Shown here: positions 1 to 46,615 of the stretch, in pieces
How positions within the stretch are numbered: the first letter of the stretch is position 1
Layout of the letters: the number at the start of each line of letters is the position of its first letter
Virus record (IMG/VR): IMGVR_UViG_3300029398_000003
DNA: 46,615 nt
Reading direction: 5' to 3' (one strand)
Source: a virus
Position numbers and translations under genes: made by a program
The notes under the pieces: generated by a model
Told to the model about the DNA's origin: nothing
The model's database searches: none
What the model saw: the letters and a program-made list of their open reading frames with translations, nothing else

Positions 1-99
1 TATACACGCCTGAAAGCCCAGGCCGAGGCCGAGGCTAAGGGTGAATAACCAGTAAAGGAGAGATTGATTTATGGCCGATACTCTGGCTACCAGTTTCGG
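1..99. repeat. Terminal direct repeat, identical to 46517-46615. Assembly overlap of a circular or circularly permuted genome with unique length 46516 bp.
   Basis: Read directly: both copies run tatacacgcctgaaagcccagg...ctggctaccagtttcgg. The overlap contains the scaffold-gene 3' end and the capsid-gene 5' end. Confidence 0.95.
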
Positions 100-1102
100 A
101 GTGTTGAATTACTCCGGTATGCTCTTCAATAAGGGTAATACCCGTTGCCCCCTGTCCTCCATCATCGGCGGCAGGGCCAAGACTACTAATCATGTCGAGT
201 TCGTGACCGGTCAGGAGTACACCACTGGCGGCGGTGAGCAGCCCGCTATCAGTGAAACCGCTTCTCTGACGGCACCGCAGGCAAGTGTGATTACCCGCAC
301 TCAGAAGACCAATGTGACTCAGATTTTCATGGAAGCCGTAGGCATTTCCTATGCCAAGCAGTCCAACATGGGCACCCTGTCTGGCCTGAATGTTGCCAAC
401 CAGCAGGCTAATCCCATCAATGAGCTGGACTTCCAGGTGGCGGCGAAGATGCAGAAGGTCAACCGGGATATTGAGTTTACCTTTATTCAGGGCACCTTCA
501 ACAAGGCCACTTCTGATGCCACCATCAACAAGACCCGTGGACTGGTGGAGGCGATTACCACCAACACCAAGGCCATGTCCAGCAAGCCTCTCGGCCTGTG
601 GGACATTGCTGACATGGTGAAGAAGATTTACGGTGCCAATGCTCCCACCGATGGCCTGTGCCTGTGGTGTGACGCTACCACGCTGTTCCAGGTCAATGCT
701 GACGCTGTTCAGAATGGCCTTACCGTGGTTCCTGCTACCCGTGAGATCAACGGTATCGCTCTGTCCAGTGTGGTCACTCCCATCGGCGTGGTGTATCTGT
801 ACCTGGGCGAGTGTCTTCCCGCTGGTACGGCTCTGCTGCTGAACCTGAATGTGATCGCCCCTGTGTACCAGCCTGTCCCCGGAAAGGGCAACTTCTTCCT
901 GGAGCCTCTGGCGAAGACCGGTGCCGGTGAGAAGTATCAGCTCTTCGGCCAGATTGGTCTTGACCATGGCCCTGAGTGGTATCATGGCAAGTTTACCGGC
1001 ATTGCTCAGAGCTTTACCGCTCCCAAGTACAGCCGGAGCGTGTTCATTGCCAATGACGAGTCCAATCCCGTGAATACCAAGGAAGTCGGAGCTGGCGGCT
1101 AA
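71..1102 (+). CDS. Major capsid protein (HK97-fold type)
   Basis: 343-aa ORF with RBS aaaggagag 7 nt upstream. Lies directly after the GP20-like scaffold gene (across the circular junction) and before the head-tail connector genes. Family recognised by eye only. Confidence 0.75.
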   Translation: MADTLATSFGVLNYSGMLFNKGNTRCPLSSIIGGRAKTTNHVEFVTGQEYTTGGGEQPAISETASLTAPQASVITRTQKTNVTQIFMEAVGISYAKQSNMGTLSGLNVANQQANPINELDFQVAAKMQKVNRDIEFTFIQGTFNKATSDATINKTRGLVEAITTNTKAMSSKPLGLWDIADMVKKIYGANAPTDGLCLWCDATTLFQVNADAVQNGLTVVPATREINGIALSSVVTPIGVVYLYLGECLPAGTALLLNLNVIAPVYQPVPGKGNFFLEPLAKTGAGEKYQLFGQIGLDHGPEWYHGKFTGIAQSFTAPKYSRSVFIANDESNPVNTKEVGAGG

Positions 1103-1127
1103 TTTGAAGAAAGGTAGGTGAAAAGTC

Positions 1128-1457
1128 ATGACCGATACTGAAAAGCTGGCTATGCTTAAAGCTATGACCGGCGAAAAGGACGAGAGTGTGCTTTCCACCT
1201 ACCTTTCTATCGCTGGCAATAAAATCTTGAAACGGGCTTATCCGTTCAACAGTACCGTAACCGTAGTACCTGACCGGTATGCCTACAATCAGGTGGAGAT
1301 CGCCGCTTATCTGGTAAACAAGCGAGGTGCCGAGGGAGAAACAGCGCACAGTGAGAACGGTATTTCCCGTTCCTATGAAGACGGAGATGTGCCGCCTACA
1401 CTCCTGCGTGAAATTGTTCCCTGTGCCAGCCTTATCGGGAAGGAGCCGGTGGTATGA
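1128..1457 (+). CDS. Head-tail connector protein (phage gp6-like)
   Basis: 109 aa. Position after the capsid gene. The N-terminal LAMLKAM...DESVLSTYLSIAGNKIL pattern is typical of gp6-like connectors. Confidence 0.6.
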   Translation: MTDTEKLAMLKAMTGEKDESVLSTYLSIAGNKILKRAYPFNSTVTVVPDRYAYNQVEIAAYLVNKRGAEGETAHSENGISRSYEDGDVPPTLLREIVPCASLIGKEPVV

Positions 1458-1828
1458 GAGTTATGGAGCGCAACAAATCTGCTTACTGGTATCTGCTGTA
1501 TGACAGAAAAGAGCCGGTAAAGGATGAAGAGGGTCACGAAACGGGCGATACCCGTGTGGTCTACAAAGAAGCCGTGAAACGGCGGGACAATGTTTCCGCC
1601 GCAACCGGTTCAGCTCAGGTGGAACAGTTTGGCAATTTCATCTCCTATGACAAGGTGATTGTCACGGACGATCTTACTTGCCCGATTGATGAAAATACCG
1701 TCCTGTTTATCGACAAGTCCCCTGAATATGACAATGACGGAAATCCTCTCTTTGACTACATCGTGAAGCGTGTTGCAAAGAGCCTCAATTCCATCTCTTA
1801 TGCTGTGAGCAAGGTGACGGTATCGTGA
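1454..1828 (+). CDS. Head closure / head-tail adaptor protein
   Basis: 124 aa. ATGA overlap coupling with neighbouring genes. Call based on synteny in the connector block. Confidence 0.45.
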   Translation: MRVMERNKSAYWYLLYDRKEPVKDEEGHETGDTRVVYKEAVKRRDNVSAATGSAQVEQFGNFISYDKVIVTDDLTCPIDENTVLFIDKSPEYDNDGNPLFDYIVKRVAKSLNSISYAVSKVTVS

Positions 1829-2346
1829 AGACCATCAAAATTCCTTTGTCCGTAGCCGGTATTGACAACGCCATTCGAGAGATTAACCGGTATCAAAGCT
1901 GGTTGAAAGCGAAGACAAGTGTTCTGTTGGACAGATTGGCGCAAGAAGGTCTATCGGTAGCCTCTGCCAACTTCGCAAAGGCAGCGTATGACGGCACCAG
2001 TGATGTGTCTGTGTCTGTGGAGAAGAGAGGGGCCGGAGTTCGGGCCGTGGTTGCTGTGGGGGCATCGGTACTCTTCATCGAGTTCGGCACCGGCGTGACC
2101 TACCCGGATAATCACCCGGAAGCCGCAGAACATGGTATGCGCCGTGGAGAATATGGGGTAGGTCACGGTAAGCAGCCGTCTTGGGGTTACTACGGAGAAC
2201 CCGGTACTAATGGTGTTATTCACACTAAAAAGGACGGAAAGGAAGTAGTCATCACCCAAGGCAATCCGGCCAATATGTCCATGTATGAAACCGTAAAACA
2301 CTTGGAGGGTATCTTGCCCGGACTGGCAAAGGAGGTATTTCGATGA
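1825..2346 (+). CDS. HK97 gp10-like tail-attachment protein
   Basis: 173 aa with an LFIEFGTG motif typical of the HK97 gp10 family; synteny. Confidence 0.55.
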   Translation: MKTIKIPLSVAGIDNAIREINRYQSWLKAKTSVLLDRLAQEGLSVASANFAKAAYDGTSDVSVSVEKRGAGVRAVVAVGASVLFIEFGTGVTYPDNHPEAAEHGMRRGEYGVGHGKQPSWGYYGEPGTNGVIHTKKDGKEVVITQGNPANMSMYETVKHLEGILPGLAKEVFR

Positions 2347-2744
2347 TTGATGTGGAGAGTCAAATCTACACACCGATTGCGGTAGCCCTCCGGGAAACTT
2401 TTCCTGGTATTGATGTGAGCGGCGAGTATGTGAAAGCTCCATCCGCTTTTCCTCATGTGAGCATCGTGGAACAGGACAATTACCCCACTCTGGAACACCT
2501 GAGTACCAGCGACAAAGAGCTGTTCGCAACACTGATGTATGAGGTAAATGTCTATTCCAACAAATCGACCAGCAAGAAAAGCCAATGCCGGAACATCATG
2601 AAGGTCATTGATGATCTTATGTACCAGCGTAATTTCACCCGCATTTCCCTGTCCCCCATCCCCAACTTAGAGAACGCAAGTATCTACCGCCTTGTAGCTC
2701 GGTATCGGGCCGAAACAGACGGCACAAATCTTTACAGGAGGTAA
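2343..2744 (+). CDS. Tail completion / tail terminator protein
   Basis: 133 aa, overlap-coupled, immediately upstream of the major tail gene. Confidence 0.45.
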   Translation: MIDVESQIYTPIAVALRETFPGIDVSGEYVKAPSAFPHVSIVEQDNYPTLEHLSTSDKELFATLMYEVNVYSNKSTSKKSQCRNIMKVIDDLMYQRNFTRISLSPIPNLENASIYRLVARYRAETDGTNLYRR

Positions 2745-2750
2745 GTTGAA

Positions 2751-3182
2751 ATGGCGATTAGCACCTATAAGGTCTTTCTGATGAAGAAAGGCGATAGTGA
2801 TGAAACCTATTCCAAGCTGTGTGACATTAAGGAGTTTCCCGACCTTGGCGGCGAACCCGAAATGTTAGAAACCACTACACTATCCGACAATATGCAGACC
2901 TATATTGCCGGTATTCAGTCCCTTGATGGCCTGTCCTTCACGGCAAACTACGACATGGCTACCTTTAAGAAGCTGAAAGAGCTGGAAGGTAAGGAAGACA
3001 GCTATGCCGTCTGGTTTGGTGGAACCGGGACTGGTAATGCTGTCATTCCTGATGGTTCCAATGGCAAGTTCGCCTTTAAGGGCCAACTGTCCGTATTCCC
3101 CGTGGGCGGCGGTGTAAACGAGGTTGTGGACATGAACATTTCCATTGCCCCGTCTACCCCCATCACTTTCTCTGATACCTAA
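2751..3182 (+). CDS. Major tail (tube) protein
   Basis: 143 aa. Lies before the chaperone pair and the tape measure gene, the canonical siphovirus order. Confidence 0.6.
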   Translation: MAISTYKVFLMKKGDSDETYSKLCDIKEFPDLGGEPEMLETTTLSDNMQTYIAGIQSLDGLSFTANYDMATFKKLKELEGKEDSYAVWFGGTGTGNAVIPDGSNGKFAFKGQLSVFPVGGGVNEVVDMNISIAPSTPITFSDT

Positions 3183-3214
3183 TCACAACGGCCTGACGAT
3201 AAGGAGGATTTATC

Positions 3215-3559
3215 ATGGCTAAGACGCTGACAATCAAAGACCCTGTTTCCGGTGAGAGCTATACGCTGGAATATACCCGCAAGACCGTAGAGATCATGGA
3301 GAAGCAGGGCTTCATTGCGGACGATGTTGACCGCAAGCCCATGACCATGCTCCCGGCTCTGTTTGCCGGTGCATTTATCGCTCGGCACCGCTTCGTAAAG
3401 AGAGAGGTCATTGACCGCATTTATGCCCGTCTGCCCCGGAAAGACGAGCTTCTGCCGAAGCTGGTAGAAATGTATAACGAACCCATTCTCTCTCTGATGG
3501 AAGAGCCTACTCCTGACGAGGGCGGCGAGGGAAACATGGACTGGACTGCCAACTGGTAA
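3215..3559 (+). CDS. Tail assembly chaperone (gpG-like, zero-frame product)
   Basis: 114-aa acidic protein directly upstream of the tape measure gene. A slippery heptamer lies near its 3' end. Confidence 0.65.
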   Translation: MAKTLTIKDPVSGESYTLEYTRKTVEIMEKQGFIADDVDRKPMTMLPALFAGAFIARHRFVKREVIDRIYARLPRKDELLPKLVEMYNEPILSLMEEPTPDEGGEGNMDWTANW

Positions 3560-4014
3560 GCGGGTTGCAGTCCGATGAACGAGGGGGCGGTGGCGTAGTT
3601 CGCCCCGCTCCCCGTTTCGCTTACACGGAAAAGTTTTATGAAGTGTTCCCCTTCTACTTGGCAATCGGTATGACTGCCGAACAATATTGGGACGGAGATT
3701 GTGAGCTTGTCAGATACTACCGCAAAGCCGCAAAAATCCGGCAAGATTTGAAAAATCAAGATGCGTGGTTGCAAGGAATGTATATCTATCAGGCAATCGG
3801 CAATCTGGCCCCCATCCTCCGAGCTTTTGCGAAAAAAGGCACTAAGGCTGTGCCTTATCCCGATCAGCCGTTTGCGCTGAACACCATGCAGAAGGAGGAA
3901 AAGAAACAGGCCAAACGGGAGAAGCAGGACGAAAAGGCGAAAGCCTATTTCCAAGCATTGGCTATGTCGTTCAATAAGAAATTTCAGGAGAAAGGTGGTG
4001 GCGTAAATGGCTGA
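3215..4014 (+). CDS. Tail assembly chaperone fusion (gpGT-like), made by -1 frameshift at 3529-3535
   Basis: After a -1 slip at G GGA AAC the -1 frame is open (ggg aaa cat gga ctg gac tgc caa ctg gta agc ggg ttg ...) through ORF 3565-4014, which ends inside the tape measure start. Confidence 0.6.
3529..3535 (+). promoter_or_regulatory. Programmed -1 ribosomal frameshift slippery heptamer G GGA AAC
   Basis: Matches X XXY YYZ in the zero frame of ORF 3215-3559, 24 nt before its stop. Confidence 0.6.
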
Positions 4015-7000
4015 TAATGTGGAAATTCAGGGTTTGGAATTTCAAATCCAAGAGAACAGTGCAGGAGCCGTAACCGGACTTGAAAATCTGAAAAAGGCCC
4101 TGAGCGGATTGAAGTCTGTGACCGGCAGCAGCGTCAAGGGGCTTGACAGCACCAGCAAGAGTATTCGGGAATTGAAGAACGCTCTCTCCGGCCTGAACAG
4201 CGGTGATATGTCCCGGAAGTTGACGCAGATTGCCTCCGGCCTGAGAGCATTGGAACAGGTCAGAGGGGTCAAGATTTCCAATTCTATCCTTAATCAGCTT
4301 AACGCTCTCAATGCCGCCCTGAAAAATGTCAGGTGGACGGACGGGGACAAGATCAGAACCCTTGTAGATGGTCTGCGTCCTCTGTCCGAGCTTGGAAGAG
4401 CCAACATGACTTCCTTCATCAATCAACTCGGAAAACTCCCGGCACTGATTGACGAGTTGGAAAAGGCAGATGTTGACAAGTTCACTCGCCAGATGAAGGA
4501 GCTTGCCGCCGCTATGAAGCCTTTTGCAGATGAAATGCAGAAGGTGTCCAATGGATTTTCCGCTTTTCCGTCCAGAATACAGAGGTTGATTGCCAGCACA
4601 GACCGGTACAACAATTCTGTAAACCGGGCTACTACCGGTACTAAAGCGTGGTCTAATGCTCTCGCAGGTATCAAACTTTCCACGGTACTCTACGCCTCTA
4701 ATCGAATTGGTGCCGCACTTGCCGGATATATGTATCAGGCTTCCGAGTGGGAAGGTATCATGTACCGCTTTGGTCGAGCTTTTGGCGAAGAGGCAGAAGA
4801 AAATTACAAGTGGATTAACCGTCTAAACTCTGAGCTGAAAATCAATGTTCAACAGTTCATGCAGTATGCTTCCATCTACGGCACTATGCTGAAAGGCTTC
4901 GGTGTCGCACAGAAGGACGCTGCGGCTATGGCTATGAACTATACCGAGCTGACTTATGATATTTGGGCCGGTTACAACGACATTTACAAGAGTTTTGAAG
5001 ACGCTGCCGTTGCTGTGCGCTCTGCTATTGCCGGTGAGGTTGAACCCATCCGTAGAGCTGGTTTCACCATCGTGGACTCTCAGTTGAAAATCACGGCGGC
5101 AAATTACGGTATTGCGTACAGCACTCAAAGCGCAAGCGAGGAATTGAAGTCCTATCTGCGGTATCTGACCCTGATCGACCAAGCCAAGGCACAGAATTTG
5201 ATTGGCACTTATGCCCGTGAGATGACTACCGCAGAAGGTCTTATGAGAACCCTGCGTCAACAGCTCACCTCTCTATCTCAGGCTTTTGGCTCTTTCCTTC
5301 TTCCTGCTTTGGTGAAGGTTTTACCCTATGTGCAAGCCTTTGTGGAGCTGATTGGGGAAGCGATTGCGGCTCTGGCACAGCTCTTTGGCATTGACTTGAA
5401 GCCTGTTGATTTTGGAGTCAGTTCCGGTGCCTCCGCTGCCGGGGATATGGCTGATAACCTTGGTGACGCTGCGGGTGCCGCAAAGAAGCTGAAACAGTAC
5501 ACCGCTGGTTTTGACGAGCTGAATGTTTTTGACCCTAATCAGGGAGCCGGGGGAGCTGGTGCCGGTGTTTCCGGTGGAGGCTACGAGGGTGAGTTTGACA
5601 TCGGTAAACTGTGGGACGAGAGCATTTTTGAGAACATCAATTCCCAGGTTGACGAACTGAAAGAAAACCTGAAAGGTGTTCTTTCCACTGTGACCAGTAT
5701 TGCGGCGGGTATTTTGGCGTGGAAGGTCGCCAAAGATTTCTTAGCGGCCTTGAAACTTCTGAAAGAACTGAACTCCAAGAATTTTGCCTTCAAACTGGAC
5801 TTCAAAGTTCTCGGCTTGTCCATGTTCCTCGCTGATTTGAAGGAATTTGAAAGGTATCTGAAAGATTTCCTGGACAACGGCCCTACCTTCCAGAATGTTG
5901 CCGGTATGATTAGTTCCTTTGCCGGTATGGTGGGGGACGCTCTGATTATGCTCGGCGGTTTGAAGGTTGGCGGTGCGCTGAAAGTTATTCAGGGTATCGG
6001 TGAGATCGTCATTGGTATCAGCGACATTGCGGAGAATGGTGTCAATGCGGAAAATGCCCTAACTGTCATCCGAGGACTGACTAATATCGCCATTGGTATC
6101 GGCGTGTTTACTGGAAATATCAAGTTGGCGGCATGGAGCGTAGCCATTCAAGGCTTCACCACCATCATCCGTGAGATTGCTACAAATTGGGACGCTATCA
6201 AGCAAGGCGATTGGAGCGGTGTGGACAAGGTGGCTCTGATTATTGGCGGTTTGGAAATCTTGGGCGGTTTGGTAGTCGCTCTTGATGTATTTTCCAAGTT
6301 GAAGGGTATCTCTAACCTGGGCAATGCCACTACCGCTATGAACACACTCTCCAATGCTACGGGAACGATTGATACTACCGTTAGTACCCAGCTCTCCCCC
6401 AAGCTGAAATCTCTGGCGAAGAACCTCGGCCTTGGTGTGGTAGTCATTGCCGAAGTTGCGGCAGCGGCAATTATCTTTACCGGGGCAATCGCCATCATGG
6501 GCCATGAACTCGAAGAAGTTGGTAAAGCGTGGGAACCTGTCATTGAAAACGGAACCACCGTTGCAACTGCAATCGGTATTGGAGCTGGTATCTTGGGTGC
6601 GGTCGGTTTAGCCGCATACGCCTTGGGAACCGGAGGTAAGACCATTGCCTTGAATATCGGCATCGGAACAGCTATCTTACTGGAACTCGGCGTAGCTACC
6701 GGTCTGTTCTTGGTAGAAATTTGGGCCGTAGGTAAGGGGCTTGACGAGATTGGTCAGGCATGGCAACCGGTTTTGGACAACGGCGAAGAGATTGCTACCG
6801 CCATTGGTGTAGGCACCGGCCTTTTGGTTGGCGTAGGTACTGTGACGGCAGCTCTTGGCGCAATCACTATCGGTACGGCGGGGTTGCTTCCTGCGGCAAT
6901 CGCCTTGGGAGCCGGTATTCTGGCAGAAATGGCCCTGGCTTGTATCGGGTTGGTGGAAAGCCTACGAGCTGTTGCGGACGAATTGAACAATAACCTTGCC

Positions 7001-8149
7001 CCCTCTCTCCGGGACTTAAACAGCACTCTTCCCCAGCTTACCGATGATATGTCCGATTTTGTGGATTTCATGTCTACCTTTGCCGGGGAGATCAGTTCCT
7101 ATACTGACTCTATGGGCGGTATCACCTGGGACAGCATTGTAAGCGGCTTCCAGAAGCTCTTTGCCGGTAATCCTATCGGCGATTTCGCTGATGATGTGAA
7201 CGCCATCTACACGGACACTAAGAGCTTGAATGACGAACTGCGGCTTGCAAACCCGGAACTGCAAACCGCTGTAACCCTGCTGACACAGTATGCCGCTCTT
7301 ATGGAGCAGCTTGGTATTCTGACGCAGGAAAACGGCACGGCAAATTTGGCAACTGGTATCTTTACCAATCTGCAAGTCTGCGGTGAGCAGCTTGTGACTG
7401 GCTTCTCCACCGGCATGACGAATAAAATGCCTCTCATTCAAGCCAATGTGGAGCAGATGAAGACCACCCTTGACACCAACTTCAATACGCTGGTAGACGG
7501 GGTTGTGCAGAAGTGGCAGACCGGTTTGGACACCATGAACACGGATTTTACTACTTTCCGCACAAATACGCTTCTCGGCTTCACGGACTTCCAAACGCAG
7601 ATGACCACTGGCATGGACGATTTTACGACCACCTTCCCGAAGGGGTGGAGTTCCATGTGGAGAGGCATGAACAATACCGCTATCATCCAGTGGAACTCTA
7701 CTCTGAACGCAATGGAAAGAGGCATGAACAATGCCATCAACGCACTCAACCAAGTCATTCGCTCTATCAACGCTGTTTCTTGGATTACGGGTATCAGTCT
7801 GAGCTATTTTAGCCGGATTTCCATTGACCAAATCCAGTATATGGCTGAGGGCGGTTTTGTGGATGAAGGGCAGCTCTTCATTGCGAGAGAGGCCGGAGCC
7901 GAGATGGTGGGTGCCATGGGACGGCGTACCGCTGTTGCCAACAATGACCAGATCGTTGAAGGTATTTCCGCTGGTGTGTCCGTTGCTAATGACGGCGTGA
8001 TCGCCGCTATCTATGCACTCATGAATATCATCGAGGACAAGGATTTGTCTGTGTCCATCGGTGATGATGTAATTGGCCGGTCTTATGACCGGTATAACCG
8101 GAGCAGAGGTGTCCGAGTGAACAGTGGTGCCTTTGCCAACGCCTACTAA
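4007..8149 (+). CDS. Tape measure protein
   Basis: 1380 aa with coiled-coil N- and C-terminal parts and a Gly/Ala/Ile-rich hydrophobic central repeat region. Position after the chaperone pair. Confidence 0.9.
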   Translation: MADNVEIQGLEFQIQENSAGAVTGLENLKKALSGLKSVTGSSVKGLDSTSKSIRELKNALSGLNSGDMSRKLTQIASGLRALEQVRGVKISNSILNQLNALNAALKNVRWTDGDKIRTLVDGLRPLSELGRANMTSFINQLGKLPALIDELEKADVDKFTRQMKELAAAMKPFADEMQKVSNGFSAFPSRIQRLIASTDRYNNSVNRATTGTKAWSNALAGIKLSTVLYASNRIGAALAGYMYQASEWEGIMYRFGRAFGEEAEENYKWINRLNSELKINVQQFMQYASIYGTMLKGFGVAQKDAAAMAMNYTELTYDIWAGYNDIYKSFEDAAVAVRSAIAGEVEPIRRAGFTIVDSQLKITAANYGIAYSTQSASEELKSYLRYLTLIDQAKAQNLIGTYAREMTTAEGLMRTLRQQLTSLSQAFGSFLLPALVKVLPYVQAFVELIGEAIAALAQLFGIDLKPVDFGVSSGASAAGDMADNLGDAAGAAKKLKQYTAGFDELNVFDPNQGAGGAGAGVSGGGYEGEFDIGKLWDESIFENINSQVDELKENLKGVLSTVTSIAAGILAWKVAKDFLAALKLLKELNSKNFAFKLDFKVLGLSMFLADLKEFERYLKDFLDNGPTFQNVAGMISSFAGMVGDALIMLGGLKVGGALKVIQGIGEIVIGISDIAENGVNAENALTVIRGLTNIAIGIGVFTGNIKLAAWSVAIQGFTTIIREIATNWDAIKQGDWSGVDKVALIIGGLEILGGLVVALDVFSKLKGISNLGNATTAMNTLSNATGTIDTTVSTQLSPKLKSLAKNLGLGVVVIAEVAAAAIIFTGAIAIMGHELEEVGKAWEPVIENGTTVATAIGIGAGILGAVGLAAYALGTGGKTIALNIGIGTAILLELGVATGLFLVEIWAVGKGLDEIGQAWQPVLDNGEEIATAIGVGTGLLVGVGTVTAALGAITIGTAGLLPAAIALGAGILAEMALACIGLVESLRAVADELNNNLAPSLRDLNSTLPQLTDDMSDFVDFMSTFAGEISSYTDSMGGITWDSIVSGFQKLFAGNPIGDFADDVNAIYTDTKSLNDELRLANPELQTAVTLLTQYAALMEQLGILTQENGTANLATGIFTNLQVCGEQLVTGFSTGMTNKMPLIQANVEQMKTTLDTNFNTLVDGVVQKWQTGLDTMNTDFTTFRTNTLLGFTDFQTQMTTGMDDFTTTFPKGWSSMWRGMNNTAIIQWNSTLNAMERGMNNAINALNQVIRSINAVSWITGISLSYFSRISIDQIQYMAEGGFVDEGQLFIAREAGAEMVGAMGRRTAVANNDQIVEGISAGVSVANDGVIAAIYALMNIIEDKDLSVSIGDDVIGRSYDRYNRSRGVRVNSGAFANAY

Positions 8150-8161
8150 GGGGGTAAGGAT

Positions 8162-8545
8162 ATGGCAGCATTTATCAAGATCAATGGTCGTGAATATCCT
8201 TGCCCCCGCAGAGGGCTTAACCTCATGACCGCTACCATCGTGGACTCCGCCAGAAACGCAAATGCTGTGGTGGTGGGTCAGGTGGTAGGCCGTGAACAGC
8301 AAAAAATCGACAATCTGGAATGGGCTTATCTGACTGCGGAACAGTGGTCGAGCCTGTTGCAAGAATTTAGAAATTTCTATGTGATGGTCACTTACCCGGA
8401 TATGGTGAACAACACATGGACTACCCGGAAGATGTACCCCGGTGACAGAACGGCAGAGCCATTCCATCTTGACCCGGAAACACAGCTTCCCATTGATTAC
8501 ATTAACTGCAAAGTTAATCTCATTGACTGCGGAGAGCCGTTGTAA
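8162..8545 (+). CDS. Small tail component (distal-tail-protein position)
   Basis: 127 aa directly after the tape measure gene. Function inferred from synteny only. Confidence 0.35.
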   Translation: MAAFIKINGREYPCPRRGLNLMTATIVDSARNANAVVVGQVVGREQQKIDNLEWAYLTAEQWSSLLQEFRNFYVMVTYPDMVNNTWTTRKMYPGDRTAEPFHLDPETQLPIDYINCKVNLIDCGEPL

Positions 8546-8557
8546 AGGAGGGCCGAT

Positions 8558-10807
8558 ATGAAATCTGTAAGTAACGCTTACAAGTCGAGTATGCGTGGCC
8601 TCCTTCGCAACCGCTCCTATGTCCGTATTACCTTCGGAAATGTGGACACAACAGCCGCAACAGACGGTGAGTGGGTAAGCAATGGGGAGCTGCCTTTTTC
8701 TGAATTTGAAACGGTAGATTACCCTTATCAGTATGGGAGTCCCTATGCCGTTTTGGAATTAAATAGGTGGGCATTAGATGGTAAAGCTCTCATTCTTCCC
8801 GCCAGTGGAACGGTGCAGGACGGTTTTGTGTCCAGCCTCATGAGTGACGCTGAGGGAGCGTTCAGCACTCCGGCAGTTATTACCCGACAGTTCTCTGCTC
8901 CCCACACCTTCCCCGGTTTGACGCTGACTTTTGATACCCGGTATCAGGAATGGCCCTTACAGATCACCGCAAGGTTTTATCTGAGCAATGCCCTGGTTGA
9001 TACCCAAGTAGTACCTGTGACCGGCGTAGAGGCCGTGGTAAACACGAGAGCGGCCCAGGTAGACAAGGTGACGATCACCTTCGACATGGCTCTTCCATAT
9101 CGGAGGCCCAGGCTGGAAGAGGTTCTATACGGCCTGAACAAGCAATTTGTGAACAAGGATATTATTTCCACTCAGCAAAAGCATGATGTTGACCCTCTGA
9201 GCCGCAGACTGCCAACTGAAACGATGGAGTTCACCATCATTGACTACGAACACAATTATGACCCCGATAATCCGTCTGGCATCTACGCTTATGTGGATAA
9301 GAACTCTCCCATTGAAATCCAATTCGGCTATGAGTTGCCGGACGGCTCTGTGGAGTGGATTAAATCTGACAGGTATGTGCTGAACGGCAAGCCCACTACC
9401 AAGGATAACCAGACAACCTTTACCGGAACCGGCCTGATTGGAAGTCTGACGAAAACCTTCTACAAAAGCAAACTTGGTTCTAAAAGCCTGTTCGCCATGG
9501 CAGAAGAAGTTCTGTTGGACGCTGATTTGACCCTGACGGAACAGGGAACGCACCCGTGGGAGATTGACGAGAGCTTGAAGCAGATGTTCACTACGGCGGC
9601 TCTCCCTATCGACACGCACATGAACTGCTTGCAGTTAATCGCTCATGCGGCCCGTTGCCGCCTGTTTACGGACGATGACAACATCATCCATATCAAACCC
9701 TTTGGTGTGACCGTGACGGGTATTTACAGCGGCCAGTGGGCCGACAACGGCCATCTCTGGTACAGCGAGTGGGGAACGGTGGATAAGGGCAATACCAGCG
9801 AAAACACTTATGCCGTATTTGAGTTGAACCGCTGGACGCTGGACGGCGGCAATCAGGTGATTATCCCTGATGATGACCCCAATGGGAGAGGATATATCAG
9901 CGAAGTCATGACCAATGCGGAAGGGACATTTACAATGGCCCCGGTCTTTACCAAAACCTTTGATGTGTCGCATGACCTTCCTGTGGTCGCTATCCGCTTT
10001 GATACGCCTATGGACGAATATCCCACCTCTATTCAGGTGAAGTATTACAAGGACACTATTCTGCTGGACACACAGACGGTTCCGGTCAATTCAGTGGAGG
10101 TGTTTGTGTCTTCCTCCTTGGCGATTGACTGTACCAAAATTGAGGTGTCTTTTCTGAGCGGACTCCCTTATCGGAGAATGAGGGTTAGTAAGGTTTACTA
10201 CCGGGAAACTGACTTCACTTTGGATTTTTCTTCTATCGCAGAGAATAGTCAGGCGATCTCCAAAATTGACGAGTTAAGAGCTGTCACCGTGGCTCGGTAC
10301 TCCTACGCTGCCAGTGATAGTACCACCAATCTCTACGAGGAAACGACCACCGAAACTGAGCTTCATGTTGAGTTCTCTGGTCTTGCACAAGATATTCAGA
10401 TCAATGTATCTGGCGGAACGCTGGTATCTTCCAACATTTACGCCAGAGCTGCGGATTTGGTGTTATCCTCCGGCACTAAAACCGTAACCATTACCGGACG
10501 GACTTTGCAGGAGAACTCGGTGGTCGTTTCCTACCCCGTAGCTCTCACCGGAGAGGTAGACAAGGAGGAAAATCCCTTAATCACCAATGACAGTATGTGC
10601 CTTGCTCTGGCAAACCATGTAAAGAATTATCTACAAATGCGAAACACCTATGATGCAGATTATCGTGGAAACCCGGAGATGGAGGTAGGCGACATTATTG
10701 GTCTGCAAACCCGATACACCAATGAAATGGACGCTCTGATCTTGGTGGATGAAATCTCCTTTAACGGCTCTCTGAGCGGAAAGATGAAGGTGAAAGGCTT
10801 GATATGA
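8558..10807 (+). CDS. Tail tip / baseplate structural protein with two tandem ~130-aa paralogous modules
   Basis: 749 aa. Two internal copies of a YAV(L/F)ELNRW(A/T)LDG ... LPYRR(P/M)R module at about 8744-9133 and 9809-10205. Confidence 0.55.
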   Translation: MKSVSNAYKSSMRGLLRNRSYVRITFGNVDTTAATDGEWVSNGELPFSEFETVDYPYQYGSPYAVLELNRWALDGKALILPASGTVQDGFVSSLMSDAEGAFSTPAVITRQFSAPHTFPGLTLTFDTRYQEWPLQITARFYLSNALVDTQVVPVTGVEAVVNTRAAQVDKVTITFDMALPYRRPRLEEVLYGLNKQFVNKDIISTQQKHDVDPLSRRLPTETMEFTIIDYEHNYDPDNPSGIYAYVDKNSPIEIQFGYELPDGSVEWIKSDRYVLNGKPTTKDNQTTFTGTGLIGSLTKTFYKSKLGSKSLFAMAEEVLLDADLTLTEQGTHPWEIDESLKQMFTTAALPIDTHMNCLQLIAHAARCRLFTDDDNIIHIKPFGVTVTGIYSGQWADNGHLWYSEWGTVDKGNTSENTYAVFELNRWTLDGGNQVIIPDDDPNGRGYISEVMTNAEGTFTMAPVFTKTFDVSHDLPVVAIRFDTPMDEYPTSIQVKYYKDTILLDTQTVPVNSVEVFVSSSLAIDCTKIEVSFLSGLPYRRMRVSKVYYRETDFTLDFSSIAENSQAISKIDELRAVTVARYSYAASDSTTNLYEETTTETELHVEFSGLAQDIQINVSGGTLVSSNIYARAADLVLSSGTKTVTITGRTLQENSVVVSYPVALTGEVDKEENPLITNDSMCLALANHVKNYLQMRNTYDADYRGNPEMEVGDIIGLQTRYTNEMDALILVDEISFNGSLSGKMKVKGLI

Positions 10808-11292
10808 GTATTATCAATGAGCTTGTCTACAACCGCACACAGGCCGATGTAGACCGGGTTTATACCCTAAAGAACAAAATCCTCACGGGAGGGCTTGCCG
10901 CCCTCACCGCTGAGGAAAAAGCTGAATATCTGGCCGGAATGAAAGGTGCCTATAACTACACGGACTTTAACCGGCTCGGAGAGGCAATCACCTATCTGGT
11001 AGAGCAAATGAAAAAGCTGGACATTCATGATAGCTCCATTGTCCCGAAGGTAGATTGGGCTATGGGAGATACCCCAACCCAGAGTCAGGTAAGAAATCTC
11101 CTGAGCTGCCTGACAAAATTGAGGGCAAAGCTCTCTTTACCGGACAATGCTCCGTCTGTGCCGAACTCTCTGGACAAGTTGACCTATCAAACGGCAAATG
11201 ACATGGAGCTTCTGCTTTGGATGATTGACCAGCGAATTACACAGACAACCGCAGCGTTCCGCTATTCCGGGACGATATATTGTGGACAATAA
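10804..11292 (+). CDS. Hypothetical tail-module protein
   Basis: 162 aa, overlap-coupled to the upstream tail gene. Confidence 0.5.
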   Translation: MSIINELVYNRTQADVDRVYTLKNKILTGGLAALTAEEKAEYLAGMKGAYNYTDFNRLGEAITYLVEQMKKLDIHDSSIVPKVDWAMGDTPTQSQVRNLLSCLTKLRAKLSLPDNAPSVPNSLDKLTYQTANDMELLLWMIDQRITQTTAAFRYSGTIYCGQ

Positions 11293-11307
11293 GGAGGAAC
11301 TTATAGC

Positions 11308-12456
11308 ATGAAAGACACCAGCATCAAGGGCAATGGAAAGTCCAGCATTATCAAAGCCCCTTCTGATATGCCCGAAACCTTTGAAGCATGGCGGGAACAG
11401 CTTCTCGCCGGAGAAGGCTACCTTGATGTGCGGTTGAATACCGATACAACCGGGGAAAACGCCGGGTGCAATGAAATCGGCACCGCTCTGAATAAAGCCA
11501 ATCTGCTGAATGATACCACGAAAGCGGCCTTGGAACTGACCCAGACAGACCCTACGGTAAATGACGCTCTGTATGCCCTAAGTCAGAAGGGTTCTCCCGC
11601 TGAGGTTCATGTGATCGCAGACAACGGAACCCAGGTCACAATGAGTAAGGGGAGTAAAGTCCTAACCGCTCAGGTGTCCAATGGTGAAGCGGTTCTCTAC
11701 CCTGCCGAGTTGGGCGATTGGAGTATTCAGTACATCTTTGGCGGCTCTCAGAAAACTCGGACTTGGACTCTGGAAGTCATTGGTATCGTCTATGTCTATC
11801 CCTTCGAGATCGGAGCTACCCTGAACGATACCGATTGGGAAGATATTGAGATTTGTGGTCGCCTGGGTATGGCGGAAAAATTCTTCAAGGTGGGAGATAC
11901 AAAGACTGTAAACATCGGCGGAACTAACTACGAGGTACAGATTATTGATTTCAACCATGACGATAAAGTATCTGGTGGTAAGGCCCCCATGACATTCCAG
12001 CTTGTGGACTGCCTCAATCAGACGGCACAGATGAATAGCAGTAACACCAATACCGGAGGCTGGAACGGTTCTGCCATGAGAACCAGAATGGCTACCTATA
12101 AAAGCCAACTTCCGGCGGCTCTTCGGAATGTCATCAAGACTGTCAAGAAGAAATCCGGCACCGGTGGCGGAAGTTCCAGCGGTACGCAGACCACCAATGA
12201 TGACCTGTTTCTGCTGTCCGAAATTGAGATTTTTGGCACGACCACTTACTCGGTAGCCGGTGAGGGTACACAGTACGCTTGGTACAAGGCCGGGAACACC
12301 AGAATTAAGAAAGTCAACGGTTCTGCGAACAACTGGTGGGAGCGTTCGCCTTTTAGCGGCAACGCCACCGATTTCTGCTATGTGAACAGTTCGGGGAACG
12401 CCAACTTTAACTTCGCCAACACCTCTTATGGCGTGTCCTTCGGCTTCTGCGTTTAA
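11308..12456 (+). CDS. DGR target protein 1, a putative receptor-binding tail fibre protein with C-terminal variable region VR1
   Basis: 382 aa, last gene of the tail module. The C-terminus NNWWERSPFSGNATDFCYVNSSGNANFNFANTSYGVSFGFCV is encoded by VR1, which matches the TR apart from adenine positions. Confidence 0.85.
   Translation: MKDTSIKGNGKSSIIKAPSDMPETFEAWREQLLAGEGYLDVRLNTDTTGENAGCNEIGTALNKANLLNDTTKAALELTQTDPTVNDALYALSQKGSPAEVHVIADNGTQVTMSKGSKVLTAQVSNGEAVLYPAELGDWSIQYIFGGSQKTRTWTLEVIGIVYVYPFEIGATLNDTDWEDIEICGRLGMAEKFFKVGDTKTVNIGGTNYEVQIIDFNHDDKVSGGKAPMTFQLVDCLNQTAQMNSSNTNTGGWNGSAMRTRMATYKSQLPAALRNVIKTVKKKSGTGGGSSSGTQTTNDDLFLLSEIEIFGTTTYSVAGEGTQYAWYKAGNTRIKKVNGSANNWWERSPFSGNATDFCYVNSSGNANFNFANTSYGVSFGFCV
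12320..12450 (+). repeat. DGR variable repeat VR1
   Basis: 131-bp ungapped alignment to TR 12975-13105 with 13 mismatches, all at TR adenines (for example AAT to TTT, AAC to TTC, ACC to GCC). Confidence 0.9.
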
Positions 12457-12474
12457 TCCAATATCTGCTAAATC

Positions 12475-12492
12475 CCGCCCCGTAAGGGGCGG
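12475..12492 (+). promoter_or_regulatory. GC-rich hairpin (7-bp stem, GTAA loop) 24 nt downstream of VR1. Candidate DGR target-recognition structure.
   Basis: ccgcccc gtaa ggggcgg with no following U-tract. Same sequence class and same spacing as the hairpin after VR2. Confidence 0.6.
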
Positions 12493-12507
12493 TATAGGAG
12501 GGTAATT

Positions 12508-12936
12508 ATGTCAGTCATCAAATCTAAACGGGGAGAAAGCCCAATGCAGTTCATCGAAACTGCAAGAAAACTGGAAGCTCACACTTTTTCCGTTGTCACC
12601 AAGGCTCCTAAGCGGTACGGCCCCTATCTCCTTTACAAGCTCATGGCTCTTGCCACCACGGTTCATGACGAGGTTCGGGCGGCAAACAATATCTATCCGA
12701 GAAACCAGCATGAAGCGCAAATGCGCCGGGACTGCCTGACAAGAGCCAATATTGCCCTCCAAAATCTCAGTCCAAAGCTGACCTTGCTCTATGACGCTAT
12801 TCTTCAAAACCCGGAAAAATGCCCGTGGATTGACCACGCCATGCAGGAGTTCGGAGAGTACATCAAAGAGGAAGCGAAGCTGATCGCAAAAGTGAAGAAA
12901 GCTGACAGCGAGAGGTATAAAGACCTCCCGGTGTAA
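12508..12936 (+). CDS. avd: DGR accessory variability determinant (Avd-like, basic helical protein)
   Basis: 142 aa between the target gene and the TR, the canonical mtd-avd-TR-RT order. Basic and helical, with a KAPKRYG segment resembling IPRKHG of BPP-1 Avd (recalled from memory). Confidence 0.6.
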   Translation: MSVIKSKRGESPMQFIETARKLEAHTFSVVTKAPKRYGPYLLYKLMALATTVHDEVRAANNIYPRNQHEAQMRRDCLTRANIALQNLSPKLTLLYDAILQNPEKCPWIDHAMQEFGEYIKEEAKLIAKVKKADSERYKDLPV

Positions 12937-12974
12937 GTTTTCAGATATGGGTCAAGTCCTGTCATCCGTTTATT

Positions 12975-13105
12975 GTTCTGCGAACAACTGGTGGGAGCGT
13001 TCGCCTAATAGCGGCAACACCAACAATTTCTGCAATGTGAACAGTTCGGGAAACGCCAACAATAACAACGCCAACAACTCTAATGGCGTGTCCTTCGGCT
13101 TCTGC
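12975..13105 (+). repeat. DGR template repeat (TR)
   Basis: Adenine-rich AAC/AAT-codon segment homologous to VR1 (131 bp) and VR2 (116 bp). Homology ends at ttctgc, after which the TR reads aacttcgta and both VRs read gtttaatcc. Confidence 0.9.
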
Positions 13106-13370
13106 AACTTCGTATGGGTCAGTCGTAGTAACCCCGTTGGGTGAAATCAGTACCCTTTGCAGAAGGAGGGCTTGTACCCTGCCGAAAGGCTAAAACTTCC
13201 GGGTATATCGTTTGAAATATACCCTTTCCGGCAACGGGAACTTCCGATGTAGTCAGCCGGACGCTGCTTGCATGGTGAGCGATTGTACGGTAGCTCATTT
13301 CATGGCTGGTACTACTATGCAGTTAGAACCCGTACCCCACAATAATACTGTACGGAGGGAACCCCTTTTT

Positions 13371-14588
13371 ATGACAAGTGAGGAACGAAGGGAAATCCGT
13401 TATCAACGCAGGAAAACAAAGAGGGACGAGGCCCGTCTAAAGCGAAGTATGGCCTGTGGAGATTTTGATGAAGTCTTTTCGTTCCGGCATCTATATCTCT
13501 CTGCGAAAAAGTGCTGTAAAGGAGTGTACTGGAAAAGTTCTACACAAAGATATATCAGCAATCTTATCCCAAATATCTCTGAAACCCTATTATCCCTGAG
13601 AAATGGCACCTTTATTCACCGAGGCTTCCATGAGTTCTACATCATGGAGCGTGGCAAGAAACGGCATATTCGCTCTGTTCATATCTCGGAGCGGACAGTC
13701 CAGAAATGCCTATGTGATTACTGCATTGTGCCAATCTACTCCGCCTCTTTCATCTACGACAACTCCGCCAGTTTGAAGCACCGAGGAATGGACTTTGCCT
13801 TACGGCGGATGGTCTATCACTTGGAACGGCATTTTCGCAAGCATGGTTTGGCTGGTGGCATCTTGATCTATGACTTCAAGAGCTTCTTCGATGACGCTCC
13901 CCATGAACCTCTGCTGGCGGAGGCGGAAAGACGGCTCCACGATGACCGTATTCGGGCTTTACACAACAGCTTCATTGCGGATTTTGGCCCGGTAGGGCTT
14001 GGCCTGGGCAGTCAGATCAGTCAGACAAATGCTCTGTTGCTGCCGAGTCCGCTTGACCATTATTTCAAAGAAGTCCTGGGGATTGAGGGATATGCCCGGT
14101 ATATGGATGACGGCTACGCCATTCATGAAGACCTGGATTATCTAAAGGGCGAATGTATGTTGGGATTGGAAGAGGTCACTCGGCACCTTGGACTCCGGCT
14201 CAACTGGAAGAAAACCAGGGTTGTTCCTCTGGTGGACTTCTACCGATGGTTGAAAACCAAGTTCATCGTCACACCGCAGGGGAAGGTGATCTTGAAGATG
14301 AACCCGGCTTCTACCAAAATCATCCGGCGCAAACTCCGTTCTTTTTACCGAAAATGGCAGATGGATGAAATGGCCCTGGCTGATATTCGCAATTCAGTGG
14401 ACAGCTATAACGGCCACATGATGCGAGGCAATAGTTATAAGGTAAAAGAGCGAACCAATCAGTATTTCAAATCCATGTTTGGTTTCTATCCGAACAAGAA
14501 AGGTTGGGAAAGAAATGTATCGAATGTTCAAAGGAGAAATTGTACTGGCAACAGTTACGAACCCTGTTTGGGTCAAAAAGCAGGATAA
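13371..14588 (+). CDS. DGR reverse transcriptase
   Basis: YMDD catalytic box (YARYMDDGYAI) and an LGLGSQISQ motif, the DGR-type (I/L)GxxxSQ. ATG at 13371 is preceded by ggaggga. The ORF track starts at TTG 13212, but that upstream part is more likely TR-RT spacer RNA. Confidence 0.85.
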   Translation: MTSEERREIRYQRRKTKRDEARLKRSMACGDFDEVFSFRHLYLSAKKCCKGVYWKSSTQRYISNLIPNISETLLSLRNGTFIHRGFHEFYIMERGKKRHIRSVHISERTVQKCLCDYCIVPIYSASFIYDNSASLKHRGMDFALRRMVYHLERHFRKHGLAGGILIYDFKSFFDDAPHEPLLAEAERRLHDDRIRALHNSFIADFGPVGLGLGSQISQTNALLLPSPLDHYFKEVLGIEGYARYMDDGYAIHEDLDYLKGECMLGLEEVTRHLGLRLNWKKTRVVPLVDFYRWLKTKFIVTPQGKVILKMNPASTKIIRRKLRSFYRKWQMDEMALADIRNSVDSYNGHMMRGNSYKVKERTNQYFKSMFGFYPNKKGWERNVSNVQRRNCTGNSYEPCLGQKAG

Positions 14589-14817
14589 CGGCAGCTATGG
14601 CCTGTGTAGTGAGCAAGAGGCTCAGGGTGTCGTGATTGAGGGTACTGTGTACCATGTAGAGGGTAGGGACGAGTTGGACGGTACGGAGAGCGTTATCGTG
14701 ACCGAAATCAGTGAGATTGCCTACCAGAAAGAGCAGGAGGCCATTATTCAGAGAAAAGCGGAGCAGGAGGAAGTAGACGCTATTGCGGCGGCGATTGAGA
14801 GGGGGCTTGCGCTGTGA
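14515..14817 (+). CDS. Hypothetical protein
   Basis: ORF 14479-14817; ATG 14515 is preferred. Overlaps the RT 3' end. Acidic C-terminal part. Confidence 0.4.
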   Translation: MYRMFKGEIVLATVTNPVWVKKQDNGSYGLCSEQEAQGVVIEGTVYHVEGRDELDGTESVIVTEISEIAYQKEQEAIIQRKAEQEEVDAIAAAIERGLAL

Positions 14818-15272
14818 ATAAGAAGATGTTGGACGCTTTGACGAGTGCAATCTATGTGTCGAAGCTAAGTCTGGCTGGGGAAGCAGTGACGGAGGATGAC
14901 CAGAAAATCAGAGCCGCAGGGTTGTACCCCGATTGGGAGGCTGGAAAGCATACCAAGGGTGAAATCTACAATACCCATGCTGGGGACAGCCTGGGAAACG
15001 AGTGGGAACAGACTTGGGAGTGTTATCAGGCTTACGACAATGCCACCTATCCCGGCCTCATTCCCGGCAACTCCTCCTGGTACACCTTCAACCGGCCCCT
15101 GCATGGGAAGACCAAGGAAACGGCCCGTCCCTTTGTCCCTGTTCAGGGAGCGCACGATATGTACCACACTGGTGAGTACATGATCTTCACGGACGGGAAA
15201 GTGTACCGGTGCAAGCAGGACACCAATTTCTCTCCCACCGATTATGCTCAGGCTTGGGAGGTAGTGGAATGA
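14814..15272 (+). CDS. Hypothetical protein with a CBM5/12-like carbohydrate-binding C-terminus
   Basis: 152 aa. The C-terminal YHTGEYMIFTDGKVYRCKQDTNFSPTDYAQAWEVV resembles the aromatic pattern of chitin-binding type-3 (CBM5/12) modules. Confidence 0.35.
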   Translation: MNKKMLDALTSAIYVSKLSLAGEAVTEDDQKIRAAGLYPDWEAGKHTKGEIYNTHAGDSLGNEWEQTWECYQAYDNATYPGLIPGNSSWYTFNRPLHGKTKETARPFVPVQGAHDMYHTGEYMIFTDGKVYRCKQDTNFSPTDYAQAWEVVE

Positions 15273-15529
15273 CGGAGGCAATCATTGTAGCTATTATCAC
15301 GGGTGGGCTGGCTCTGCTTGGCACCATCTATTCCAGCAATAAGACCGCTCAGACCATGAACGCCAAACTGGACAGGCAGCAAGCGGTTACGGAAACGAAG
15401 TTGGAAGACCTCACCCGTGAAGTCCGGGAACACAACAATTTTGCCAAGCGTATGCCCGTGGTGGAAGAGCAAATCAAGGTCATTAACCATCGTATTTCTG
15501 ACCTGGAAGAGTTTCACAAGCCGGATTAA
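15269..15529 (+). CDS. Small membrane protein (N-terminal TM helix plus coiled coil); XhlA-like lysis accessory candidate
   Basis: ATGA overlap with the upstream stop. MTEAIIVAIITGGLALLGTIY is followed by a charged helical region. Confidence 0.4.
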   Translation: MTEAIIVAIITGGLALLGTIYSSNKTAQTMNAKLDRQQAVTETKLEDLTREVREHNNFAKRMPVVEEQIKVINHRISDLEEFHKPD

Positions 15530-15551
15530 CTGAACATTTTCAGTGTATCTA
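15529..15551 (+). promoter_or_regulatory. ACTGAA-N4-TTCAGT palindrome followed by a TATCTA -10-like hexamer (weak -35 ggatta at 15523-15528)
   Basis: actgaacattttcagtg tatcta has the same spacer architecture as the island promoter at 37748-37776. Confidence 0.35.
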
Positions 15552-15604
15552 CTAATTATTTTCAGTGGTCAATAGTGAGTTTAGTGAATGATTTTAAGTT
15601 TTTG

Positions 15605-15678
15605 CTATAAAGTCCCCTTAGAGAGCGTCCCTATAAGAGAGTTTATGGTAAAAATCGAAAATGGGTCACTAAACTCAC
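15605..15678 (+). promoter_or_regulatory. Conserved leader element, copy A, upstream of the holin gene. Homologous to 36814-36886.
   Basis: 29-bp perfect core aaaaatcgaaaatgggtcactaaactcac (15650-15678 equals 36858-36886), preceded by paired (t/a)(t/a)agagag boxes in both copies. Confidence 0.7.
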
Positions 15679-15700
15679 CAAAATAGAAAGGAGAGTTCTC

Positions 15701-15907
15701 ATGGAAATCATCAAGAAGAAGCTGGCAAATCTGCTGTCTGTCAAGTCCCTCGTGACCCTTGTGCTGACCGGTGTGTTCGCTTTTATGGCTTGCACCAACC
15801 AGATCAGCCAGGACTTCATGACCATCTATGCCGTCATTATTGCGTTCTACTTCGGCACTCAGAGCCAGAAAGCGCAGGATTTGATGGATTACCCGAAGGG
15901 GGAGTAA
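15701..15907 (+). CDS. Holin
   Basis: 68 aa with two hydrophobic helices and a charged C-terminus, immediately upstream of the endolysin. RBS aaaggagag. Confidence 0.65.
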   Translation: MEIIKKKLANLLSVKSLVTLVLTGVFAFMACTNQISQDFMTIYAVIIAFYFGTQSQKAQDLMDYPKGE

Positions 15908-15910
15908 GTC

Positions 15911-16771
15911 ATGATGAAAGCAACTGAGCTGGTCGACAAGGTCATTGACATTGCAAAGAACGATAAGACACTGTATGTCATGGGGTGTTTTGGAGCACCC
16001 CTGACTGCGGCCAACAAGAAACGGTACACCACCAATCATTCCTACAACAAAGCTGCGGCCCGTGTGAAGATGATTAACGCCGCTTCCGAGGACACCTTTG
16101 GGTTTGACTGCGTATGTCTTATCAAGGGTATTCTGTGGGGCTGGTGCGGCGACAAGAGTAAGACCTACGGAGGGGCGAAGTACGCTTCCAACGGTGTACC
16201 AGACATTGGGGCCGACCAGATGATTACCAAGTGTCCTGACGCTTCTGCCACTGGTTGGGCCGACATGGAACCCGGTGAGGTGGTATGGACTACCGGCCAC
16301 ATCGGTATCTACATCGGTGATGGTCTGGTTGTCGAGTGTACGCCTAAGTGGAAGAACTGTGTGCAGATCACGGCGGTGGGCAACATCGGCCCCAAAGCCG
16401 GGTACAATACCCGCACCTGGAAGAAGCATGGTCACATTCCTTATGTGGAATACGATAAGGTTCCTTCCGTAAAGCCACCTGAGCCTGATACGGTTGTTCC
16501 CGCACCCGTTACCGAGGTCAAGGCCACCGGTACTGCCAAATCCTTTAACAAGGCTGTGGCTGGCTCCTACAAAGTGACAGCAAGCTCCCTGAATGTTCGT
16601 AACGCTGCTGGTACGGAGCATAAGGTTTTGACTACCATTCCGAAAGGAACTGTGGTCAAGAATTATGGTTACTATACGGTGGTCAATGGCGTAAAGTGGC
16701 TCTATGTCAAGTTCACCTACAAGCGAGTGACCTATACCGGGTTCTGTTCTGCGGCCTATTTGAAAAAGTGA
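15911..16771 (+). CDS. Endolysin: NlpC/P60 or CHAP-like cysteine peptidase domain plus C-terminal bacterial SH3 domain
   Basis: Candidate catalytic Cys (FGFDCVCLIKG) and His (TGHIGIYIGDG). The C-terminal YKVTASSLNVRNAAGTEHKVLTTIPKGTVV...WLYV is SH3_3-like. Confidence 0.7.
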   Translation: MMKATELVDKVIDIAKNDKTLYVMGCFGAPLTAANKKRYTTNHSYNKAAARVKMINAASEDTFGFDCVCLIKGILWGWCGDKSKTYGGAKYASNGVPDIGADQMITKCPDASATGWADMEPGEVVWTTGHIGIYIGDGLVVECTPKWKNCVQITAVGNIGPKAGYNTRTWKKHGHIPYVEYDKVPSVKPPEPDTVVPAPVTEVKATGTAKSFNKAVAGSYKVTASSLNVRNAAGTEHKVLTTIPKGTVVKNYGYYTVVNGVKWLYVKFTYKRVTYTGFCSAAYLKK

Positions 16772-16782
16772 GGGTGGTATCA

Positions 16783-17022
16783 ATGAGCGGCAAGCGAGTT
16801 GCCACGAAGCCGAAAAAGAAGGTGAAGAAGCGTACTCTTTTCACAGTCTTCTCCATGTTCAATCTGTTCTGGTACACAATCGCTGTTCTGGTTGCCAATT
16901 TCCACGACCACATGATTTCATCGGAACTGACGGTGGCCTGGTTCTCTGCGTGGACGGTGGAGCTTGCCTTGCTCTTTGGTATCAAAATCAAGGACAAATC
17001 TTCTGATGAAAGTGCAGGGTAA
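16783..17022 (+). CDS. Small two-TM membrane protein (second holin or lysis regulator candidate)
   Basis: ATG 16783 after gagggtgg. Lys-rich N-terminus followed by two hydrophobic helices. Confidence 0.4.
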   Translation: MSGKRVATKPKKKVKKRTLFTVFSMFNLFWYTIAVLVANFHDHMISSELTVAWFSAWTVELALLFGIKIKDKSSDESAG

Positions 17023-17024
17023 TC

Positions 17025-17228
17025 ATGCAGACATTAAAGGATTTGACGCTGGACAAGCTGATAAATCTCTATGAGGGTGTGGTAGTCCATGACAGAAAAC
17101 AGATTGTGGAATGGGATGGACACCGTGGGACACTTATCTACGAGATCAAGCAACGGACATTGGCGCAGGACAAAATGATTTTGGGTGCGCTGAAATGTGC
17201 CAAAGCGAACGGTTTCACCGGAGAATAA
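17025..17228 (+). CDS. Hypothetical protein
   Basis: 67-aa ORF, last + strand gene before the minus-strand lysogeny module. Confidence 0.4.
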   Translation: MQTLKDLTLDKLINLYEGVVVHDRKQIVEWDGHRGTLIYEIKQRTLAQDKMILGALKCAKANGFTGE

Positions 17229-17232
17229 AGGA

Positions 17233-17270
17233 AGACACCCTCTACCGTTATGGTAAAGGGTGTCTTTTTG
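17233..17270. terminator. Hairpin agacaccct-N15-agggtgtct followed by tttttgttt. Convergent terminator; alternative reading is an attP-type dyad.
   Basis: 9-bp perfect inverted repeat with a T-tract. Overlaps the last codons of the integrase gene. Confidence 0.5.
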
Positions 17271-18903
17271 TTTGAACGAATATCTTTCCCCATACAATGT
17301 AAGGTTCGGATATGCGCTCAATGGTGGACTTTGACCCCTCAAATCCGAACCCCTTCTCGCTGGAAGGGTTTATGCGGAAAGTCTTATTCTTGCAGGAGGT
17401 CAAGTTATATGCTGTCGTAATGCGGAAACCGTCAGGTTCGTCCCATACGGTAACGGAGTTCACCATGAGGTCAATGATAATGCGCCGGTATCTCTCGTCT
17501 TCGATGCGGCCTCCCTTAAACTCGGTCAGCCAGTAGACAATCTGGCTCCGCTCAATTTTACAGACATATTTCTCTTCTTCGGCTAAAAGTCGGAGAAGAT
17601 TTTTCTTTTCTTTCTCCAACTCTACAAGTCGGTTCATAAGAGCGTCAGAGGCAATACCCTTTTCAATGGCATTTGTAATATTGGCAATACCGCTCTCTGT
17701 TTCCTTCATCCGTTCTGTAAGTTCAGGAATACGGGTATTTTCTCGCAAGTCCTGTTCAGTTTGAGAGATCGCCATGTCTGCCAGCTCTTGAATGGTATCA
17801 TCGGTCAGTAACTCCATAGCGTCTTGCGCTACGATATACTCTATCCATTCTTTCTTCAAGGGCTTCTTTTCACAAGCGTGTTTCCGCTTCCTGGTATAAC
17901 AGGTGTAGTAATTGTGGACAGCTCCGGTCTTGCTGGTGCCACTTTCCCCGTTCATAGAGCCTCCACAATGGCCGCAGAAGAGCTTTCCGGCCAAGAGGTA
18001 ATCCACCTTGGCTTTGCCCCTTGCCGGGGCTTCTGCGTTCTTAGAGAGCCTACGGCCCACCGTTTCAAACAGTTCCTTGTCAATGATGGCCGGAACGCCT
18101 CCTTCCATCTCAATATCTTTGTAGGTATAGACCCCGATATATCGTTTATTACGGAACATGGACTTGAAACTATTCCGGTTAAACTCTACTCCCTTGGCTG
18201 TGCGGTAGCCTTTTGCGTTAAACATACGGCAAATATCGGCCACGGTTTCCCCATTGGCATAAAGTTCAAAAGCCTCTTGGACGATATGAGCGGTAGCCGG
18301 ATTGATAACCAGTTTATGATCTTCAATTTTATAGCCGAGAGGAACATGACCTCCTATACTATGGCATTTCAAGGCAGACTCCCTCATACCTCTGGTGATC
18401 TTCTGCGAGAGGTCGGCAGAGTAAAATTCCGCCATACCCTCCAACACAGCTTCAAGAATAATACCCTCCGGTTTCTCAGAAATGTTCTCAGTAGCAGAGA
18501 TGACCTTTACGCCGTTCTTTCTGAGGCGGAATTTGAAAAGTGCGCTATCTGTTCGGTTCCGAGCAAAGCGGTCAAGTTTCCAAACAACCACATACTCCCA
18601 TGGCTTTTTCTCGCTGTCCCGTATCATCTCTTGGAAGTGAACCCGTTTCTCCACATCTTTCCGGGCGGTGGTGGCCCGGTCTACATAGATAGCGGTAATA
18701 CGGTAGCCATTAAGTTTGCAGAAGGTTCGGCAATCACGGAGCTGCCCTTCAATGGATTGTTCCCGTTGCCGCTCGGAGCTGAACCGAAGGTACAACGATA
18801 CATCGGTGTCCCCTTCAAAAAGTGTGGAGGGGTCTTGTCTGAACTGGTCTATTTCCTCTTCGGTCAACATGGAGAGGTCAATGGGGAATTTTGTGATTTT
18901 CAT
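17248..18903 (-). CDS. int: Large serine recombinase (phage integrase)
   Basis: Resolvase-type N-terminal domain (LRFSSERQ, DRFARN), recombinase domain and a Cys-rich zinc ribbon (CGHCGG...YYTCYTRKRKHAC), followed by a coiled-coil C-terminus. Start at 18903 (MKITKF) preferred because of ggaga 8 nt upstream; the ORF track start is 18918. Confidence 0.85.
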   Translation of the reverse strand: MKITKFPIDLSMLTEEEIDQFRQDPSTLFEGDTDVSLYLRFSSERQREQSIEGQLRDCRTFCKLNGYRITAIYVDRATTARKDVEKRVHFQEMIRDSEKKPWEYVVVWKLDRFARNRTDSALFKFRLRKNGVKVISATENISEKPEGIILEAVLEGMAEFYSADLSQKITRGMRESALKCHSIGGHVPLGYKIEDHKLVINPATAHIVQEAFELYANGETVADICRMFNAKGYRTAKGVEFNRNSFKSMFRNKRYIGVYTYKDIEMEGGVPAIIDKELFETVGRRLSKNAEAPARGKAKVDYLLAGKLFCGHCGGSMNGESGTSKTGAVHNYYTCYTRKRKHACEKKPLKKEWIEYIVAQDAMELLTDDTIQELADMAISQTEQDLRENTRIPELTERMKETESGIANITNAIEKGIASDALMNRLVELEKEKKNLLRLLAEEEKYVCKIERSQIVYWLTEFKGGRIEDERYRRIIIDLMVNSVTVWDEPDGFRITTAYNLTSCKNKTFRINPSSEKGFGFEGSKSTIERISEPYIVWGKIFVQTKRHPLP

Positions 18904-18936
18904 AGCGTCTTTCTCCATTCAGACAGGTCGATGACC

Positions 18937-19320
18937 TTAGCCAACAACAGGCTCTTCCGAAGGGTCTGTTTTTTCTTTTGCTGTTCGGTCAAATTCATTC
19001 ATGGCGCATTGAATAATACGCAATTTACCCTCTGCGTCACAAAAAGAAAAGTATCTGAGTAGCCGTTCTTCTAACTCTGACGCGCCGGAAATACTGACCT
19101 TTCCTAAAAGATGATCGACTGAAATATCAAGAAATTCTGCAATTTTAGTAAGCCGTTTCAGATAAGAATTACTTGATTTGTTTTTCCAGTTTGTGAACAT
19201 CTGAGAACTAAAACCAAGATATTCACATAAATCCTTTTGTTCAATTTTCTTGTAATTTAGACAGGCAACAATGTTATCGAGAATAGCTTGCTCTTCGGGA
19301 GTACGATTTACCGTTTTCAT
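18937..19320 (-). CDS. XRE-family HTH repressor (CI-like, no S24 peptidase domain)
   Basis: MKTVNRTPEEQAILDNIVACLNYKKIEQKDLCEYLGFSSQMFTNWKNK is an HTH_3-like motif. ATG at 19320 with ggagg upstream. The longer track ORF (to 19485) would run across the operator/promoter region. Confidence 0.75.
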   Translation of the reverse strand: MKTVNRTPEEQAILDNIVACLNYKKIEQKDLCEYLGFSSQMFTNWKNKSSNSYLKRLTKIAEFLDISVDHLLGKVSISGASELEERLLRYFSFCDAEGKLRIIQCAMNEFDRTAKEKTDPSEEPVVG

Positions 19321-19345
19321 TGTGCGGGCACCTCCTGAAAATAAA

Positions 19346-19419
19346 TCAACAGAAATTGTTGATACCCTATTGACAACAACGATAATCGTTGATATACTCA
19401 TATCAACAACGAAAGTTAT
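19346..19419. promoter_or_regulatory. Lysogeny switch: three 17-bp operators of form TCAAC-N7-GTTGA (19346-19362, 19376-19392, 19403-19419)
   Basis: tcaacagaaattgttga, acaacgataatcgttga and tcaacaacgaaagttat, with centres 30 and 27 bp apart, lying between divergent genes. Confidence 0.65.
19370..19398 (+). promoter_or_regulatory. Rightward early promoter (TTGACA-17-TATACT) whose spacer is exactly operator 2
   Basis: ttgaca acaacgataatcgttga tatact. Shares the extended -35 context ctattgacaac with the promoters at 37748 and 40456. Confidence 0.7.
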
Positions 19420-19597
19420 AAAACAGGCAACAACAATCCGAGGGGTCAAATCTCTTTCTTTGAAAGAAATTCGGCTCCTATGCAAAAATGAAATCTCTAA
19501 TGCTTATTGTTCTGTGGCAAGTCCAGTATAGCATAAGCGATTTTAGTTGACAAGGATTATTTATAACTTTAGTTGTAAATCGAAGAAAGGAGGTCGC

Positions 19598-19900
19598 ATG
19601 ATGGTGGGAAACCCTACACCCCGTCCGTATTGGACACCCGATGTACCTGTTATCCGGCTGACGGAGCAGGAGCGCACGAGCTACCGTGAGCAGATCAGGG
19701 AACTTGTGGCTGGTGCAAGTCTGACCTTTACTTGGCTTATCCGGCAGCTCTCTGATGAAGGACTGATGACTGATAAGTACGAAATGTCCGCAACGCTCTC
19801 TGGTGTTCGCACCGGGGACAAAGCAGACGAAATCCTTCGCCGCTCCCTTGATATTCTACATCGGTATCAGATGCGGATGGGGTCATGCGGGGAGCCGTGA
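19598..19900 (+). CDS. First early-operon protein (Cro/antirepressor position), function unknown
   Basis: ATG 19598 is preceded by aaaggagg. 100 aa. Call based on position only. Confidence 0.4.
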   Translation: MMVGNPTPRPYWTPDVPVIRLTEQERTSYREQIRELVAGASLTFTWLIRQLSDEGLMTDKYEMSATLSGVRTGDKADEILRRSLDILHRYQMRMGSCGEP

Positions 19901-20067
19901 GTGCCTTTGTACCGGAAGTTCAAGCCCAGGCTAAAGCCGCAAGCCTGTTGTTGCTTCAAATTGTGCGGGAATATTTCACTGACCCCGTACACAGGGCCGA
20001 GTTTGAGGACTGGTACAGAAAGAAGACCGGAGAAGAGTATGTGTGGAAGAAGGTTACAGATGAATGA
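19885..20067 (+). CDS. Hypothetical early protein
   Basis: 60-aa ORF overlapping its neighbours at both ends. Confidence 0.35.
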   Translation: MRGAVSAFVPEVQAQAKAASLLLLQIVREYFTDPVHRAEFEDWYRKKTGEEYVWKKVTDE

Positions 20068-20300
20068 AACGGATATTTGGAACCCTGGCATTTCTCTCCT
20101 TTTTCTGGCTCCTTGGAACGGTTGCCGCTGTTGAGCAAGACATGATGGCTCTTGGCACCGGAACGCTTCACATGGCCTTTGCCCTATTCCTCTTCTATGT
20201 CTTTTGTAAACTGGCCGGAGCGTTTTATCCTACGCAGAAAAGGAAAAGCCGCAGACGGGAGTGCAGTCCCATCCACGGCAAGCGTAAAAGCTCAATCTGA
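20064..20300 (+). CDS. Small two-TM membrane protein with a basic tail
   Basis: FGTLAFLSFFWLLGTVAAV and MAFALFLFYVFCKLAGAF helices followed by KRKSRRRE. Confidence 0.45.
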   Translation: MKRIFGTLAFLSFFWLLGTVAAVEQDMMALGTGTLHMAFALFLFYVFCKLAGAFYPTQKRKSRRRECSPIHGKRKSSI

Positions 20301-20340
20301 TTATACCAGACATTTTGAAAATTGAAAAGGAGATTTTCAC

Positions 20341-21156
20341 ATGGATAAGAATGTATTTTCTCAGCTTGCGGCTGAGTTTGACCGCATGGAGCGGACGATC
20401 ACCTACCAAAAGGAAGTCATTTCCACCATGCAGAAGACCCCTACTTGCTCCTGTTGCAAGGTTCCCGCAGATGGCCGGATTTACACCCTTCCCGAACTCC
20501 CGAAGATGAAGCTGGACGATTGCTCTTGGGCTGAAATCGCTATGTATGCTCAGTCTGGCATGGCTGATAAGGTGTTTGCTCAGGGCGATACCAAAAAATT
20601 CACCCTGTCTAATGGCACAGTTATGTCGGCCCGTATCATCGACTTCAATCACGATACGGATAAAGAGAATAATATCCTGCCCATCACCTTTGAAACGGTA
20701 GAAACCCTCAATGATGACTTTCAGATGAACCCTGAGTACACCAACAAGGGCGGCTGGCAAAATTCTCAGCTTCGCAAGGTTCTGAACAATTCCGTCATCG
20801 AAATGCTTCCTGCTGATCTTCGGAAGGTCATCAAGCCCTGTTTGAAGAAGACGAGTTTGGGCGGAAATAGTGAGAAGTACGGCCTGACTTCTGACCCTCT
20901 GTTTGTTCTGTCCGAGCAGGAAATTTTTGGTCGAAAGATTTACTCCCATGGTGGCGAGGGGCATTGGTATGGCTGGTATCGCCAGGAGAATACCGAGTAC
21001 GGAAAGTGCAAGCAGAACGGTGAGCGGGATTGGCGGTGGGAGCGTTCGCCTCTTAGCGGCGGCACCAACAATTTCTGCAATGTGGACGGTTCGGGCAGCG
21101 CCTACAGTAACTCCGCCAACTACTCTTATGGCGTGTCCTTCGGCTTCTGCGTTTAA
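20341..21156 (+). CDS. DGR target protein 2, a paralogue of the target-1 C-terminal half, carrying VR2
   Basis: 271 aa. Shares IIDFNHD, GGW.(G/N)S, LP..LR.VIK, LSE.EIFG and WERSP...GVSFGFCV with target 1. No signal peptide seen. Located in the early operon. Confidence 0.8.
   Translation: MDKNVFSQLAAEFDRMERTITYQKEVISTMQKTPTCSCCKVPADGRIYTLPELPKMKLDDCSWAEIAMYAQSGMADKVFAQGDTKKFTLSNGTVMSARIIDFNHDTDKENNILPITFETVETLNDDFQMNPEYTNKGGWQNSQLRKVLNNSVIEMLPADLRKVIKPCLKKTSLGGNSEKYGLTSDPLFVLSEQEIFGRKIYSHGGEGHWYGWYRQENTEYGKCKQNGERDWRWERSPLSGGTNNFCNVDGSGSAYSNSANYSYGVSFGFCV
21035..21150 (+). repeat. DGR variable repeat VR2 (remote)
   Basis: 116-bp ungapped alignment to TR 12990-13105 with 14 mismatches, all at TR adenines. 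The 3' flank gtttaatcc is identical to that of VR1. Confidence 0.9.
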
Positions 21157-21174
21157 TCCGTAATCCACAATAAT

Positions 21175-21194
21175 CCCGCCCCGGAAGGGGCGGG
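21175..21194 (+). promoter_or_regulatory. GC-rich hairpin (8-bp stem, GGAA loop) 24 nt downstream of VR2
   Basis: cccgcccc ggaa ggggcggg, at the same distance from the VR end as the VR1 hairpin. Confidence 0.6.
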
Positions 21195-21206
21195 GAAAGG
21201 AGAGTC

Positions 21207-21617
21207 ATGAACTATATTGTGAAAATTTCATGGTATAGCGGAGGCTGCGAGTTACTTGCTGATGAATTTTTCCCAACCACGATGGAGAAAACCAGGAAGC
21301 TCTTCAAGCTCTTGGTTGCTGACCCTGATTGGGATGACGAAAAAGTAAGAGAGCTTTTGGATTATTTCAAGGAGCGCAAAGTCCTGGAAGTCAAAATGGC
21401 GGAAGAGGCTCGAAGCATGGCTCAGGGACTTATGCGGGAGGCAGAGGTCATTAAGGCAAGATGTTCTCGCAAATCCGAAGAATACCAGGAATATATGCGG
21501 TTCCGTGATAAGGCTTTAGACTTGAGCCGAAGTTCTACTACTCACTTGAACGCCGCTCGTTATTGCGTTAAGGCATCCGCACTCCTGAGAGATATGTGGG
21601 GAGGGAATGTGGTTTGA
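21207..21617 (+). CDS. Hypothetical protein
   Basis: 136-aa ORF with RBS aaaggagag. Confidence 0.5.
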   Translation: MNYIVKISWYSGGCELLADEFFPTTMEKTRKLFKLLVADPDWDDEKVRELLDYFKERKVLEVKMAEEARSMAQGLMREAEVIKARCSRKSEEYQEYMRFRDKALDLSRSSTTHLNAARYCVKASALLRDMWGGNVV

Positions 21618-21622
21618 CAAAC

Positions 21623-22021
21623 ATGAACCGTAAGACTGGAACCTCTTTTGAGCGGCAGCTTTGTACCAGCCTCGCAGGGTATGGCTTTTGGGCGCACCAG
21701 ATGGCGCAAAACAGCCAAGGCCAGCCATTTGATGTGATTGCCGCTAAGAATGGCCGCACCTATCCCATTGACTGCAAGGTATGTGAGAAAGATGTTTTCC
21801 GACTGGAACGAGTAGAAGAAAATCAGTATTCCGCAATGACACTCTGGCGACAGACGGGAAACGGTGAAGGATGGTTTGCTCTCAGAATGACCAACGGAGA
21901 GGTATGGTTTATATCCTTAGAAAATATGGAGAGAGCCATGCTATATTGTAAAACGCTCTACTGGTCTGAAATCAGGCATTTCGGGATTACTCTGGAAGAG
22001 TGGGTGTCGAAATGCGAATGA
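21623..22021 (+). CDS. PD-(D/E)xK nuclease, RecU-like Holliday junction resolvase candidate
   Basis: GTSFERQL...GQPFDVIAAKNGRTYPIDCKV fits a D...D-x-K nuclease core. Start is ambiguous (GTG 21596 or ATG 21623). Confidence 0.45.
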   Translation: MNRKTGTSFERQLCTSLAGYGFWAHQMAQNSQGQPFDVIAAKNGRTYPIDCKVCEKDVFRLERVEENQYSAMTLWRQTGNGEGWFALRMTNGEVWFISLENMERAMLYCKTLYWSEIRHFGITLEEWVSKCE

Positions 22022-23400
22022 CGGTTTCTAATCAGCTCAGGATTGAAAACCCTACCGCTGACCTGTTGGAATGGTGCAAGAAAAATCTGGTGTTGGCAAA
22101 TCCCGATTATACCAAAAAGGCCCGTATGAACCTGTGGCTTGGTAATACGCCGCAGAAGTTGTATCTCATGCAATGGGATGGCGACACACTGGTGCTTCCC
22201 TATGGTTGCTTCAATGATGTTCTTCGGCTGGCTCCATTCACCGATGTGTCCATGACCTTTGCTCCGCAGTCCAAGGTTGACTTCCAGTGCAACATTCCCC
22301 TTTACGATTATCAGGAGAAAGCAAAGGACGCTCTGGTAGAAAGTGGTCGTGGGATTTTGCAGAGTGCGGCTGGCTCCGGTAAAACGCAGATCGGAATTGC
22401 GCTGGCTTGCGAGATTGGAGAAAAGGCACTCTGGCTCACCCATACGAGGGACTTGCTTTTGCAGAGCAAGAGCCGAGCGGAGCAGTATATGAGTTCGGCC
22501 CTGACCGGAACAATCACAGAGGGAAGAGTCCAGATTGGTAAGGGTATCACCTTCGCAACGGTACAGACCATGTGCAATCTTGATCTAAGCCGATACAGGG
22601 ACACTTGGGGTTGTGTCATTGTGGACGAGTGTCACCGGGTAGCCGGTACACCTACCGCAGTCACACAATTTTCCAAGGTACTAAGCTCACTGGCCGCTCG
22701 GCATAAGTACGGCCTCTCTGCTACGGTTCATCGGGCAGACGGCATGATTGCTGCTACTTACGCTCTTTTGGGAAAAATCGCCTATCAGGTGCCAGACGAG
22801 GCGGTAGCCGATAAAATCATGACCGTCAGTGTCCTTCCCCGGCCTACTCAAATTGGTCTAAGTAAAGAGTTCCTTGATACGGACGGCACGATCATCTATG
22901 CCAAGCTGATAAATTATCTGGCTGAGGACTTCCGTAGAAACGGTCAGATTGTCGGTGATCTCATGCTGAACGCCGAGCATTACAACCTTGTTTTGTCTGA
23001 CCGGTTGGCCCACCTGGAATATTTGATGGCCCATCTCCCGAAGCATTTGAGAGATCAAGCGGTAATGGTAGACGGGAAAATGACTTCCAAAAAGGGCAAG
23101 GCGAAACGGGAACAGGCCATAGAGGACATGAGAGCCGGGAAGAAACACTATTTGTTCGCAACCTATGCCCTGGCAAAAGAAGGGTTGGACATTCCCAGGC
23201 TTGACCGGTTGTACCTCACCACTCCGCAAAAGGATTACGCCATTATTACACAGAGCGTAGGTCGTATTGCCAGAACCTTTGAGGGCAAGGGAGAACCGAT
23301 TGCCTATGATTATGTGGATAACGGTATTCAATACCTTGTCCGCAGTTATAAAAAACGATGCACTTCGTACCGCAAATGCGGTTGCAAAATTTTAGAATGA
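22018..23400 (+). CDS. Superfamily-2 DEAD/DEAH-box helicase
   Basis: Walker A AAGSGKT, motif II VIVDECHR and C-terminal helicase motifs (QSVGRIAR). ATG 22018 overlaps the upstream stop (ATGA). Confidence 0.75.
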   Translation: MTVSNQLRIENPTADLLEWCKKNLVLANPDYTKKARMNLWLGNTPQKLYLMQWDGDTLVLPYGCFNDVLRLAPFTDVSMTFAPQSKVDFQCNIPLYDYQEKAKDALVESGRGILQSAAGSGKTQIGIALACEIGEKALWLTHTRDLLLQSKSRAEQYMSSALTGTITEGRVQIGKGITFATVQTMCNLDLSRYRDTWGCVIVDECHRVAGTPTAVTQFSKVLSSLAARHKYGLSATVHRADGMIAATYALLGKIAYQVPDEAVADKIMTVSVLPRPTQIGLSKEFLDTDGTIIYAKLINYLAEDFRRNGQIVGDLMLNAEHYNLVLSDRLAHLEYLMAHLPKHLRDQAVMVDGKMTSKKGKAKREQAIEDMRAGKKHYLFATYALAKEGLDIPRLDRLYLTTPQKDYAIITQSVGRIARTFEGKGEPIAYDYVDNGIQYLVRSYKKRCTSYRKCGCKILE

Positions 23401-23411
23401 GGGGGGGACAA

Positions 23412-23798
23412 ATGAAAACCCGTGAGTGTGATGTGGGTGGAGCAGTCAGGCTCCCGAAACAGTTTTATGAACGGCCTCTCACACTTGAAGAAAGCCGGTT
23501 TGCTTCGGAACACATTAGTATTGTGTACCGCTATTTAAGACAACAGGGCTTAAACTCTGATGAATGGTTTGATGTGGTTATCTTCCGGTATCTGTTAAGT
23601 GTGAAGCGATATTTTGCACTTCCTGAGTTGCAGAAATTGAAGTTTATCACGGTAGCCTGTTCCGCAATGCGCTCTGCCGTAGGACATGAAAGGCGAAAAC
23701 AAGCCTCTGAGCCAGTTACGGTCAGTCTGTTTGATGTTATACCGAGTACAGAAGACCTCTGTTATATCGACACGATAGCTGCCCCGGAAACCAATTAA
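23412..23798 (+). CDS. Sigma-70 region-2-like putative transcription factor
   Basis: 128 aa. SEHISIVYRYLRQQGL..DEWFDVVIFRYLLSVKRYF...KFITVACSAMRSAV follows the spacing of sigma region 2. No obvious region 4. Confidence 0.3.
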   Translation: MKTRECDVGGAVRLPKQFYERPLTLEESRFASEHISIVYRYLRQQGLNSDEWFDVVIFRYLLSVKRYFALPELQKLKFITVACSAMRSAVGHERRKQASEPVTVSLFDVIPSTEDLCYIDTIAAPETN

Positions 23799-23805
23799 GA
23801 AGAGG

Positions 23806-24075
23806 GTGAATAGATTGAAAATTACCTACAATGTTCAGGCTCCCGAAAGAAGGGGATTTGCCAAGAGCGAAGAAGTCAAGGCCATTGAAGATTTTCTAAC
23901 CAGCGGTAACGCAAAGAATATGTGTTTTGAGTATGACACCAAGGAAGAGGCGAAGAACAAACTGGCAACCATTTCGGGTCATAAGCGCAAGTACAATGAG
24001 CAGCACCCGAAGGGGTATGATGCTTACCGAGTTGATAAGTGTATCTATATCATCCGGGGAGCCAAGGTAAAATGA
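23806..24075 (+). CDS. Hypothetical protein
   Basis: 89-aa ORF. Start is GTG 23806 or TTG 23815. Confidence 0.4.
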   Translation: MNRLKITYNVQAPERRGFAKSEEVKAIEDFLTSGNAKNMCFEYDTKEEAKNKLATISGHKRKYNEQHPKGYDAYRVDKCIYIIRGAKVK

Positions 24076-24747
24076 AAGTCCTTGTAGCCTGTGAAGAGAG
24101 TCAAGCGGTATGTATCGCCTTTCGGAAATTGGGGCATGAAGCCTATTCTTGCGATACACAAGAGTGTTCTGGTGGGCACCCGGAATGGCACATCAAAGGA
24201 GATGTTCTTCCTCTTATCAATGGTAATAAGCCGTTTATTACGATGGACGGTGATCTTCACGCCATTGTTGGAACATGGGATTTGCTGATTGCTTTTCCTC
24301 CATGCACCTACCTGACCAATGCGGGTTCTGTCCGATTGCGAATAAAAGGGGAAATCAATAAAGAACGAATGGCGAAAGCCGTTGAAGCCAAAGCGTTTTT
24401 CATGAAATTTCTGGAAGCAGATTGCCAGAAAATTTGTGTTGAGAACCCCACACCCGGAAAAATCCACCAGTTGCCGCAATATACCCAAGCGATACAGCCG
24501 TGGTGGTTCGGACACCCTTACACGAAGCGGACTTGCCTGTGGCTTAAAAACCTCCCCCCCCCTTACCCCTACCGATATTATTCGGGAAGGAGTTACCCCG
24601 TATGTTAATGGAGGTTGTAAAGACGCTCATGGGAATTACCGGAGATTTCAGGGTAGGAATGAGCGTGACCCAAAAACTCGTTCAAAAACATTTCCGGGTG
24701 TTGCACAAGCAATGGCCCGACAGTGGGGAGGCGATATGAGTGGATAA
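24072..24747 (+). CDS. C5-cytosine-methyltransferase-like protein, reading frame broken at a C9 tract (24554-24562)
   Basis: FPPCTY (PC-type motif IV), VENP (ENV-type motif VI) and C-terminal TFPGVAQAMARQW. ORF 24072-24608 and ORF 24436-24747 fuse if one C is removed. Confidence 0.5.
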
Positions 24748-26581
24748 TCTTTTTATCTTTGACTGCGAGGTGTTTGCCTTTGATTGGCTTTTCGTGTTCA
24801 AACACAAGGCCACCGGAGAGTACACCGTAATTCACAACGACAACGAAGCAGTCAAACAGTTCATGGAACAGGAGCCACTTTTGGCCGGGTTCAATAACAA
24901 GCACTATGACCAATTCATTCTGAAAGCTGTTTTGGCAGACTATACGCCGGAAGAGGTGAAAGTGGTCAATGATTTCATCATCGTCCAGGGGCATGAGGGA
25001 TGGGAACACCCTGATCTTCGAGAGAGCCGGATATACTTTGACCAATACGACCTCATGGACGATTGCCAGATGGGATTGTCCCTGAAAGCAATAGAAGCTC
25101 ACCTGGGTATGGATATTCGGGAAACCACTGTGTCTTTCAATCTTGATAGGCCATTGACTCCCGAAGAACTGGAAGAGATCATCTTCTACTGCAAGCATGA
25201 TGTGGACGCAACCGATAAGCTGGATGACCTTCGGCAAGGCTACTTGTCCAGCAAATTGACCCTGGGCAAAGAGAAAGGCATTTACCCGGCAAAGGCCCTC
25301 TATATGACCAATGCCAAGCTGACTGCTGCCTACCTTGATGCAGAGCCTAAACCCCATTATGACGAGCGGGAATATCAGTACCCGGCTACTCTGTTACGCC
25401 AGTACATTCCGCAGGAGGTATTTGCATTTTTTGACCGGCTGAAAGACATGACCATCCCCAATGAGGTGGTGTTCAAAGAGAAGCTGGAAATCATGGTTGG
25501 TGACTGCCCTTGCACGATTGCCTACGGAGGTATTCATGGGGCCATTCCCTGTTACCGAGAGGAAGCTACGAAAACCCGTTCCATTCGCAATAAAGATGTT
25601 GCCAGCTACTATCCTCACCAGATGATCTTAAACGGCTATTGTAGTCGGAACATTCCCTCTCCCGATGTGTATGCGGCTACCATTGGGCGGCGGGTCAAAG
25701 CAAAAAAGGCCGGTGACAAGGCTACGGCTAATGCTCTAAAGCTGGTGCTGAACACCACCTATGGAGCCATGCTGAACAAGTATAACGACCTCTATGACCC
25801 CCTCATGGGCCGCTCGGTCTGTATCTCAGGACAGTTACAGCTTCTTGAAATGGCTATCCATCTCATTCAGGATTGCCCTACGCTGAAAATCATTCAGCTC
25901 AACACTGATGGTATCATGGTCAGCCTTGATGACTCCGATGTTCCCAAGTACCAGGAGATTACCGGAGAATGGGAGCAACGCACCGGCTTTGAGTTGGAAG
26001 AAGACCTGATAAAGATGATCTGCCAGAAAGATGTAAACAATTATGTGGAAGTCCCGTTTGAGGGTGACCCCAAAATCAAAGGCGGGGTTCTGGTTCGAGG
26101 GATTGCACCGGCAGGAGCGTTCAATGTCAATAACAACGCCTGTATAGTTGCCAGAGCGGTCAAGGATTGTCTGGCCTACGGGGTTCCTGTGGAACAGACT
26201 ATCATGGAGTGTAACAAGCTGCTGGACTTCCAACTGATTGCCAAGGCTGGGAGTAAGTATGGTGACGCTCTTCATGAGGTGGATGGAGAATTACAAGTGG
26301 TACAGAAAGTCAACCGGGTCTATGCCACGGACGATCACCGTATGGGAACGCTTTACAAAATGCACCTCTCGACTGGAAACCCCGTGAAGATTGCCGGATT
26401 GCCGTCAAGATGCGTGGTAGACAATGACAATCATCTCTCTATCGAGGTGGTTGACCGTGACTGGTATATCCGGCTGGCAAAGCGGTATGTCCGGGATTTC
26501 CTTGGTATCAAGCCTCCTAAGCGGAATACCCGGAGAGTAAACAAGGTCAAGAGGGAGTTGACGGCTTTGTTGGAGGGATAA
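24740..26581 (+). CDS. Family-B DNA polymerase
   Basis: Exonuclease motifs FDCEV, NNKHYDQFIL and YCKHDVDAT. Polymerase motifs DVASYYPH (A), KLVLNTTYG (B) and LNTDG (C). GTG start. Confidence 0.75.
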   Translation: MDNLFIFDCEVFAFDWLFVFKHKATGEYTVIHNDNEAVKQFMEQEPLLAGFNNKHYDQFILKAVLADYTPEEVKVVNDFIIVQGHEGWEHPDLRESRIYFDQYDLMDDCQMGLSLKAIEAHLGMDIRETTVSFNLDRPLTPEELEEIIFYCKHDVDATDKLDDLRQGYLSSKLTLGKEKGIYPAKALYMTNAKLTAAYLDAEPKPHYDEREYQYPATLLRQYIPQEVFAFFDRLKDMTIPNEVVFKEKLEIMVGDCPCTIAYGGIHGAIPCYREEATKTRSIRNKDVASYYPHQMILNGYCSRNIPSPDVYAATIGRRVKAKKAGDKATANALKLVLNTTYGAMLNKYNDLYDPLMGRSVCISGQLQLLEMAIHLIQDCPTLKIIQLNTDGIMVSLDDSDVPKYQEITGEWEQRTGFELEEDLIKMICQKDVNNYVEVPFEGDPKIKGGVLVRGIAPAGAFNVNNNACIVARAVKDCLAYGVPVEQTIMECNKLLDFQLIAKAGSKYGDALHEVDGELQVVQKVNRVYATDDHRMGTLYKMHLSTGNPVKIAGLPSRCVVDNDNHLSIEVVDRDWYIRLAKRYVRDFLGIKPPKRNTRRVNKVKRELTALLEG

Positions 26582-26644
26582 TTTCACGGAAAAATCGCCA
26601 ATGGTTTGAAAATAAACAAGAGAAAAAAAGAGGTGAAGAGATTT

Positions 26645-27635
26645 TTGAAGATAGGAATGTGGTCTGACTCTATCAATTTTCCTAACCTTCCTCTTATGAA
26701 ATTATCTTCCTACCACAAAGAACAGGGGGATAGCGTTGAATTGATAAAAGAAGGTGAACATTATGACAAAGTTTATTTAAGCAAAGTGTTCAATTTACCT
26801 CTTTTGAACAAAATCCCGCAATCTCCGCCTATATTCCATGCAGACGATGTAGTACGGGGGGGGGACAGGATATGCGATAAAAGTGGAAAATGGCAAAGAG
26901 GTATTTCACAGTGAATTACACGAGAATTTGCCAAGCGAAATTGAACACCGCTATCCCGATTATTCTTTGTTCCCGCAATATCAAAATACGGCCTATGGGT
27001 TTTTAACTCGTGGCTGTTGCAATAACTGTTCATTCTGTATTGTCTGTCCCAAGGAAGGAAACCAGAGTGTTCAGGTAGCAGATTTGAATGAATTTTGGAA
27101 TGGGCAACGGGAAATCAAACTTCTCGACCCCAATTTATTGGCTTGCCGAAATCGAGAAACGCTCCTGAAAGAACTGATTGAAAGTGGTGCCCGTGTTGAT
27201 TTTACCCAAGGAATTGATGCTCGATTTATCACCAGCGACATTGCCGAACTTATCAATCAGGTCAAAATCAAAACAATTCACTTCGCCTTTGACTTTATGA
27301 AAAACGAAAAGGCGATCATTCGAGGATTGGAGTGTTTCAAGAAATACTACTCTGGTTCAGACAGAAATATACGGTGCTATGTTTTGACAAACTACGATAC
27401 TTCACACGAAGAAGACTGGTATCGGGTACGCTCTCTGATTGAACTTGGGTATCAGCCGTATGTGATGATTTATCAAAAAGGCACTCACAACCGTTTTCTG
27501 ACAGACCTTGCCAGATGGAGCAATTCACTTTTTCTAAACAGAGCGGTTTCGTTTGAGGATTATGTTCCACGCAAAGACGGAAAATCTTGTCGGGAACTCT
27601 ATCCAGAAATTCTAAACAAAAAGGAGATTGTTGTT
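26645..27635 (+). CDS. Radical SAM protein, reading frame broken at a G9 tract (26856-26864). The 3' end is undefined because the frame stays open into the ERF gene.
   Basis: CX3CX2C cluster (GCCNNCSFC). TTG 26645 after agaggtga gives MKIGMWSDSINFPNLPLMKLSSYHK. The two ORFs (26606-26914 and 26883-) fuse if one G is removed. Confidence 0.6.
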
Positions 27636-28397
27636 ATGCCAGCGAAAACCGAGAAAACCCCCGCACCCGCCGTTGATTACAGCGGCATGAATATCTGCCG
27701 GAAGTTGCAGATTGCCCGATTAAAGTTCCTGCAAGCCGGTGTGAAGAAAACCGGCAAAAACATTCACTTGGAGTTCATGTACTTCGAGCTGAGTGACATT
27801 GTTCCTGTGGCCGAGTCCATCTTCACGGAAGTGGGGCTGTTGATGGCTCCCACCTTCGGCAAGGAGTACGCCATTGCCAAAGTTTTCAACTGTGATGATC
27901 GAGATGAAGAGCCTATTACCTTTGAGGCTCCCTTCACGCAGATCGCTCCCATCATTTCCAACAGCGGCAAGGTTGTGACGAACGAAATGCAAGCCCTGGG
28001 CAGTTCTATCACCTATATGCGCCGGTATCTGTGGCAGCTTGTTCTTGACATTATCGAGGCTGACAGTATCGACAATACCTCCGGTGCCGATGAAGATACT
28101 CAGACACCTCCCTCTCCCACTAAGACCGCAAAAAAGGCTCCTGTGACCGCTGAGAAGCGTCAGGAAATCAAGTCTGAGCTGACTTCCGCCCCGGAGGGTG
28201 CCGCCAGTGAGGAACAGGTTGCCACGCTGAAAGCGGAACTGAAAAAGCTCATGGAGCTGGACGCAGAGCAGGAGAGCTTTGTGCAGAATGTAGCCGTAAA
28301 GACTGAGGGCTTCACCAAGATCACCGCTGATGTGTGCGACCAGCTCATTACCGGTGTACGGGATATGCTCTCGGCGTATGACACTCAGGAGGGTTAA
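27636..28397 (+). CDS. ERF-family single-strand annealing protein
   Basis: Internal ATG preceded by aaaggag. QALGSSITYMRRYLW is the hallmark ERF motif. Followed by a YqaJ-type exonuclease gene. Confidence 0.7.
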   Translation: MPAKTEKTPAPAVDYSGMNICRKLQIARLKFLQAGVKKTGKNIHLEFMYFELSDIVPVAESIFTEVGLLMAPTFGKEYAIAKVFNCDDRDEEPITFEAPFTQIAPIISNSGKVVTNEMQALGSSITYMRRYLWQLVLDIIEADSIDNTSGADEDTQTPPSPTKTAKKAPVTAEKRQEIKSELTSAPEGAASEEQVATLKAELKKLMELDAEQESFVQNVAVKTEGFTKITADVCDQLITGVRDMLSAYDTQEG

Positions 28398-28399
28398 TC

Positions 28400-29440
28400 A
28401 TGGAATGGCTTGACAACAAAATTCAGATTGTGCCGCCCAAGCGTCCTAAGAAGCTGACCGCTACCCGGTTCGCTACCATTCTCGGCCTCAATCCTTGGTC
28501 TACTCCCTTTGAGGTCTGGTGTGAGATCACCCGTACCTACCAGAAGCCCTTCGAGGACACGATTTACACCGTTGCCGGTAAGACCATCGAGCCGAAACAG
28601 GCAGAGTACATGAAGAACACCTACTTCATGAGCAATCTGGTCACTCCAACCGATATTTACGGCGAGAATTATTTCCAGAAGACCTTCGGTGATTTCTTCT
28701 CTGATACGCCGGTACTCGGTGGTATGTGGGACTACCTGCTGCATGGCAAAGATGGCAAGCCTACAACCGTTCTGGAAATGAAAACCTCCAAGCGTGTAGA
28801 GGATTGGGCGGAAGATATTCCTGAATATTATGCCCTCCAAGCCGCCCTCTATGCGTATCTCCTGGGCGTAGACAGCGTAATCATGGTAGCCTCCTTCCTG
28901 GAACCCGGTGATTATGAACACCCTGAGAACTTCGTGTGCAGTTCCAGCAACACAATCACCCGGCCTTTCAAGGTGTCTGAGCGTTACCCGGACTTCGAGA
29001 AGCGGTATGTGAAACCGGCTTTGAAGTGGTGGAAAGACCATGTGGAAAGCGGCCTCTCTCCGGCCTATGACGAGAAAAAGGACGCTGAAATACTGGCCGT
29101 TCTCCGTACCAACAATCTCTCTCCTGAAACCGACTTGGAGGCTCTGGTGAAAGAAGCCGAAGAGCTGAAAGGTAAGCTGGACGCTCATGCCGCCGAGGTT
29201 TCCGATGACGAGAAACGGTACAAAACCCTGACCGATATGATTAAAAAGGCGGCTATCCAGCAGTTTCGTGAGGGGGACAAAAAGGTGTCTATCGCCGGTA
29301 CTGCCTATACCTGGGAAGTCAGCAAGAGTATCACTACCAAAATCAATAAGGACGCTATGAAAGCGGACGGAGTTTTGGATAAGTACAGTACCACCGAGGA
29401 CAGCTACCGGTTGCTGCCGAAAGCGATTAAGGAGGGATGA
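28400..29440 (+). CDS. YqaJ-like (lambda Exo-type) recombination exonuclease
   Basis: LTATRFATILGLNPWSTPFEVW N-terminal motif and an LEMKTSK (E-x-K) motif. Confidence 0.7.
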   Translation: MEWLDNKIQIVPPKRPKKLTATRFATILGLNPWSTPFEVWCEITRTYQKPFEDTIYTVAGKTIEPKQAEYMKNTYFMSNLVTPTDIYGENYFQKTFGDFFSDTPVLGGMWDYLLHGKDGKPTTVLEMKTSKRVEDWAEDIPEYYALQAALYAYLLGVDSVIMVASFLEPGDYEHPENFVCSSSNTITRPFKVSERYPDFEKRYVKPALKWWKDHVESGLSPAYDEKKDAEILAVLRTNNLSPETDLEALVKEAEELKGKLDAHAAEVSDDEKRYKTLTDMIKKAAIQQFREGDKKVSIAGTAYTWEVSKSITTKINKDAMKADGVLDKYSTTEDSYRLLPKAIKEG

Positions 29441-29443
29441 CCG

Positions 29444-29932
29444 ATGAAGTTTAAGAATTTTGTGAAATCTCTGGCTTCCAGCGGAGTGATCTATAAGAGA
29501 GGGATTGAAGACCTGCCCTTTGCTGACCGCTGGCTGGCCTCCCCCACGGCTATGATGCTCATTCCCACTACGGTGAAAAGCGTGACCGCTGCGGCTATTC
29601 AGGATATGCCCCAGGCCATTGACAAGATGATTGACCAGATTGGTCATACAGATTATGCGGTTCTGTCTGAGGCAATCATGCCCTATCCCGATGGCGGCAT
29701 CAAGGATTGTATTCGGGTCTATAAGACCCAGGCCGGTGATATTTCTATCAAGATCAGCAACGATGACTGGAAGCTGATTGAGCGGAAAGACACCTGTGAA
29801 ATCCTTTATGCCTACGACATTGACACCAATTCCAATGTCGCAAAAACCCTGCTGGTAAAGAGTTTCCCGGAATTACCCGGAGATGACGAGGAACTTGTGG
29901 GCATCATCTTTCCCGTCAATGATGAAGTCTAA
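29444..29932 (+). CDS. Hypothetical protein
   Basis: 162-aa ORF tightly packed between neighbouring genes. Confidence 0.5.
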   Translation: MKFKNFVKSLASSGVIYKRGIEDLPFADRWLASPTAMMLIPTTVKSVTAAAIQDMPQAIDKMIDQIGHTDYAVLSEAIMPYPDGGIKDCIRVYKTQAGDISIKISNDDWKLIERKDTCEILYAYDIDTNSNVAKTLLVKSFPELPGDDEELVGIIFPVNDEV

Positions 29933-29946
29933 GGAGGACAAACAAG

Positions 29947-30438
29947 ATGGCTAAAATTGGTTTGAGTGATGGGTTTTCCCTTATCCCGGAAGGAACCCAT
30001 GTCTTCAAAATTACCGGGGTCAGCTATAAGGAAGCCTTTGGCAAGCTGGAAATTACCATGCAGACACAAAGCGGAACCAAGCACATTGAGCGGTTTTCCC
30101 TGCTGAAAACTGACGGCTCTCCGAACGAAGGTGCGCTTAATGCGTTCAGCTATTTTGCGAAGACTGCCTTGCAGGATTTCGAGCTTACCGAAATTGACCA
30201 TGAAGACCTTGTGGGTCACTTCATCGAGTGCGATATTGAGCATGATGTTCAACCGAACAAGAACAAGCCGGACAAGACCATTACCTTCGCTCGGTTGGCC
30301 GATAAGCGGCCCTCTGACGGGTGGGATGAACAGGCGGCACCCTCACCCACCCAGGCTCCCAAAACCGCTCCTGCGTCCGCTCAGGCGGCTCCTGCGGCCC
30401 CTAAATCTAAGAGTGACCTGATGGCCCTTCTTGGCTGA
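29947..30438 (+). CDS. Putative ssDNA-binding protein (DUF669-like) with a Pro/Ala-rich tail
   Basis: 163 aa. N-terminal beta-rich part, low-complexity QAAPSPTQAPKTAPASAQAAPAAPK linker and a short C-terminal peptide. Position next to the recombination genes. Confidence 0.35.
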   Translation: MAKIGLSDGFSLIPEGTHVFKITGVSYKEAFGKLEITMQTQSGTKHIERFSLLKTDGSPNEGALNAFSYFAKTALQDFELTEIDHEDLVGHFIECDIEHDVQPNKNKPDKTITFARLADKRPSDGWDEQAAPSPTQAPKTAPASAQAAPAAPKSKSDLMALLG

Positions 30439-30524
30439 TTATGGACGAGGGAGGGCGGTTAAATTTCCGCTCTCCCTCGCCAATGGTTTGTTGAAAAATA
30501 TGTGGAAAGTGAGGATAAGATACT

Positions 30525-30821
30525 TTGACCACAACAAAGATAAAGGTTCAAATGCACCGGGAAATCTGTGAGGAAATCAACGATCTCTATGCTCGGAAGA
30601 ACCATGATTACGGTGATAGCTTCCACCAGACCTTTGTTGAAGAGGGTATGGCAATGGCCCGTATCAGGTTGGGCGATAAGTTTAACCGGTTTAAGACTCT
30701 TTCCCGGAACGAGGAACAGAAGGTAAATGACGAGTCCATTCGGGACACCCTGATTGACCTTGCCAATTATGCCATTATGACGGTGCTGGAAATGGAGGTT
30801 GCTAATCATGACGGGAAATGA
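30525..30821 (+). CDS. DUF1599 / nucleotide-modification-associated domain 1-like protein
   Basis: KNHDYGDSF ... RLGDKFNR ... ESIRDTLIDLANYA pattern. TTG start. Confidence 0.5.
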   Translation: MTTTKIKVQMHREICEEINDLYARKNHDYGDSFHQTFVEEGMAMARIRLGDKFNRFKTLSRNEEQKVNDESIRDTLIDLANYAIMTVLEMEVANHDGK

Positions 30822-31158
30822 GTATCAAAAGGCCGCTCTGAGAACCGCAAATACAGAGAGCCAAACTCAGAATAGTTTGCTGATTAACGGCGTTTTGGGA
30901 CTGTGCGGTGAGTCCGGCGAAGTAGCTGATCTTGTGAAAAAGGCCAGATTTCAGGGCCACATTCTTGATGTTGACCACATTGCCGAAGAGCTTGGTGATG
31001 TAGCGTGGTATTTGGCGGTCACAGCTTCCGCAATCGGGAAAAATTTGGATGATATTCTGGCTTCCAATGTCGATAAGCTGCGGAAGAGATACCCGGAGGG
31101 TTTTGACCGTGAGAGAAGCGTCCACCGGCCTGAGTATGAGGGAGGAATTCGAGCATGA
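30799..31158 (+). CDS. mazG: MazG-like nucleoside triphosphate pyrophosphohydrolase
   Basis: GLCGESGEVADLVKK ... EELGDVAWYL carries the EExxE/D-type MazG motifs. Confidence 0.7.
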   Translation: MLIMTGNEYQKAALRTANTESQTQNSLLINGVLGLCGESGEVADLVKKARFQGHILDVDHIAEELGDVAWYLAVTASAIGKNLDDILASNVDKLRKRYPEGFDRERSVHRPEYEGGIRA

Positions 31159-31778
31159 AGATCATTGAGCCTAAAGTGGAGCTTATCAATCCTCCTGCCT
31201 ATTCTGACCTTCTCTCTCTGATTGAGCTGGCCGGACGCACTTGCTATAAGTCCGAGAGCAAGATTACCGGGGACAGCGCAGAAAAGTTTGTCAAGAACAT
31301 CTTGAAGCGAGGTCATGAGGCTGTCATTGAGCATGGCAGTGTGAGTGTTCGCTTTACCTGTGATAGAGGTGTGAGCCATGAGATTGTCCGGCACCGACTG
31401 GCCTCCTACTGCCAGGAAAGTACCCGCTATTGCAATTACGGCAAAGAAGACTTTGGTTCTGAAATTACGGTAATCAAGCCTTGCTCCCTTGATAAAGACG
31501 GTACAGCTTACCGACACTGGTTTTGGGCTTGTTCCCAAGCAGAAGAAGCCTATTTCAATATGTTGGACTTCGGCTGTACTCCGCAGGAGGCCCGGTCTGT
31601 TCTTCCCAACAGCACGAAGACCGAGGTGGTCATGACGGCCAATATGCGGGAATGGAGGCACTTCCTTCGGCTCCGTACCGCTCCTGCCGCACACCCGGAT
31701 ATGCGAGAGGTCGCAAAGATGCTCCTGACTGAGATGCAGACCCGATACCCGGCTTTCTTTGAAGACTTCGAGGTGTGA
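31155..31778 (+). CDS. thyX: FAD-dependent thymidylate synthase ThyX
   Basis: RGHEAVIEH and the ThyX signature RHRLASYCQESTRY (RHRxxSxxxxSxR). Confidence 0.85.
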   Translation: MKIIEPKVELINPPAYSDLLSLIELAGRTCYKSESKITGDSAEKFVKNILKRGHEAVIEHGSVSVRFTCDRGVSHEIVRHRLASYCQESTRYCNYGKEDFGSEITVIKPCSLDKDGTAYRHWFWACSQAEEAYFNMLDFGCTPQEARSVLPNSTKTEVVMTANMREWRHFLRLRTAPAAHPDMREVAKMLLTEMQTRYPAFFEDFEV

Positions 31779-31781
31779 ACC

Positions 31782-32132
31782 ATGATTGTGAAAAAGGCCG
31801 GAGGAAAGGTTTACGGAGCAGTCTTCACCGCCGCAGAGAAAAAGGCCATGGAAATGGAGATCAACCGGCAAATCATTAAAGCGGACAAACGCTATACCGA
31901 TGACATTGACGCAATGGTTCTCTATACCCTTGCGGTTCACCTGGGCTTTGGTCCTAAGCGGCTCAGACGCTTTTATGAAGCATTTACCGCAGAGCATGAC
32001 CGACTCATTCAGCACTACGAAATGCCGGACGATTACACTTGGCTCTGCAAAGCGAAGTTGAAAGAAATCGGCGTAGATGTGGAAGCATGGAACAGAGAAA
32101 GGGGAAGTATTCATGACATTCGTGAACAATAA
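31782..32132 (+). CDS. Hypothetical protein
   Basis: 116-aa ORF. Confidence 0.5.
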   Translation: MIVKKAGGKVYGAVFTAAEKKAMEMEINRQIIKADKRYTDDIDAMVLYTLAVHLGFGPKRLRRFYEAFTAEHDRLIQHYEMPDDYTWLCKAKLKEIGVDVEAWNRERGSIHDIREQ

Positions 32133-32331
32133 CGGGAAAGTCCCGTATATCATGGTCGCCGGTGCAGATCATGTTACCGGCGAAATGCCGCTTGAAACTG
32201 CGGAAAAGATTTACAACGAGGGAACCAAGAGAGCCAGCAATAGGTTTCCCGGCTATCCGGTCTGCGTGGATAACAAGTATTTCTTCGCCACCAAGACCTC
32301 TCCGAAGAAAAGGAAAACCACCAATAAGTAA
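32113..32331 (+). CDS. Hypothetical small protein
   Basis: ATG 32113 after aaagggga. 72 aa with a basic C-terminus. Confidence 0.35.
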   Translation: MTFVNNNGKVPYIMVAGADHVTGEMPLETAEKIYNEGTKRASNRFPGYPVCVDNKYFFATKTSPKKRKTTNK

Positions 32332-32854
32332 GCTGCTTCCGGTACTGCTGCTGTCGTTGGTTCTCCTATCTTCCTGTTCCGCCAAGCCGGAAACAGAAAT
32401 CATTGAACCCACTGAGCTTCCTGTGTTTGAAGTCACTACACCGGAACCCACACCCACTGTTCCTCTTTGGAGCGAGGAAGAGGTTGATGTGCTGGCAAAG
32501 ATGGTATGGGGAGAGGCCAGGGGTGTAGCGTCTGATACGGAAAAGGCCGCTTGTGTGTGGTGTGTGCTCAACCGTGTCGATCAGGGATATGGTTCAATCA
32601 CTACGGTAGTTACCGCTCCTTATCAATTCATCGGGTATGATGCAGATAACCCGATTGATGATGAAATTAAAGCCCTGTGTGAAGATGTTCTTACCCGATG
32701 GTATGCGGAAAAAGATGGGGAAACCAATACAGGGCGGGTTTTACCTTCTGACTATCTCTGGTTCAGCGGAGATGGCAAACACAATTATTTTAGAAATGCC
32801 TACAAAGGCGGAGAAACATGGGATTGGTCGCTCCCTTCCCCTTATGAAACCTGA
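32162..32854 (+). CDS. SleB-type cell wall hydrolase (Hydrolase_2-like) with a lipoprotein-type signal; start codon uncertain
   Basis: LLPVLLLSLVLLSSC lipobox-like segment followed by VLAKMVWGEARGV...CVLNRV...QF. The only ATG (32162) gives a 60-aa improbable leader that overlaps ORF 32113-32331. Confidence 0.55.
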   Translation: MQIMLPAKCRLKLRKRFTTREPREPAIGFPAIRSAWITSISSPPRPLRRKGKPPISKLLPVLLLSLVLLSSCSAKPETEIIEPTELPVFEVTTPEPTPTVPLWSEEEVDVLAKMVWGEARGVASDTEKAACVWCVLNRVDQGYGSITTVVTAPYQFIGYDADNPIDDEIKALCEDVLTRWYAEKDGETNTGRVLPSDYLWFSGDGKHNYFRNAYKGGETWDWSLPSPYET

Positions 32855-32873
32855 ATGACCGAGAGGTGCCGTC

Positions 32874-33653
32874 ATGTATGAAAAAATACCCTCTGAATTG
32901 AAAGAAAAGGCCCAATGGGTCAATGTCTGGAATAGCAGCAAGGTTCCCATGCAGACCGGCCAGAAAAAAGCTGCCTCTTCTGTGCTGCCTGATACCTGGG
33001 GAACTTTTGATTGTGCTGTGCTGAATGTGGCAAACGGCATCTATGACGGCATCGGATATGTGTTCAATGACGATGGACTAATCGGAATTGACATTGATGA
33101 CGGTTTTTCAGAAGGACTATTGAACCCGCTGGCCGCTGACATTATCGGCCATTGCGGTTCTTATACAGAGAAGAGCAGGAGTGGGAGAGGGGTACACATT
33201 CTACTGAAAGGCTCTCTCCCCTTCAAAGGCCGTAATAACCGAGCCGGGGTGGAGATTTATCGGAGTGGCCGGTACTTCATTATGACCGGAAAAGTCATTA
33301 TCTATTCGGAGATCATTGAAAACCAAGAAGCGATTGACTATATCGTTTCCAGGTATTTCCCCGATGTTCCGAAAGAGGGTGCCGGTTCCTCCGCTCCACA
33401 ACGCATTTACTCTCCAATCTACCGAAAGCCAGAGCCGGGGAAAATCGCTCTGAAACCAGAATATCCTGCAATCACTACCGGGAGCCGGAACCTGAGTCTG
33501 ACTTCTCTGGCCGGTCAGATGCACAATCAGGGATATTCCAAAGCGGAGATTTACAAAGAGCTGCTGTATGCCAACACTCAGGCTTGCAAGCCGCCTCTTC
33601 CCCGTTCGGAGATTGAAACCATTGTAAATTCAGTTACCAGATATAGGAGGTAA
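32874..33653 (+). CDS. Archaeo-eukaryotic-type primase-polymerase (prim-pol) with a PriCT-1-like C-terminus
   Basis: GIDIDD (acidic motif I), SGRGVHILL (motif II) and a C-terminal LSLTSLAGQM...EIETIVNSV. Confidence 0.7.
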   Translation: MYEKIPSELKEKAQWVNVWNSSKVPMQTGQKKAASSVLPDTWGTFDCAVLNVANGIYDGIGYVFNDDGLIGIDIDDGFSEGLLNPLAADIIGHCGSYTEKSRSGRGVHILLKGSLPFKGRNNRAGVEIYRSGRYFIMTGKVIIYSEIIENQEAIDYIVSRYFPDVPKEGAGSSAPQRIYSPIYRKPEPGKIALKPEYPAITTGSRNLSLTSLAGQMHNQGYSKAEIYKELLYANTQACKPPLPRSEIETIVNSVTRYRR

Positions 33654-33656
33654 TTT

Positions 33657-34019
33657 ATGAAACCTTATCAGCGTGGAGATGTTGTCATTATAGATGTACC
33701 TATCCCGGCCTCCGGCCATGTGCAGGGAGGCAAGCGGCCCTGGGTCATCGTTCAAAATAACATGGGGAACCAGTTCTCTCCCACCAGCATTGTAGTCCCT
33801 CTGACCACAAAGATGAAGCGGCTGGAAATGCCCACTCATGTTGCTTTTGTGTGGGAGAACTTGGAGCAAAGCATGGTTGAGTGTGAACAGGTACGGGTCA
33901 TCGACATTACCGAAGATTGGAAATATGTCTGTACCCTCCCGCCTCAGATCATGTCCCATATCGACACAGCCCTGAGAAACGCTTTCTTCTATGGGGGGGG
34001 TGTAATAGATGGAGAATAA
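33657..34019 (+). CDS. MazF/PemK (EndoA-like) family toxin, an mRNA interferase
   Basis: RGDVVIIDVP...GGKRPWVIVQNNMGNQFSPTSIVVPLTT...MPTHVAF...ECEQVRVID aligns motif by motif with B. subtilis EndoA as recalled from memory. Confidence 0.8.
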   Translation: MKPYQRGDVVIIDVPIPASGHVQGGKRPWVIVQNNMGNQFSPTSIVVPLTTKMKRLEMPTHVAFVWENLEQSMVECEQVRVIDITEDWKYVCTLPPQIMSHIDTALRNAFFYGGGVIDGE

Positions 34020-34164
34020 GCAGTATTGCCCTCTCAATGCTTCCACGGACGAAGTTCTGCATTGTTGTCAAGAGAGGTGTGCGTGGTGGGATGAAGACGC
34101 TCAGGCTTGTTCGGTGCTGGTAATAGCAAAGGCAATGAGGAAGGTGACGAGAAATGGCCGATGA
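34009..34164 (+). CDS. Small Cys-rich protein (51 aa), absent from the ORF track
   Basis: My own translation: MENKQYCPLNASTDEVLHCCQERCAWWDEDAQACSVLVIAKAMRKVTRNGR. Overlaps the toxin stop and the helicase start. Confidence 0.35.
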   Translation: MENKQYCPLNASTDEVLHCCQERCAWWDEDAQACSVLVIAKAMRKVTRNGR

Positions 34165-35659
34165 AATTATGACCACGGAAGAGCAGGAACTTTTTCAGCT
34201 TTCCAATGGCCGGTACATCATGGACAAAGACCTGTCCCGAAAGATGTTTTACATCAAAGAGGCCAAGCCGGAACGGAGCCACCAGATCAGCGGCACCGGC
34301 TATTCCTGGGACGAGTCTGGTATGGCAGAGCTGTTTTCCGAGTGCTACCAGAATGATACCCGCTTTTGCCCGGAAGCAAAGTGCTGGTACACCTATTCTA
34401 AGGGAGCATGGAGGAAGGATATTGGCTCCCTGTTGGTGGCTGAGAAAATCAAGGAATTTTGCCGCCTTATGGCTCTCTACTGCGGAGAGATTGACAACGA
34501 AGATCGCCGCAGGGAGTATATGAAGTTTATCGTAAAAATGGGCGACCGGCGTTTCCGTGACCGGCTCATGAAGGACGCTGCCAGCGTCATGCCGATTACG
34601 GCAGAAGAGTTTGACGCAAATCCCTTTCTCATTAACTGCCTGAACGGAACCTACGACATGGAGAAGATGGAGTTCCGTGAGCATGATTGGCGGGACTTCC
34701 TGACGATGCAGACCAATTTCGACTATACCTTGCAGGACTCCCGCTGTGAGCGGTGGGAGAGGTTTATTACAGAGGTCACTTGCAATGACCCGGACAAGGC
34801 TGAATATCTGCAAAAGGCCCTGGGCTATTCAATGCTCGGTATGGCGAATGAAGAGTGTATGTTCATCCTCCACGGCAAGACCACTCGCAACGGAAAATCT
34901 ACCATGCTGAGTGCCATTCATCATCTCCTGGGCGACTACGCTTCTGTGTCCCCCGTGTCCATTATCTGCAAGTCTGACCGGTCAAAGAACGCAGAGGCAG
35001 CGAACCCCATGCTGGCTTCCCTTAAAGGTAAGCGGTTTGTGACCATGGCGGAGAGCAACCAGTATGGCAAGCTGGACGAAGAAACTATCAAGCAACTCAC
35101 CGGTGGAGAAGAGATCAAGGCCCGGAACCTCTACGAAGCTACCACGACTTTCCTCCCCCAATTCACCCTCTGGCTGTCCTGTAACGACCTTCCCTCTGTC
35201 AATGACAAGAGCCTGTTTGCCTCTGACCGTGTGCGGGTGGTGGAGTTCAACCGTCACTTCACCGAAGACGAGCAGGACAAAAACCTCAAAAGTGAATTTC
35301 AGACCCAGGAGGCCATGCGTGGCATTTTCACTTGGCTCTTGGAGGGCTACTTCAAATATAAGCGGTTCGGCCTGAAAATGTCCCCGGCCATGCGTCAGGT
35401 AGTCAAGCAGTATGAAAAAGACAATGACTTGGTATTGCAGTTCTTAGAAGAAAGGTGTGAAAAGGCCGGAGGAGCCTACACCAGAGCTAAGACGCTCTAT
35501 GACGCTTACAAGATTTGGTGTAAGTCCAACGGCTATTTTGTGTGTAGCGCAAAGCGGTTTAATGCCGACATGGAAGCTCACCCGGAATGGCATGGAGGCA
35601 AGACCGTCTACTCTGGCTATCCCACCTACCGGGACATTCGTATGAAGGGAAGCGTGTAA
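34154..35659 (+). CDS. P4/D5-type primase-helicase C-terminal region (SF3 helicase)
   Basis: Walker A GKTTRNGKST, Walker B-like FVTMAE and the D5_N-like region upstream. Confidence 0.75.
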   Translation: MADEIMTTEEQELFQLSNGRYIMDKDLSRKMFYIKEAKPERSHQISGTGYSWDESGMAELFSECYQNDTRFCPEAKCWYTYSKGAWRKDIGSLLVAEKIKEFCRLMALYCGEIDNEDRRREYMKFIVKMGDRRFRDRLMKDAASVMPITAEEFDANPFLINCLNGTYDMEKMEFREHDWRDFLTMQTNFDYTLQDSRCERWERFITEVTCNDPDKAEYLQKALGYSMLGMANEECMFILHGKTTRNGKSTMLSAIHHLLGDYASVSPVSIICKSDRSKNAEAANPMLASLKGKRFVTMAESNQYGKLDEETIKQLTGGEEIKARNLYEATTTFLPQFTLWLSCNDLPSVNDKSLFASDRVRVVEFNRHFTEDEQDKNLKSEFQTQEAMRGIFTWLLEGYFKYKRFGLKMSPAMRQVVKQYEKDNDLVLQFLEERCEKAGGAYTRAKTLYDAYKIWCKSNGYFVCSAKRFNADMEAHPEWHGGKTVYSGYPTYRDIRMKGSV

Positions 35660-35660
35660 T

Positions 35661-36122
35661 ATGAGTCATTTCATTCCGGTTCCCTTGGAATTAAAAGAGG
35701 CAAATGCTTTTGTAGATCAATTTCATCGTCACCACAATTCAGTGTACCGTGATAAATTCCGAATTGGTGCTATGAGAAATGGAAAATTAGTTGGAGTTGT
35801 TCAGGTTGGAAGACCTGTGTCACGGAACTTGGATGATGGTAAAACCGTAGAGGTTACACGCTTATGCACAGATGGTACACACAATGCTTGTTCTTTTCTC
35901 TATGCGAAAGCCGCTAAAATCGCTCAGGAAATGGGGTATTCAAAGATTATTACCTACATTTTGCAATCAGAAAGTGGCATTTCACTCAAATCGGCAGGAT
36001 GGCATTGTGAAAATTCTTGTTGTGGAGGCGGGAGTTGGAATAGACCGGGAAGAAAACGCACCACTACGGCACCGACAGACAAAAAGCAAAGATGGTGTAA
36101 GATTTTGAAGGGGAGCGTATGA
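35661..36122 (+). CDS. GNAT-fold XF1762-family protein, related to the phage Mu Mom adenine-modification enzyme
   Basis: ANAFVDQFHRHH ... LVGVVQVGRPVSR ... VEVTRLCTDGTHNACSFLYAKA ... SLKSAGW matches the family as I recall it. Function is inferred. Confidence 0.45.
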   Translation: MSHFIPVPLELKEANAFVDQFHRHHNSVYRDKFRIGAMRNGKLVGVVQVGRPVSRNLDDGKTVEVTRLCTDGTHNACSFLYAKAAKIAQEMGYSKIITYILQSESGISLKSAGWHCENSCCGGGSWNRPGRKRTTTAPTDKKQRWCKILKGSV

Positions 36123-36123
36123 C

Positions 36124-36300
36124 ATGAACAAGAAAAATATGCGCCGTATGTCCATCTTGGTCACAGCACAGACCGCTAAAAATCTGGAACGACTGGCGGC
36201 TATGTCCGGCTACTTTGAGATTGGGAGAGTAGTAGATAAGTTGACCAGAGAGAAAATGATTTCTCTCCGGTGCGAGAAAGGAGATGGCCGTAATGAGTAA
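36124..36300 (+). CDS. Small ribbon-helix-helix-like protein (58 aa), absent from the ORF track
   Basis: My own translation: MNKKNMRRMSILVTAQTAKNLERLAAMSGYFEIGRVVDKLTREKMISLRCEKGDGRNE. Confidence 0.35.
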   Translation: MNKKNMRRMSILVTAQTAKNLERLAAMSGYFEIGRVVDKLTREKMISLRCEKGDGRNE

Positions 36301-36487
36301 CAATGACAAGTTCAAGGAGCTGTATAAGGCAATCGGAGTTCTGGCTGAAACCGGCATCCTCTTCTACCGAGCCACCATTCAGGCCGGTGCAACTCCCGGA
36401 GAAGCCATGATCTTGACCCAGGCTTTTATACGAGCTTCCATGCAGGGTGATGATACCTCTGCGAGTGAAAGTGAGGAAGAAGCATGA
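36284..36487 (+). CDS. Hypothetical small protein
   Basis: 67-aa ORF, overlap-coupled. Confidence 0.4.
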   Translation: MAVMSNNDKFKELYKAIGVLAETGILFYRATIQAGATPGEAMILTQAFIRASMQGDDTSASESEEEA

Positions 36488-36660
36488 CCGTGAAAGAACT
36501 GAAAGCAAAGTTAGCCAATATCCCCGAAGATGCTTCTGTGGAAATGGTCATTTGCAATACTGATAACCCGTTTGAAGACGGGTGCCGGGTAGACAAAATC
36601 GCCTATTTTGAGTGGCTTCAAAAGGATGGGGCGAAAACCGTAGTCTTGTTCCCAGCATGA
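36484..36660 (+). CDS. Hypothetical small protein (58 aa), absent from the ORF track
   Basis: My own translation: MTVKELKAKLANIPEDASVEMVICNTDNPFEDGCRVDKIAYFEWLQKDGAKTVVLFPA. ATGA coupling to the upstream ORF. Confidence 0.35.
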   Translation: MTVKELKAKLANIPEDASVEMVICNTDNPFEDGCRVDKIAYFEWLQKDGAKTVVLFPA

Positions 36661-36813
36661 GAGGAATATATTTAGTGGCCCACTGAATGTATTTACGACT
36701 TTTGACCTTTGGTGTGTTTTAGTGACTTTTTTGGTGAATAATCGGCCACTACCGGAAACCCTTGTGGCGCAAGGCTTTGAGGGCATTTTTGACCGCTATT
36801 TCTATATTTTTCT

Positions 36814-36886
36814 GTATAAACCCTCCATAGAGAGTGATATATAGAGAGATTTATAGCAAAAATCGAAAATGGGTCACTAAACTCAC
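36814..36886 (+). promoter_or_regulatory. Conserved leader element, copy B, upstream of terS. Homologous to 15605-15678.
   Basis: Same 29-bp core (36858-36886), with atagagag twice 14 nt apart upstream. Followed by TCACTAA ac TCACTAA ... TTAGTGA next to the terS RBS. Confidence 0.7.
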
Positions 36887-36917
36887 TAAAGGCTAACTGA
36901 AAATAATTAGTGAAGGA

Positions 36918-37499
36918 GTGCTGAATATGAGTGAAGAATTGACTCCGAAGAGAGGGCGTGGCCGTCCGAAGGGGACTGGTGGAAACAAGCGGCCTGATCG
37001 AACTACGGCAATGAGTGTGCAGACTGAACCGGGTGACAACCGTAAATATCTGCAACATACTATGCGAATGTGGAATTGGCCGGAAGTGGATATGAGGGAG
37101 CCTGAACAGGTTGCAGAGCGGATTGAACAGTATTTCGGTATTTGTATTGAGGATGATATGAAGCCGAGTGTTGCTGGCCTCGCTTGTGCTTTTGGAGTGG
37201 ATAGAACAACCCTCTGGAAGTGGCTTAACAATGTCGATAGTGCCTATATTCCCGCCCAAAGCCGCCACCTTATAAAAAAGGCGTATCAAAATTTGAACGC
37301 TCAAATGGAAAACTATATGCAGAACGGGAAGATCAATCCCGTGGCCGGTATCTTCCTGATGAAGAACAATATGGGCTATCAGGACAAGCAGGAAGTGGTT
37401 TTGACCCCGAACAACCAGCTTGGCGAGGTGACTCCCCCGGAAGAGCTTCAACAGAAGTATTTGGAAGCTACTGCCAGCGACTATAATACGGACGAGTGA
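36918..37499 (+). CDS. terS: Terminase small subunit
   Basis: Basic N-terminus (PKRGRGRPKG), an HTH-like PSVAGLACAFGVDRTTLWKWL, and GIFLMKNNMGYQD typical of Terminase_2-type small subunits. Confidence 0.7.
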   Translation: MLNMSEELTPKRGRGRPKGTGGNKRPDRTTAMSVQTEPGDNRKYLQHTMRMWNWPEVDMREPEQVAERIEQYFGICIEDDMKPSVAGLACAFGVDRTTLWKWLNNVDSAYIPAQSRHLIKKAYQNLNAQMENYMQNGKINPVAGIFLMKNNMGYQDKQEVVLTPNNQLGEVTPPEELQQKYLEATASDYNTDE

Positions 37500-37508
37500 C
37501 CTGGTTCA

Positions 37509-37580
37509 CGACTATGGCTCACAACTTTGCGACTATCCCGCTCGAAGGTCTGCGACTATCCAGGCCACCTCTGCGACTAT
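37509..37580 (+). repeat. Four direct CGACTAT repeats (consensus TYTGCGACTATCC) phased at 21, 23 and 21 bp, directly after the terS stop
   Basis: Copies at 37509, 37530, 37553 and 37574. Confidence 0.85.
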
Positions 37581-37585
37581 GTGGA

Positions 37586-37626
37586 AGCCGCCGACCTCTC
37601 TTCCTGGGAAATCGGCGGCTCTTTTG
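37586..37626 (+). terminator. Rho-independent terminator after terS
   Basis: agccgccga-N17-tcggcggct followed by cttttg. Confidence 0.65.
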
Positions 37627-37747
37627 CGTCCTGGCCTCTGGCTCCTGGCTGATCTGGTGCAGCCGGGGCTGGTTGTCTGGAAAAGTGTACTTTTCTTTAC
37701 TCTTTTATAATGTATAGAAAACACTGAAAATATTTTGTATTTTCCTA

Positions 37748-37776
37748 TTGACAACTGAATTTATTCAGTGTATATT
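37748..37776 (+). promoter_or_regulatory. Island promoter 1 (TTGACA-17-TATATT) with the perfect palindrome ACTGAAT-TT-ATTCAGT in the spacer
   Basis: ttgaca actgaatttattcagtg tatatt, with extended -35 context ctattgacaac. Confidence 0.7.
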
Positions 37777-37831
37777 AAAGGCACAAAAGATATTCAGTGC
37801 TTAACGGACATTTTAGAAAGGGGTTCACGAT

Positions 37832-38182
37832 ATGAAAATTTATGATTTACCAGTTATGCAAGGCCGGGAAAAATCCTTTTACGGGAAAGCCCGTATCATT
37901 GAAAAGGATAACGGGGAAAAGGTGCTGCAATCGTATAAAACGGAAGTTTGTAAAATTACTTCCGGCGGGTTGTTCGTCCGGTTGTGGGACGGGTACAGTG
38001 TAACCACCATGCGACATATCAATAGTTTTCTTTCCTTTTTCGGGATTGACGGCGGCGGGAAAGCCTGGTGGAACGGGTTACCGGTGGAGCGGCCCCATAG
38101 AATGGGTGAAAATCCGGTTTATATCTATGACGCAGCTGGAAAGATCATAGGTCACAAGATAGGAAACGGAAAGGCGGTGTAA
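37832..38182 (+). CDS. Hypothetical protein (island cassette 1)
   Basis: 116-aa ORF with RBS aaagggg. Confidence 0.55.
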   Translation: MKIYDLPVMQGREKSFYGKARIIEKDNGEKVLQSYKTEVCKITSGGLFVRLWDGYSVTTMRHINSFLSFFGIDGGGKAWWNGLPVERPHRMGENPVYIYDAAGKIIGHKIGNGKAV

Positions 38183-38184
38183 TT

Positions 38185-38370
38185 ATGGCGTATATTAGAA
38201 AAACCGTTGACCGGTGGGACATTGAAACGAATTGGGGTTACGGGTGGGAAATTGAAGATTGCGAATACACCAGGGCCGCAGCGGTGCAACGATTGAAAGA
38301 ATACCGGGAAAATTCTTGTGGACGGTTTGCGGTTCGACTGAAAAAGCATAGGGAAAGAAAGGCGGTTTAA
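38185..38370 (+). CDS. Hypothetical small protein (island cassette 1)
   Basis: 61-aa ORF, 2-nt spacing from its neighbours. Confidence 0.45.
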   Translation: MAYIRKTVDRWDIETNWGYGWEIEDCEYTRAAAVQRLKEYRENSCGRFAVRLKKHRERKAV

Positions 38371-38372
38371 TT

Positions 38373-38909
38373 ATGTTTATTGGATATTCTGAAAATCAAA
38401 AGTTATTCTTGCGGCCTTATGATTTTAACCGTTGCCGGATCATGCAAGCATTGGCCGAAGTGGTGGAAAACAACGGCGGAAAGGTGAAGCCGGGTAAAAG
38501 TGTTTTCGTGGTGGATAGGGCTTTAGAAAATGTGGAGCCGGTCAAAGTGTTTTACACAAGTTATATTACATTCATTTTTGACGGGATAGCTTATTATTTC
38601 CAAACAGAAGATAATCCCTTTTTCCCGGCCCGGTATATTAAAACGCCGGTTCGTAATGGGAAATATTCAAAAGACGCTTGTTTAGAGGAATTGGAAACGG
38701 TTTGGCTTTATGATTGCGTTTTCTCTTCTAATGTCCCGGAAAGCGATATTAAAGAGATTGCGAACATTCTTTTTAACGGCCTTGTAAAGTCCCCCAAAAC
38801 GGAAATTATACGGGATTGGAGCTATTGCGTTGTTCCAAATACCTATGACGGGGGAAGCCATAAAGAAAAAGTTTTGAAGCCAGAAAGAATGGCCGTTATT
38901 GATTGGTAA
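38373..38909 (+). CDS. Hypothetical protein (island cassette 1)
   Basis: 178-aa ORF. Confidence 0.55.
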   Translation: MFIGYSENQKLFLRPYDFNRCRIMQALAEVVENNGGKVKPGKSVFVVDRALENVEPVKVFYTSYITFIFDGIAYYFQTEDNPFFPARYIKTPVRNGKYSKDACLEELETVWLYDCVFSSNVPESDIKEIANILFNGLVKSPKTEIIRDWSYCVVPNTYDGGSHKEKVLKPERMAVIDW

Positions 38910-38922
38910 AGGGGTGTAAAAC

Positions 38923-39213
38923 ATGGATTATAACACTATCGCAGCCGATAACCTGAATAGCATTATGCGGGAAATTGCGGAATATACCAGAATGGCTGAA
39001 GAGATCACTATTGTATTGGACGGCCTAAAAGATACCTTGAAAAAGTACATGGACGAAAACGGGCTTGACCATATCGCCGGGGCCGAACATAAAGCAAGTT
39101 ATAAACCGGTCACAAGTTGCCGTCTTGATACTACCGCTTTGAAGAAGGATTTACCAGAAGTTGCGGCCCGATATACCAAAAGCACTACAAGCCGCCGTTT
39201 TCTTTTCGTGTAA
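38923..39213 (+). CDS. Hypothetical protein, coiled-coil N-terminus (island cassette 1)
   Basis: 96-aa ORF. Confidence 0.5.
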   Translation: MDYNTIAADNLNSIMREIAEYTRMAEEITIVLDGLKDTLKKYMDENGLDHIAGAEHKASYKPVTSCRLDTTALKKDLPEVAARYTKSTTSRRFLFV

Positions 39214-39226
39214 GGCGGTGGGCGAT

Positions 39227-39463
39227 ATGACAAAAACACAAGAACGCAAGTTAAAAACCGCCTTAAAGCGGTTAGAGAAATGCGGTGGAGATTGCCACCA
39301 TTGCGAAAATTGCCGGGTTTATACCCGGTCAACGGAACGGGTTTTATATATGGCGGTTGGTTGTGATCTACTACCGGTGGAAATGTTTTCTTGTATTGCA
39401 GATACTCCAAAAAGTTTACACGCAGCCGCTTTAGAAACAGTTCATTTTGAATTAGAGGTGTAA
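39227..39463 (+). CDS. Hypothetical Cys-rich small protein (CGGDCHHCENC)
   Basis: ATG 39227 within track ORF 39161-39463. Confidence 0.45.
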   Translation: MTKTQERKLKTALKRLEKCGGDCHHCENCRVYTRSTERVLYMAVGCDLLPVEMFSCIADTPKSLHAAALETVHFELEV

Positions 39464-39465
39464 TT

Positions 39466-40168
39466 ATGATCTACTGTAAACAGATACCGCCGGAATACCA
39501 GGAAAGCCGGTTGTTTGACGATGAAGGAATGGGGCCGGATTATATCAATGTAACCGGCAACCGGAATTATATCAGCCGTACAAGCTCACTTTTTGACCGG
39601 GTATATAATGCCCTGGAAAATGAAGAATTAGCCGAAGCCCTGGACGATATAAAGAACGGCGGTTATTATAGCAGCTTTTACAAGAACGCAACAGACGCTA
39701 TAAATGACCTTTTAGAGCCTGAAAAGGCCCGGTATAATACCCGTGATATTCACGCCCTGAAAGAGTTTGTAGAAGCCTATACGGAAGCCGGAAGCCGGGA
39801 AAAGAATGATATTTTGTGTAAGGTTCTTTCCATTGTTACGGGCCGGGGTTGGGATTGGCAAATTATCCGGGGTTGTTGTCAAAGTGATTGGAACGAGATT
39901 TTTTTACCCCGTGGACGATTGGAGCCGTGAAGCGTTGGCCGCTTTTGAAACAATGTATTTTAACACTGGTTCAGAGTGGATTATACATGATGAAGAGAAT
40001 ACCCCGGAAGGGCCGGAAGATATAAGCGGGTATAGCTGCTATATAGTAGCCGATACAGAAGAGGGCATTAGAAAAGAGCTTGCAGCCGTGGCCGGTTGTG
40101 CGCCGTCTGATCTGGTTATATGGGCATTTGATGAATTTATCAGAGTAGCACAATATAAGGCGGTGTAA
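39466..40168 (+). CDS. Hypothetical protein, reading frame broken at a T7 tract (39899-39905)
   Basis: ORFs 39466-39930 and 39806-40168 fuse to ...CCQSDWNEIFYPVDDWSREAL... if one T is removed. Confidence 0.5.
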
Positions 40169-40247
40169 ATGTGTATATAGTTTTGCTGATCTTGCTTTTA
40201 CCAGTTCAAATAATTCTTGAATTGATGAAGTTTAATAAATGAGTTTG

Positions 40248-40286
40248 CCGCCCTGGTTCATTCCGGGGCGGTTCTTTTATGCTTTT
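40248..40286 (+). terminator. Rho-independent terminator ending island cassette 1
   Basis: ccgccctgg ttcatt ccggggcgg followed by ttcttttatgcttttt. Confidence 0.6.
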
Positions 40287-40455
40287 TCAGGGTGCAGCCG
40301 GGGCCGGTTGCCTATACCGGGGCCGGGGGATATATCCACCGCCACCGGGCCGGGGTGAGTGGCGAAAATTCCCACAAAAATAAAAAGGCTTTATTCCTAA
40401 CAAACTTCATTCAGTTACAAATCTTATTCAGTAACAAAATATTTTCAACTCTCTA

Positions 40456-40484
40456 TTGACAACAAAATAAATTCAGTGTATAGT
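40456..40484 (+). promoter_or_regulatory. Island promoter 2 (TTGACA-17-TATAGT)
   Basis: ttgaca acaaaataaattcagtg tatagt. Same ctattgacaac and ttcagtgtata context as promoter 1. Two ttcagt(t/a)acaaa direct repeats lie upstream (40409-40438). Confidence 0.7.
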
Positions 40485-40504
40485 GTCATCAAGAGGTGAT
40501 TACC

Positions 40505-40795
40505 ATGTATATCAACAAGGCTATCCGAGATTTGATGAAAGCGAAAAATGTTTCTCTTCTGACCATGGCAAAGGCTCTTGGTAAAGAGCGTGGCAATGAA
40601 ATCAGCTCTCGGCTGAGAAGCACTAACCTGTCCTTCAACAGCGCAGTCGAAATGCTGTCCGCCCTGGGTTATGAGGTGGTCATTCAGGAGAGAAAGCCCG
40701 GAGTCCGCAGAGCTGACCAAATCCTGATTGACCAGAAGGAAGACCCGAAGTATGACCTGGACGCTCTATTGGGGTCAGGTGGTGATGGCAAGTGA
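40505..40795 (+). CDS. XRE-type HTH regulator (island cassette 2)
   Basis: MYINKAIRDLMKAKNVSLLTMAKALGKERGNEISSRL. RBS agaggtga. Confidence 0.55.
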   Translation: MYINKAIRDLMKAKNVSLLTMAKALGKERGNEISSRLRSTNLSFNSAVEMLSALGYEVVIQERKPGVRRADQILIDQKEDPKYDLDALLGSGGDGK

Positions 40796-41415
40796 AATAT
40801 GGCTATGGTCGGGTATCAGCCAAAGACCAAAACCTTGCTCGTCAGCTTGCCGCCTTGAAAGCCTATGCTCCTGATCTGGATGATGACCATATCTTCACCG
40901 ATAAACAAAGCGGAAAGAATTTCAACCGGGAGCATTACTTAAAGCTAAAATCAATCTTGGTTCCCGGTGATGAAATTTTGGTTGAGGAATTAGACCGGTT
41001 TGGACGGAATAAAGTGGAAATAAAAGCCGAGTTGGAGTGGTTCAAGGAGCATGGTGTTATTGTCAGGGTGTTTGATGTTCCTACTACACTGATGGACTTC
41101 CATGGACAGGATTGGATTGGCGAGATGGTCAATAATATTCTGATTGAAGTCATGGGAGCAATGGCGGAGCAAGAGCGGAAGAAGATACGGAAGCGTCAGG
41201 CCGAAGGGATAGCCGCTATGCCAGTGGTTGGAGGGAGAAAGGTATCTGCTAAAACAGGAAGAGGGTTTGGCCGTCCTGCTTATGAGATTGACCTTGATAA
41301 ATTTAAGGCCCTGGTGCAAAAGCAGAAAGAAGGGCTGGTTACGGTGAATGACGCTTGCCGTCAACTTGGTATCAGCAGACCTACATGGTATGAGAAAGTG
41401 CGAAAGGTGGTGTGA
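40792..41415 (+). CDS. Small serine recombinase (resolvase/invertase family)
   Basis: GYGRVSAKDQ catalytic-Ser motif, DRFGRN, and a C-terminal HTH (ACRQLGISRPTWYEKV). GTG start overlapping the upstream stop. Confidence 0.85.
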   Translation: MKYGYGRVSAKDQNLARQLAALKAYAPDLDDDHIFTDKQSGKNFNREHYLKLKSILVPGDEILVEELDRFGRNKVEIKAELEWFKEHGVIVRVFDVPTTLMDFHGQDWIGEMVNNILIEVMGAMAEQERKKIRKRQAEGIAAMPVVGGRKVSAKTGRGFGRPAYEIDLDKFKALVQKQKEGLVTVNDACRQLGISRPTWYEKVRKVV

Positions 41416-41419
41416 ACTT

Positions 41420-42010
41420 ATGGGACAGTACGACAATTACAGTAATGAGAAAAATATCGCCAAAGCACAAAAGAGGCTGGATAAACTATCGGTAAAATGC
41501 AACTCTGATTTGTACGAAGTGGAGTTGGCCCGAAAGGAATTGGAAACTGCAAGGCTGTTTGAACGGTGTCAAATCTTTGGGACAGAGGGTTGGAGAAAGA
41601 GTATTTATAATCCTAATGCTAATATCATGTTCAGTGATGATAACGAGGTTATGATGTTCTTTGATAAGTTAATCCCCTATCGAGATATAAGCTCCTACGC
41701 CATTATTGAAAACATCGTCAAGGAAGCACATACTAAGACCAAGAAGACCGGGGCAATAACAAGGGCTATTGTGGGTGGGGCGATTGCCGGAGGGGTTGGA
41801 GTCGTGACCGGGGCGATTACTGCGGGGTCAAAGTCCAGCACCATCGTACATGAAATACCGGACGGGTTCTTTCTGCAAATCTTTATGAAAGACGGTTCCG
41901 GGTATCAGTGTCCGGTTCCGAGCAACGGAACAATCTCCAATAAAGTTCCGAAGATGTGGCTCCACTTGGCGAGTAAATTACAGGCCATCGTGGAGAGGAA
42001 TAAAGAATAA
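41420..42010 (+). CDS. Membrane protein with a central glycine-zipper segment
   Basis: AIVGGAIAGGVGVVTGAITAG lies between a coiled-coil N-terminal region and a C-terminal globular region. Confidence 0.5.
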   Translation: MGQYDNYSNEKNIAKAQKRLDKLSVKCNSDLYEVELARKELETARLFERCQIFGTEGWRKSIYNPNANIMFSDDNEVMMFFDKLIPYRDISSYAIIENIVKEAHTKTKKTGAITRAIVGGAIAGGVGVVTGAITAGSKSSTIVHEIPDGFFLQIFMKDGSGYQCPVPSNGTISNKVPKMWLHLASKLQAIVERNKE

Positions 42011-42032
42011 ATAGGCTCACGCAAAGGCGGGA

Positions 42033-42082
42033 GTAACAGCCATTACGGGCTATCGGAGAAATCCGGTAGCCCTTTTTCTTTT
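42033..42082 (+). terminator. Terminator-like element T1, homologous to 45781-45844
   Basis: gtaacagccattac gggctatcgg agaaat ccggtagccc tttttctttt. Confidence 0.6.
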
Positions 42083-42094
42083 CAGGAGGTCATT

Positions 42095-42451
42095 ATGAAA
42101 ATTGATGTACTGGGTACGAAATATAATCTGCGCCGGGTCAATTATAACCAGGACGAGTTCATGCGGAAGATGAACTATGGCGGCTACTGTGATAACAACA
42201 CCAAAGAGATCGTTATTCTCAATCTCAGAAGCACCCCGGATTGGGCTGAGGCTCAGGAAGAAGTCATTCAGCGTATGGAGAAATGTACTATCAGACATGA
42301 GTTGGTTCACGCTTTCCTCAATGAGTCCGGGTTACAGTGGAATAGCTTTGCCCCGGATAAAGCGTGGGCCAAAAACGAGGAAATGGTTGACTGGTTTGCC
42401 ATCCAGTTTCCGAAGATGTATGAAGCGTTCCGGCTTGCCGGAGGGATTTGA
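42095..42451 (+). CDS. HExxH-motif protein (putative zinc metallopeptidase-like)
   Basis: 118 aa with IRHELVHAF. Immediately upstream of terL. Confidence 0.35.
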   Translation: MKIDVLGTKYNLRRVNYNQDEFMRKMNYGGYCDNNTKEIVILNLRSTPDWAEAQEEVIQRMEKCTIRHELVHAFLNESGLQWNSFAPDKAWAKNEEMVDWFAIQFPKMYEAFRLAGGI

Positions 42452-42460
42452 GGTGATTTT

Positions 42461-44116
42461 ATGGATTATCGGAAACTGGCAGACAGTATTAAGCGGCATA
42501 TTGGGAATAAGCCAGAAGATCATGTCGCCTATATTGACCTGTTATCCCTTTGCCGCCAGTGGGAAGCGGAAGATTTTCAAGCGGCGCACGAGGTCAGTAA
42601 AGAGTTACGGGTTTTCTCGGCCAAGCAGTTACGCCGTACTTCTCCAAAAGAGGCAGAACATTTTTATGAGGCATGGAGGAAGAGCCTCTTGTTTGATGCT
42701 CCCCATAATTTTGACGCTTTTATGACTTATATTGAGCTTGACCGGAAGCCGGAAAAGCGGTTCTATGCTCCCCGGAGGCATTACCTGAAACCCATGGTGC
42801 AGGGGTTCCAAGATATTCTTGATAAAAAGCTGCGTCTTTTAACAATATCCATGCCGAAACGAGCGGGAAAGTCGCAAACAGGTATCAATTTTGTTAATAT
42901 GCTCTCTGGCAAATTCCCTGACCGCTCTACACTGATGGAGGGAACCGGAGATGACCTTGTGAAGAGCTTCTATAACGGGTGCTTAGAATATCTGATGGCT
43001 CCGAATGAGTATCTATTCTATGATGTATTCCCGGATGCCCGTCTGGTGCAGACCGGAGCGGACACAAAGATCATCAACCTCAAATCCAAGTCCCGGTTCC
43101 CTACTATCATGTGCCGTTCCATTGATGCCCGTCAGGTAGGTTTGTCCGAGGCTACGAATGTGCTTTATCTGGATGACTGTGTGGAGGGCCGTGAAGAGGC
43201 GAAGAACCGCCAGCGGCTTGATGATAAATGGGAAGTGATTTCTGGCGATATTATGGGCCGAGCCATTGAGGGTACGCCCATGGTATTCACTGGCACCCGA
43301 TACTCCATCTACGACCCTATTGGGCGTGTCCAGGAATATGCGGCACAGGAGAATTGGCCCTGGAGAGCCATTGAAATTCCGGCCCTTGATCTAATCACGG
43401 ACGAGAGTAATTATGAGTATGAGCGAGAGGGTCAGAAGATTTTTACCACGGCATATTTCCGGGAGCAGAGGGAACTTCTATCCGCCGAGCAGTTTGAGAG
43501 TGAGTTCCAGCAACAGCCTTTTGAGGCCAAGGGTCTTCTGTTCAATAAGGATGAATTGAATTATTTCTTTGAGCTGCCTCCTGACCGGGAGCCGGACACC
43601 ATCATTGCCGTAGGCGATACCGCCGAGAGTGGTTCGGACTCCACCTCTCTCCCGGTGGCCGTTATCTACGGCACCGAGGTTTATATTGTCGATGTGGTCT
43701 TTGATGACGCTCCCGCAGAGGTAACAAAACCGGAGTGTGCCAAATGCCTGATCTCCAACAAGGTCGCTTCTGCTACTTTTGAGGCCAACAATGCAGGTCA
43801 ATATTATGCCCGTGATGTGGCAGAAATCATTCGGCAGCAAGGGTACTCCATTGGTATCAGAACGAAGCGGACGATTTCAAATAAGCAGACTCGAATTGAA
43901 TTTGCCTCCGACAATATCAAGAAGAACTTCTATTTTAAGCACCCGTCCACTTACAAACGAGGCAGTCAGTATTGGAATTTCATGAAGGAGTTGACCACCT
44001 ATACCCGAAGCGGCAAGGTTCCGCATGATGACGCACCTGACTCCCTGGCTCTTCTGGAAAACGAAATTCGTATGCTGGCCGGAGGGAAAATCGAAATCTT
44101 CAAGCGGCCATGTTGA
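42461..44116 (+). CDS. terL: Terminase large subunit
   Basis: 551 aa with Walker A-like MPKRAGKS, LYLDD (Walker B-like) and a C-terminal nuclease region. Followed by the portal gene. Confidence 0.85.
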   Translation: MDYRKLADSIKRHIGNKPEDHVAYIDLLSLCRQWEAEDFQAAHEVSKELRVFSAKQLRRTSPKEAEHFYEAWRKSLLFDAPHNFDAFMTYIELDRKPEKRFYAPRRHYLKPMVQGFQDILDKKLRLLTISMPKRAGKSQTGINFVNMLSGKFPDRSTLMEGTGDDLVKSFYNGCLEYLMAPNEYLFYDVFPDARLVQTGADTKIINLKSKSRFPTIMCRSIDARQVGLSEATNVLYLDDCVEGREEAKNRQRLDDKWEVISGDIMGRAIEGTPMVFTGTRYSIYDPIGRVQEYAAQENWPWRAIEIPALDLITDESNYEYEREGQKIFTTAYFREQRELLSAEQFESEFQQQPFEAKGLLFNKDELNYFFELPPDREPDTIIAVGDTAESGSDSTSLPVAVIYGTEVYIVDVVFDDAPAEVTKPECAKCLISNKVASATFEANNAGQYYARDVAEIIRQQGYSIGIRTKRTISNKQTRIEFASDNIKKNFYFKHPSTYKRGSQYWNFMKELTTYTRSGKVPHDDAPDSLALLENEIRMLAGGKIEIFKRPC

Positions 44117-44154
44117 AAAACTAAATATCCAATGGTATTATAAAGAGTTATTCA

Positions 44155-44183
44155 TTGACAAGCATTGGATATTATGCTATCAT
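44155..44183 (+). promoter_or_regulatory. Sigma-70-type promoter between terL and portal (TTGACA-17-TATCAT)
   Basis: ttgaca agcattggatattatgc tatcat. An 11-bp inverted repeat (aatatccaatg at 44124-44134, cattggatatt at 44163-44173) brackets the -35. Confidence 0.5.
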
Positions 44184-44223
44184 GAAAGATGATAAAATGG
44201 CTCTTTGATAGGAGGTGACATGA

Positions 44224-45672
44224 ATGGGAGGCAGAGCGTTATTTGGCCGCAGGGTGATTTATACCGATGTGGCCGCAATCAACGATAATAACATCATTGA
44301 TGTTCTGCAAAAGGCCCTGTTCATTCACCTCATGAACCAGGCAGATATTAGTTATCTGTACCGATACTACAAGGGAGATCAGCCGGTTCTTTACCGGAAG
44401 AAAGAAGTTCGGCCTGAAATCAATAACAAAGTCGTTGAGAACCGAGCCAATGAAATCGTATCTTTCAAGGTTGGCTATCTGATGGGTGAGCCTGTCCAGT
44501 ATGTCAGTCGTGGGGATGACGAGAAAATTGCCAAGAAAATCACGCAGCTCAATGATTATGCTTTGTCTGAGGATAAGGCCGCAAAGGATAAGGAGCTGGC
44601 TGATTGGTCGCACATTTGTGGAACTTCCTACCGCATGGTTCTTCCCGATGGTACGGCTGATGTGGAAGAGGACGAAGCTCCGTTTGAGATTTTCACGCTT
44701 GACCCTCGCTATTCCTTTGTGGTCTATTCCACGGCCCTGGGCAATCCCGCCATGATGGGTGTTCAATATATCCTGAAAGACGATGGAGTGTTGGTCTTTA
44801 GCTGTTATACCGCCGACCACTATTATGAGGTGGAAAACACTTGGGCAATCAGGCGGAGCGAGGAACAGTATTTGGGTATTCCCATCATTGAGTACCCGGC
44901 AAACAAAGCCCGTTTGGGTGCTTTTGAAATCGTCCTCCCTCTTCTGGACGCAATCAACAATGTGGAGTCTAACCGACTGGACGGCGTAGAGCAGTTTGTT
45001 CAGGCTCTTATGCTTTTCCACAATGTCGATATTTCTTCTTCGGATTATCGTGATCTACGGGAAGAGGGCGCAATCAAGTACAAAGATATTGACCCTCAGT
45101 TTAAGGCCGAGATTGAGTACCTGACTGCTGAACTGAACCAGACGCAAACGCAGACCCTTGTAGACAGTATGTATAATACAGTTCTCACGATCTGCGGTAT
45201 GCCGAACCGAAATGGCGGTTCTTCCACCAGTGACACTGGTTCCGCCGTCATCATGCGAGATGGTTGGTCTGCGGCAGAAGCCAGAGCCAAGGACAGTGAA
45301 TTGATGTTCAAGAAGTCGGAGAAGGAGTTTTTGAAAATCCTTCTTCGCATCTGCGACAACCTGAGCGATCTGAGCTTGAAGCTCTCTGCTATTGAAATTC
45401 GTTTCACTCGCCGCAATTATGAGAATATCTCGGAAAAGGCCAATGTGCTGATTACCATGCTGAACAATCCTAAAATTGCTCCGGTTCTGGCCTTTATCCA
45501 TTGCGGAATGTTCTCTGACCCACAGGTTGCTTACAAAATGAGCATGGAGTATGCGGAAGAGCAGGAGAAAAAGGCGGTGGAGCTTGCCGTCAAGCAACAG
45601 AATAATAGGGAGGGTGAAAGGGATGAACCCGGTAGTGAACCTGACAGCAAAGGCAGTTCAGGAGATCAATGA
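44224..45672 (+). CDS. Portal protein (SPP1 gp6-like)
   Basis: 482 aa. Position after terL. Acidic C-terminal tail. Confidence 0.8.
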   Translation: MGGRALFGRRVIYTDVAAINDNNIIDVLQKALFIHLMNQADISYLYRYYKGDQPVLYRKKEVRPEINNKVVENRANEIVSFKVGYLMGEPVQYVSRGDDEKIAKKITQLNDYALSEDKAAKDKELADWSHICGTSYRMVLPDGTADVEEDEAPFEIFTLDPRYSFVVYSTALGNPAMMGVQYILKDDGVLVFSCYTADHYYEVENTWAIRRSEEQYLGIPIIEYPANKARLGAFEIVLPLLDAINNVESNRLDGVEQFVQALMLFHNVDISSSDYRDLREEGAIKYKDIDPQFKAEIEYLTAELNQTQTQTLVDSMYNTVLTICGMPNRNGGSSTSDTGSAVIMRDGWSAAEARAKDSELMFKKSEKEFLKILLRICDNLSDLSLKLSAIEIRFTRRNYENISEKANVLITMLNNPKIAPVLAFIHCGMFSDPQVAYKMSMEYAEEQEKKAVELAVKQQNNREGERDEPGSEPDSKGSSGDQ

Positions 45673-45778
45673 AATCCTCTCTCGTGGCAAGGGAGTAGAG
45701 ATTGCTGTGAGAAACGGCAAAGTGGTGGTTTGGGAAACCGCCAGCAAAAAGAAATATGAGGCCGTCATAGAGAGATGA
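45623..45778 (+). CDS. Hypothetical small protein
   Basis: ATG 45623 after agggtgaaagg. 51 aa. Overlaps the portal 3' end. Confidence 0.3.
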   Translation: MNPVVNLTAKAVQEINEILSRGKGVEIAVRNGKVVVWETASKKKYEAVIER

Positions 45779-45780
45779 CG

Positions 45781-45844
45781 GTAACAGCCACTACGGGCTA
45801 TCGGTAAGAGCGGAAACGCTTTTGCCGGTAGCTCTTTTTCTTTT
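45781..45844 (+). terminator. Terminator-like element T2, homologous to 42033-42082
   Basis: gtaacagccactac gggctatcgg ...agcggaaacgct... ccggtagctc tttttctttt. Confidence 0.5.
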
Positions 45845-45967
45845 GGTTTTAAGGCCGCAAGGCTTTGAATGGTCAGGGAAGACCTTAATCGCAAGGGGAG
45901 AAAACCCCACCAAAAACGGAAAATAGTGCTGAGTGAACAGCCTTGTTAAACGCAGGAGGTATTTGTT

Positions 45968-46564
45968 ATGGCAAAGATTGACACCAGCAAGATTGAGGGG
46001 TATGCGAACATGACCCCTGAGCAAAAGCTGGCCGCTCTGGAAGGGTTTGAGTACGAGGACAACTCCGCAGAGCTGGAAAAGCAGAAGAACGCTCTTTCCA
46101 AGGCCAATTCTGAGGCCGCTGAGTGGAAGCGGAAGCACAATGCTCTTTTGTCCGAAGAGGAAAAGAAGAAGCAGGAAGACGCTGACAAGCTGGCTCAGAT
46201 GGAACAGGAGCTTGCCGATCTCCGTAAGGGCAAGACCGTTTCCGAGTACAAAGCCAAGTTTGTAGCCCAGGGCTATGACGAGGCTCTAGCTGAGGAAACC
46301 GCTAAGGCCCTGGCTGACGGCGATAGTGCTAAGGTCTTTGCCAACCAGAGCAAATTCCTCGAAGAGTATGCGAAGAAGGTCAAAGCTGACGCAATCAAAA
46401 AGACCCCCAAGCCCGGTGCGGGTGCCGGTTCCGGCTCTGGCACCGAGGATGCCGTAGATTACGGCAAGAAGATCGAAGCGGCGCAAAAGAACGGTGATAT
46501 TACCGCTGTCGCCTACTATACACGCCTGAAAGCCCAGGCCGAGGCCGAGGCTAAGGGTGAATAA
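45968..46564 (+). CDS. Scaffolding protein (phage GP20-like)
   Basis: 198 aa, highly charged coiled coil (EKQKNALSKANSEAAEWKRK...). Directly upstream of the capsid gene across the junction. Confidence 0.7.
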   Translation: MAKIDTSKIEGYANMTPEQKLAALEGFEYEDNSAELEKQKNALSKANSEAAEWKRKHNALLSEEEKKKQEDADKLAQMEQELADLRKGKTVSEYKAKFVAQGYDEALAEETAKALADGDSAKVFANQSKFLEEYAKKVKADAIKKTPKPGAGAGSGSGTEDAVDYGKKIEAAQKNGDITAVAYYTRLKAQAEAEAKGE

Positions 46565-46615
46565 CCAGTAAAGGAGAGATTGATTTATGGCCGATACTCT
46601 GGCTACCAGTTTCGG
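46517..46615. repeat. Second copy of the 99-bp terminal overlap (identical to 1-99)
   Basis: Identical sequence. The ATG at 46587 duplicates the capsid start at 71. Confidence 0.95.

Follow-up and report, generated by a model that had tools for sequence, protein, structure and literature searches.

Layout of the Locus

The locus at the end of the tail module raises the question of whether its two similar repeats and the neighboring gene for a reverse transcriptase (RT) form an intact diversity-generating retroelement (DGR) and, if so, which proteins it diversifies. The window, that is the whole stretch of 46,615 nucleotides that was analyzed, holds a complete 46.5-kb gut phage genome of the siphovirus type with a 99-nt terminal repeat. 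The phage is temperate, its integrase is a phiC31-type serine integrase and its host likely belongs to the Oscillospiraceae, a lineage of Gram-positive anaerobes (gut Clostridia). Megablast of 11000-15000 and of 1-25000 against GenBank phages retrieved no named close relative; all that matched were short pieces at 75-78% identity.

The tape measure gene (4007-8149) and further tail genes (8162-11292) are followed by target gene 1, an Avd-like gene, the TR and the gene for the RT, which confirms the order target-avd-TR-RT at the end of the tail module that a first-pass annotation had proposed. The same annotation called this region a complete DGR. The cassette at 11308-14588 is indeed genuine, but a second, remote target with its VR at 21035-21150 had been left out. 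We regard it as very likely that the genome carries an intact phage DGR with one template and two targets, which consists of the following parts:

11308..12456, + strand: target gene 1 ('large'), 382 aa (ORF; DUF6273)
12320..12450, + strand: VR1, codons 338-381 of target 1 (131-nt ungapped match to TR)
12430..12450, + strand: adenine-free 21-nt 3' end of VR1, an IMH-like homology block, GGCGTGTCCTTCGGCTTCTGC (exact copies)
12475..12492, + strand: GC-rich hairpin/cruciform past VR1 (DNA fold; conservation in the family)
12508..12936, + strand: Avd-like accessory gene, 142 aa (PHROG, BLASTP, AF2, Foldseek)
12975..13105, + strand: TR, non-coding, in the interval between avd and RT (repeat alignment; conserved in relatives)
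13114..13378, + strand: structured spacer RNA, Rfam RF03077, RT-2 RNA (Rfam match)
13371..14588, + strand: probable DGR reverse transcriptase, 405 aa from ATG 13371 (PDB, PHROG, motifs)
20341..21156, + strand: target gene 2 ('small'), 271 aa (DUF6273; paralogue of target 1)
21035..21150, + strand: VR2, pairs with TR 12990-13105 (mismatch pattern)
21175..21194, + strand: GC-rich hairpin/cruciform past VR2 (DNA fold; conservation in the family)

No further VRs or DUF6273 genes beyond these two were found within the window.

Adenine Specificity of the Repeats

TR (12975-13105) and VR1 (12320-12450) align without gaps over 131 nt at a distance of 655 nt. They differ at 13 positions and TR has an adenine at every one of them (13/13). 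Re-alignment reproduced exactly the coordinates and counts reported earlier, gave zero mismatches at bases other than adenine and also returned the codon changes that had been listed as examples (AAT to TTT, ACC to GCC, AAC to ACC/TTC, AAT to GAT/TAT). TR had been described as made of AAC/AAT (AAY) codons, and 16 of these were counted in the reading frame of the VR. Because TR contains 37 A in 131 nt, the hypergeometric probability of finding all 13 VR1 mismatches on A is 1.2e-8. With 116 nt, VR2 is the shorter repeat and pairs with TR 12990-13105; here too all mismatches are located at TR adenines (14/14, p = 2e-9), which brings the pooled count for both VRs to 27/27. When VR1 and VR2 are compared to each other they differ at 17 positions, each opposite a TR adenine.

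VR1 corresponds to codons 338-381/382 of target 1 and VR2 to codons 232-270/271 of target 2. The initial view of a single diversified protein therefore has to be abandoned, since two related phage proteins carry VRs. TR itself does not code for protein; it is located between avd and the RT gene and adjoins the latter.

Variation of the Repeats Across Relatives

In a set consisting of the window and two relatives that are 96-97% identical to it, 22% of the VR1 columns are variable, compared to 1-4% in the flanks. TR contains 5/131 variable columns among these close relatives and the spacer between TR and RT contains 0/265. At VR2 (21035-21150), about 29 of 34 variable columns in the close relatives coincide with TR adenines. 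Since genomes with 96-97% identity have very different VRs, the turnover of the VRs must be recent. Among six related phages, 33 of the 35 variable VR1 columns are at TR adenines. In the two exceptional columns the VR1 base equals a non-adenine change of TR in the same genome (C>T in L066, T>C in L026), and information has flowed from TR to VR in this lineage. A further relative, L069, has lost four TR adenines.

The diversification also extends to the population scale. Among 116 orthologues of target 1, entropy exceeds 1.5 bits at 16 positions, which are exactly the 16 AAY codons; on average, entropy amounts to 0.075 bits ahead of the VR and to 1.10 bits within it. The AAY positions are likewise the positions of highest entropy within the VR of VR2 homologues. 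An invariant VR next to a varying TR had been named as an observation that would speak against a DGR; across related genomes we found a variable VR and a conserved TR. This cross-genome pattern of VR turnover with a conserved TR points to ongoing mutagenic retrohoming.

Reverse Transcriptase, Avd-Like Protein and Spacer RNA

The ORF downstream of TR is intact from ATG 13371 to 14588 and encodes both motifs that had been noted before, YMDD and the DGR-type LGxxxSQ (here LGSQISQ). Its only significant match among solved structures was PDB 8ub7_A (E 2.4e-13), a DGR RNP of a Bordetella phage according to the entry title returned by Foldseek. In the alignment of the two proteins LGSQISQ is opposite IGSLTSQ and YMDD is opposite YMDD. 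An affinity to group II intron or retron RTs had been raised as a possible objection, but the next solved RT in the PDB search, the group II intron RT GsI-IIC, reached E 0.14 only, and neither retron RTs nor any other RT matched among solved structures. The RT furthermore matches PHROG 1423 (E 3e-62) and its phage matches in tblastn are DGR phages (Shimadzu, Faecalibacterium, Bordetella, Bacteroides), with the RT of Roseburia phage Shimadzu as the nearest named RT (44.6% identity). Oscillospiraceae bacterium CM18GR_63, a candidate lysogen, harbors a relative whose RT is 81% identical. Judged by PDB matches, motifs and tblastn, the RT is most probably of the DGR type.

Several other identities of the RT were tried and rejected. 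A group II intron RT model (TIGR04416) scored 49.6 bits against a cutoff of 300 and Rfam found no intron RNA in the window, nor did it find a retron RNA. For defence RTs (DRT/UG/Abi), the generic RT model of PADLOC gave 57 bits and DRT matches were at most 31 bits; the NCBIfam model for Drt3a gave 19 bits against a cutoff of 200.

The gene between target 1 and TR (12508-12936) encodes 142 amino acids with a pI of 9.3 and was modelled by AF2 with four helices (pLDDT 79), in agreement with the basic, helical Avd-like protein predicted earlier at this position. The protein matches PHROG 3206 'Avd protein of DGR' (E 9e-4) and the Avd of Shimadzu (BLASTP, E 4e-4, 24% identity). Pfam and NCBIfam gave no match, and phmmer and profile searches against the PDB gave chance matches only. 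The best Foldseek match of the model was the Avd chain 8ub7_B (TM 0.64/0.73; E 0.23), and 2gsc aligned with TM 0.67/0.80. Four-helix bundles are a common fold. The sequence signals, the fold and the synteny, each of them weak but all concordant, suggest that this protein is an Avd. By analogy, it may form a complex with the RT.

The spacer between TR and RT matches Rfam RF03077 (RT-2) with 152.9 bits (gathering score 40, E 3e-38). The match spans model positions 1-222 of 222 with a 42-nt insertion, and the 3' closing helix of RT-2 extends to the ribosome-binding site of the RT gene. RT-2 has the same location in Shimadzu and in 12 genome loci, and it comes after TR in 12 DGRs. It is placed directly 3' of TR here, in Shimadzu and in 10 genome loci where nearly every TR/VR mismatch is at an adenine. 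This links RT-2, an orphan family in Rfam, with the spacer that separates TR and RT in one clade of DGRs, and its predicted role, by analogy, would be to support cDNA priming.

Target Recognition and Proposed Mechanism

The adenine-free 3' end of 21 nt is identical in TR (13085-13105), VR1 (12430-12450) and VR2 (21130-21150). These are three exact copies in the window where zero are expected, and exact copies were found in at least 120 IMG/VR stretches. As TR and VRs share the same 3' end over 21 nt, the repeat itself contains no IMH/IMH* difference, and directionality must therefore depend on sequence beyond the repeat. VR2 retains the exact 21-mer, with GTTTAATCC directly after it and then a hairpin.

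Both VRs are followed by a GC-rich hairpin that begins 24 nt beyond the VR end. The VR1 hairpin has a 7-bp stem (CCGCCCC/GGGGCGG) and the loop GTAA, has no T-run and folds as DNA with -10.3 kcal/mol (z -3.3), whereas that of VR2 has an 8-bp stem and the loop GGAA (-11.8 kcal/mol, z -2.8). DNA folding revealed no GC hairpin 3' of TR. In the family, the hairpin is present after 115 of 120 VRs, with one compensatory stem variant. Published VR hairpins have a stem of 7-10 bp, a 4-nt loop with the consensus GRNA and a distance of 4-34 bp (PMC3240598). Stem length and distance here agree with this description, but the loop of VR1, GTAA, deviates from GRNA, as do most loops in the family (GTCA, GTTA), where GYNA prevails. 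A minus-strand match to the Rfam family frnS (12470-12575), below threshold with 31.8 bits versus 60, overlaps the VR1 hairpin and was taken as chance.

By analogy with the prototype BPP-1, the RT and the Avd-like protein would jointly bind a transcript of TR and the RT-2 spacer RNA. From TR the RT would then make cDNA while misincorporating opposite adenines, and this cDNA would substitute for VR1 or VR2. The 21-nt adenine-free block common to TR, VR1 and VR2 and the GC hairpin with its 4-nt loop after the VRs would act as targeting cues. Since the hairpin follows each VR and is absent after TR, transfer would be one-way. In target 1, randomization of 16 AAY codons would allow about 10^19 variants and in target 2, with 14 AAY codons, about 10^16, while the scaffold residues of both would be preserved.

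Target Proteins

Target 1 matches Pfam PF19789 (DUF6273) in its C-terminal part (residues 240-381, E 1.2e-18) and target 2 matches DUF6273 with E 8e-13. The two proteins are paralogues with 46% identity over 228 amino acids (E 6e-58). Target 2 is encoded in the early operon, past the integrase and repressor genes and at the head of the replication operon. VR2 is 8 kb away from TR in the circular form of the genome and about 38 kb in the prophage. Target 2 has no signal peptide but contains an N-terminal helix and a Cys-rich linker. Its AF2 model has a pLDDT below 50 in the VR; with the model poor exactly there, Foldseek against the PDB gave no match and did not recover a C-type lectin fold, and a profile search of PDB sequences gave no usable match.

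The first-pass annotation concluded that adenine-directed retrohoming diversifies a receptor-binding C-terminus. The adenine-only mismatches and the DGR-type RT support the retrohoming; the term receptor-binding goes further and derives from gene position and DUF6273 homology, which suggest that the diversified surfaces may bind host receptors. We consider it rather unlikely that target 2 is a non-virion, cytoplasmic diversified binder and that RT-2 is at the same time the priming and regulatory RNA of this DGR clade. Target 2 would then be early-expressed or lysogeny-proximal and not a virion receptor-binding protein, and the closing helix of RT-2 would mask the ribosome-binding site of the RT gene. 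If so, a single DGR would contribute to adsorption and also to an unrelated function that is intracellular or non-structural, and in the prophage it would work in trans across about 38 kb.

Alternative Explanations

The cassette could be a fossil that diversified its targets in the past and is now inactive, so that the VR differences are inherited. This would fit the single genome sequence available here, the four TR adenines missing in L069 and the lack of read-level VR variation in culture for Lelie, CP11 and Lagaffe_CP (PMC11792537). It is nevertheless very improbable, as the RT gene has an intact ORF with YMDD and LGxxxSQ, TR retains its 37 adenines and its 16 AAY codons, the spacer RNA, the hairpins and avd are likewise intact and highly conserved, and the very different VRs of genomes with 96-97% identity indicate recent turnover. 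It also seems very improbable that VR1 is the sole live target of a real DGR and VR2 a recombination relic from the target gene of another phage. VR2 retains the exact 21-mer, GTTTAATCC and the hairpin, its mismatches (14/14) and about 29/34 of its variable columns among close relatives are at TR adenines, its homologues have the highest within-VR entropy at AAY positions, and the literature describes signals of two-VR activity in two related groups, CP11 and Lagaffe_CP (PMC11792537). All of this has to be set against the smaller length of VR2 and its location outside the structural module, far from TR.

Finally, the repeats could stem from ordinary duplication or gene conversion of the paralogous C-termini of two tail-like genes plus a pseudogene fragment, next to an RT from an unrelated group II, retron or defence element. 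Neither process would be expected to restrict 27/27 mismatches to a single base in only one of the partners. The targets are indeed true paralogues, PADLOC defence RT models gave weak matches and an NCBIfam group II intron RT model matched with E 3e-13, but the group II score is far under its cutoff, Rfam finds the DGR-linked RT-2 RNA and no group II intron or retron RNA, and the only significant solved relative of the RT is a DGR RT. This explanation is hardly credible, and an intact DGR with two targets remains the reading that we adopt in the comparison below.

Comparison with Known Systems

DGRs of this kind are well known and the present case leaves the understanding of their workings unchanged; two-target DUF6273 DGRs are already known from Faecalibacterium and Roseburia phages. 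It offers a clean two-target DGR with all parts intact, set in the complete genome of a temperate phage from a gut Clostridia lineage of Oscillospiraceae type, and hundreds of natural relatives for comparison. As a reference it provides a population-scale view of randomization limited to the AAY-encoded residues of a DUF6273 domain, and a family-wide picture of the VR-proximal hairpin with loops that are mostly GYNA instead of the published GRNA.

BPP-1 (mtd-avd-TR-brt) has the same order of target, avd, TR, spacer RNA and RT. In BPP-1 as well, TR and VR differ at adenines only, within AAY codons where a tail-module gene has its 3' end, and a GC hairpin with a 4-nt loop is present past the VR (PMC3240598). 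In addition, the RT described here aligns to the solved bRT 8ub7_A (E 2.4e-13; YMDD and xGxxxSQ) and the model of the Avd-like protein can be superposed on 8ub7_B, the Avd chain. Unlike BPP-1 with its one target, this phage has two, and their domain is DUF6273 without detectable sequence similarity to Mtd. The spacer RNA belongs to Rfam RT-2 and not to RT-10, and the 3' ends of TR and VRs are identical over 21 nt where those of BPP-1 differ as IMH/IMH*. The loop GTAA of the VR1 hairpin, the siphovirus type of the phage and the Gram-positive anaerobic host lineage (Oscillospiraceae) are further differences.

Roseburia phage Shimadzu (LR596903) shares the order of tail fibre, Avd, TR, RT-2 RNA and RT, followed by lysis genes and integrase. 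Its DGR is reported to diversify a tail protein and a second protein whose function is unknown (cited in PMC11792537); within the 25-kb stretch that we examined no second VR was found. Shimadzu differs in being a myovirus, with sheath and baseplate genes, in its Avd, which is 24% identical, and in having no similarity at the nucleotide level. The Faecalibacterium phages Lelie/Toutatis and CP11 also combine one TR with two VRs, encode a 'large' and a 'small' target, both with DUF6273 and a C-terminal VR, and share the phiC31-type serine integrase; in comparisons across genomes, spikes of variation specific to adenines were reported at both VRs (PMC11792537). Their RTs are about 29% identical to the RT described here, nucleotide similarity is absent and the likely host family in our case is Oscillospiraceae and not Faecalibacterium.

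Two-target DGRs were also described for the gut virome phages nd4 and nd12 (PMC10743442). As target 2 they have a protein of 234-294 amino acids that consists of DUF6273 only, carries a 3' VR and was modelled as a C-type lectin fold, while their first target is a tentaclin with an N-terminal C-lec domain plus Ig domains and a 5' VR (PMC10743442). In the phage described here, the two targets are alike in having DUF6273 and a 3' VR. The RT of nd12 is 32% identical to its RT.

Genome Organization and the DGR Cassette

The window carries an exact 99-nt direct terminal repeat (1–99 = 46517–46615) and is therefore a complete phage genome of ~46.5 kb, either terminally redundant or assembled as a circle. 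We found no close relative among GenBank phages, while relatives in IMG/VR were many. Since no sheath gene is present, the phage is of siphovirus type. Its genes are arranged as follows:

71–1102: major head protein, with the connector genes next
from 2751: major tail protein
4007–8149: tape measure, then tail genes up to 11292
11308–12456: target 1 (382 aa), then the avd-like gene (12508–12936), the template repeat (TR, 12975–13105) and the reverse transcriptase (RT, 13371–14588)
13114–13378: RT-2 RNA (Rfam RF03077) in the TR-RT spacer, full-length match, 152.9 bits vs 40
after the RT: lysis genes, with the endolysin at 15911–16771
17248–18918, minus strand: serine integrase
18937–19485, minus strand: repressor
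rightward early operon: small ORFs, target 2 (20341–21156), Holliday-junction resolvase, helicase and DNA polymerase
42461–45672: terminase and portal

A repeat search returned one long direct repeat, formed by the first variable repeat (VR1, 12320–12450) and the TR, which are 131 nt long, 90% identical and 655 nt apart. Base-by-base comparison gave 13 mismatches, and the TR base was A in all 13, with T, G or C in its place in VR1. As 37 of the 131 TR nucleotides are adenines, the chance of all 13 differences falling on A is 1.2e-8. Read in the frame of the upstream gene, the TR contains 16 AAC/AAT codons. The first-pass annotation had described a complete diversity-generating retroelement (DGR) here: its repeat coordinates were exact on re-alignment, its mismatch count held on re-counting, every codon change it cited was correct, and gene order confirms target 1 as the final gene of the tail module. 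The DGR is real and its interpretation was right, though incomplete, as a second target had been left out.

A Second, Remote Target

The final 21 nt of the repeat (GGCGTGTCCTTCGGCTTCTGC) are present three times within the window, where zero copies are expected. The third copy closes a 116-nt match between TR 12990–13105 and 21035–21150 (VR2), in which all 14 mismatches lie at TR adenines (p = 2e-9). Between VR1 and VR2 there are 17 differences, again all opposite TR adenines. VR2 is the 3′-terminal part of a 271-aa ORF, target 2, which lies outside the structural module in the early operon. Targets 1 and 2 are 46% identical over 228 residues and both have Pfam DUF6273 at the C-terminus; besides these two, no further variable repeats or DUF6273 genes were found within the window. 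On the minus strand, a strong terminator-like hairpin (20248–20279; 13-bp stem and T-run) lies in the 440-nt gap that precedes target 2, and there is no convincing minus-strand gene to its right.

In the AF2 model of target 2, residues 55–190 were confident, while the VR fell below pLDDT 50. A C-type lectin fold was not confirmed: neither Foldseek nor a sequence-profile search gave a usable match in the PDB, and the matches in BFVD were other DUF6273 and ‘tail-collar fibre’ proteins only. Judging from its gene position, the diversified surface of target 1 may bind a host receptor.

Reverse Transcriptase and Avd-like Protein

We place the RT start at ATG 13371 and not at TTG 13212, because homologues align from residue 1 of the shorter form and the RT-2 RNA fills the upstream sequence. 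Against all PDB sequences only two RTs matched at E < 10: 8ub7_A, from an entry titled as a DGR ribonucleoprotein RT (E 2.4e-13), and the group II intron RT GsI-IIC (E 0.14). LGSQISQ and YMDD align with IGSLTSQ and YMDD of 8ub7_A, which bears out the DGR-type LGxxxSQ and YMDD motifs noted earlier. A group II intron RT was rejected as the model scored 49.6 bits vs a cutoff of 300, and defence RT models scored at most 31 bits. The best named relative in GenBank phages was the RT of Roseburia phage Shimadzu (44.6% identity), followed by those of Faecalibacterium, Bordetella, Bacteroides and Vibrio phages. The RT and the lysis genes are separated by two small ORFs (14479–14817, likely from ATG 14515, and 14814–15272). 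The former overlaps the last 25–35 residues of the RT, a poorly conserved stretch, and the 3′ end of the Shimadzu RT is likewise overlapped by a small ORF.

The 142-aa protein encoded between target 1 and the TR had been called basic, helical and Avd-like. It is basic (pI 9.3) and its model is a four-helix bundle (pLDDT 79), but it had no Pfam match. Similarity was marginal both to the PHROG ‘Avd protein of DGR’ (E 9e-4) and to the annotated, equally placed Shimadzu Avd (E 4e-4). The top Foldseek match of the model was 8ub7_B, the Avd chain of a DGR RNP (TM 0.64/0.73), and 2gsc gave TM 0.67/0.80; the Foldseek E-values were poor (0.23), as is expected for helical bundles. We accept the gene as Avd from these converging weak lines together with synteny.

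An RT-2 RNA in the TR-RT Spacer

The RT-2 spacer had no variable columns (0/265) among close relatives. In Shimadzu, and in 12 of the 13 genome loci found via the RT, RT-2 likewise immediately precedes the RT. Shimadzu and 10 of these loci have a TR that ends 1–12 nt before RT-2 and whose mismatches to a nearby VR are almost all at adenines. The paper that defined the RT motifs tied only RT-10 to a DGR, that of BPP-1, and speculated that other motifs might act in other DGRs (PMC5737381). In the closing helix of RT-2, the 3′ strand (…ACGGAGG; within 13345–13378) overlaps the RT Shine–Dalgarno sequence GGAGGG, 7–8 nt before ATG 13371, and folding of RT-2 could affect translation of the RT.

Signs of Activity Across Genomes

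Activity was judged from related genomes. Among six related phages 35 of the 131 VR1 columns were variable, 33 of them opposite TR adenines. The remaining two (12375, 12426) have the same base as a non-adenine TR substitution in the same genome (L066, C>T; L026, T>C). These shared changes constitute direct evidence of TR-to-VR copying within the lineage. In another relative, L069 (IMGVR_UViG_3300045988_073649; 97.5% identical; TR at its 9291–9421), four TR adenines (window 13053, 13058, 13062, 13082) have changed to G, C, T and T, and the same four bases are present in its VR1. Two readings fit: erosion of the TR, with a narrower repertoire, or conversion of the TR by the VR. Between the window and two relatives 96–97% identical to it, variable columns made up 22% of VR1, 1–4% of flanking genes, 3.8% of the TR and 0% of the spacer.

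At the protein level, entropy across 116 target 1 orthologues (all 382 aa, 84–94% identical) averaged 0.075 bits up to the VR and 1.10 bits within it. Only 16 positions exceeded 1.5 bits, and these are exactly the 16 TR AAY codons. Target 2 homologues show more divergence overall, but within VR2 the 14 AAY positions had 1.6–3.3 bits vs 0.1–0.3 for the scaffold. The target 1 orthologues (P0121–P0240) fall mostly into single-member clusters at 84–88% identity, all exactly 382 aa. It is the VR alone that splits them at 90% identity, a possible database-level signature for discovery of DGR targets.

The Shared 21-mer and Downstream Hairpins

The shared 21-mer contains no adenine and is therefore copied without change; cDNA integration can use it as 3′ homology. 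Directly past it, the TR (AACTTCGTA...) departs from VR1 and VR2 (GTTTAATCC...). DNA folding gave a GC hairpin 24 nt past each VR and no comparable hairpin 3′ of the TR:

12475–12492: after VR1, 7-bp stem, loop GTAA, z −3.3 as single-stranded DNA
21175–21194: after VR2, 8-bp stem, loop GGAA, z −2.8 as single-stranded DNA

Neither has a T-run behind it and therefore they are unlike terminators. The exact 21-mer is present in at least 120 IMG/VR stretches. Of 120 VR-type downstream regions from the window and loci L001–L120, 115 had a 7–8 bp GC stem with a 4-nt G-N-N-A loop 24–30 nt downstream. The loops were mostly GTCA (65), GGAA (28), GTTA (12) and GTAA (8), and one stem variant was compensatory (CCGCTCC/GGAGCGG). 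Homing in BPP-1, the Bordetella phage with the prototype DGR, experimentally requires a hairpin with a 7–10 bp GC stem and a 4-nt loop at 4–34 bp from the VR (PMC3240598). The hairpins here resemble that element in stem, loop length and distance, whereas their loops are mostly GYNA and the published consensus is GRNA (PMC3240598). The mechanism would be that of BPP-1.

Comparison With Described Phages

This architecture has already been described in known phages. Faecalibacterium phages Lelie and CP11 resemble the window in pairing a single TR with two VRs, in having both a large and a small DUF6273 target, and in encoding a serine integrase; for CP11, adenine-specific variation across genomes was reported (PMC11792537). 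Shimadzu, which shares with the window RT-2 directly upstream of the RT and an Avd in equal position, is cited there for diversification of two proteins (PMC11792537). A small DUF6273 target is also present in gut virome phages nd4 and nd12 (PMC10743442). Our additions are modest: a remote second target that is not among the structural genes, identification of the TR-RT spacer of this DGR clade as RT-2 RNA, and family-wide hairpin statistics.

Putative Attachment Site and a Composite ORF

A 504-aa ORF (26883–28397, plus strand) has a radical-SAM-type PHROG match at residues 11–238 (E 6e-68) and an Erf-like ssDNA-annealing match at residues 269–499 (E 4e-19). Either this is an uncommon fusion, or two separate genes have been read together.

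The window matches prophages of an Oscillospiraceae genome (L122) and a Candidatus Heteroscillospira MAG (L124), and the homology breaks off at window 17329 (…CAATGGTGGAC|TTTGACC). The equivalent position in these genomes abuts a tRNA 3′ end, of tRNA-Ala in L122 and tRNA-Val in L124, and the junction (within 17227–17335) is probably the attP core. This putative core lies within the integrase ORF, ~80 nt from its 3′ end, so that integration would alter the integrase C-terminus. With homology ending at 17329, the TR and VR2 would be ~38 kb apart once the phage is integrated.

Follow-up and report, generated by a model that had tools for sequence, protein, structure and literature searches.

A second, remote DGR target in the early operon of an Oscillospiraceae temperate phage

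The DGRs of phages are usually explained as devices for host-receptor switching. The viral DNA considered here (the window: the whole stretch of 46,615 nucleotides of IMG/VR record IMGVR_UViG_3300029398_000003) raises the question of whether such an element may also diversify a gene that is placed among early genes, and what the product of that gene may then be for. A reading made from the sequence alone (the sequence-only reading) had placed a second target, VR2, at the 3' end of such a gene, and had suggested for its product a role other than receptor switching.

Bases 1-99 of the window are an exact repeat of 46517-46615, which makes the window a complete circular assembly, 46,516 bp in length. 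Scans with PHROG and Pfam give an overall map of the temperate siphovirus type, with the following features:

42461, terminase
44224, portal
71, major head protein, followed by the adaptor, the major tail protein and the tape measure (4007-8149)
8162-11292, distal tail proteins
11308-12456, plus strand, target 1 gene (382 aa, Pfam DUF6273), the last of the tail module, after the tape-measure and distal tail genes
12320-12450, plus strand, VR1, from the repeat search and alignment to TR
12508-12936, plus strand, Avd-like accessory gene (142 aa; phrog_30516, 8e-15)
12975-13105, plus strand, template repeat TR; the full span templates VR1, and 12990-13105 templates VR2
13212-14588, plus strand, DGR reverse transcriptase RT (Pfam RVT_1; phrog_1423 at 3.6e-63)
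15911, endolysin
17248-18918, minus strand, serine recombinase
18937-19320/19485, minus strand, CI-like repressor (repressor domains in Pfam and PHROG)
19346-19398, plus strand, candidate early rightward promoter (promoter 19370-19398), TTGACA-17-TATACT with TG, 11/12 matches in the scan
19598-19900 and 19885-20067, plus strand, first ORFs of the rightward operon
20064-20300, plus strand, two-helix membrane protein (78 aa, hydropathy 1.93), directly upstream of target 2
20341-21156, plus strand, target 2 gene, an ORF for a 271-aa DUF6273 protein with a GGAG ribosome-binding site upstream
21035-21150, plus strand, VR2, templated by TR 12990-13105
21207-21617, plus strand, ORF after target 2, rightward operon
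21596, Hjc-type resolvase, rightward operon
22000, helicase, rightward operon
24740, DNA polymerase, rightward operon
26883, Erf-like protein, rightward operon
28400, RecE-like exonuclease, rightward operon
34154, primase, rightward operon

The relatives of the window are prophages of Oscillospiraceae/Dysosmobacter, and megablast of the region against the INPHARED phages found no close relatives. The RT translation displays YMDD and LGSQISQ motifs; its ORF as listed begins at TTG, and the true start is probably the ATG near 13368. The Avd-like gene matches the PHROG 'Avd protein of DGR' weakly (9e-4), and its position between target 1 and TR fits the assignment. TR is rich in adenine (37 of 131 bases). 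An RT and an Avd-like gene adjoining TR in the same genome are among the marks by which a DGR target is recognised.

The repeat search returned three in-register copies, at 12320-12450 (VR1), 12975-13105 (TR) and 21020-21150 (the VR2 side). The sequence-only reading described VR2 as a 116-bp match to TR with 14 mismatches, all at TR adenines, and the re-alignment of TR 12990-13105 with 21035-21150 reproduced this exactly; given 33 A among the 116 bases of the TR segment, the hypergeometric probability that all 14 fall at A is 2.0e-9. Non-adenine mismatches, which would have spoken against that reading, numbered zero in VR2 of the window. Upstream of 21035 the TR match stops abruptly, and 11 of 15 positions differ, mostly at bases other than A. 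VR1 differs from TR at 13 of 131 bp, all 13 of them at A. When VR1 is compared with VR2, 17 of 100 core positions differ, and the substituted sites of the two are only partly the same, in keeping with the earlier statement that the two substitution patterns are unlike. The TR adenines are distributed over codon positions 1, 2 and 3 of the target 2 frame as 17:15:1, which is an AAY-codon design. The start of VR2 lies 8715 bp from that of VR1 and 8045 bp from TR, so that the description of VR2 as a second, non-adjacent target of the same TR, about 8.7 kb from VR1, is upheld; the sequence-only description proved accurate in all the details open to checking.

The 3' side of VR2 carries the following elements, of which the hairpins come from a DNA fold:

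21130-21159, plus strand, VR2 3' end: invariant GC-rich GGCGTGTCCTTCGGCTTCTGC (IMH-like), then GTTTAATCC, with the stop codon inside
21175-21194, GC hairpin after VR2, CCCGCCCC-GGAA-GGGGCGGG, with an 8-bp stem and a 4-nt loop of the GRNA type
12475-12492, GC hairpin after VR1, CCGCCCC-GTAA-GGGGCGG

VR1 and VR2 have a common end base after TGC and continue into GTTTAATCC, whereas TR runs on into AACTTCGTA. This VR 3' boundary is identical in all relatives. The VR2 hairpin begins 24 nt past the end of VR2, both VR hairpins lie 24-25 nt past their VR, and the DNA fold found no such GC hairpin after TR in the window. Across the clade, a GC hairpin with a 4-nt GNNA loop follows every VR1 and every VR2 and never follows TR, and it is kept although the spacer that precedes it diverges among relatives.

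The DGR of Bordetella phage BPP-1 comprises Mtd, Avd, TR and Brt. The target-site features set experimentally in BPP-1, and also in other phage DGRs, are GC stems of 7-10 bp with 4-nt loops at 4-34 bp from VR (PMC3240598), and the VR2 3' end and its hairpin have, by their sequence, the form of such a site. In both systems the transfer from TR to VR is adenine-specific, and the VR is C-terminal, has a GC-rich 3' boundary and is followed by a GC hairpin whose loop is 4 nt long (PMC3240598). In contrast to BPP-1, where the one adjacent target is the tip of the tail fibre, the second target here is 8 kb away in another module. No sequence or fold similarity between target 2 and Mtd was detected, and target 2 does not have the Mtd-type combination of a tail-module gene and an N-terminal virion-attachment region.

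Target 2 has orthologues at twenty loci of IMG/VR and at two genome loci, as well as on several metagenome contigs. Four close relatives (L001, L002, L004 and L005; 93-95% protein identity) differ from the window at 18-21 positions within VR2, 18-20 of which are TR-A sites, and at 15-19 positions, mostly synonymous, over the roughly 700 bp outside VR2. In these relatives dN is 0.21-0.24 and dS 0-0.07 inside VR2, and the non-VR part has a dN/dS of 0.04-0.11; the full range of the non-VR dN/dS recorded for target 2 is 0.04-0.22, and target 2 outside VR2 is under purifying selection. A fifth close relative (L003), in which target 2 apparently stands right before Avd and RT and carries non-A changes, was set aside as a contig chimera, most likely induced by the repeats, because its VR looks like one from a different lineage and the sequence that follows is the VR1 flank.

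When the window protein was compared with 11 others from its 90% identity cluster (12 sequences in all), 18 variable columns with up to 9 residues each fell within residues 238-263, and the other 231 residues contained 7 variable columns with two or three residues each. The hypervariation is confined to adenine-templated codons, as is characteristic of DGR targets. At 90% identity, the target 2 cluster holds 2565 distinct sequences and that of target 1 holds 2544, which puts the natural variability of VR2 level with that of VR1. A lack of VR2 variation, which would have counted against the sequence-only reading, is not what public metagenomes show; VR2 is actively diversified in them.

Six other genomes (L009, L011, L012 and L015 from IMG/VR, together with L025 and L028) encode target 2 proteins 47-78% identical to that of the window, L025 and L028 being the lowest (47-53%). 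In the 100-nt core, their VR2 has 0-1 non-A mismatches against the cognate TR. The TRs of these genomes have diverged at non-A positions and each VR2 has followed its local TR. The exception is L020, with 6 non-A mismatches between TR and VR2, which means that VR2 homing is not continuous in every lineage or that the L020 contig is recombinant.

The placement of target 2 was examined by gene order and by scans for expression signals. Target 2 is the fourth ORF of the rightward operon counted from the candidate promoter, which is overlapped by operator-like palindromes of the TCAACA/TGTTGA type and faces the CI-like repressor gene. No plus-strand terminator-like or promoter-like site was found by the scan between the early promoter and 20341, and the search for a dedicated plus-strand promoter directly before target 2 likewise returned none; because of this, early co-transcription of target 2 is the simplest reading. 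We infer from gene order and consensus scans that target 2 is expressed early, within the rightward operon. The sequence-only reading had put the gene outside the virion module, in a repressor-controlled early operon among replication genes, which both lines of evidence bear out. Its further suggestion of expression 'early, or from the prophage' agrees in its first half with the early-operon placement and finds no support in its second, since no plus-strand promoter-like site lies directly before the gene and the gene is on the strand opposite the repressor. A conserved antisense promoter is predicted to overlap the ribosome-binding site of target 2. As to the argument from placement, virion proteins also go without signal peptides, and gene position is no proof of timing.

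The same arrangement is found throughout the clade. The order serine recombinase (minus strand), repressor (minus strand), small ORFs, target 2, Hjc and helicase is kept in all loci examined, and extends to lineages at 42-53% identity and to integrated prophages, the repressor itself being mosaic. The clade-wide layout in these Oscillospiraceae temperate phages is tail-module target 1, Avd, TR and RT, then target 2 behind the integrase/repressor. In every relative, among them lineages with 42-47% identity, the terminase gene is some 21 kb downstream of target 2, which itself follows the immunity region. In the integrated L021 and L027, roughly 3 kb separate target 2 from the prophage's integrase (attL) end. 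The 78-aa membrane-protein neighbour is kept in most relatives and absent in the L027 and L028 lineages. In this clade of Oscillospiraceae temperate siphoviruses, target 2 belongs to the conserved core genes of the early (replication) operon.

Both target proteins match Pfam DUF6273 above the curated cut-off, target 2 with 49 bits against 23.5. The alignment of target 2 covers target 1 residues 159-382 with 46% identity (E 5e-54) and takes in the motifs quoted in the sequence-only reading, which had correctly seen target 2 as a paralogue of target 1's C-terminal half. Target 2 has no counterpart of the N-terminal 158 residues of target 1. Its own N-terminal 56 residues have no paralogue elsewhere in the genome, and among 1.84 billion representative proteins they matched only the same family and low-complexity giants. 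The protein consists of a predicted N-terminal helix (residues 3-30), a variable Cys-containing linker and DUF6273 from about 57 to 271. The maximum 19-residue Kyte-Doolittle hydropathy is 0.43, which leaves no signal-peptide-like or membrane segment, in agreement with the earlier remark that no signal peptide was seen.

Two AlphaFold2 models, from alignments of 58 and 112 sequences, reached pLDDT values of 72.6 and 78.4. They predict a confident alpha/beta core at about 57-232 and a low-confidence Cys-cluster linker, and the VR segment is below 50 in both. Foldseek of the model against PDB gave no match (best E ~0.5), and an HMM search of PDB sequences with target 2 gave nothing. Against BFVD, Foldseek returned gut-phage DUF6273 proteins, one of them named 'tail-collar fiber protein'. 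DUF6273 has been described as C-type-lectin-like (PMC10743442; bioRxiv 10.1101/2024.10.15.618418), a fold that neither model recovered. DUF6273 is the one known domain in target 2, Pfam detecting no Ig-like or other attachment domain; neither NCBIfam nor PADLOC matched target 2 or the small genes beside it. When homologues were searched for again, using the family profile, most of the proteins recovered were the same and little diversity was gained.

Fused forms of target 2 occur in the assemblies. In-frame fusions of the neighbouring membrane protein with target 2 (P0074 and P0077) exist in some relatives and are a weak lead only. Frameshift fusions with the downstream Hjc gene (P0083, P0090 and P0110) were also seen, which indicates that fusion artefacts or mutants are common in these assemblies. 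An apparent DUF6273-amidase fusion (P0153), considered as a cell-wall-binding lead, was rejected as a single truncated chimeric ORF on a 4.5-kb contig.

Taken together, the best explanation is that VR2 is a real, active, trans-acting target of the single DGR, borne by an accessory DUF6273 binder of the early operon (probability about 0.8). The part of this explanation that concerns the DGR appears as secure as sequence analysis allows. By analogy with BPP-1, the TR transcript would be reverse-transcribed by an Avd/RT complex with adenine-specific misincorporation, and the cDNA would replace VR2, with the common GC-rich 3' end and the GC hairpin, some 24 nt further on, as guides. VR2 homing would proceed independently of VR1 homing, and each genome would consequently carry two unrelated repertoires. 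The diversified product would be a small, cytoplasmically synthesised, single-domain DUF6273 binder.

Several published systems bear on what such a binder may do. In Roseburia phage Shimadzu, VR2 of the DGR is in orf43 and experiments showed both VRs to be diversified (Cornuault et al., bioRxiv 10.1101/575076, ISME J 2020). In the mouse gut, only a few selected alleles of Shimadzu VR1 were left, whereas VR2 kept its high diversity, and the authors took VR2 to be less important for infection; the module placement of orf43 is not discussed in that paper (bioRxiv 10.1101/575076). The orf43 product, of 209 aa, resembles target 2: it is small, consists of a single DUF6273-like domain that is 26% identical along its full length, and carries its VR at the C-terminus. 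On re-derivation, 17 of 22 mismatches between Shimadzu TR 19609 and the orf43 3' end fall at A. As in the window phage, orf43 is the second target, the first being a tail-fibre gene beside Avd, TR and RT, and it lies about 14 kb away in the early/replication module, between methyltransferases and Erf/SSB. Target 2 agrees with the orf43 type in that it falls within about 200-280 aa, has one DUF6273 and a C-terminal VR, and is a second target among early/replication genes. The differences are that Shimadzu is a myovirus of a Lachnospiraceae host, that orf43 has neither the N-terminal helix nor the Cys linker, and that target 2 is the fourth ORF after the immunity switch, by a small membrane protein and an Hjc resolvase, whereas orf43 has other neighbours.

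A third early-module case was identified in this analysis in Dulem virus 34 (PP511788.1), at CDS 35648-36313. Its 221-aa DUF6273-like protein is 30% identical to target 2 and 33% to orf43, and the 3' end of the CDS differs from TR 21402-21530 at 16 positions, 15 of them at A, and is followed by a GC hairpin with a GAAA loop. The gene is again in an early setting, between a methyltransferase gene and a rep gene, with VR1 in a tail-module Ig-like protein. Unlike the window phage, Dulem virus 34 is a myovirus, from lemur faeces, and its protein has no N-terminal helix. The PP511788.1 record annotates neither the DGR nor the VRs.

Dual DUF6273 targets are also described in Toutatisvirus, Lelie, CP11 and the tentaclins, from phages of Faecalibacterium and other gut phages, and the role of the second targets is called unclear (bioRxiv 10.1101/2024.10.15.618418; PMC11792537; PMC10743442). 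These phages likewise use one DGR for two targets, one of them non-adjacent (17.5 kb from TR in FP_Toutatis) and in the core genome. Their second targets, however, are Ig-domain Hoc-like or tentaclin proteins, or lie upstream within or near the structural region, whereas target 2 has no Ig-like domain and its VR is C-terminal. A tentaclin begins with C-lec/DUF6273, has its VR close to the 5' end, and continues with between one and four Ig-like domains and a conserved C-terminal Ig anchor (PMC10743442); target 2 has DUF6273 alone, with VR at the extreme C-terminus. Non-adjacent targets are common within prophage DGRs (PMC5758913), and a Hoc-like DUF6273 DGR target of Mushuvirus has been proposed to be expressed from the prophage and secreted (bioRxiv 10.64898/2026.05.08.723808), so that the idea of action beyond receptor switching is already in the literature. 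The novelty implied by the sequence-only reading was accordingly overstated, as non-adjacent prophage targets, DUF6273 pairs and a VR2 in a replication module are all published.

A role for target 2 other than receptor switching is plausible on sequence grounds. It is favoured by the long retention of the gene in the early operon, by the recurrence of early/replication-module placement in three phage groups, by the lack in target 2 of any attachment domain and of the target 1 N-terminal region, its own N-terminus being unrelated to anything outside the family, and, by analogy, by the far weaker selection in vivo on VR2 than on VR1 alleles of Shimadzu (bioRxiv 10.1101/575076). The BFVD neighbour named as a tail-collar fibre protein counts against a non-virion role, and DUF6273 is clearly compatible with virion display because the paralogue, target 1, is in the tail module. 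On balance there is about an even chance that target 2 is an accessory ligand-binding protein, and not a tail-tip receptor binder or tail fibre, that would be made early and would act in the cell, at the membrane or after lysis. As a best guess, target 2, Shimadzu orf43 and the Dulem virus 34 protein form a recurrent class of early-module DGR targets. A more specific form of this view is that target 2 is a non-virion, hypervariable intracellular binder, present from the start of infection, that would recognise proteins of host defence or competitor phages in counter-defence or superinfection exclusion, with the Shimadzu and Dulem virus 34 proteins in the same functional class; in such detail it is tentative and on the whole unlikely. 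An intracellular binder of this kind may possibly be tethered to the inner surface of the membrane through the two-helix protein encoded beside it.

Somewhat doubtful, but to be weighed seriously, is the alternative that target 2 is a virion component, that is, a second accessory adhesin or receptor binder attached by its helix to the tail, baseplate or head, in which VR2 would broaden host or mucus binding in the manner of tentaclin, Hoc-like or Mtd-like pairs. Its paralogue is a tail-module protein, gut-phage DUF6273 proteins usually occur in tail or head-decoration contexts (PMC10743442; PMC11792537), and the diversification of target 2 matches that of VR1 in intensity. The predicted N-terminal helix of 28 residues, conserved and amphipathic, might serve for docking to the virion or for oligomerisation, possibly as a trimer. 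The constant position of the gene far upstream of the terminase and behind the immunity region argues against a virion component, as do the absence of known attachment domains, an N-terminus unrelated to other proteins of the phage, and the finding that Shimadzu VR2 alleles were not selected in infection-driven blooms (bioRxiv 10.1101/575076).

A role of target 2 in lysogenic conversion is improbable; on that view the prophage would express the protein, the bacterium would release or display it, and the DGR would diversify a lectin that benefits the host. The secreted Mushuvirus protein is a precedent for this (bioRxiv 10.64898/2026.05.08.723808), and the integrated gene is close to the attL end; but the gene is on the lytic strand downstream of an operator-bearing early promoter, with no plus-strand promoter-like site directly upstream and a conserved antisense promoter over its ribosome-binding site, and the protein has neither signal peptide nor membrane anchor. 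The idea that VR2 is inactive, left over from a duplication or from gene conversion between the 3' ends of the paralogues and untouched by the DGR, can draw on the 3' similarity that paralogy alone would produce and on the non-A differences from TR in L020 and L003, yet it is barely credible and is effectively refuted by the population data, as VR2 resembles the non-coding TR far more closely than the 46% protein-level similarity, its mismatches fall at A throughout, the pattern recurs in independent genomes with TR and VR2 co-varying, variation in populations keeps to A-templated codons and dN greatly exceeds dS, and L003 is explained by a chimeric contig.

The finding, an active VR2 on an early-operon gene, is a well-documented addition to a known but unexplained class of second DGR targets. 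The clade offers a clean case: two paralogous binding domains are diversified from a single TR and equally intensely, one at the end of the tail module and the other long retained in the early replication operon, and the same early-module placement recurs in at least two other phage groups. The question of the second target can be tested in a widespread clade of gut phages, as cultured Oscillospiraceae lysogens exist (L021 derives from an isolate genome). A large survey has itself stated the limitation that targets were sought beside the RT only (PMC8144416); if target 2 is non-structural, such surveys would systematically overlook the early-module class. Diversification by phage DGRs would, under the same condition, reach into intracellular or post-lysis conflicts.

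A dual-target diversity-generating retroelement (DGR) was also found in Dulem virus 34 (relative locus L032, PP511788.1), where it is absent from the record's annotation. Its repeats lie at the following positions:

L032 20660-20788, DGR repeat
L032 21402-21530, DGR repeat
L032 36195-36307, DGR repeat

The first variable repeat (VR1) of this virus is located within an Ig-like protein of the tail module, and the second (VR2) in a 221-aa DUF6273-like protein, the gene of which is flanked by a methyltransferase gene and a rep gene. Fifteen of the sixteen VR2 mismatches fall at adenines, and a hairpin with a GAAA loop lies downstream.

Two relatives display irregular repeats. In L003 (IMGVR_UViG_3300029406_000101), target 2, the DUF6273 protein gene, is joined directly to Avd, the template repeat (TR) and the reverse transcriptase (RT) gene at 3115-4900; the VR differs from its own TR at 11 positions other than adenines, and its downstream flank is of the VR1 type. 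The most likely explanation is a chimera formed during assembly at the ends that the VRs share; otherwise the contig may represent the circle expected from recombination between VR1 and VR2. In L020 (10683-10782), VR2 shows six non-adenine differences from its cognate TR and is similar to the VR2/TR type of another, L012-like sublineage. This suggests either that the early module was recombined between phages without later re-homing, or that the contig is chimeric.

In the window itself, the listed RT ORF begins at TTG, and its approximately 52 N-terminal residues (13212-13367) are poorly conserved. Since the PHROG match of the RT begins at residue 55, the true start is probably an ATG near 13368. 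The TR is also contained in a spurious 65-aa ORF (12947-13144). In a single 504-aa ORF at 26883-28397, residues 11-238 match a radical-SAM-domain PHROG and residues 269-499 an Erf-like annealing protein; either this is an unusual fusion, or the mechanical ORF call has joined two separate genes.

The ends of the window carry an exact terminal duplication of 99 bp (1-99 = 46517-46615); the window represents a genome of 46,516 bp assembled as a closed circle. An intergenic element (TTTATrGyAAAAATCGAAAATGGGTCACTAAACTCAC) occurs in two copies, with 93% identity over 41 nt and further similarity upstream:

15620-15682, copy preceding the lysis-region ORF at 15701
36828-36890, copy preceding the ORF at 36918

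Possibly it is a late or middle regulatory site common to the two loci. The operator/promoter region gave a weak match to the Rfam RT-6 RNA (19337-19409, minus strand; score 21.8 bits, gathering threshold 46.7, E = 0.074), which is probably due to chance.

Directly upstream of target 2 lies the gene for a 78-aa membrane protein, and in two relatives the two genes form a single in-frame ORF, to be compared with window 20064-21156:

L030 382-1476, membrane protein-target 2 fusion, 364 aa
L031 4001-5146, membrane protein-target 2 fusion, 381 aa

These fusions are created by indels in an A-run (GAAAAAGAAAAAG), the spacer having no stop codon in the fusion frame. They may be either real membrane-tethered variants or noise from frameshifts; target 2 is also fused to the downstream resolvase gene Hjc in P0083, P0090 and P0110, which shows frameshifts of this kind to be common in these assemblies.

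The same junction contains a candidate promoter and a hairpin on the opposite strand:

20238-20328, minus strand, putative small antisense RNA immediately before target 2

The candidate promoter consists of a -35 element (TTTTCA), which overlaps the ribosome-binding site of target 2, a 17-nt spacer, and an extended -10 element (TGgTATAAT, hexamer 20305-20300), which is kept in relatives as TGnTATAAT despite varying flanking bases. The 13-bp hairpin (20279-20248, -26.7 kcal/mol, z = -4.05) is followed by UUUUCCUUUU. Its pairing is preserved, with compensatory changes at four pairs, and because of its G-U pairs it is specific to the minus strand. The candidate (window 20238-20328, minus strand) had no match in Rfam. 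Such an RNA would run antisense to the membrane-protein gene at its 3' end, and could be a regulator of the type I toxin-antitoxin or oop/sar kind.

Follow-up and report, generated by a model that had tools for sequence, protein, structure and literature searches.

The closest known case to the locus described here is the tab/atab locus of Pseudomonas phage JBD26, in which the moron tab, with its own promoter, lies between terS and terL (PMC10884400). Late-operon morons, in the HK97/HK022 concept of Juhala and Hendrix, are accessory genes located between conserved late genes; they carry a promoter and, as classically defined, a terminator of their own, are atypical in composition, and are patchily present among relatives. 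Other systems offer partial parallels. Sin and Tn3 resolvases have res sites immediately upstream of the resolvase gene. Phage P1, which is a plasmid prophage, has lox close to pac, and its tyrosine recombinase Cre can circularize first-headful DNA. In acr-aca operons, variable small ORFan genes follow a strong promoter with an inverted-repeat operator, and a small HTH protein is the cognate regulator.

We analyzed the region between terS and terL in a viral DNA sequence of 46,615 nt (IMG/VR record IMGVR_UViG_3300029398_000003; the whole stretch is referred to as the window). The features of the region are as follows, with the strand in parentheses.

36918 to 37499 (+): terS, small terminase gene of the P22 gp3 family (PF16677 GP3_package, 5.4e-13; phrog_606, 2.7e-11)
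37478 to 37580 (+): five CGACTAT iterons (starts at 37478, 37509, 37530, 37553, and 37574) straddling the terS stop codon; candidate pac site (TerS recognition)
37586 to 37627 (+): T0, intrinsic-terminator-like hairpin after terS (37586 to 37620; -24.6 kcal/mol, z -3.0), followed by the U-tract UCUUUUG
37648 to 37678 (+): first post-terminator box, GCTGATCTGG and then the 23-bp box at 37656 to 37678 (repeat family D9)
37721 to 37800 (+): P1 region with predicted operator copies at 37721 to 37738 (minus strand), 37753 to 37770, and 37783 to 37800
37748 to 37776 (+): predicted promoter P1, TTGACA-17-TATATT (-35 at 37748 to 37753, -10 at 37771 to 37776), 11/12 match to the sigma-70 consensus
37832 to 38182 (+): cassette 1 gene 1, DUF8033 protein of 116 aa (phrog_4264, 3.9e-18; homologs carry PF26096/DUF8033)
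38185 to 38370 (+): gene 2, ORF of 61 aa, no family match
38373 to 38909 (+): gene 3, ORF of 178 aa, no family match
38923 to 39213 (+): gene 4, ORF of 96 aa, matching phrog_6244 and a RecE C-terminal-like profile
39227 to 39463 (+): gene 5, ORF of 78 aa, no family match
39466 to 40168 (+): gene 6, a single gene of ~235 aa in relatives, frameshifted in the window, where the T run at 39899 to 39905 is one residue longer
40171 to 40242 (+): hydrophobic micro-ORF of 23 codons, V/M-YIVLLILLLPVQIILELMKFNK, translationally coupled to gene 6
40247 to 40286 (+): Tc1, predicted terminator ending cassette 1 (10-bp GC-rich stem at 40247 to 40272, -22 kcal/mol, z -4.3, U-tract)
40291 to 40313 (+): second copy of the 23-bp box (repeat family D9); among relatives, only the closest showed it
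40313 to 40391 (+): conserved, gapless 79-nt G-tract/A-tract element, ..GGGGCCGGGGGATAT-N18-GGGCCGGGGTGAG..AAAATTCCCACAAAAATAAAAAG
40407 to 40484 (+): P2 region, with sequence matches to the operator at 40462 to 40479 and ATTCAGT half-sites at 40409 and 40426
40456 to 40484 (+): predicted promoter P2, TTGACA-17-TATAGT, 11/12 match to the sigma-70 consensus
40505 to 40795 (+): first gene of cassette 2, Xre/Cro-like HTH protein (from family matches of positional homologs), presumed regulator of P1 and P2
40792 to 41415 (+): small serine recombinase of the resolvase/invertase family, 207 aa (PF00239, 2e-25; phrog_125, 1.7e-41)
41420 to 42010 (+): PF27000 protein of 196 aa with a Gly-rich, low-confidence insert, cassette 2 cargo (homologs carry PF27000)
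42047 to 42082 (+): T1, terminator-like hairpin GGGCTATCGG..CCGGTAGCCC (42047 to 42072; -21.4 kcal/mol, z -5.9), then UUUUUCUUUU
42095 to 42451 (+): HExxH gene (HELVH), 118 aa (phrog_1233, 4.9e-20)
42461 to 44116 (+): terL, large terminase gene (phrog_38, 6.3e-44)

Promoter-genes-terminator units occupy the interval, as the original prediction from this DNA had claimed, and its two near-consensus sigma-70 promoters, three strong hairpin terminators, 23-bp box, and 30-nt promoter repeat were all recovered where it had placed them. The operons, promoters, terminators, and operators of the island are sequence predictions. Three sites within positions 36000 to 46615 reach the top score of 11/12, P1 and P2 among them, and with hairpins of -21 to -25 kcal/mol the units would have the upstream promoter and downstream terminator of a moron. 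The copies of the 23-bp box (37656 and 40291) are 91% identical, and those of the 30-nt promoter repeat (37745 and 40453; repeat family D12) are 87% identical, in agreement with the proposed duplication of a promoter module. The six ORFs assigned to cassette 1 are present, but the sixth belongs to a single frameshifted gene (the run is T7 in the window versus T6 in relatives L003, L006, L023, and L025, in which both halves of gene 6 share one frame), and the micro-ORF closes the cassette as a seventh. The family of the micro-ORF peptide is conserved across lineages whose upstream genes differ. Cassette 2 codes for the Xre-like HTH protein, the Sin/resolvase-like serine recombinase, and the PF27000 protein, whose homologs come from Flavonifractor and Dysosmobacter. 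Searches of Pfam, PHROGs, NCBIfam, PADLOC, and PDB (by sequence or fold) yielded no function for the cargo proteins; neither the AlphaFold2 model of the gene 1 protein (pLDDT 79) nor the model of the PF27000 protein (pLDDT 76.5) had a PDB match. Elsewhere, in an unrelated element, a DUF8033 gene likewise stands first in a series of small genes beside an integrase.

The original prediction had interpreted the layout as an acquisition that split a once-contiguous terS-terL pair in the window genome, possibly after duplication of a promoter module, and had pointed to relatives as the place to look for contiguous genes. Among 62 related phages and prophages carrying both terS and terL, the two were adjacent in none; the gap was 2,902 to 4,967 nt (median, 3,985 nt) and contained a forward-strand serine recombinase gene in all 62. 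The architecture was kept in clades down to 41% TerL and 31% TerS identity. Because the gap persists even where TerL identity is just 41%, we reject a recent insertion between terS and terL and, on this comparison, regard the split as ancestral. A search of IMG/VR with the 79-nt element alone returned 75 stretches, in 74 of which the element was relocated. The order was the same in all of these loci that extended far enough, with terS 2.2 to 4.3 kb upstream of the element, the recombinase gene 130 to 750 nt downstream (in one case, +1,396), and terL 1.3 to 3.7 kb downstream. The same arrangement was found in Oscillospiraceae genomes (as prophages), including that of the cultured Dysosmobacter segnis BX15. 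By sequence comparison, then, the ~4.6-kb terS-terL stretch in the window is real, and its architecture is fixed across a family of gut Oscillospiraceae prophages. We consider it likely that the region is the window phage's copy of a lineage-wide module of temperate siphophages from gut Oscillospiraceae, organized and expressed as outlined below.

Some of what had suggested recent acquisition was upheld. The units do have promoter-genes-terminator form, the promoter and box repeats are real, and the cargo is accessory, atypical in composition, and mosaic among close relatives, differing even between those that are >95% identical. The suggested composition check gave a GC content for the island of 44.8% versus 48.6% for the genome, a modest difference that nonetheless places it at the 3rd percentile among same-size windows, and a tetranucleotide distance at the 96th percentile. 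However, the complete lack of adjacent terS and terL among relatives, the persistence of the architecture in distant clades, breakpoints that do not lie at the repeats, and the occurrence of paired promoters in several sublineages make a recently acquired moron or mobile cassette very improbable, and comparison with relatives largely refutes it. Two other moron features, extra DNA between genes that are adjacent in relatives and composition unlike that of the surrounding genome, were found in part: the former holds for subparts (the HExxH indel and individual cassette 1 genes) but not for the whole gap, and the latter holds modestly. Unlike morons, including that of JBD26, the gap in this family never closes, spans 3 to 5 kb with two operons that share an operator, and has an invariant noncargo core consisting of the serine recombinase gene, the 79-nt element, and a promoter.

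At the upstream edge of the region, the iteron array was found at the matching place in nearly all relatives, and its sequence switches with TerS type among CGACTAT, GCGACTTT, and CGCAGAARG. The locus thus pairs a TerS family member with a covarying putative recognition site, and this covariation suggests that the iterons at the 3′ end of terS probably mark pac.

The two promoters appear to share a control element. The predicted operator, the 18-mer ACAAAATAAATTCAGTGT, has three matches genome-wide at ≤3 mismatches, all at P1 or P2 (0.05 expected), and the operator in the P1 spacer is palindromic (ACTGAAT-TT-ATTCAGT). Positional homologs of the HTH protein match HTH_37, HTH_26, and HTH_3, and the family profile matches HipB and 2o38; the window's own copy gave weak matches (phrog_8522, 0.003; PADLOC PDC-M64B, 3.9e-5). 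Among relatives, each HTH class has its own word common to P1 and P2, recombinase types are mixed within HTH classes, and paired promoters with matching operators recur across HTH-bearing sublineages. From this covariation, we infer that the HTH protein binds the operator, and an 18-bp operator that is common to P1 and P2 and tracks the HTH allele suggests a single regulator acting on two moron-like operons. This two-operon circuit is not universal, since in 19 of the 62 loci the HTH gene is absent and P1 and P2 show little similarity. In 49/62 loci, the 500 nt after terS contain a promoter matching at ≥10/12 positions, versus 13.5% of random windows.

These features recall acr-aca operons, with variable small ORFans behind a strong promoter with an inverted-repeat operator and a putative cognate HTH protein. 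If cassette 1 were a counterdefense locus of this type, a strong early promoter would drive small, fast-turnover inhibitor genes and then be shut off by an Aca-like HTH repressor binding its inverted repeats. A fixed genomic position occupied by six small ORFan genes that come and go rapidly, the consensus-strength promoter with a palindromic operator in its spacer, the covariation of HTH allele and operator, and the DUF8033 gene heading a small-gene run beside an integrase elsewhere would all be in keeping with such a locus. However, the HTH gene is in the second operon with the recombinase gene rather than at the end of cassette 1, PADLOC returned nothing significant, and searches of Pfam, PHROGs, NCBIfam, and PADLOC and structural comparisons gave no match to known Acr or Aca families. 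Lysogen-expressed morons fit the same features equally well, and we regard a counterdefense locus of the acr-aca type as unlikely.

The recombinase itself is well defined. Its N-terminal catalytic domain (PF00239, residues 3 to 142), C-terminal HTH (HTH_17 and HTH_8, residues 182 to 205), and length are those of small serine recombinases (about 180 to 210 aa); among solved structures, Sin resolvase 2r0q is the closest (4.9e-20), and the motif YGRVSAKDQ keeps the catalytic serine. At least five divergent recombinase types occupy the gaps, and all five retain the catalytic RVS motif. Equally constant is the 79-nt element, of which a single forward-strand copy, always between terS and the recombinase gene, was found in all 62 terS-found loci and all 74 relocated IMG/VR loci. 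Its alignment is gapless across 71 unique variants. No structured RNA was recognized: RNAalifold gave no consensus on either strand for these variants, and there was no Rfam match at the gathering threshold or at an E value of ≤1. Within 200 nt after the element, a ≥10/12 promoter was present in 62/62 loci, compared to 5.8% of random 200-nt windows.

A conserved noncoding element of ~80 nt and a promoter immediately upstream of a small serine recombinase gene resemble the res-resolvase modules of Tn3-family transposons and Sin/beta, and an autoregulatory layout is plausible here as well. In contrast to res modules, the element lacks obvious dyad-symmetric subsites and is unchanged across the divergent recombinase types, a separate HTH gene lies between promoter and recombinase in most lineages, and the context is a phage packaging region rather than a transposon or plasmid. 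The position, with a recombinase gene and a nearby conserved site a few kilobases from a candidate pac, also invites comparison with cre-lox of phage P1. The recombinase might act on a single-copy site by its gene (the 79-nt element or the adjacent promoter region) which, 1.5 to 2.8 kb from the terS end and pac-like iterons, would fall within the first-headful terminal redundancy; it could then circularize injected DNA or resolve multimers, and the cargo would merely ride along. Neither the recombinase nor the element is ever missing, and both consistently follow shortly after terS and its TerS-specific iterons; the closest relatives of the window's enzyme are the Sin and Tn3 resolvases, its catalytic motif is kept, and a predicted strong, constitutive-type promoter would drive it. 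However, neither recombinase type nor HTH or TerS type covaries with the element. Almost identical elements occur in L042 and L047, and L012 matches L015 in the central sequence, yet the two members of each pair carry different recombinases. The element also shows direct G-tract repeats without the dyad symmetry of a crossover site. Unlike Cre, the recombinase is of the serine type, the phage already integrates via a separate large serine integrase, and RecA-type cyclization would normally suffice. We therefore consider a Cre-lox-like role quite unlikely. The invariable presence of the serine recombinase and the 79-nt element is left unaccounted for by the lineage-wide module, which we nevertheless prefer.

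Within the module, mosaicism is confined to the cargo. It affects the small genes of cassette 1 (the presence of genes 2 to 5 varies among relatives), the gene after the recombinase gene, and the HExxH gene, which is cleanly present or absent as a unit between T1 and terL (positions 42087 to 42446 are precisely missing in L006, L013, L021, L023, and L028). Breakpoints of cargo exchange lie in conserved noncoding linkers (~37800 to 37825, 40152 to 40396, 42009 to 42097, and 42086/42447), away from the 23-bp box and promoter repeat, and thus homologous exchange fits better than the mobile cassette proposed originally. An integron or mobile gene cassette was rejected on the same ground. In a related scheme, the recombinase would excise or capture cargo by using direct repeats (boxes or promoter modules) flanking cassette 1. 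Both the box and the 30-nt promoter module are directly repeated around cassette 1, comparable post-terminator boxes occur in both intergenic regions of L047 and L050, and the recombinase gene adjoins. Against this, none of the 62 and 74 loci has lost cassette 1 and the 79-nt element by deletion, the repeats track HTH class and not recombinase type, and no inverted or circular-junction variants were seen. In the window and its relatives, the only conserved neighbor of the recombinase gene is the 79-nt element, with no inverted-repeat pair or orientation variants. Integron-like or resolvase-mediated exchange is, in our judgment, highly improbable.

The lineage-wide module would thus comprise, in order, terS with pac-like iterons, a terminator, cargo operon 1, the micro-ORF and its terminator, the 79-nt element, and a promoter. 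This promoter would lead into the serine recombinase gene, either directly or through an Xre-type HTH gene, and cargo 2 and the T1 hairpin would come next; terL would stand last, with or without an HExxH gene ahead of it. The module's constant core would be the recombinase gene, the element, and the strong sigma-70 promoter just 3′ of the element, and related phages would exchange cargo genes through homologous recombination within the linkers. The near-identical P1 and P2, with the same operator, would most likely be under the cassette 2 HTH protein, which would control P1 in trans and its own promoter, P2, by autoregulation. Both operons, each bounded by terminators, may act as coregulated morons, with a timing of expression independent of the late genes, and their cargo may benefit the lysogen or the infection, e.g., through defense, exclusion, or counterdefense. 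Late transcription, or antitermination, would read through T0, Tc1, and T1 to terL. Of the two options in the original prediction, late transcription crossing the terminators or another promoter for terL, the former is supported: the stretch from T1 to terL yielded no sigma-70-like promoter, and terL transcription must therefore cross T1. The T1 hairpin directly precedes the next RBS; it shows sequence conservation across 30 loci and recurs in a second copy behind the portal gene (45795 to 45834).

All the promoters, terminators, repeats and terminase genes that the original prediction had listed for the interval between terS and terL were found where it had placed them. The predicted sigma-70 promoters of cassettes 1 and 2, P1 (37748-37776) and P2 (40456-40484), each agree with the consensus at 11 of 12 positions, the top promoter score; there are three such matches in 36-46.6 kb, and two of them are P1 and P2. 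The predicted terminator hairpins after terS (T0), cassette 1 (Tc1) and cassette 2 (T1) have energies of -24.6, -22.0 and -21.4 kcal/mol and z scores of -3.0, -4.3 and -5.9, respectively, and a U-tract follows each. Both copies of the 23-bp box (at 37656 and 40291) and of the 30-nt promoter repeat (at 37745 and 40453) are real, and the terS and terL assignments are backed by PF16677 (5e-13) and phrog_38 (6e-44). The six ORFs reported for cassette 1 are likewise present, except that the last two, which overlap, are one gene of roughly 235 aa that is split by an extra T (T7 in the window at 39899-39905 versus T6 in four relatives); the longer run reflects a misassembly or else a genuine frameshift or phase-variable tract. 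Cassette 1 ends in a conserved, hydrophobic micro-ORF of 23 codons (40171-40242; MYIVLLILLLPVQIILELMKFNK family), which is coupled translationally to the gene before it, stops 4 nt before the terminator and is retained in lineages with differing upstream genes; it may encode a small membrane peptide or one resembling a toxin. Cassette 2 codes for three proteins: an Xre-like helix-turn-helix (HTH) protein of 96 aa, a small serine recombinase similar to Sin and other resolvases, and a member of PF27000. The GC content of the island is 44.8%, compared with 48.6% for the genome (3rd percentile of same-size windows), and its tetranucleotide usage lies at the 96th percentile.

A TerS-seeded scan of IMG/VR yielded 80 loci, 62 of which hold both terS and terL. 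The island had been interpreted as splitting a contiguous terminase pair, yet a gap of 2902 to 4967 nt (median, 3985 nt) separates the two genes in 62/62 loci, including those of clades in which TerL is only 41% identical; the split is thus ancestral and is not an insertion into the window genome. The interpretation is nevertheless partly supported, the contents being accessory and mosaic. Cassette 1 gene sets vary even among loci with >95% identity in both terS and terL, the segment carrying the HExxH gene (42087-42446) is cleanly present or absent among relatives, some relatives have an additional gene between the HTH and recombinase genes, and the genes that separate terS from a conserved 79-nt DNA element are on the minus strand in the most distant clade. 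Exchange of mobile cassettes at the repeats was not borne out, since homology with relatives ends elsewhere, in noncoding linkers at about 37800-37825 (just after P1), 40152-40396 and 42009-42097, the pattern that homologous exchange via conserved linkers would give.

The units of the island resemble morons in their predicted promoters, predicted terminators and composition, whereas the genes flanking the region as a whole do not adjoin in relatives, as those flanking a moron do. In Pseudomonas phage JBD26, tab/atab is a known case of accessory genes that lie between terS and terL and have a promoter of their own (PMC10884400); here, the arrangement is permanent and has an invariant core. We conclude that the region is a permanent and regulated bay for cargo genes, built around an invariant core of a recombinase gene and the 79-nt element. 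This defines a reproducible accessory-gene hotspot in a widespread family of temperate phages that infect Oscillospiraceae of the human gut (Dysosmobacter, Faecousia, Flavonifractor and Ruminococcus-like hosts), whose clear boundaries and testable promoter/operator logic make it a good locus for discovery of lysogen-benefit, exclusion and counterdefense genes. Adjacency of terS and terL is not universal, and annotation pipelines that assume it will miss terS here.

Searches of the cassette proteins against Pfam, PHROGs, NCBIfam and PADLOC returned DUF-level matches or none. The first gene of cassette 1 encodes a DUF8033 protein (PF26096), and the PF27000 protein of cassette 2 is 196 aa long. 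PDB sequence searches with the 116-aa, 235-aa and 196-aa proteins gave no match, and AlphaFold2 models of the 196-aa and DUF8033 proteins (pLDDT, 76.5 and 78.7) had no Foldseek match in the PDB below E = 0.2. A DUF8033 gene is also the first in a series of small unannotated genes (237, 79, 88, 62 and 47 aa) beside an integrase gene in an unrelated element (ENA k141_197064; positions 6001-7976 of locus L164), and the family may be a marker for small-gene cassettes of a recurring kind. The genes that follow the recombinase gene in relatives encode membrane proteins or lipoproteins, which, by analogy, would be typical of prophage exclusion genes.

The statement that late transcription must cross terminators holds for T1. 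A promoter scan found no sigma-70-like site between T1 and terL, so terL transcripts must cross T1; the ribosome binding site of the next gene begins 3 nt past the T1 U-tract. The T1 stem sequence is kept in 30 loci, and a second, longer hairpin of this type follows the portal gene (45795-45834), shares the GGGCTATCGG...CCGGTAGC base of the stem and the UUUUUCUUUU tail with T1, and is conserved in 13 relatives. Judged from the sequences, this conservation and recurrence suggest regulated read-through and not accidental leakage. The gap between terL and the portal gene (44113-44183) contains two strong sigma-70-like promoters with an extended -10 (TG) that match at 10/12 and 11/12 positions. 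No recognizable sigma-70 promoter was found for terS. A 66-nt sequence directly upstream of its ribosome binding site (36826-36890) has a second copy upstream of the gene that begins at 15702, where it makes up the right arm of a highly stable hairpin (15575-15678; -41 kcal/mol; z, -8.4), and it is inverted upstream of terS in one relative (locus L073); it might function as a late promoter or a regulatory site, or might be a small mobile repeat.

P1 and P2 share the 18-mer ACAAAATAAATTCAGTGT, which has three genome-wide matches at ≤3 mismatches, all at P1 or P2, against 0.05 expected; the P1 spacer also carries the palindrome ACTGAAT-TT-ATTCAGT. The P1 and P2 regions of relatives have other words in common (TCAAG-N6-CTTGA types, GACAATAAAAC.CTTGATATG and TTACATTTACC), and the word common to both promoters varies with the class of small HTH gene found downstream of P2. 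All of these HTH proteins fall into a single Xre/Cro-like family, and their classes contain mixed recombinase types. On the simplest interpretation, the HTH protein would repress or tune both promoters. This circuit is missing in 19/62 loci, those that lack the HTH gene.

A forward-strand serine recombinase gene is present in 62/62 gaps. The proteins encoded there are of at least five divergent types, three of them resolvase-like (195-207 aa) and two (255-271 aa) akin to the N-terminal half of large serine integrases. The R-V-S catalytic motif is kept in all of them, and by sequence the window protein is a genuine resolvase/invertase family member. DNA inversion was rejected as its activity, as there are no orientation variants among relatives. 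The 79-nt element (40313-40391), with four G-tracts, a GATAT core and an A-tract, occurs in exactly one copy in 62/62 gaps, between terS and the recombinase gene, and is gapless across 71 unique variants. An IMG/VR search with the element alone returned 75 stretches, and the element was relocated in 74 of these loci; all those extending far enough have the same synteny, at TerS identities of 31% to 99%. A sigma-70 promoter matching at ≥10/12 positions lies within 200 nt after the element in 62/62 loci versus 5.8% of random windows.

The element is unchanged when the recombinase, HTH or TerS type changes, and several identities were rejected. A structured RNA was ruled out: the 71 unique variants gave no alifold consensus structure and no covariation, and there was no Rfam match. 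In the frame in which TGA and TAA alternate, third codon positions do not vary but the deduced peptide does, which excludes a small ORF. The element is not attP, because it is intact inside prophages, and candidate DnaA box and sporulation-sigma promoter motifs, checked by eye, vary across variants. A recombinase-specific site is unsupported, given that the same element occurs with different recombinases.

The invariant recombinase and element adjoin a probable packaging site, formed by short repeats (iterons) at the 3' end of terS:

37478-37580, five CGACTAT iterons straddling the terS stop codon

Arrays occupy the equivalent position in nearly all relatives, and the iterons become GCGACTTT (10 copies) or CGCAGAARG (4 to 7 copies) where TerS is 31% or 55 to 60% identical. 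This covariation with TerS, which the element does not show and which excludes the element as the TerS site, indicates that the iterons are the cognate site of TerS and probably pac, in which case the accessory module starts right at pac. The element lies 1.5 to 2.8 kb downstream of the terS end and iterons, and if packaging runs rightward from them, the region would fall within the terminal redundancy of the first headfuls. That placement would suit a serine recombinase counterpart of the lox-Cre system of phage P1, circularizing or resolving headful-packaged genomes. However, no recombinase-specific site was found, and we therefore consider such a role improbable; a literature search for P1 lox/pac support returned nothing usable. 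Similarly, there is a slim chance that the element and the replaceable recombinase form an undescribed packaging-linked cis/trans DNA-processing system (a lox-Cre counterpart, for example), or that the element is a new packaging or late-gene control site, with cargo operons exploiting a protected position either way. A link of this core to genome circularization or packaging would constitute a new mechanism.

The window phage is a temperate gut siphophage. Bases 1-99 are an exact copy of 46517-46615, and this terminal duplication indicates that the genome is a closed circle of about 46.5 kb; cos ends were ruled out, as contig termini are inconsistent across relatives. The window encodes a CI-type repressor, a D5-type primase-helicase, an SPP1-type portal, terminase and the following integrase:

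17248-18918, minus strand, large serine integrase

Prophage relatives occur in Oscillospiraceae genomes (Dysosmobacter segnis BX15, Faecousia, a Ruminococcus sp. and Intestinimonas), and a search of a curated phage database yielded two relatives only, both partial and unannotated. Just upstream of terS is the gene for a Mom-like DNA modification protein (35661-36122; phrog_1384, 5e-37), followed by that for a 58-aa protein (36124-36300) that is kept in most relatives and, by eye only, looks like a ribbon-helix-helix fold. A diversity-generating retroelement spans 12320-14588, with a remote part at 21020-21150:

12320-12450, variable repeat VR1, with 13 differences from the template, every one at a template A
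12975-13105, template repeat
13114-13378, Rfam RT-2 RNA (152.9 bits)
13212-14588, reverse transcriptase
21020-21150, remote variable repeat VR2, with 17/25 mismatches at A
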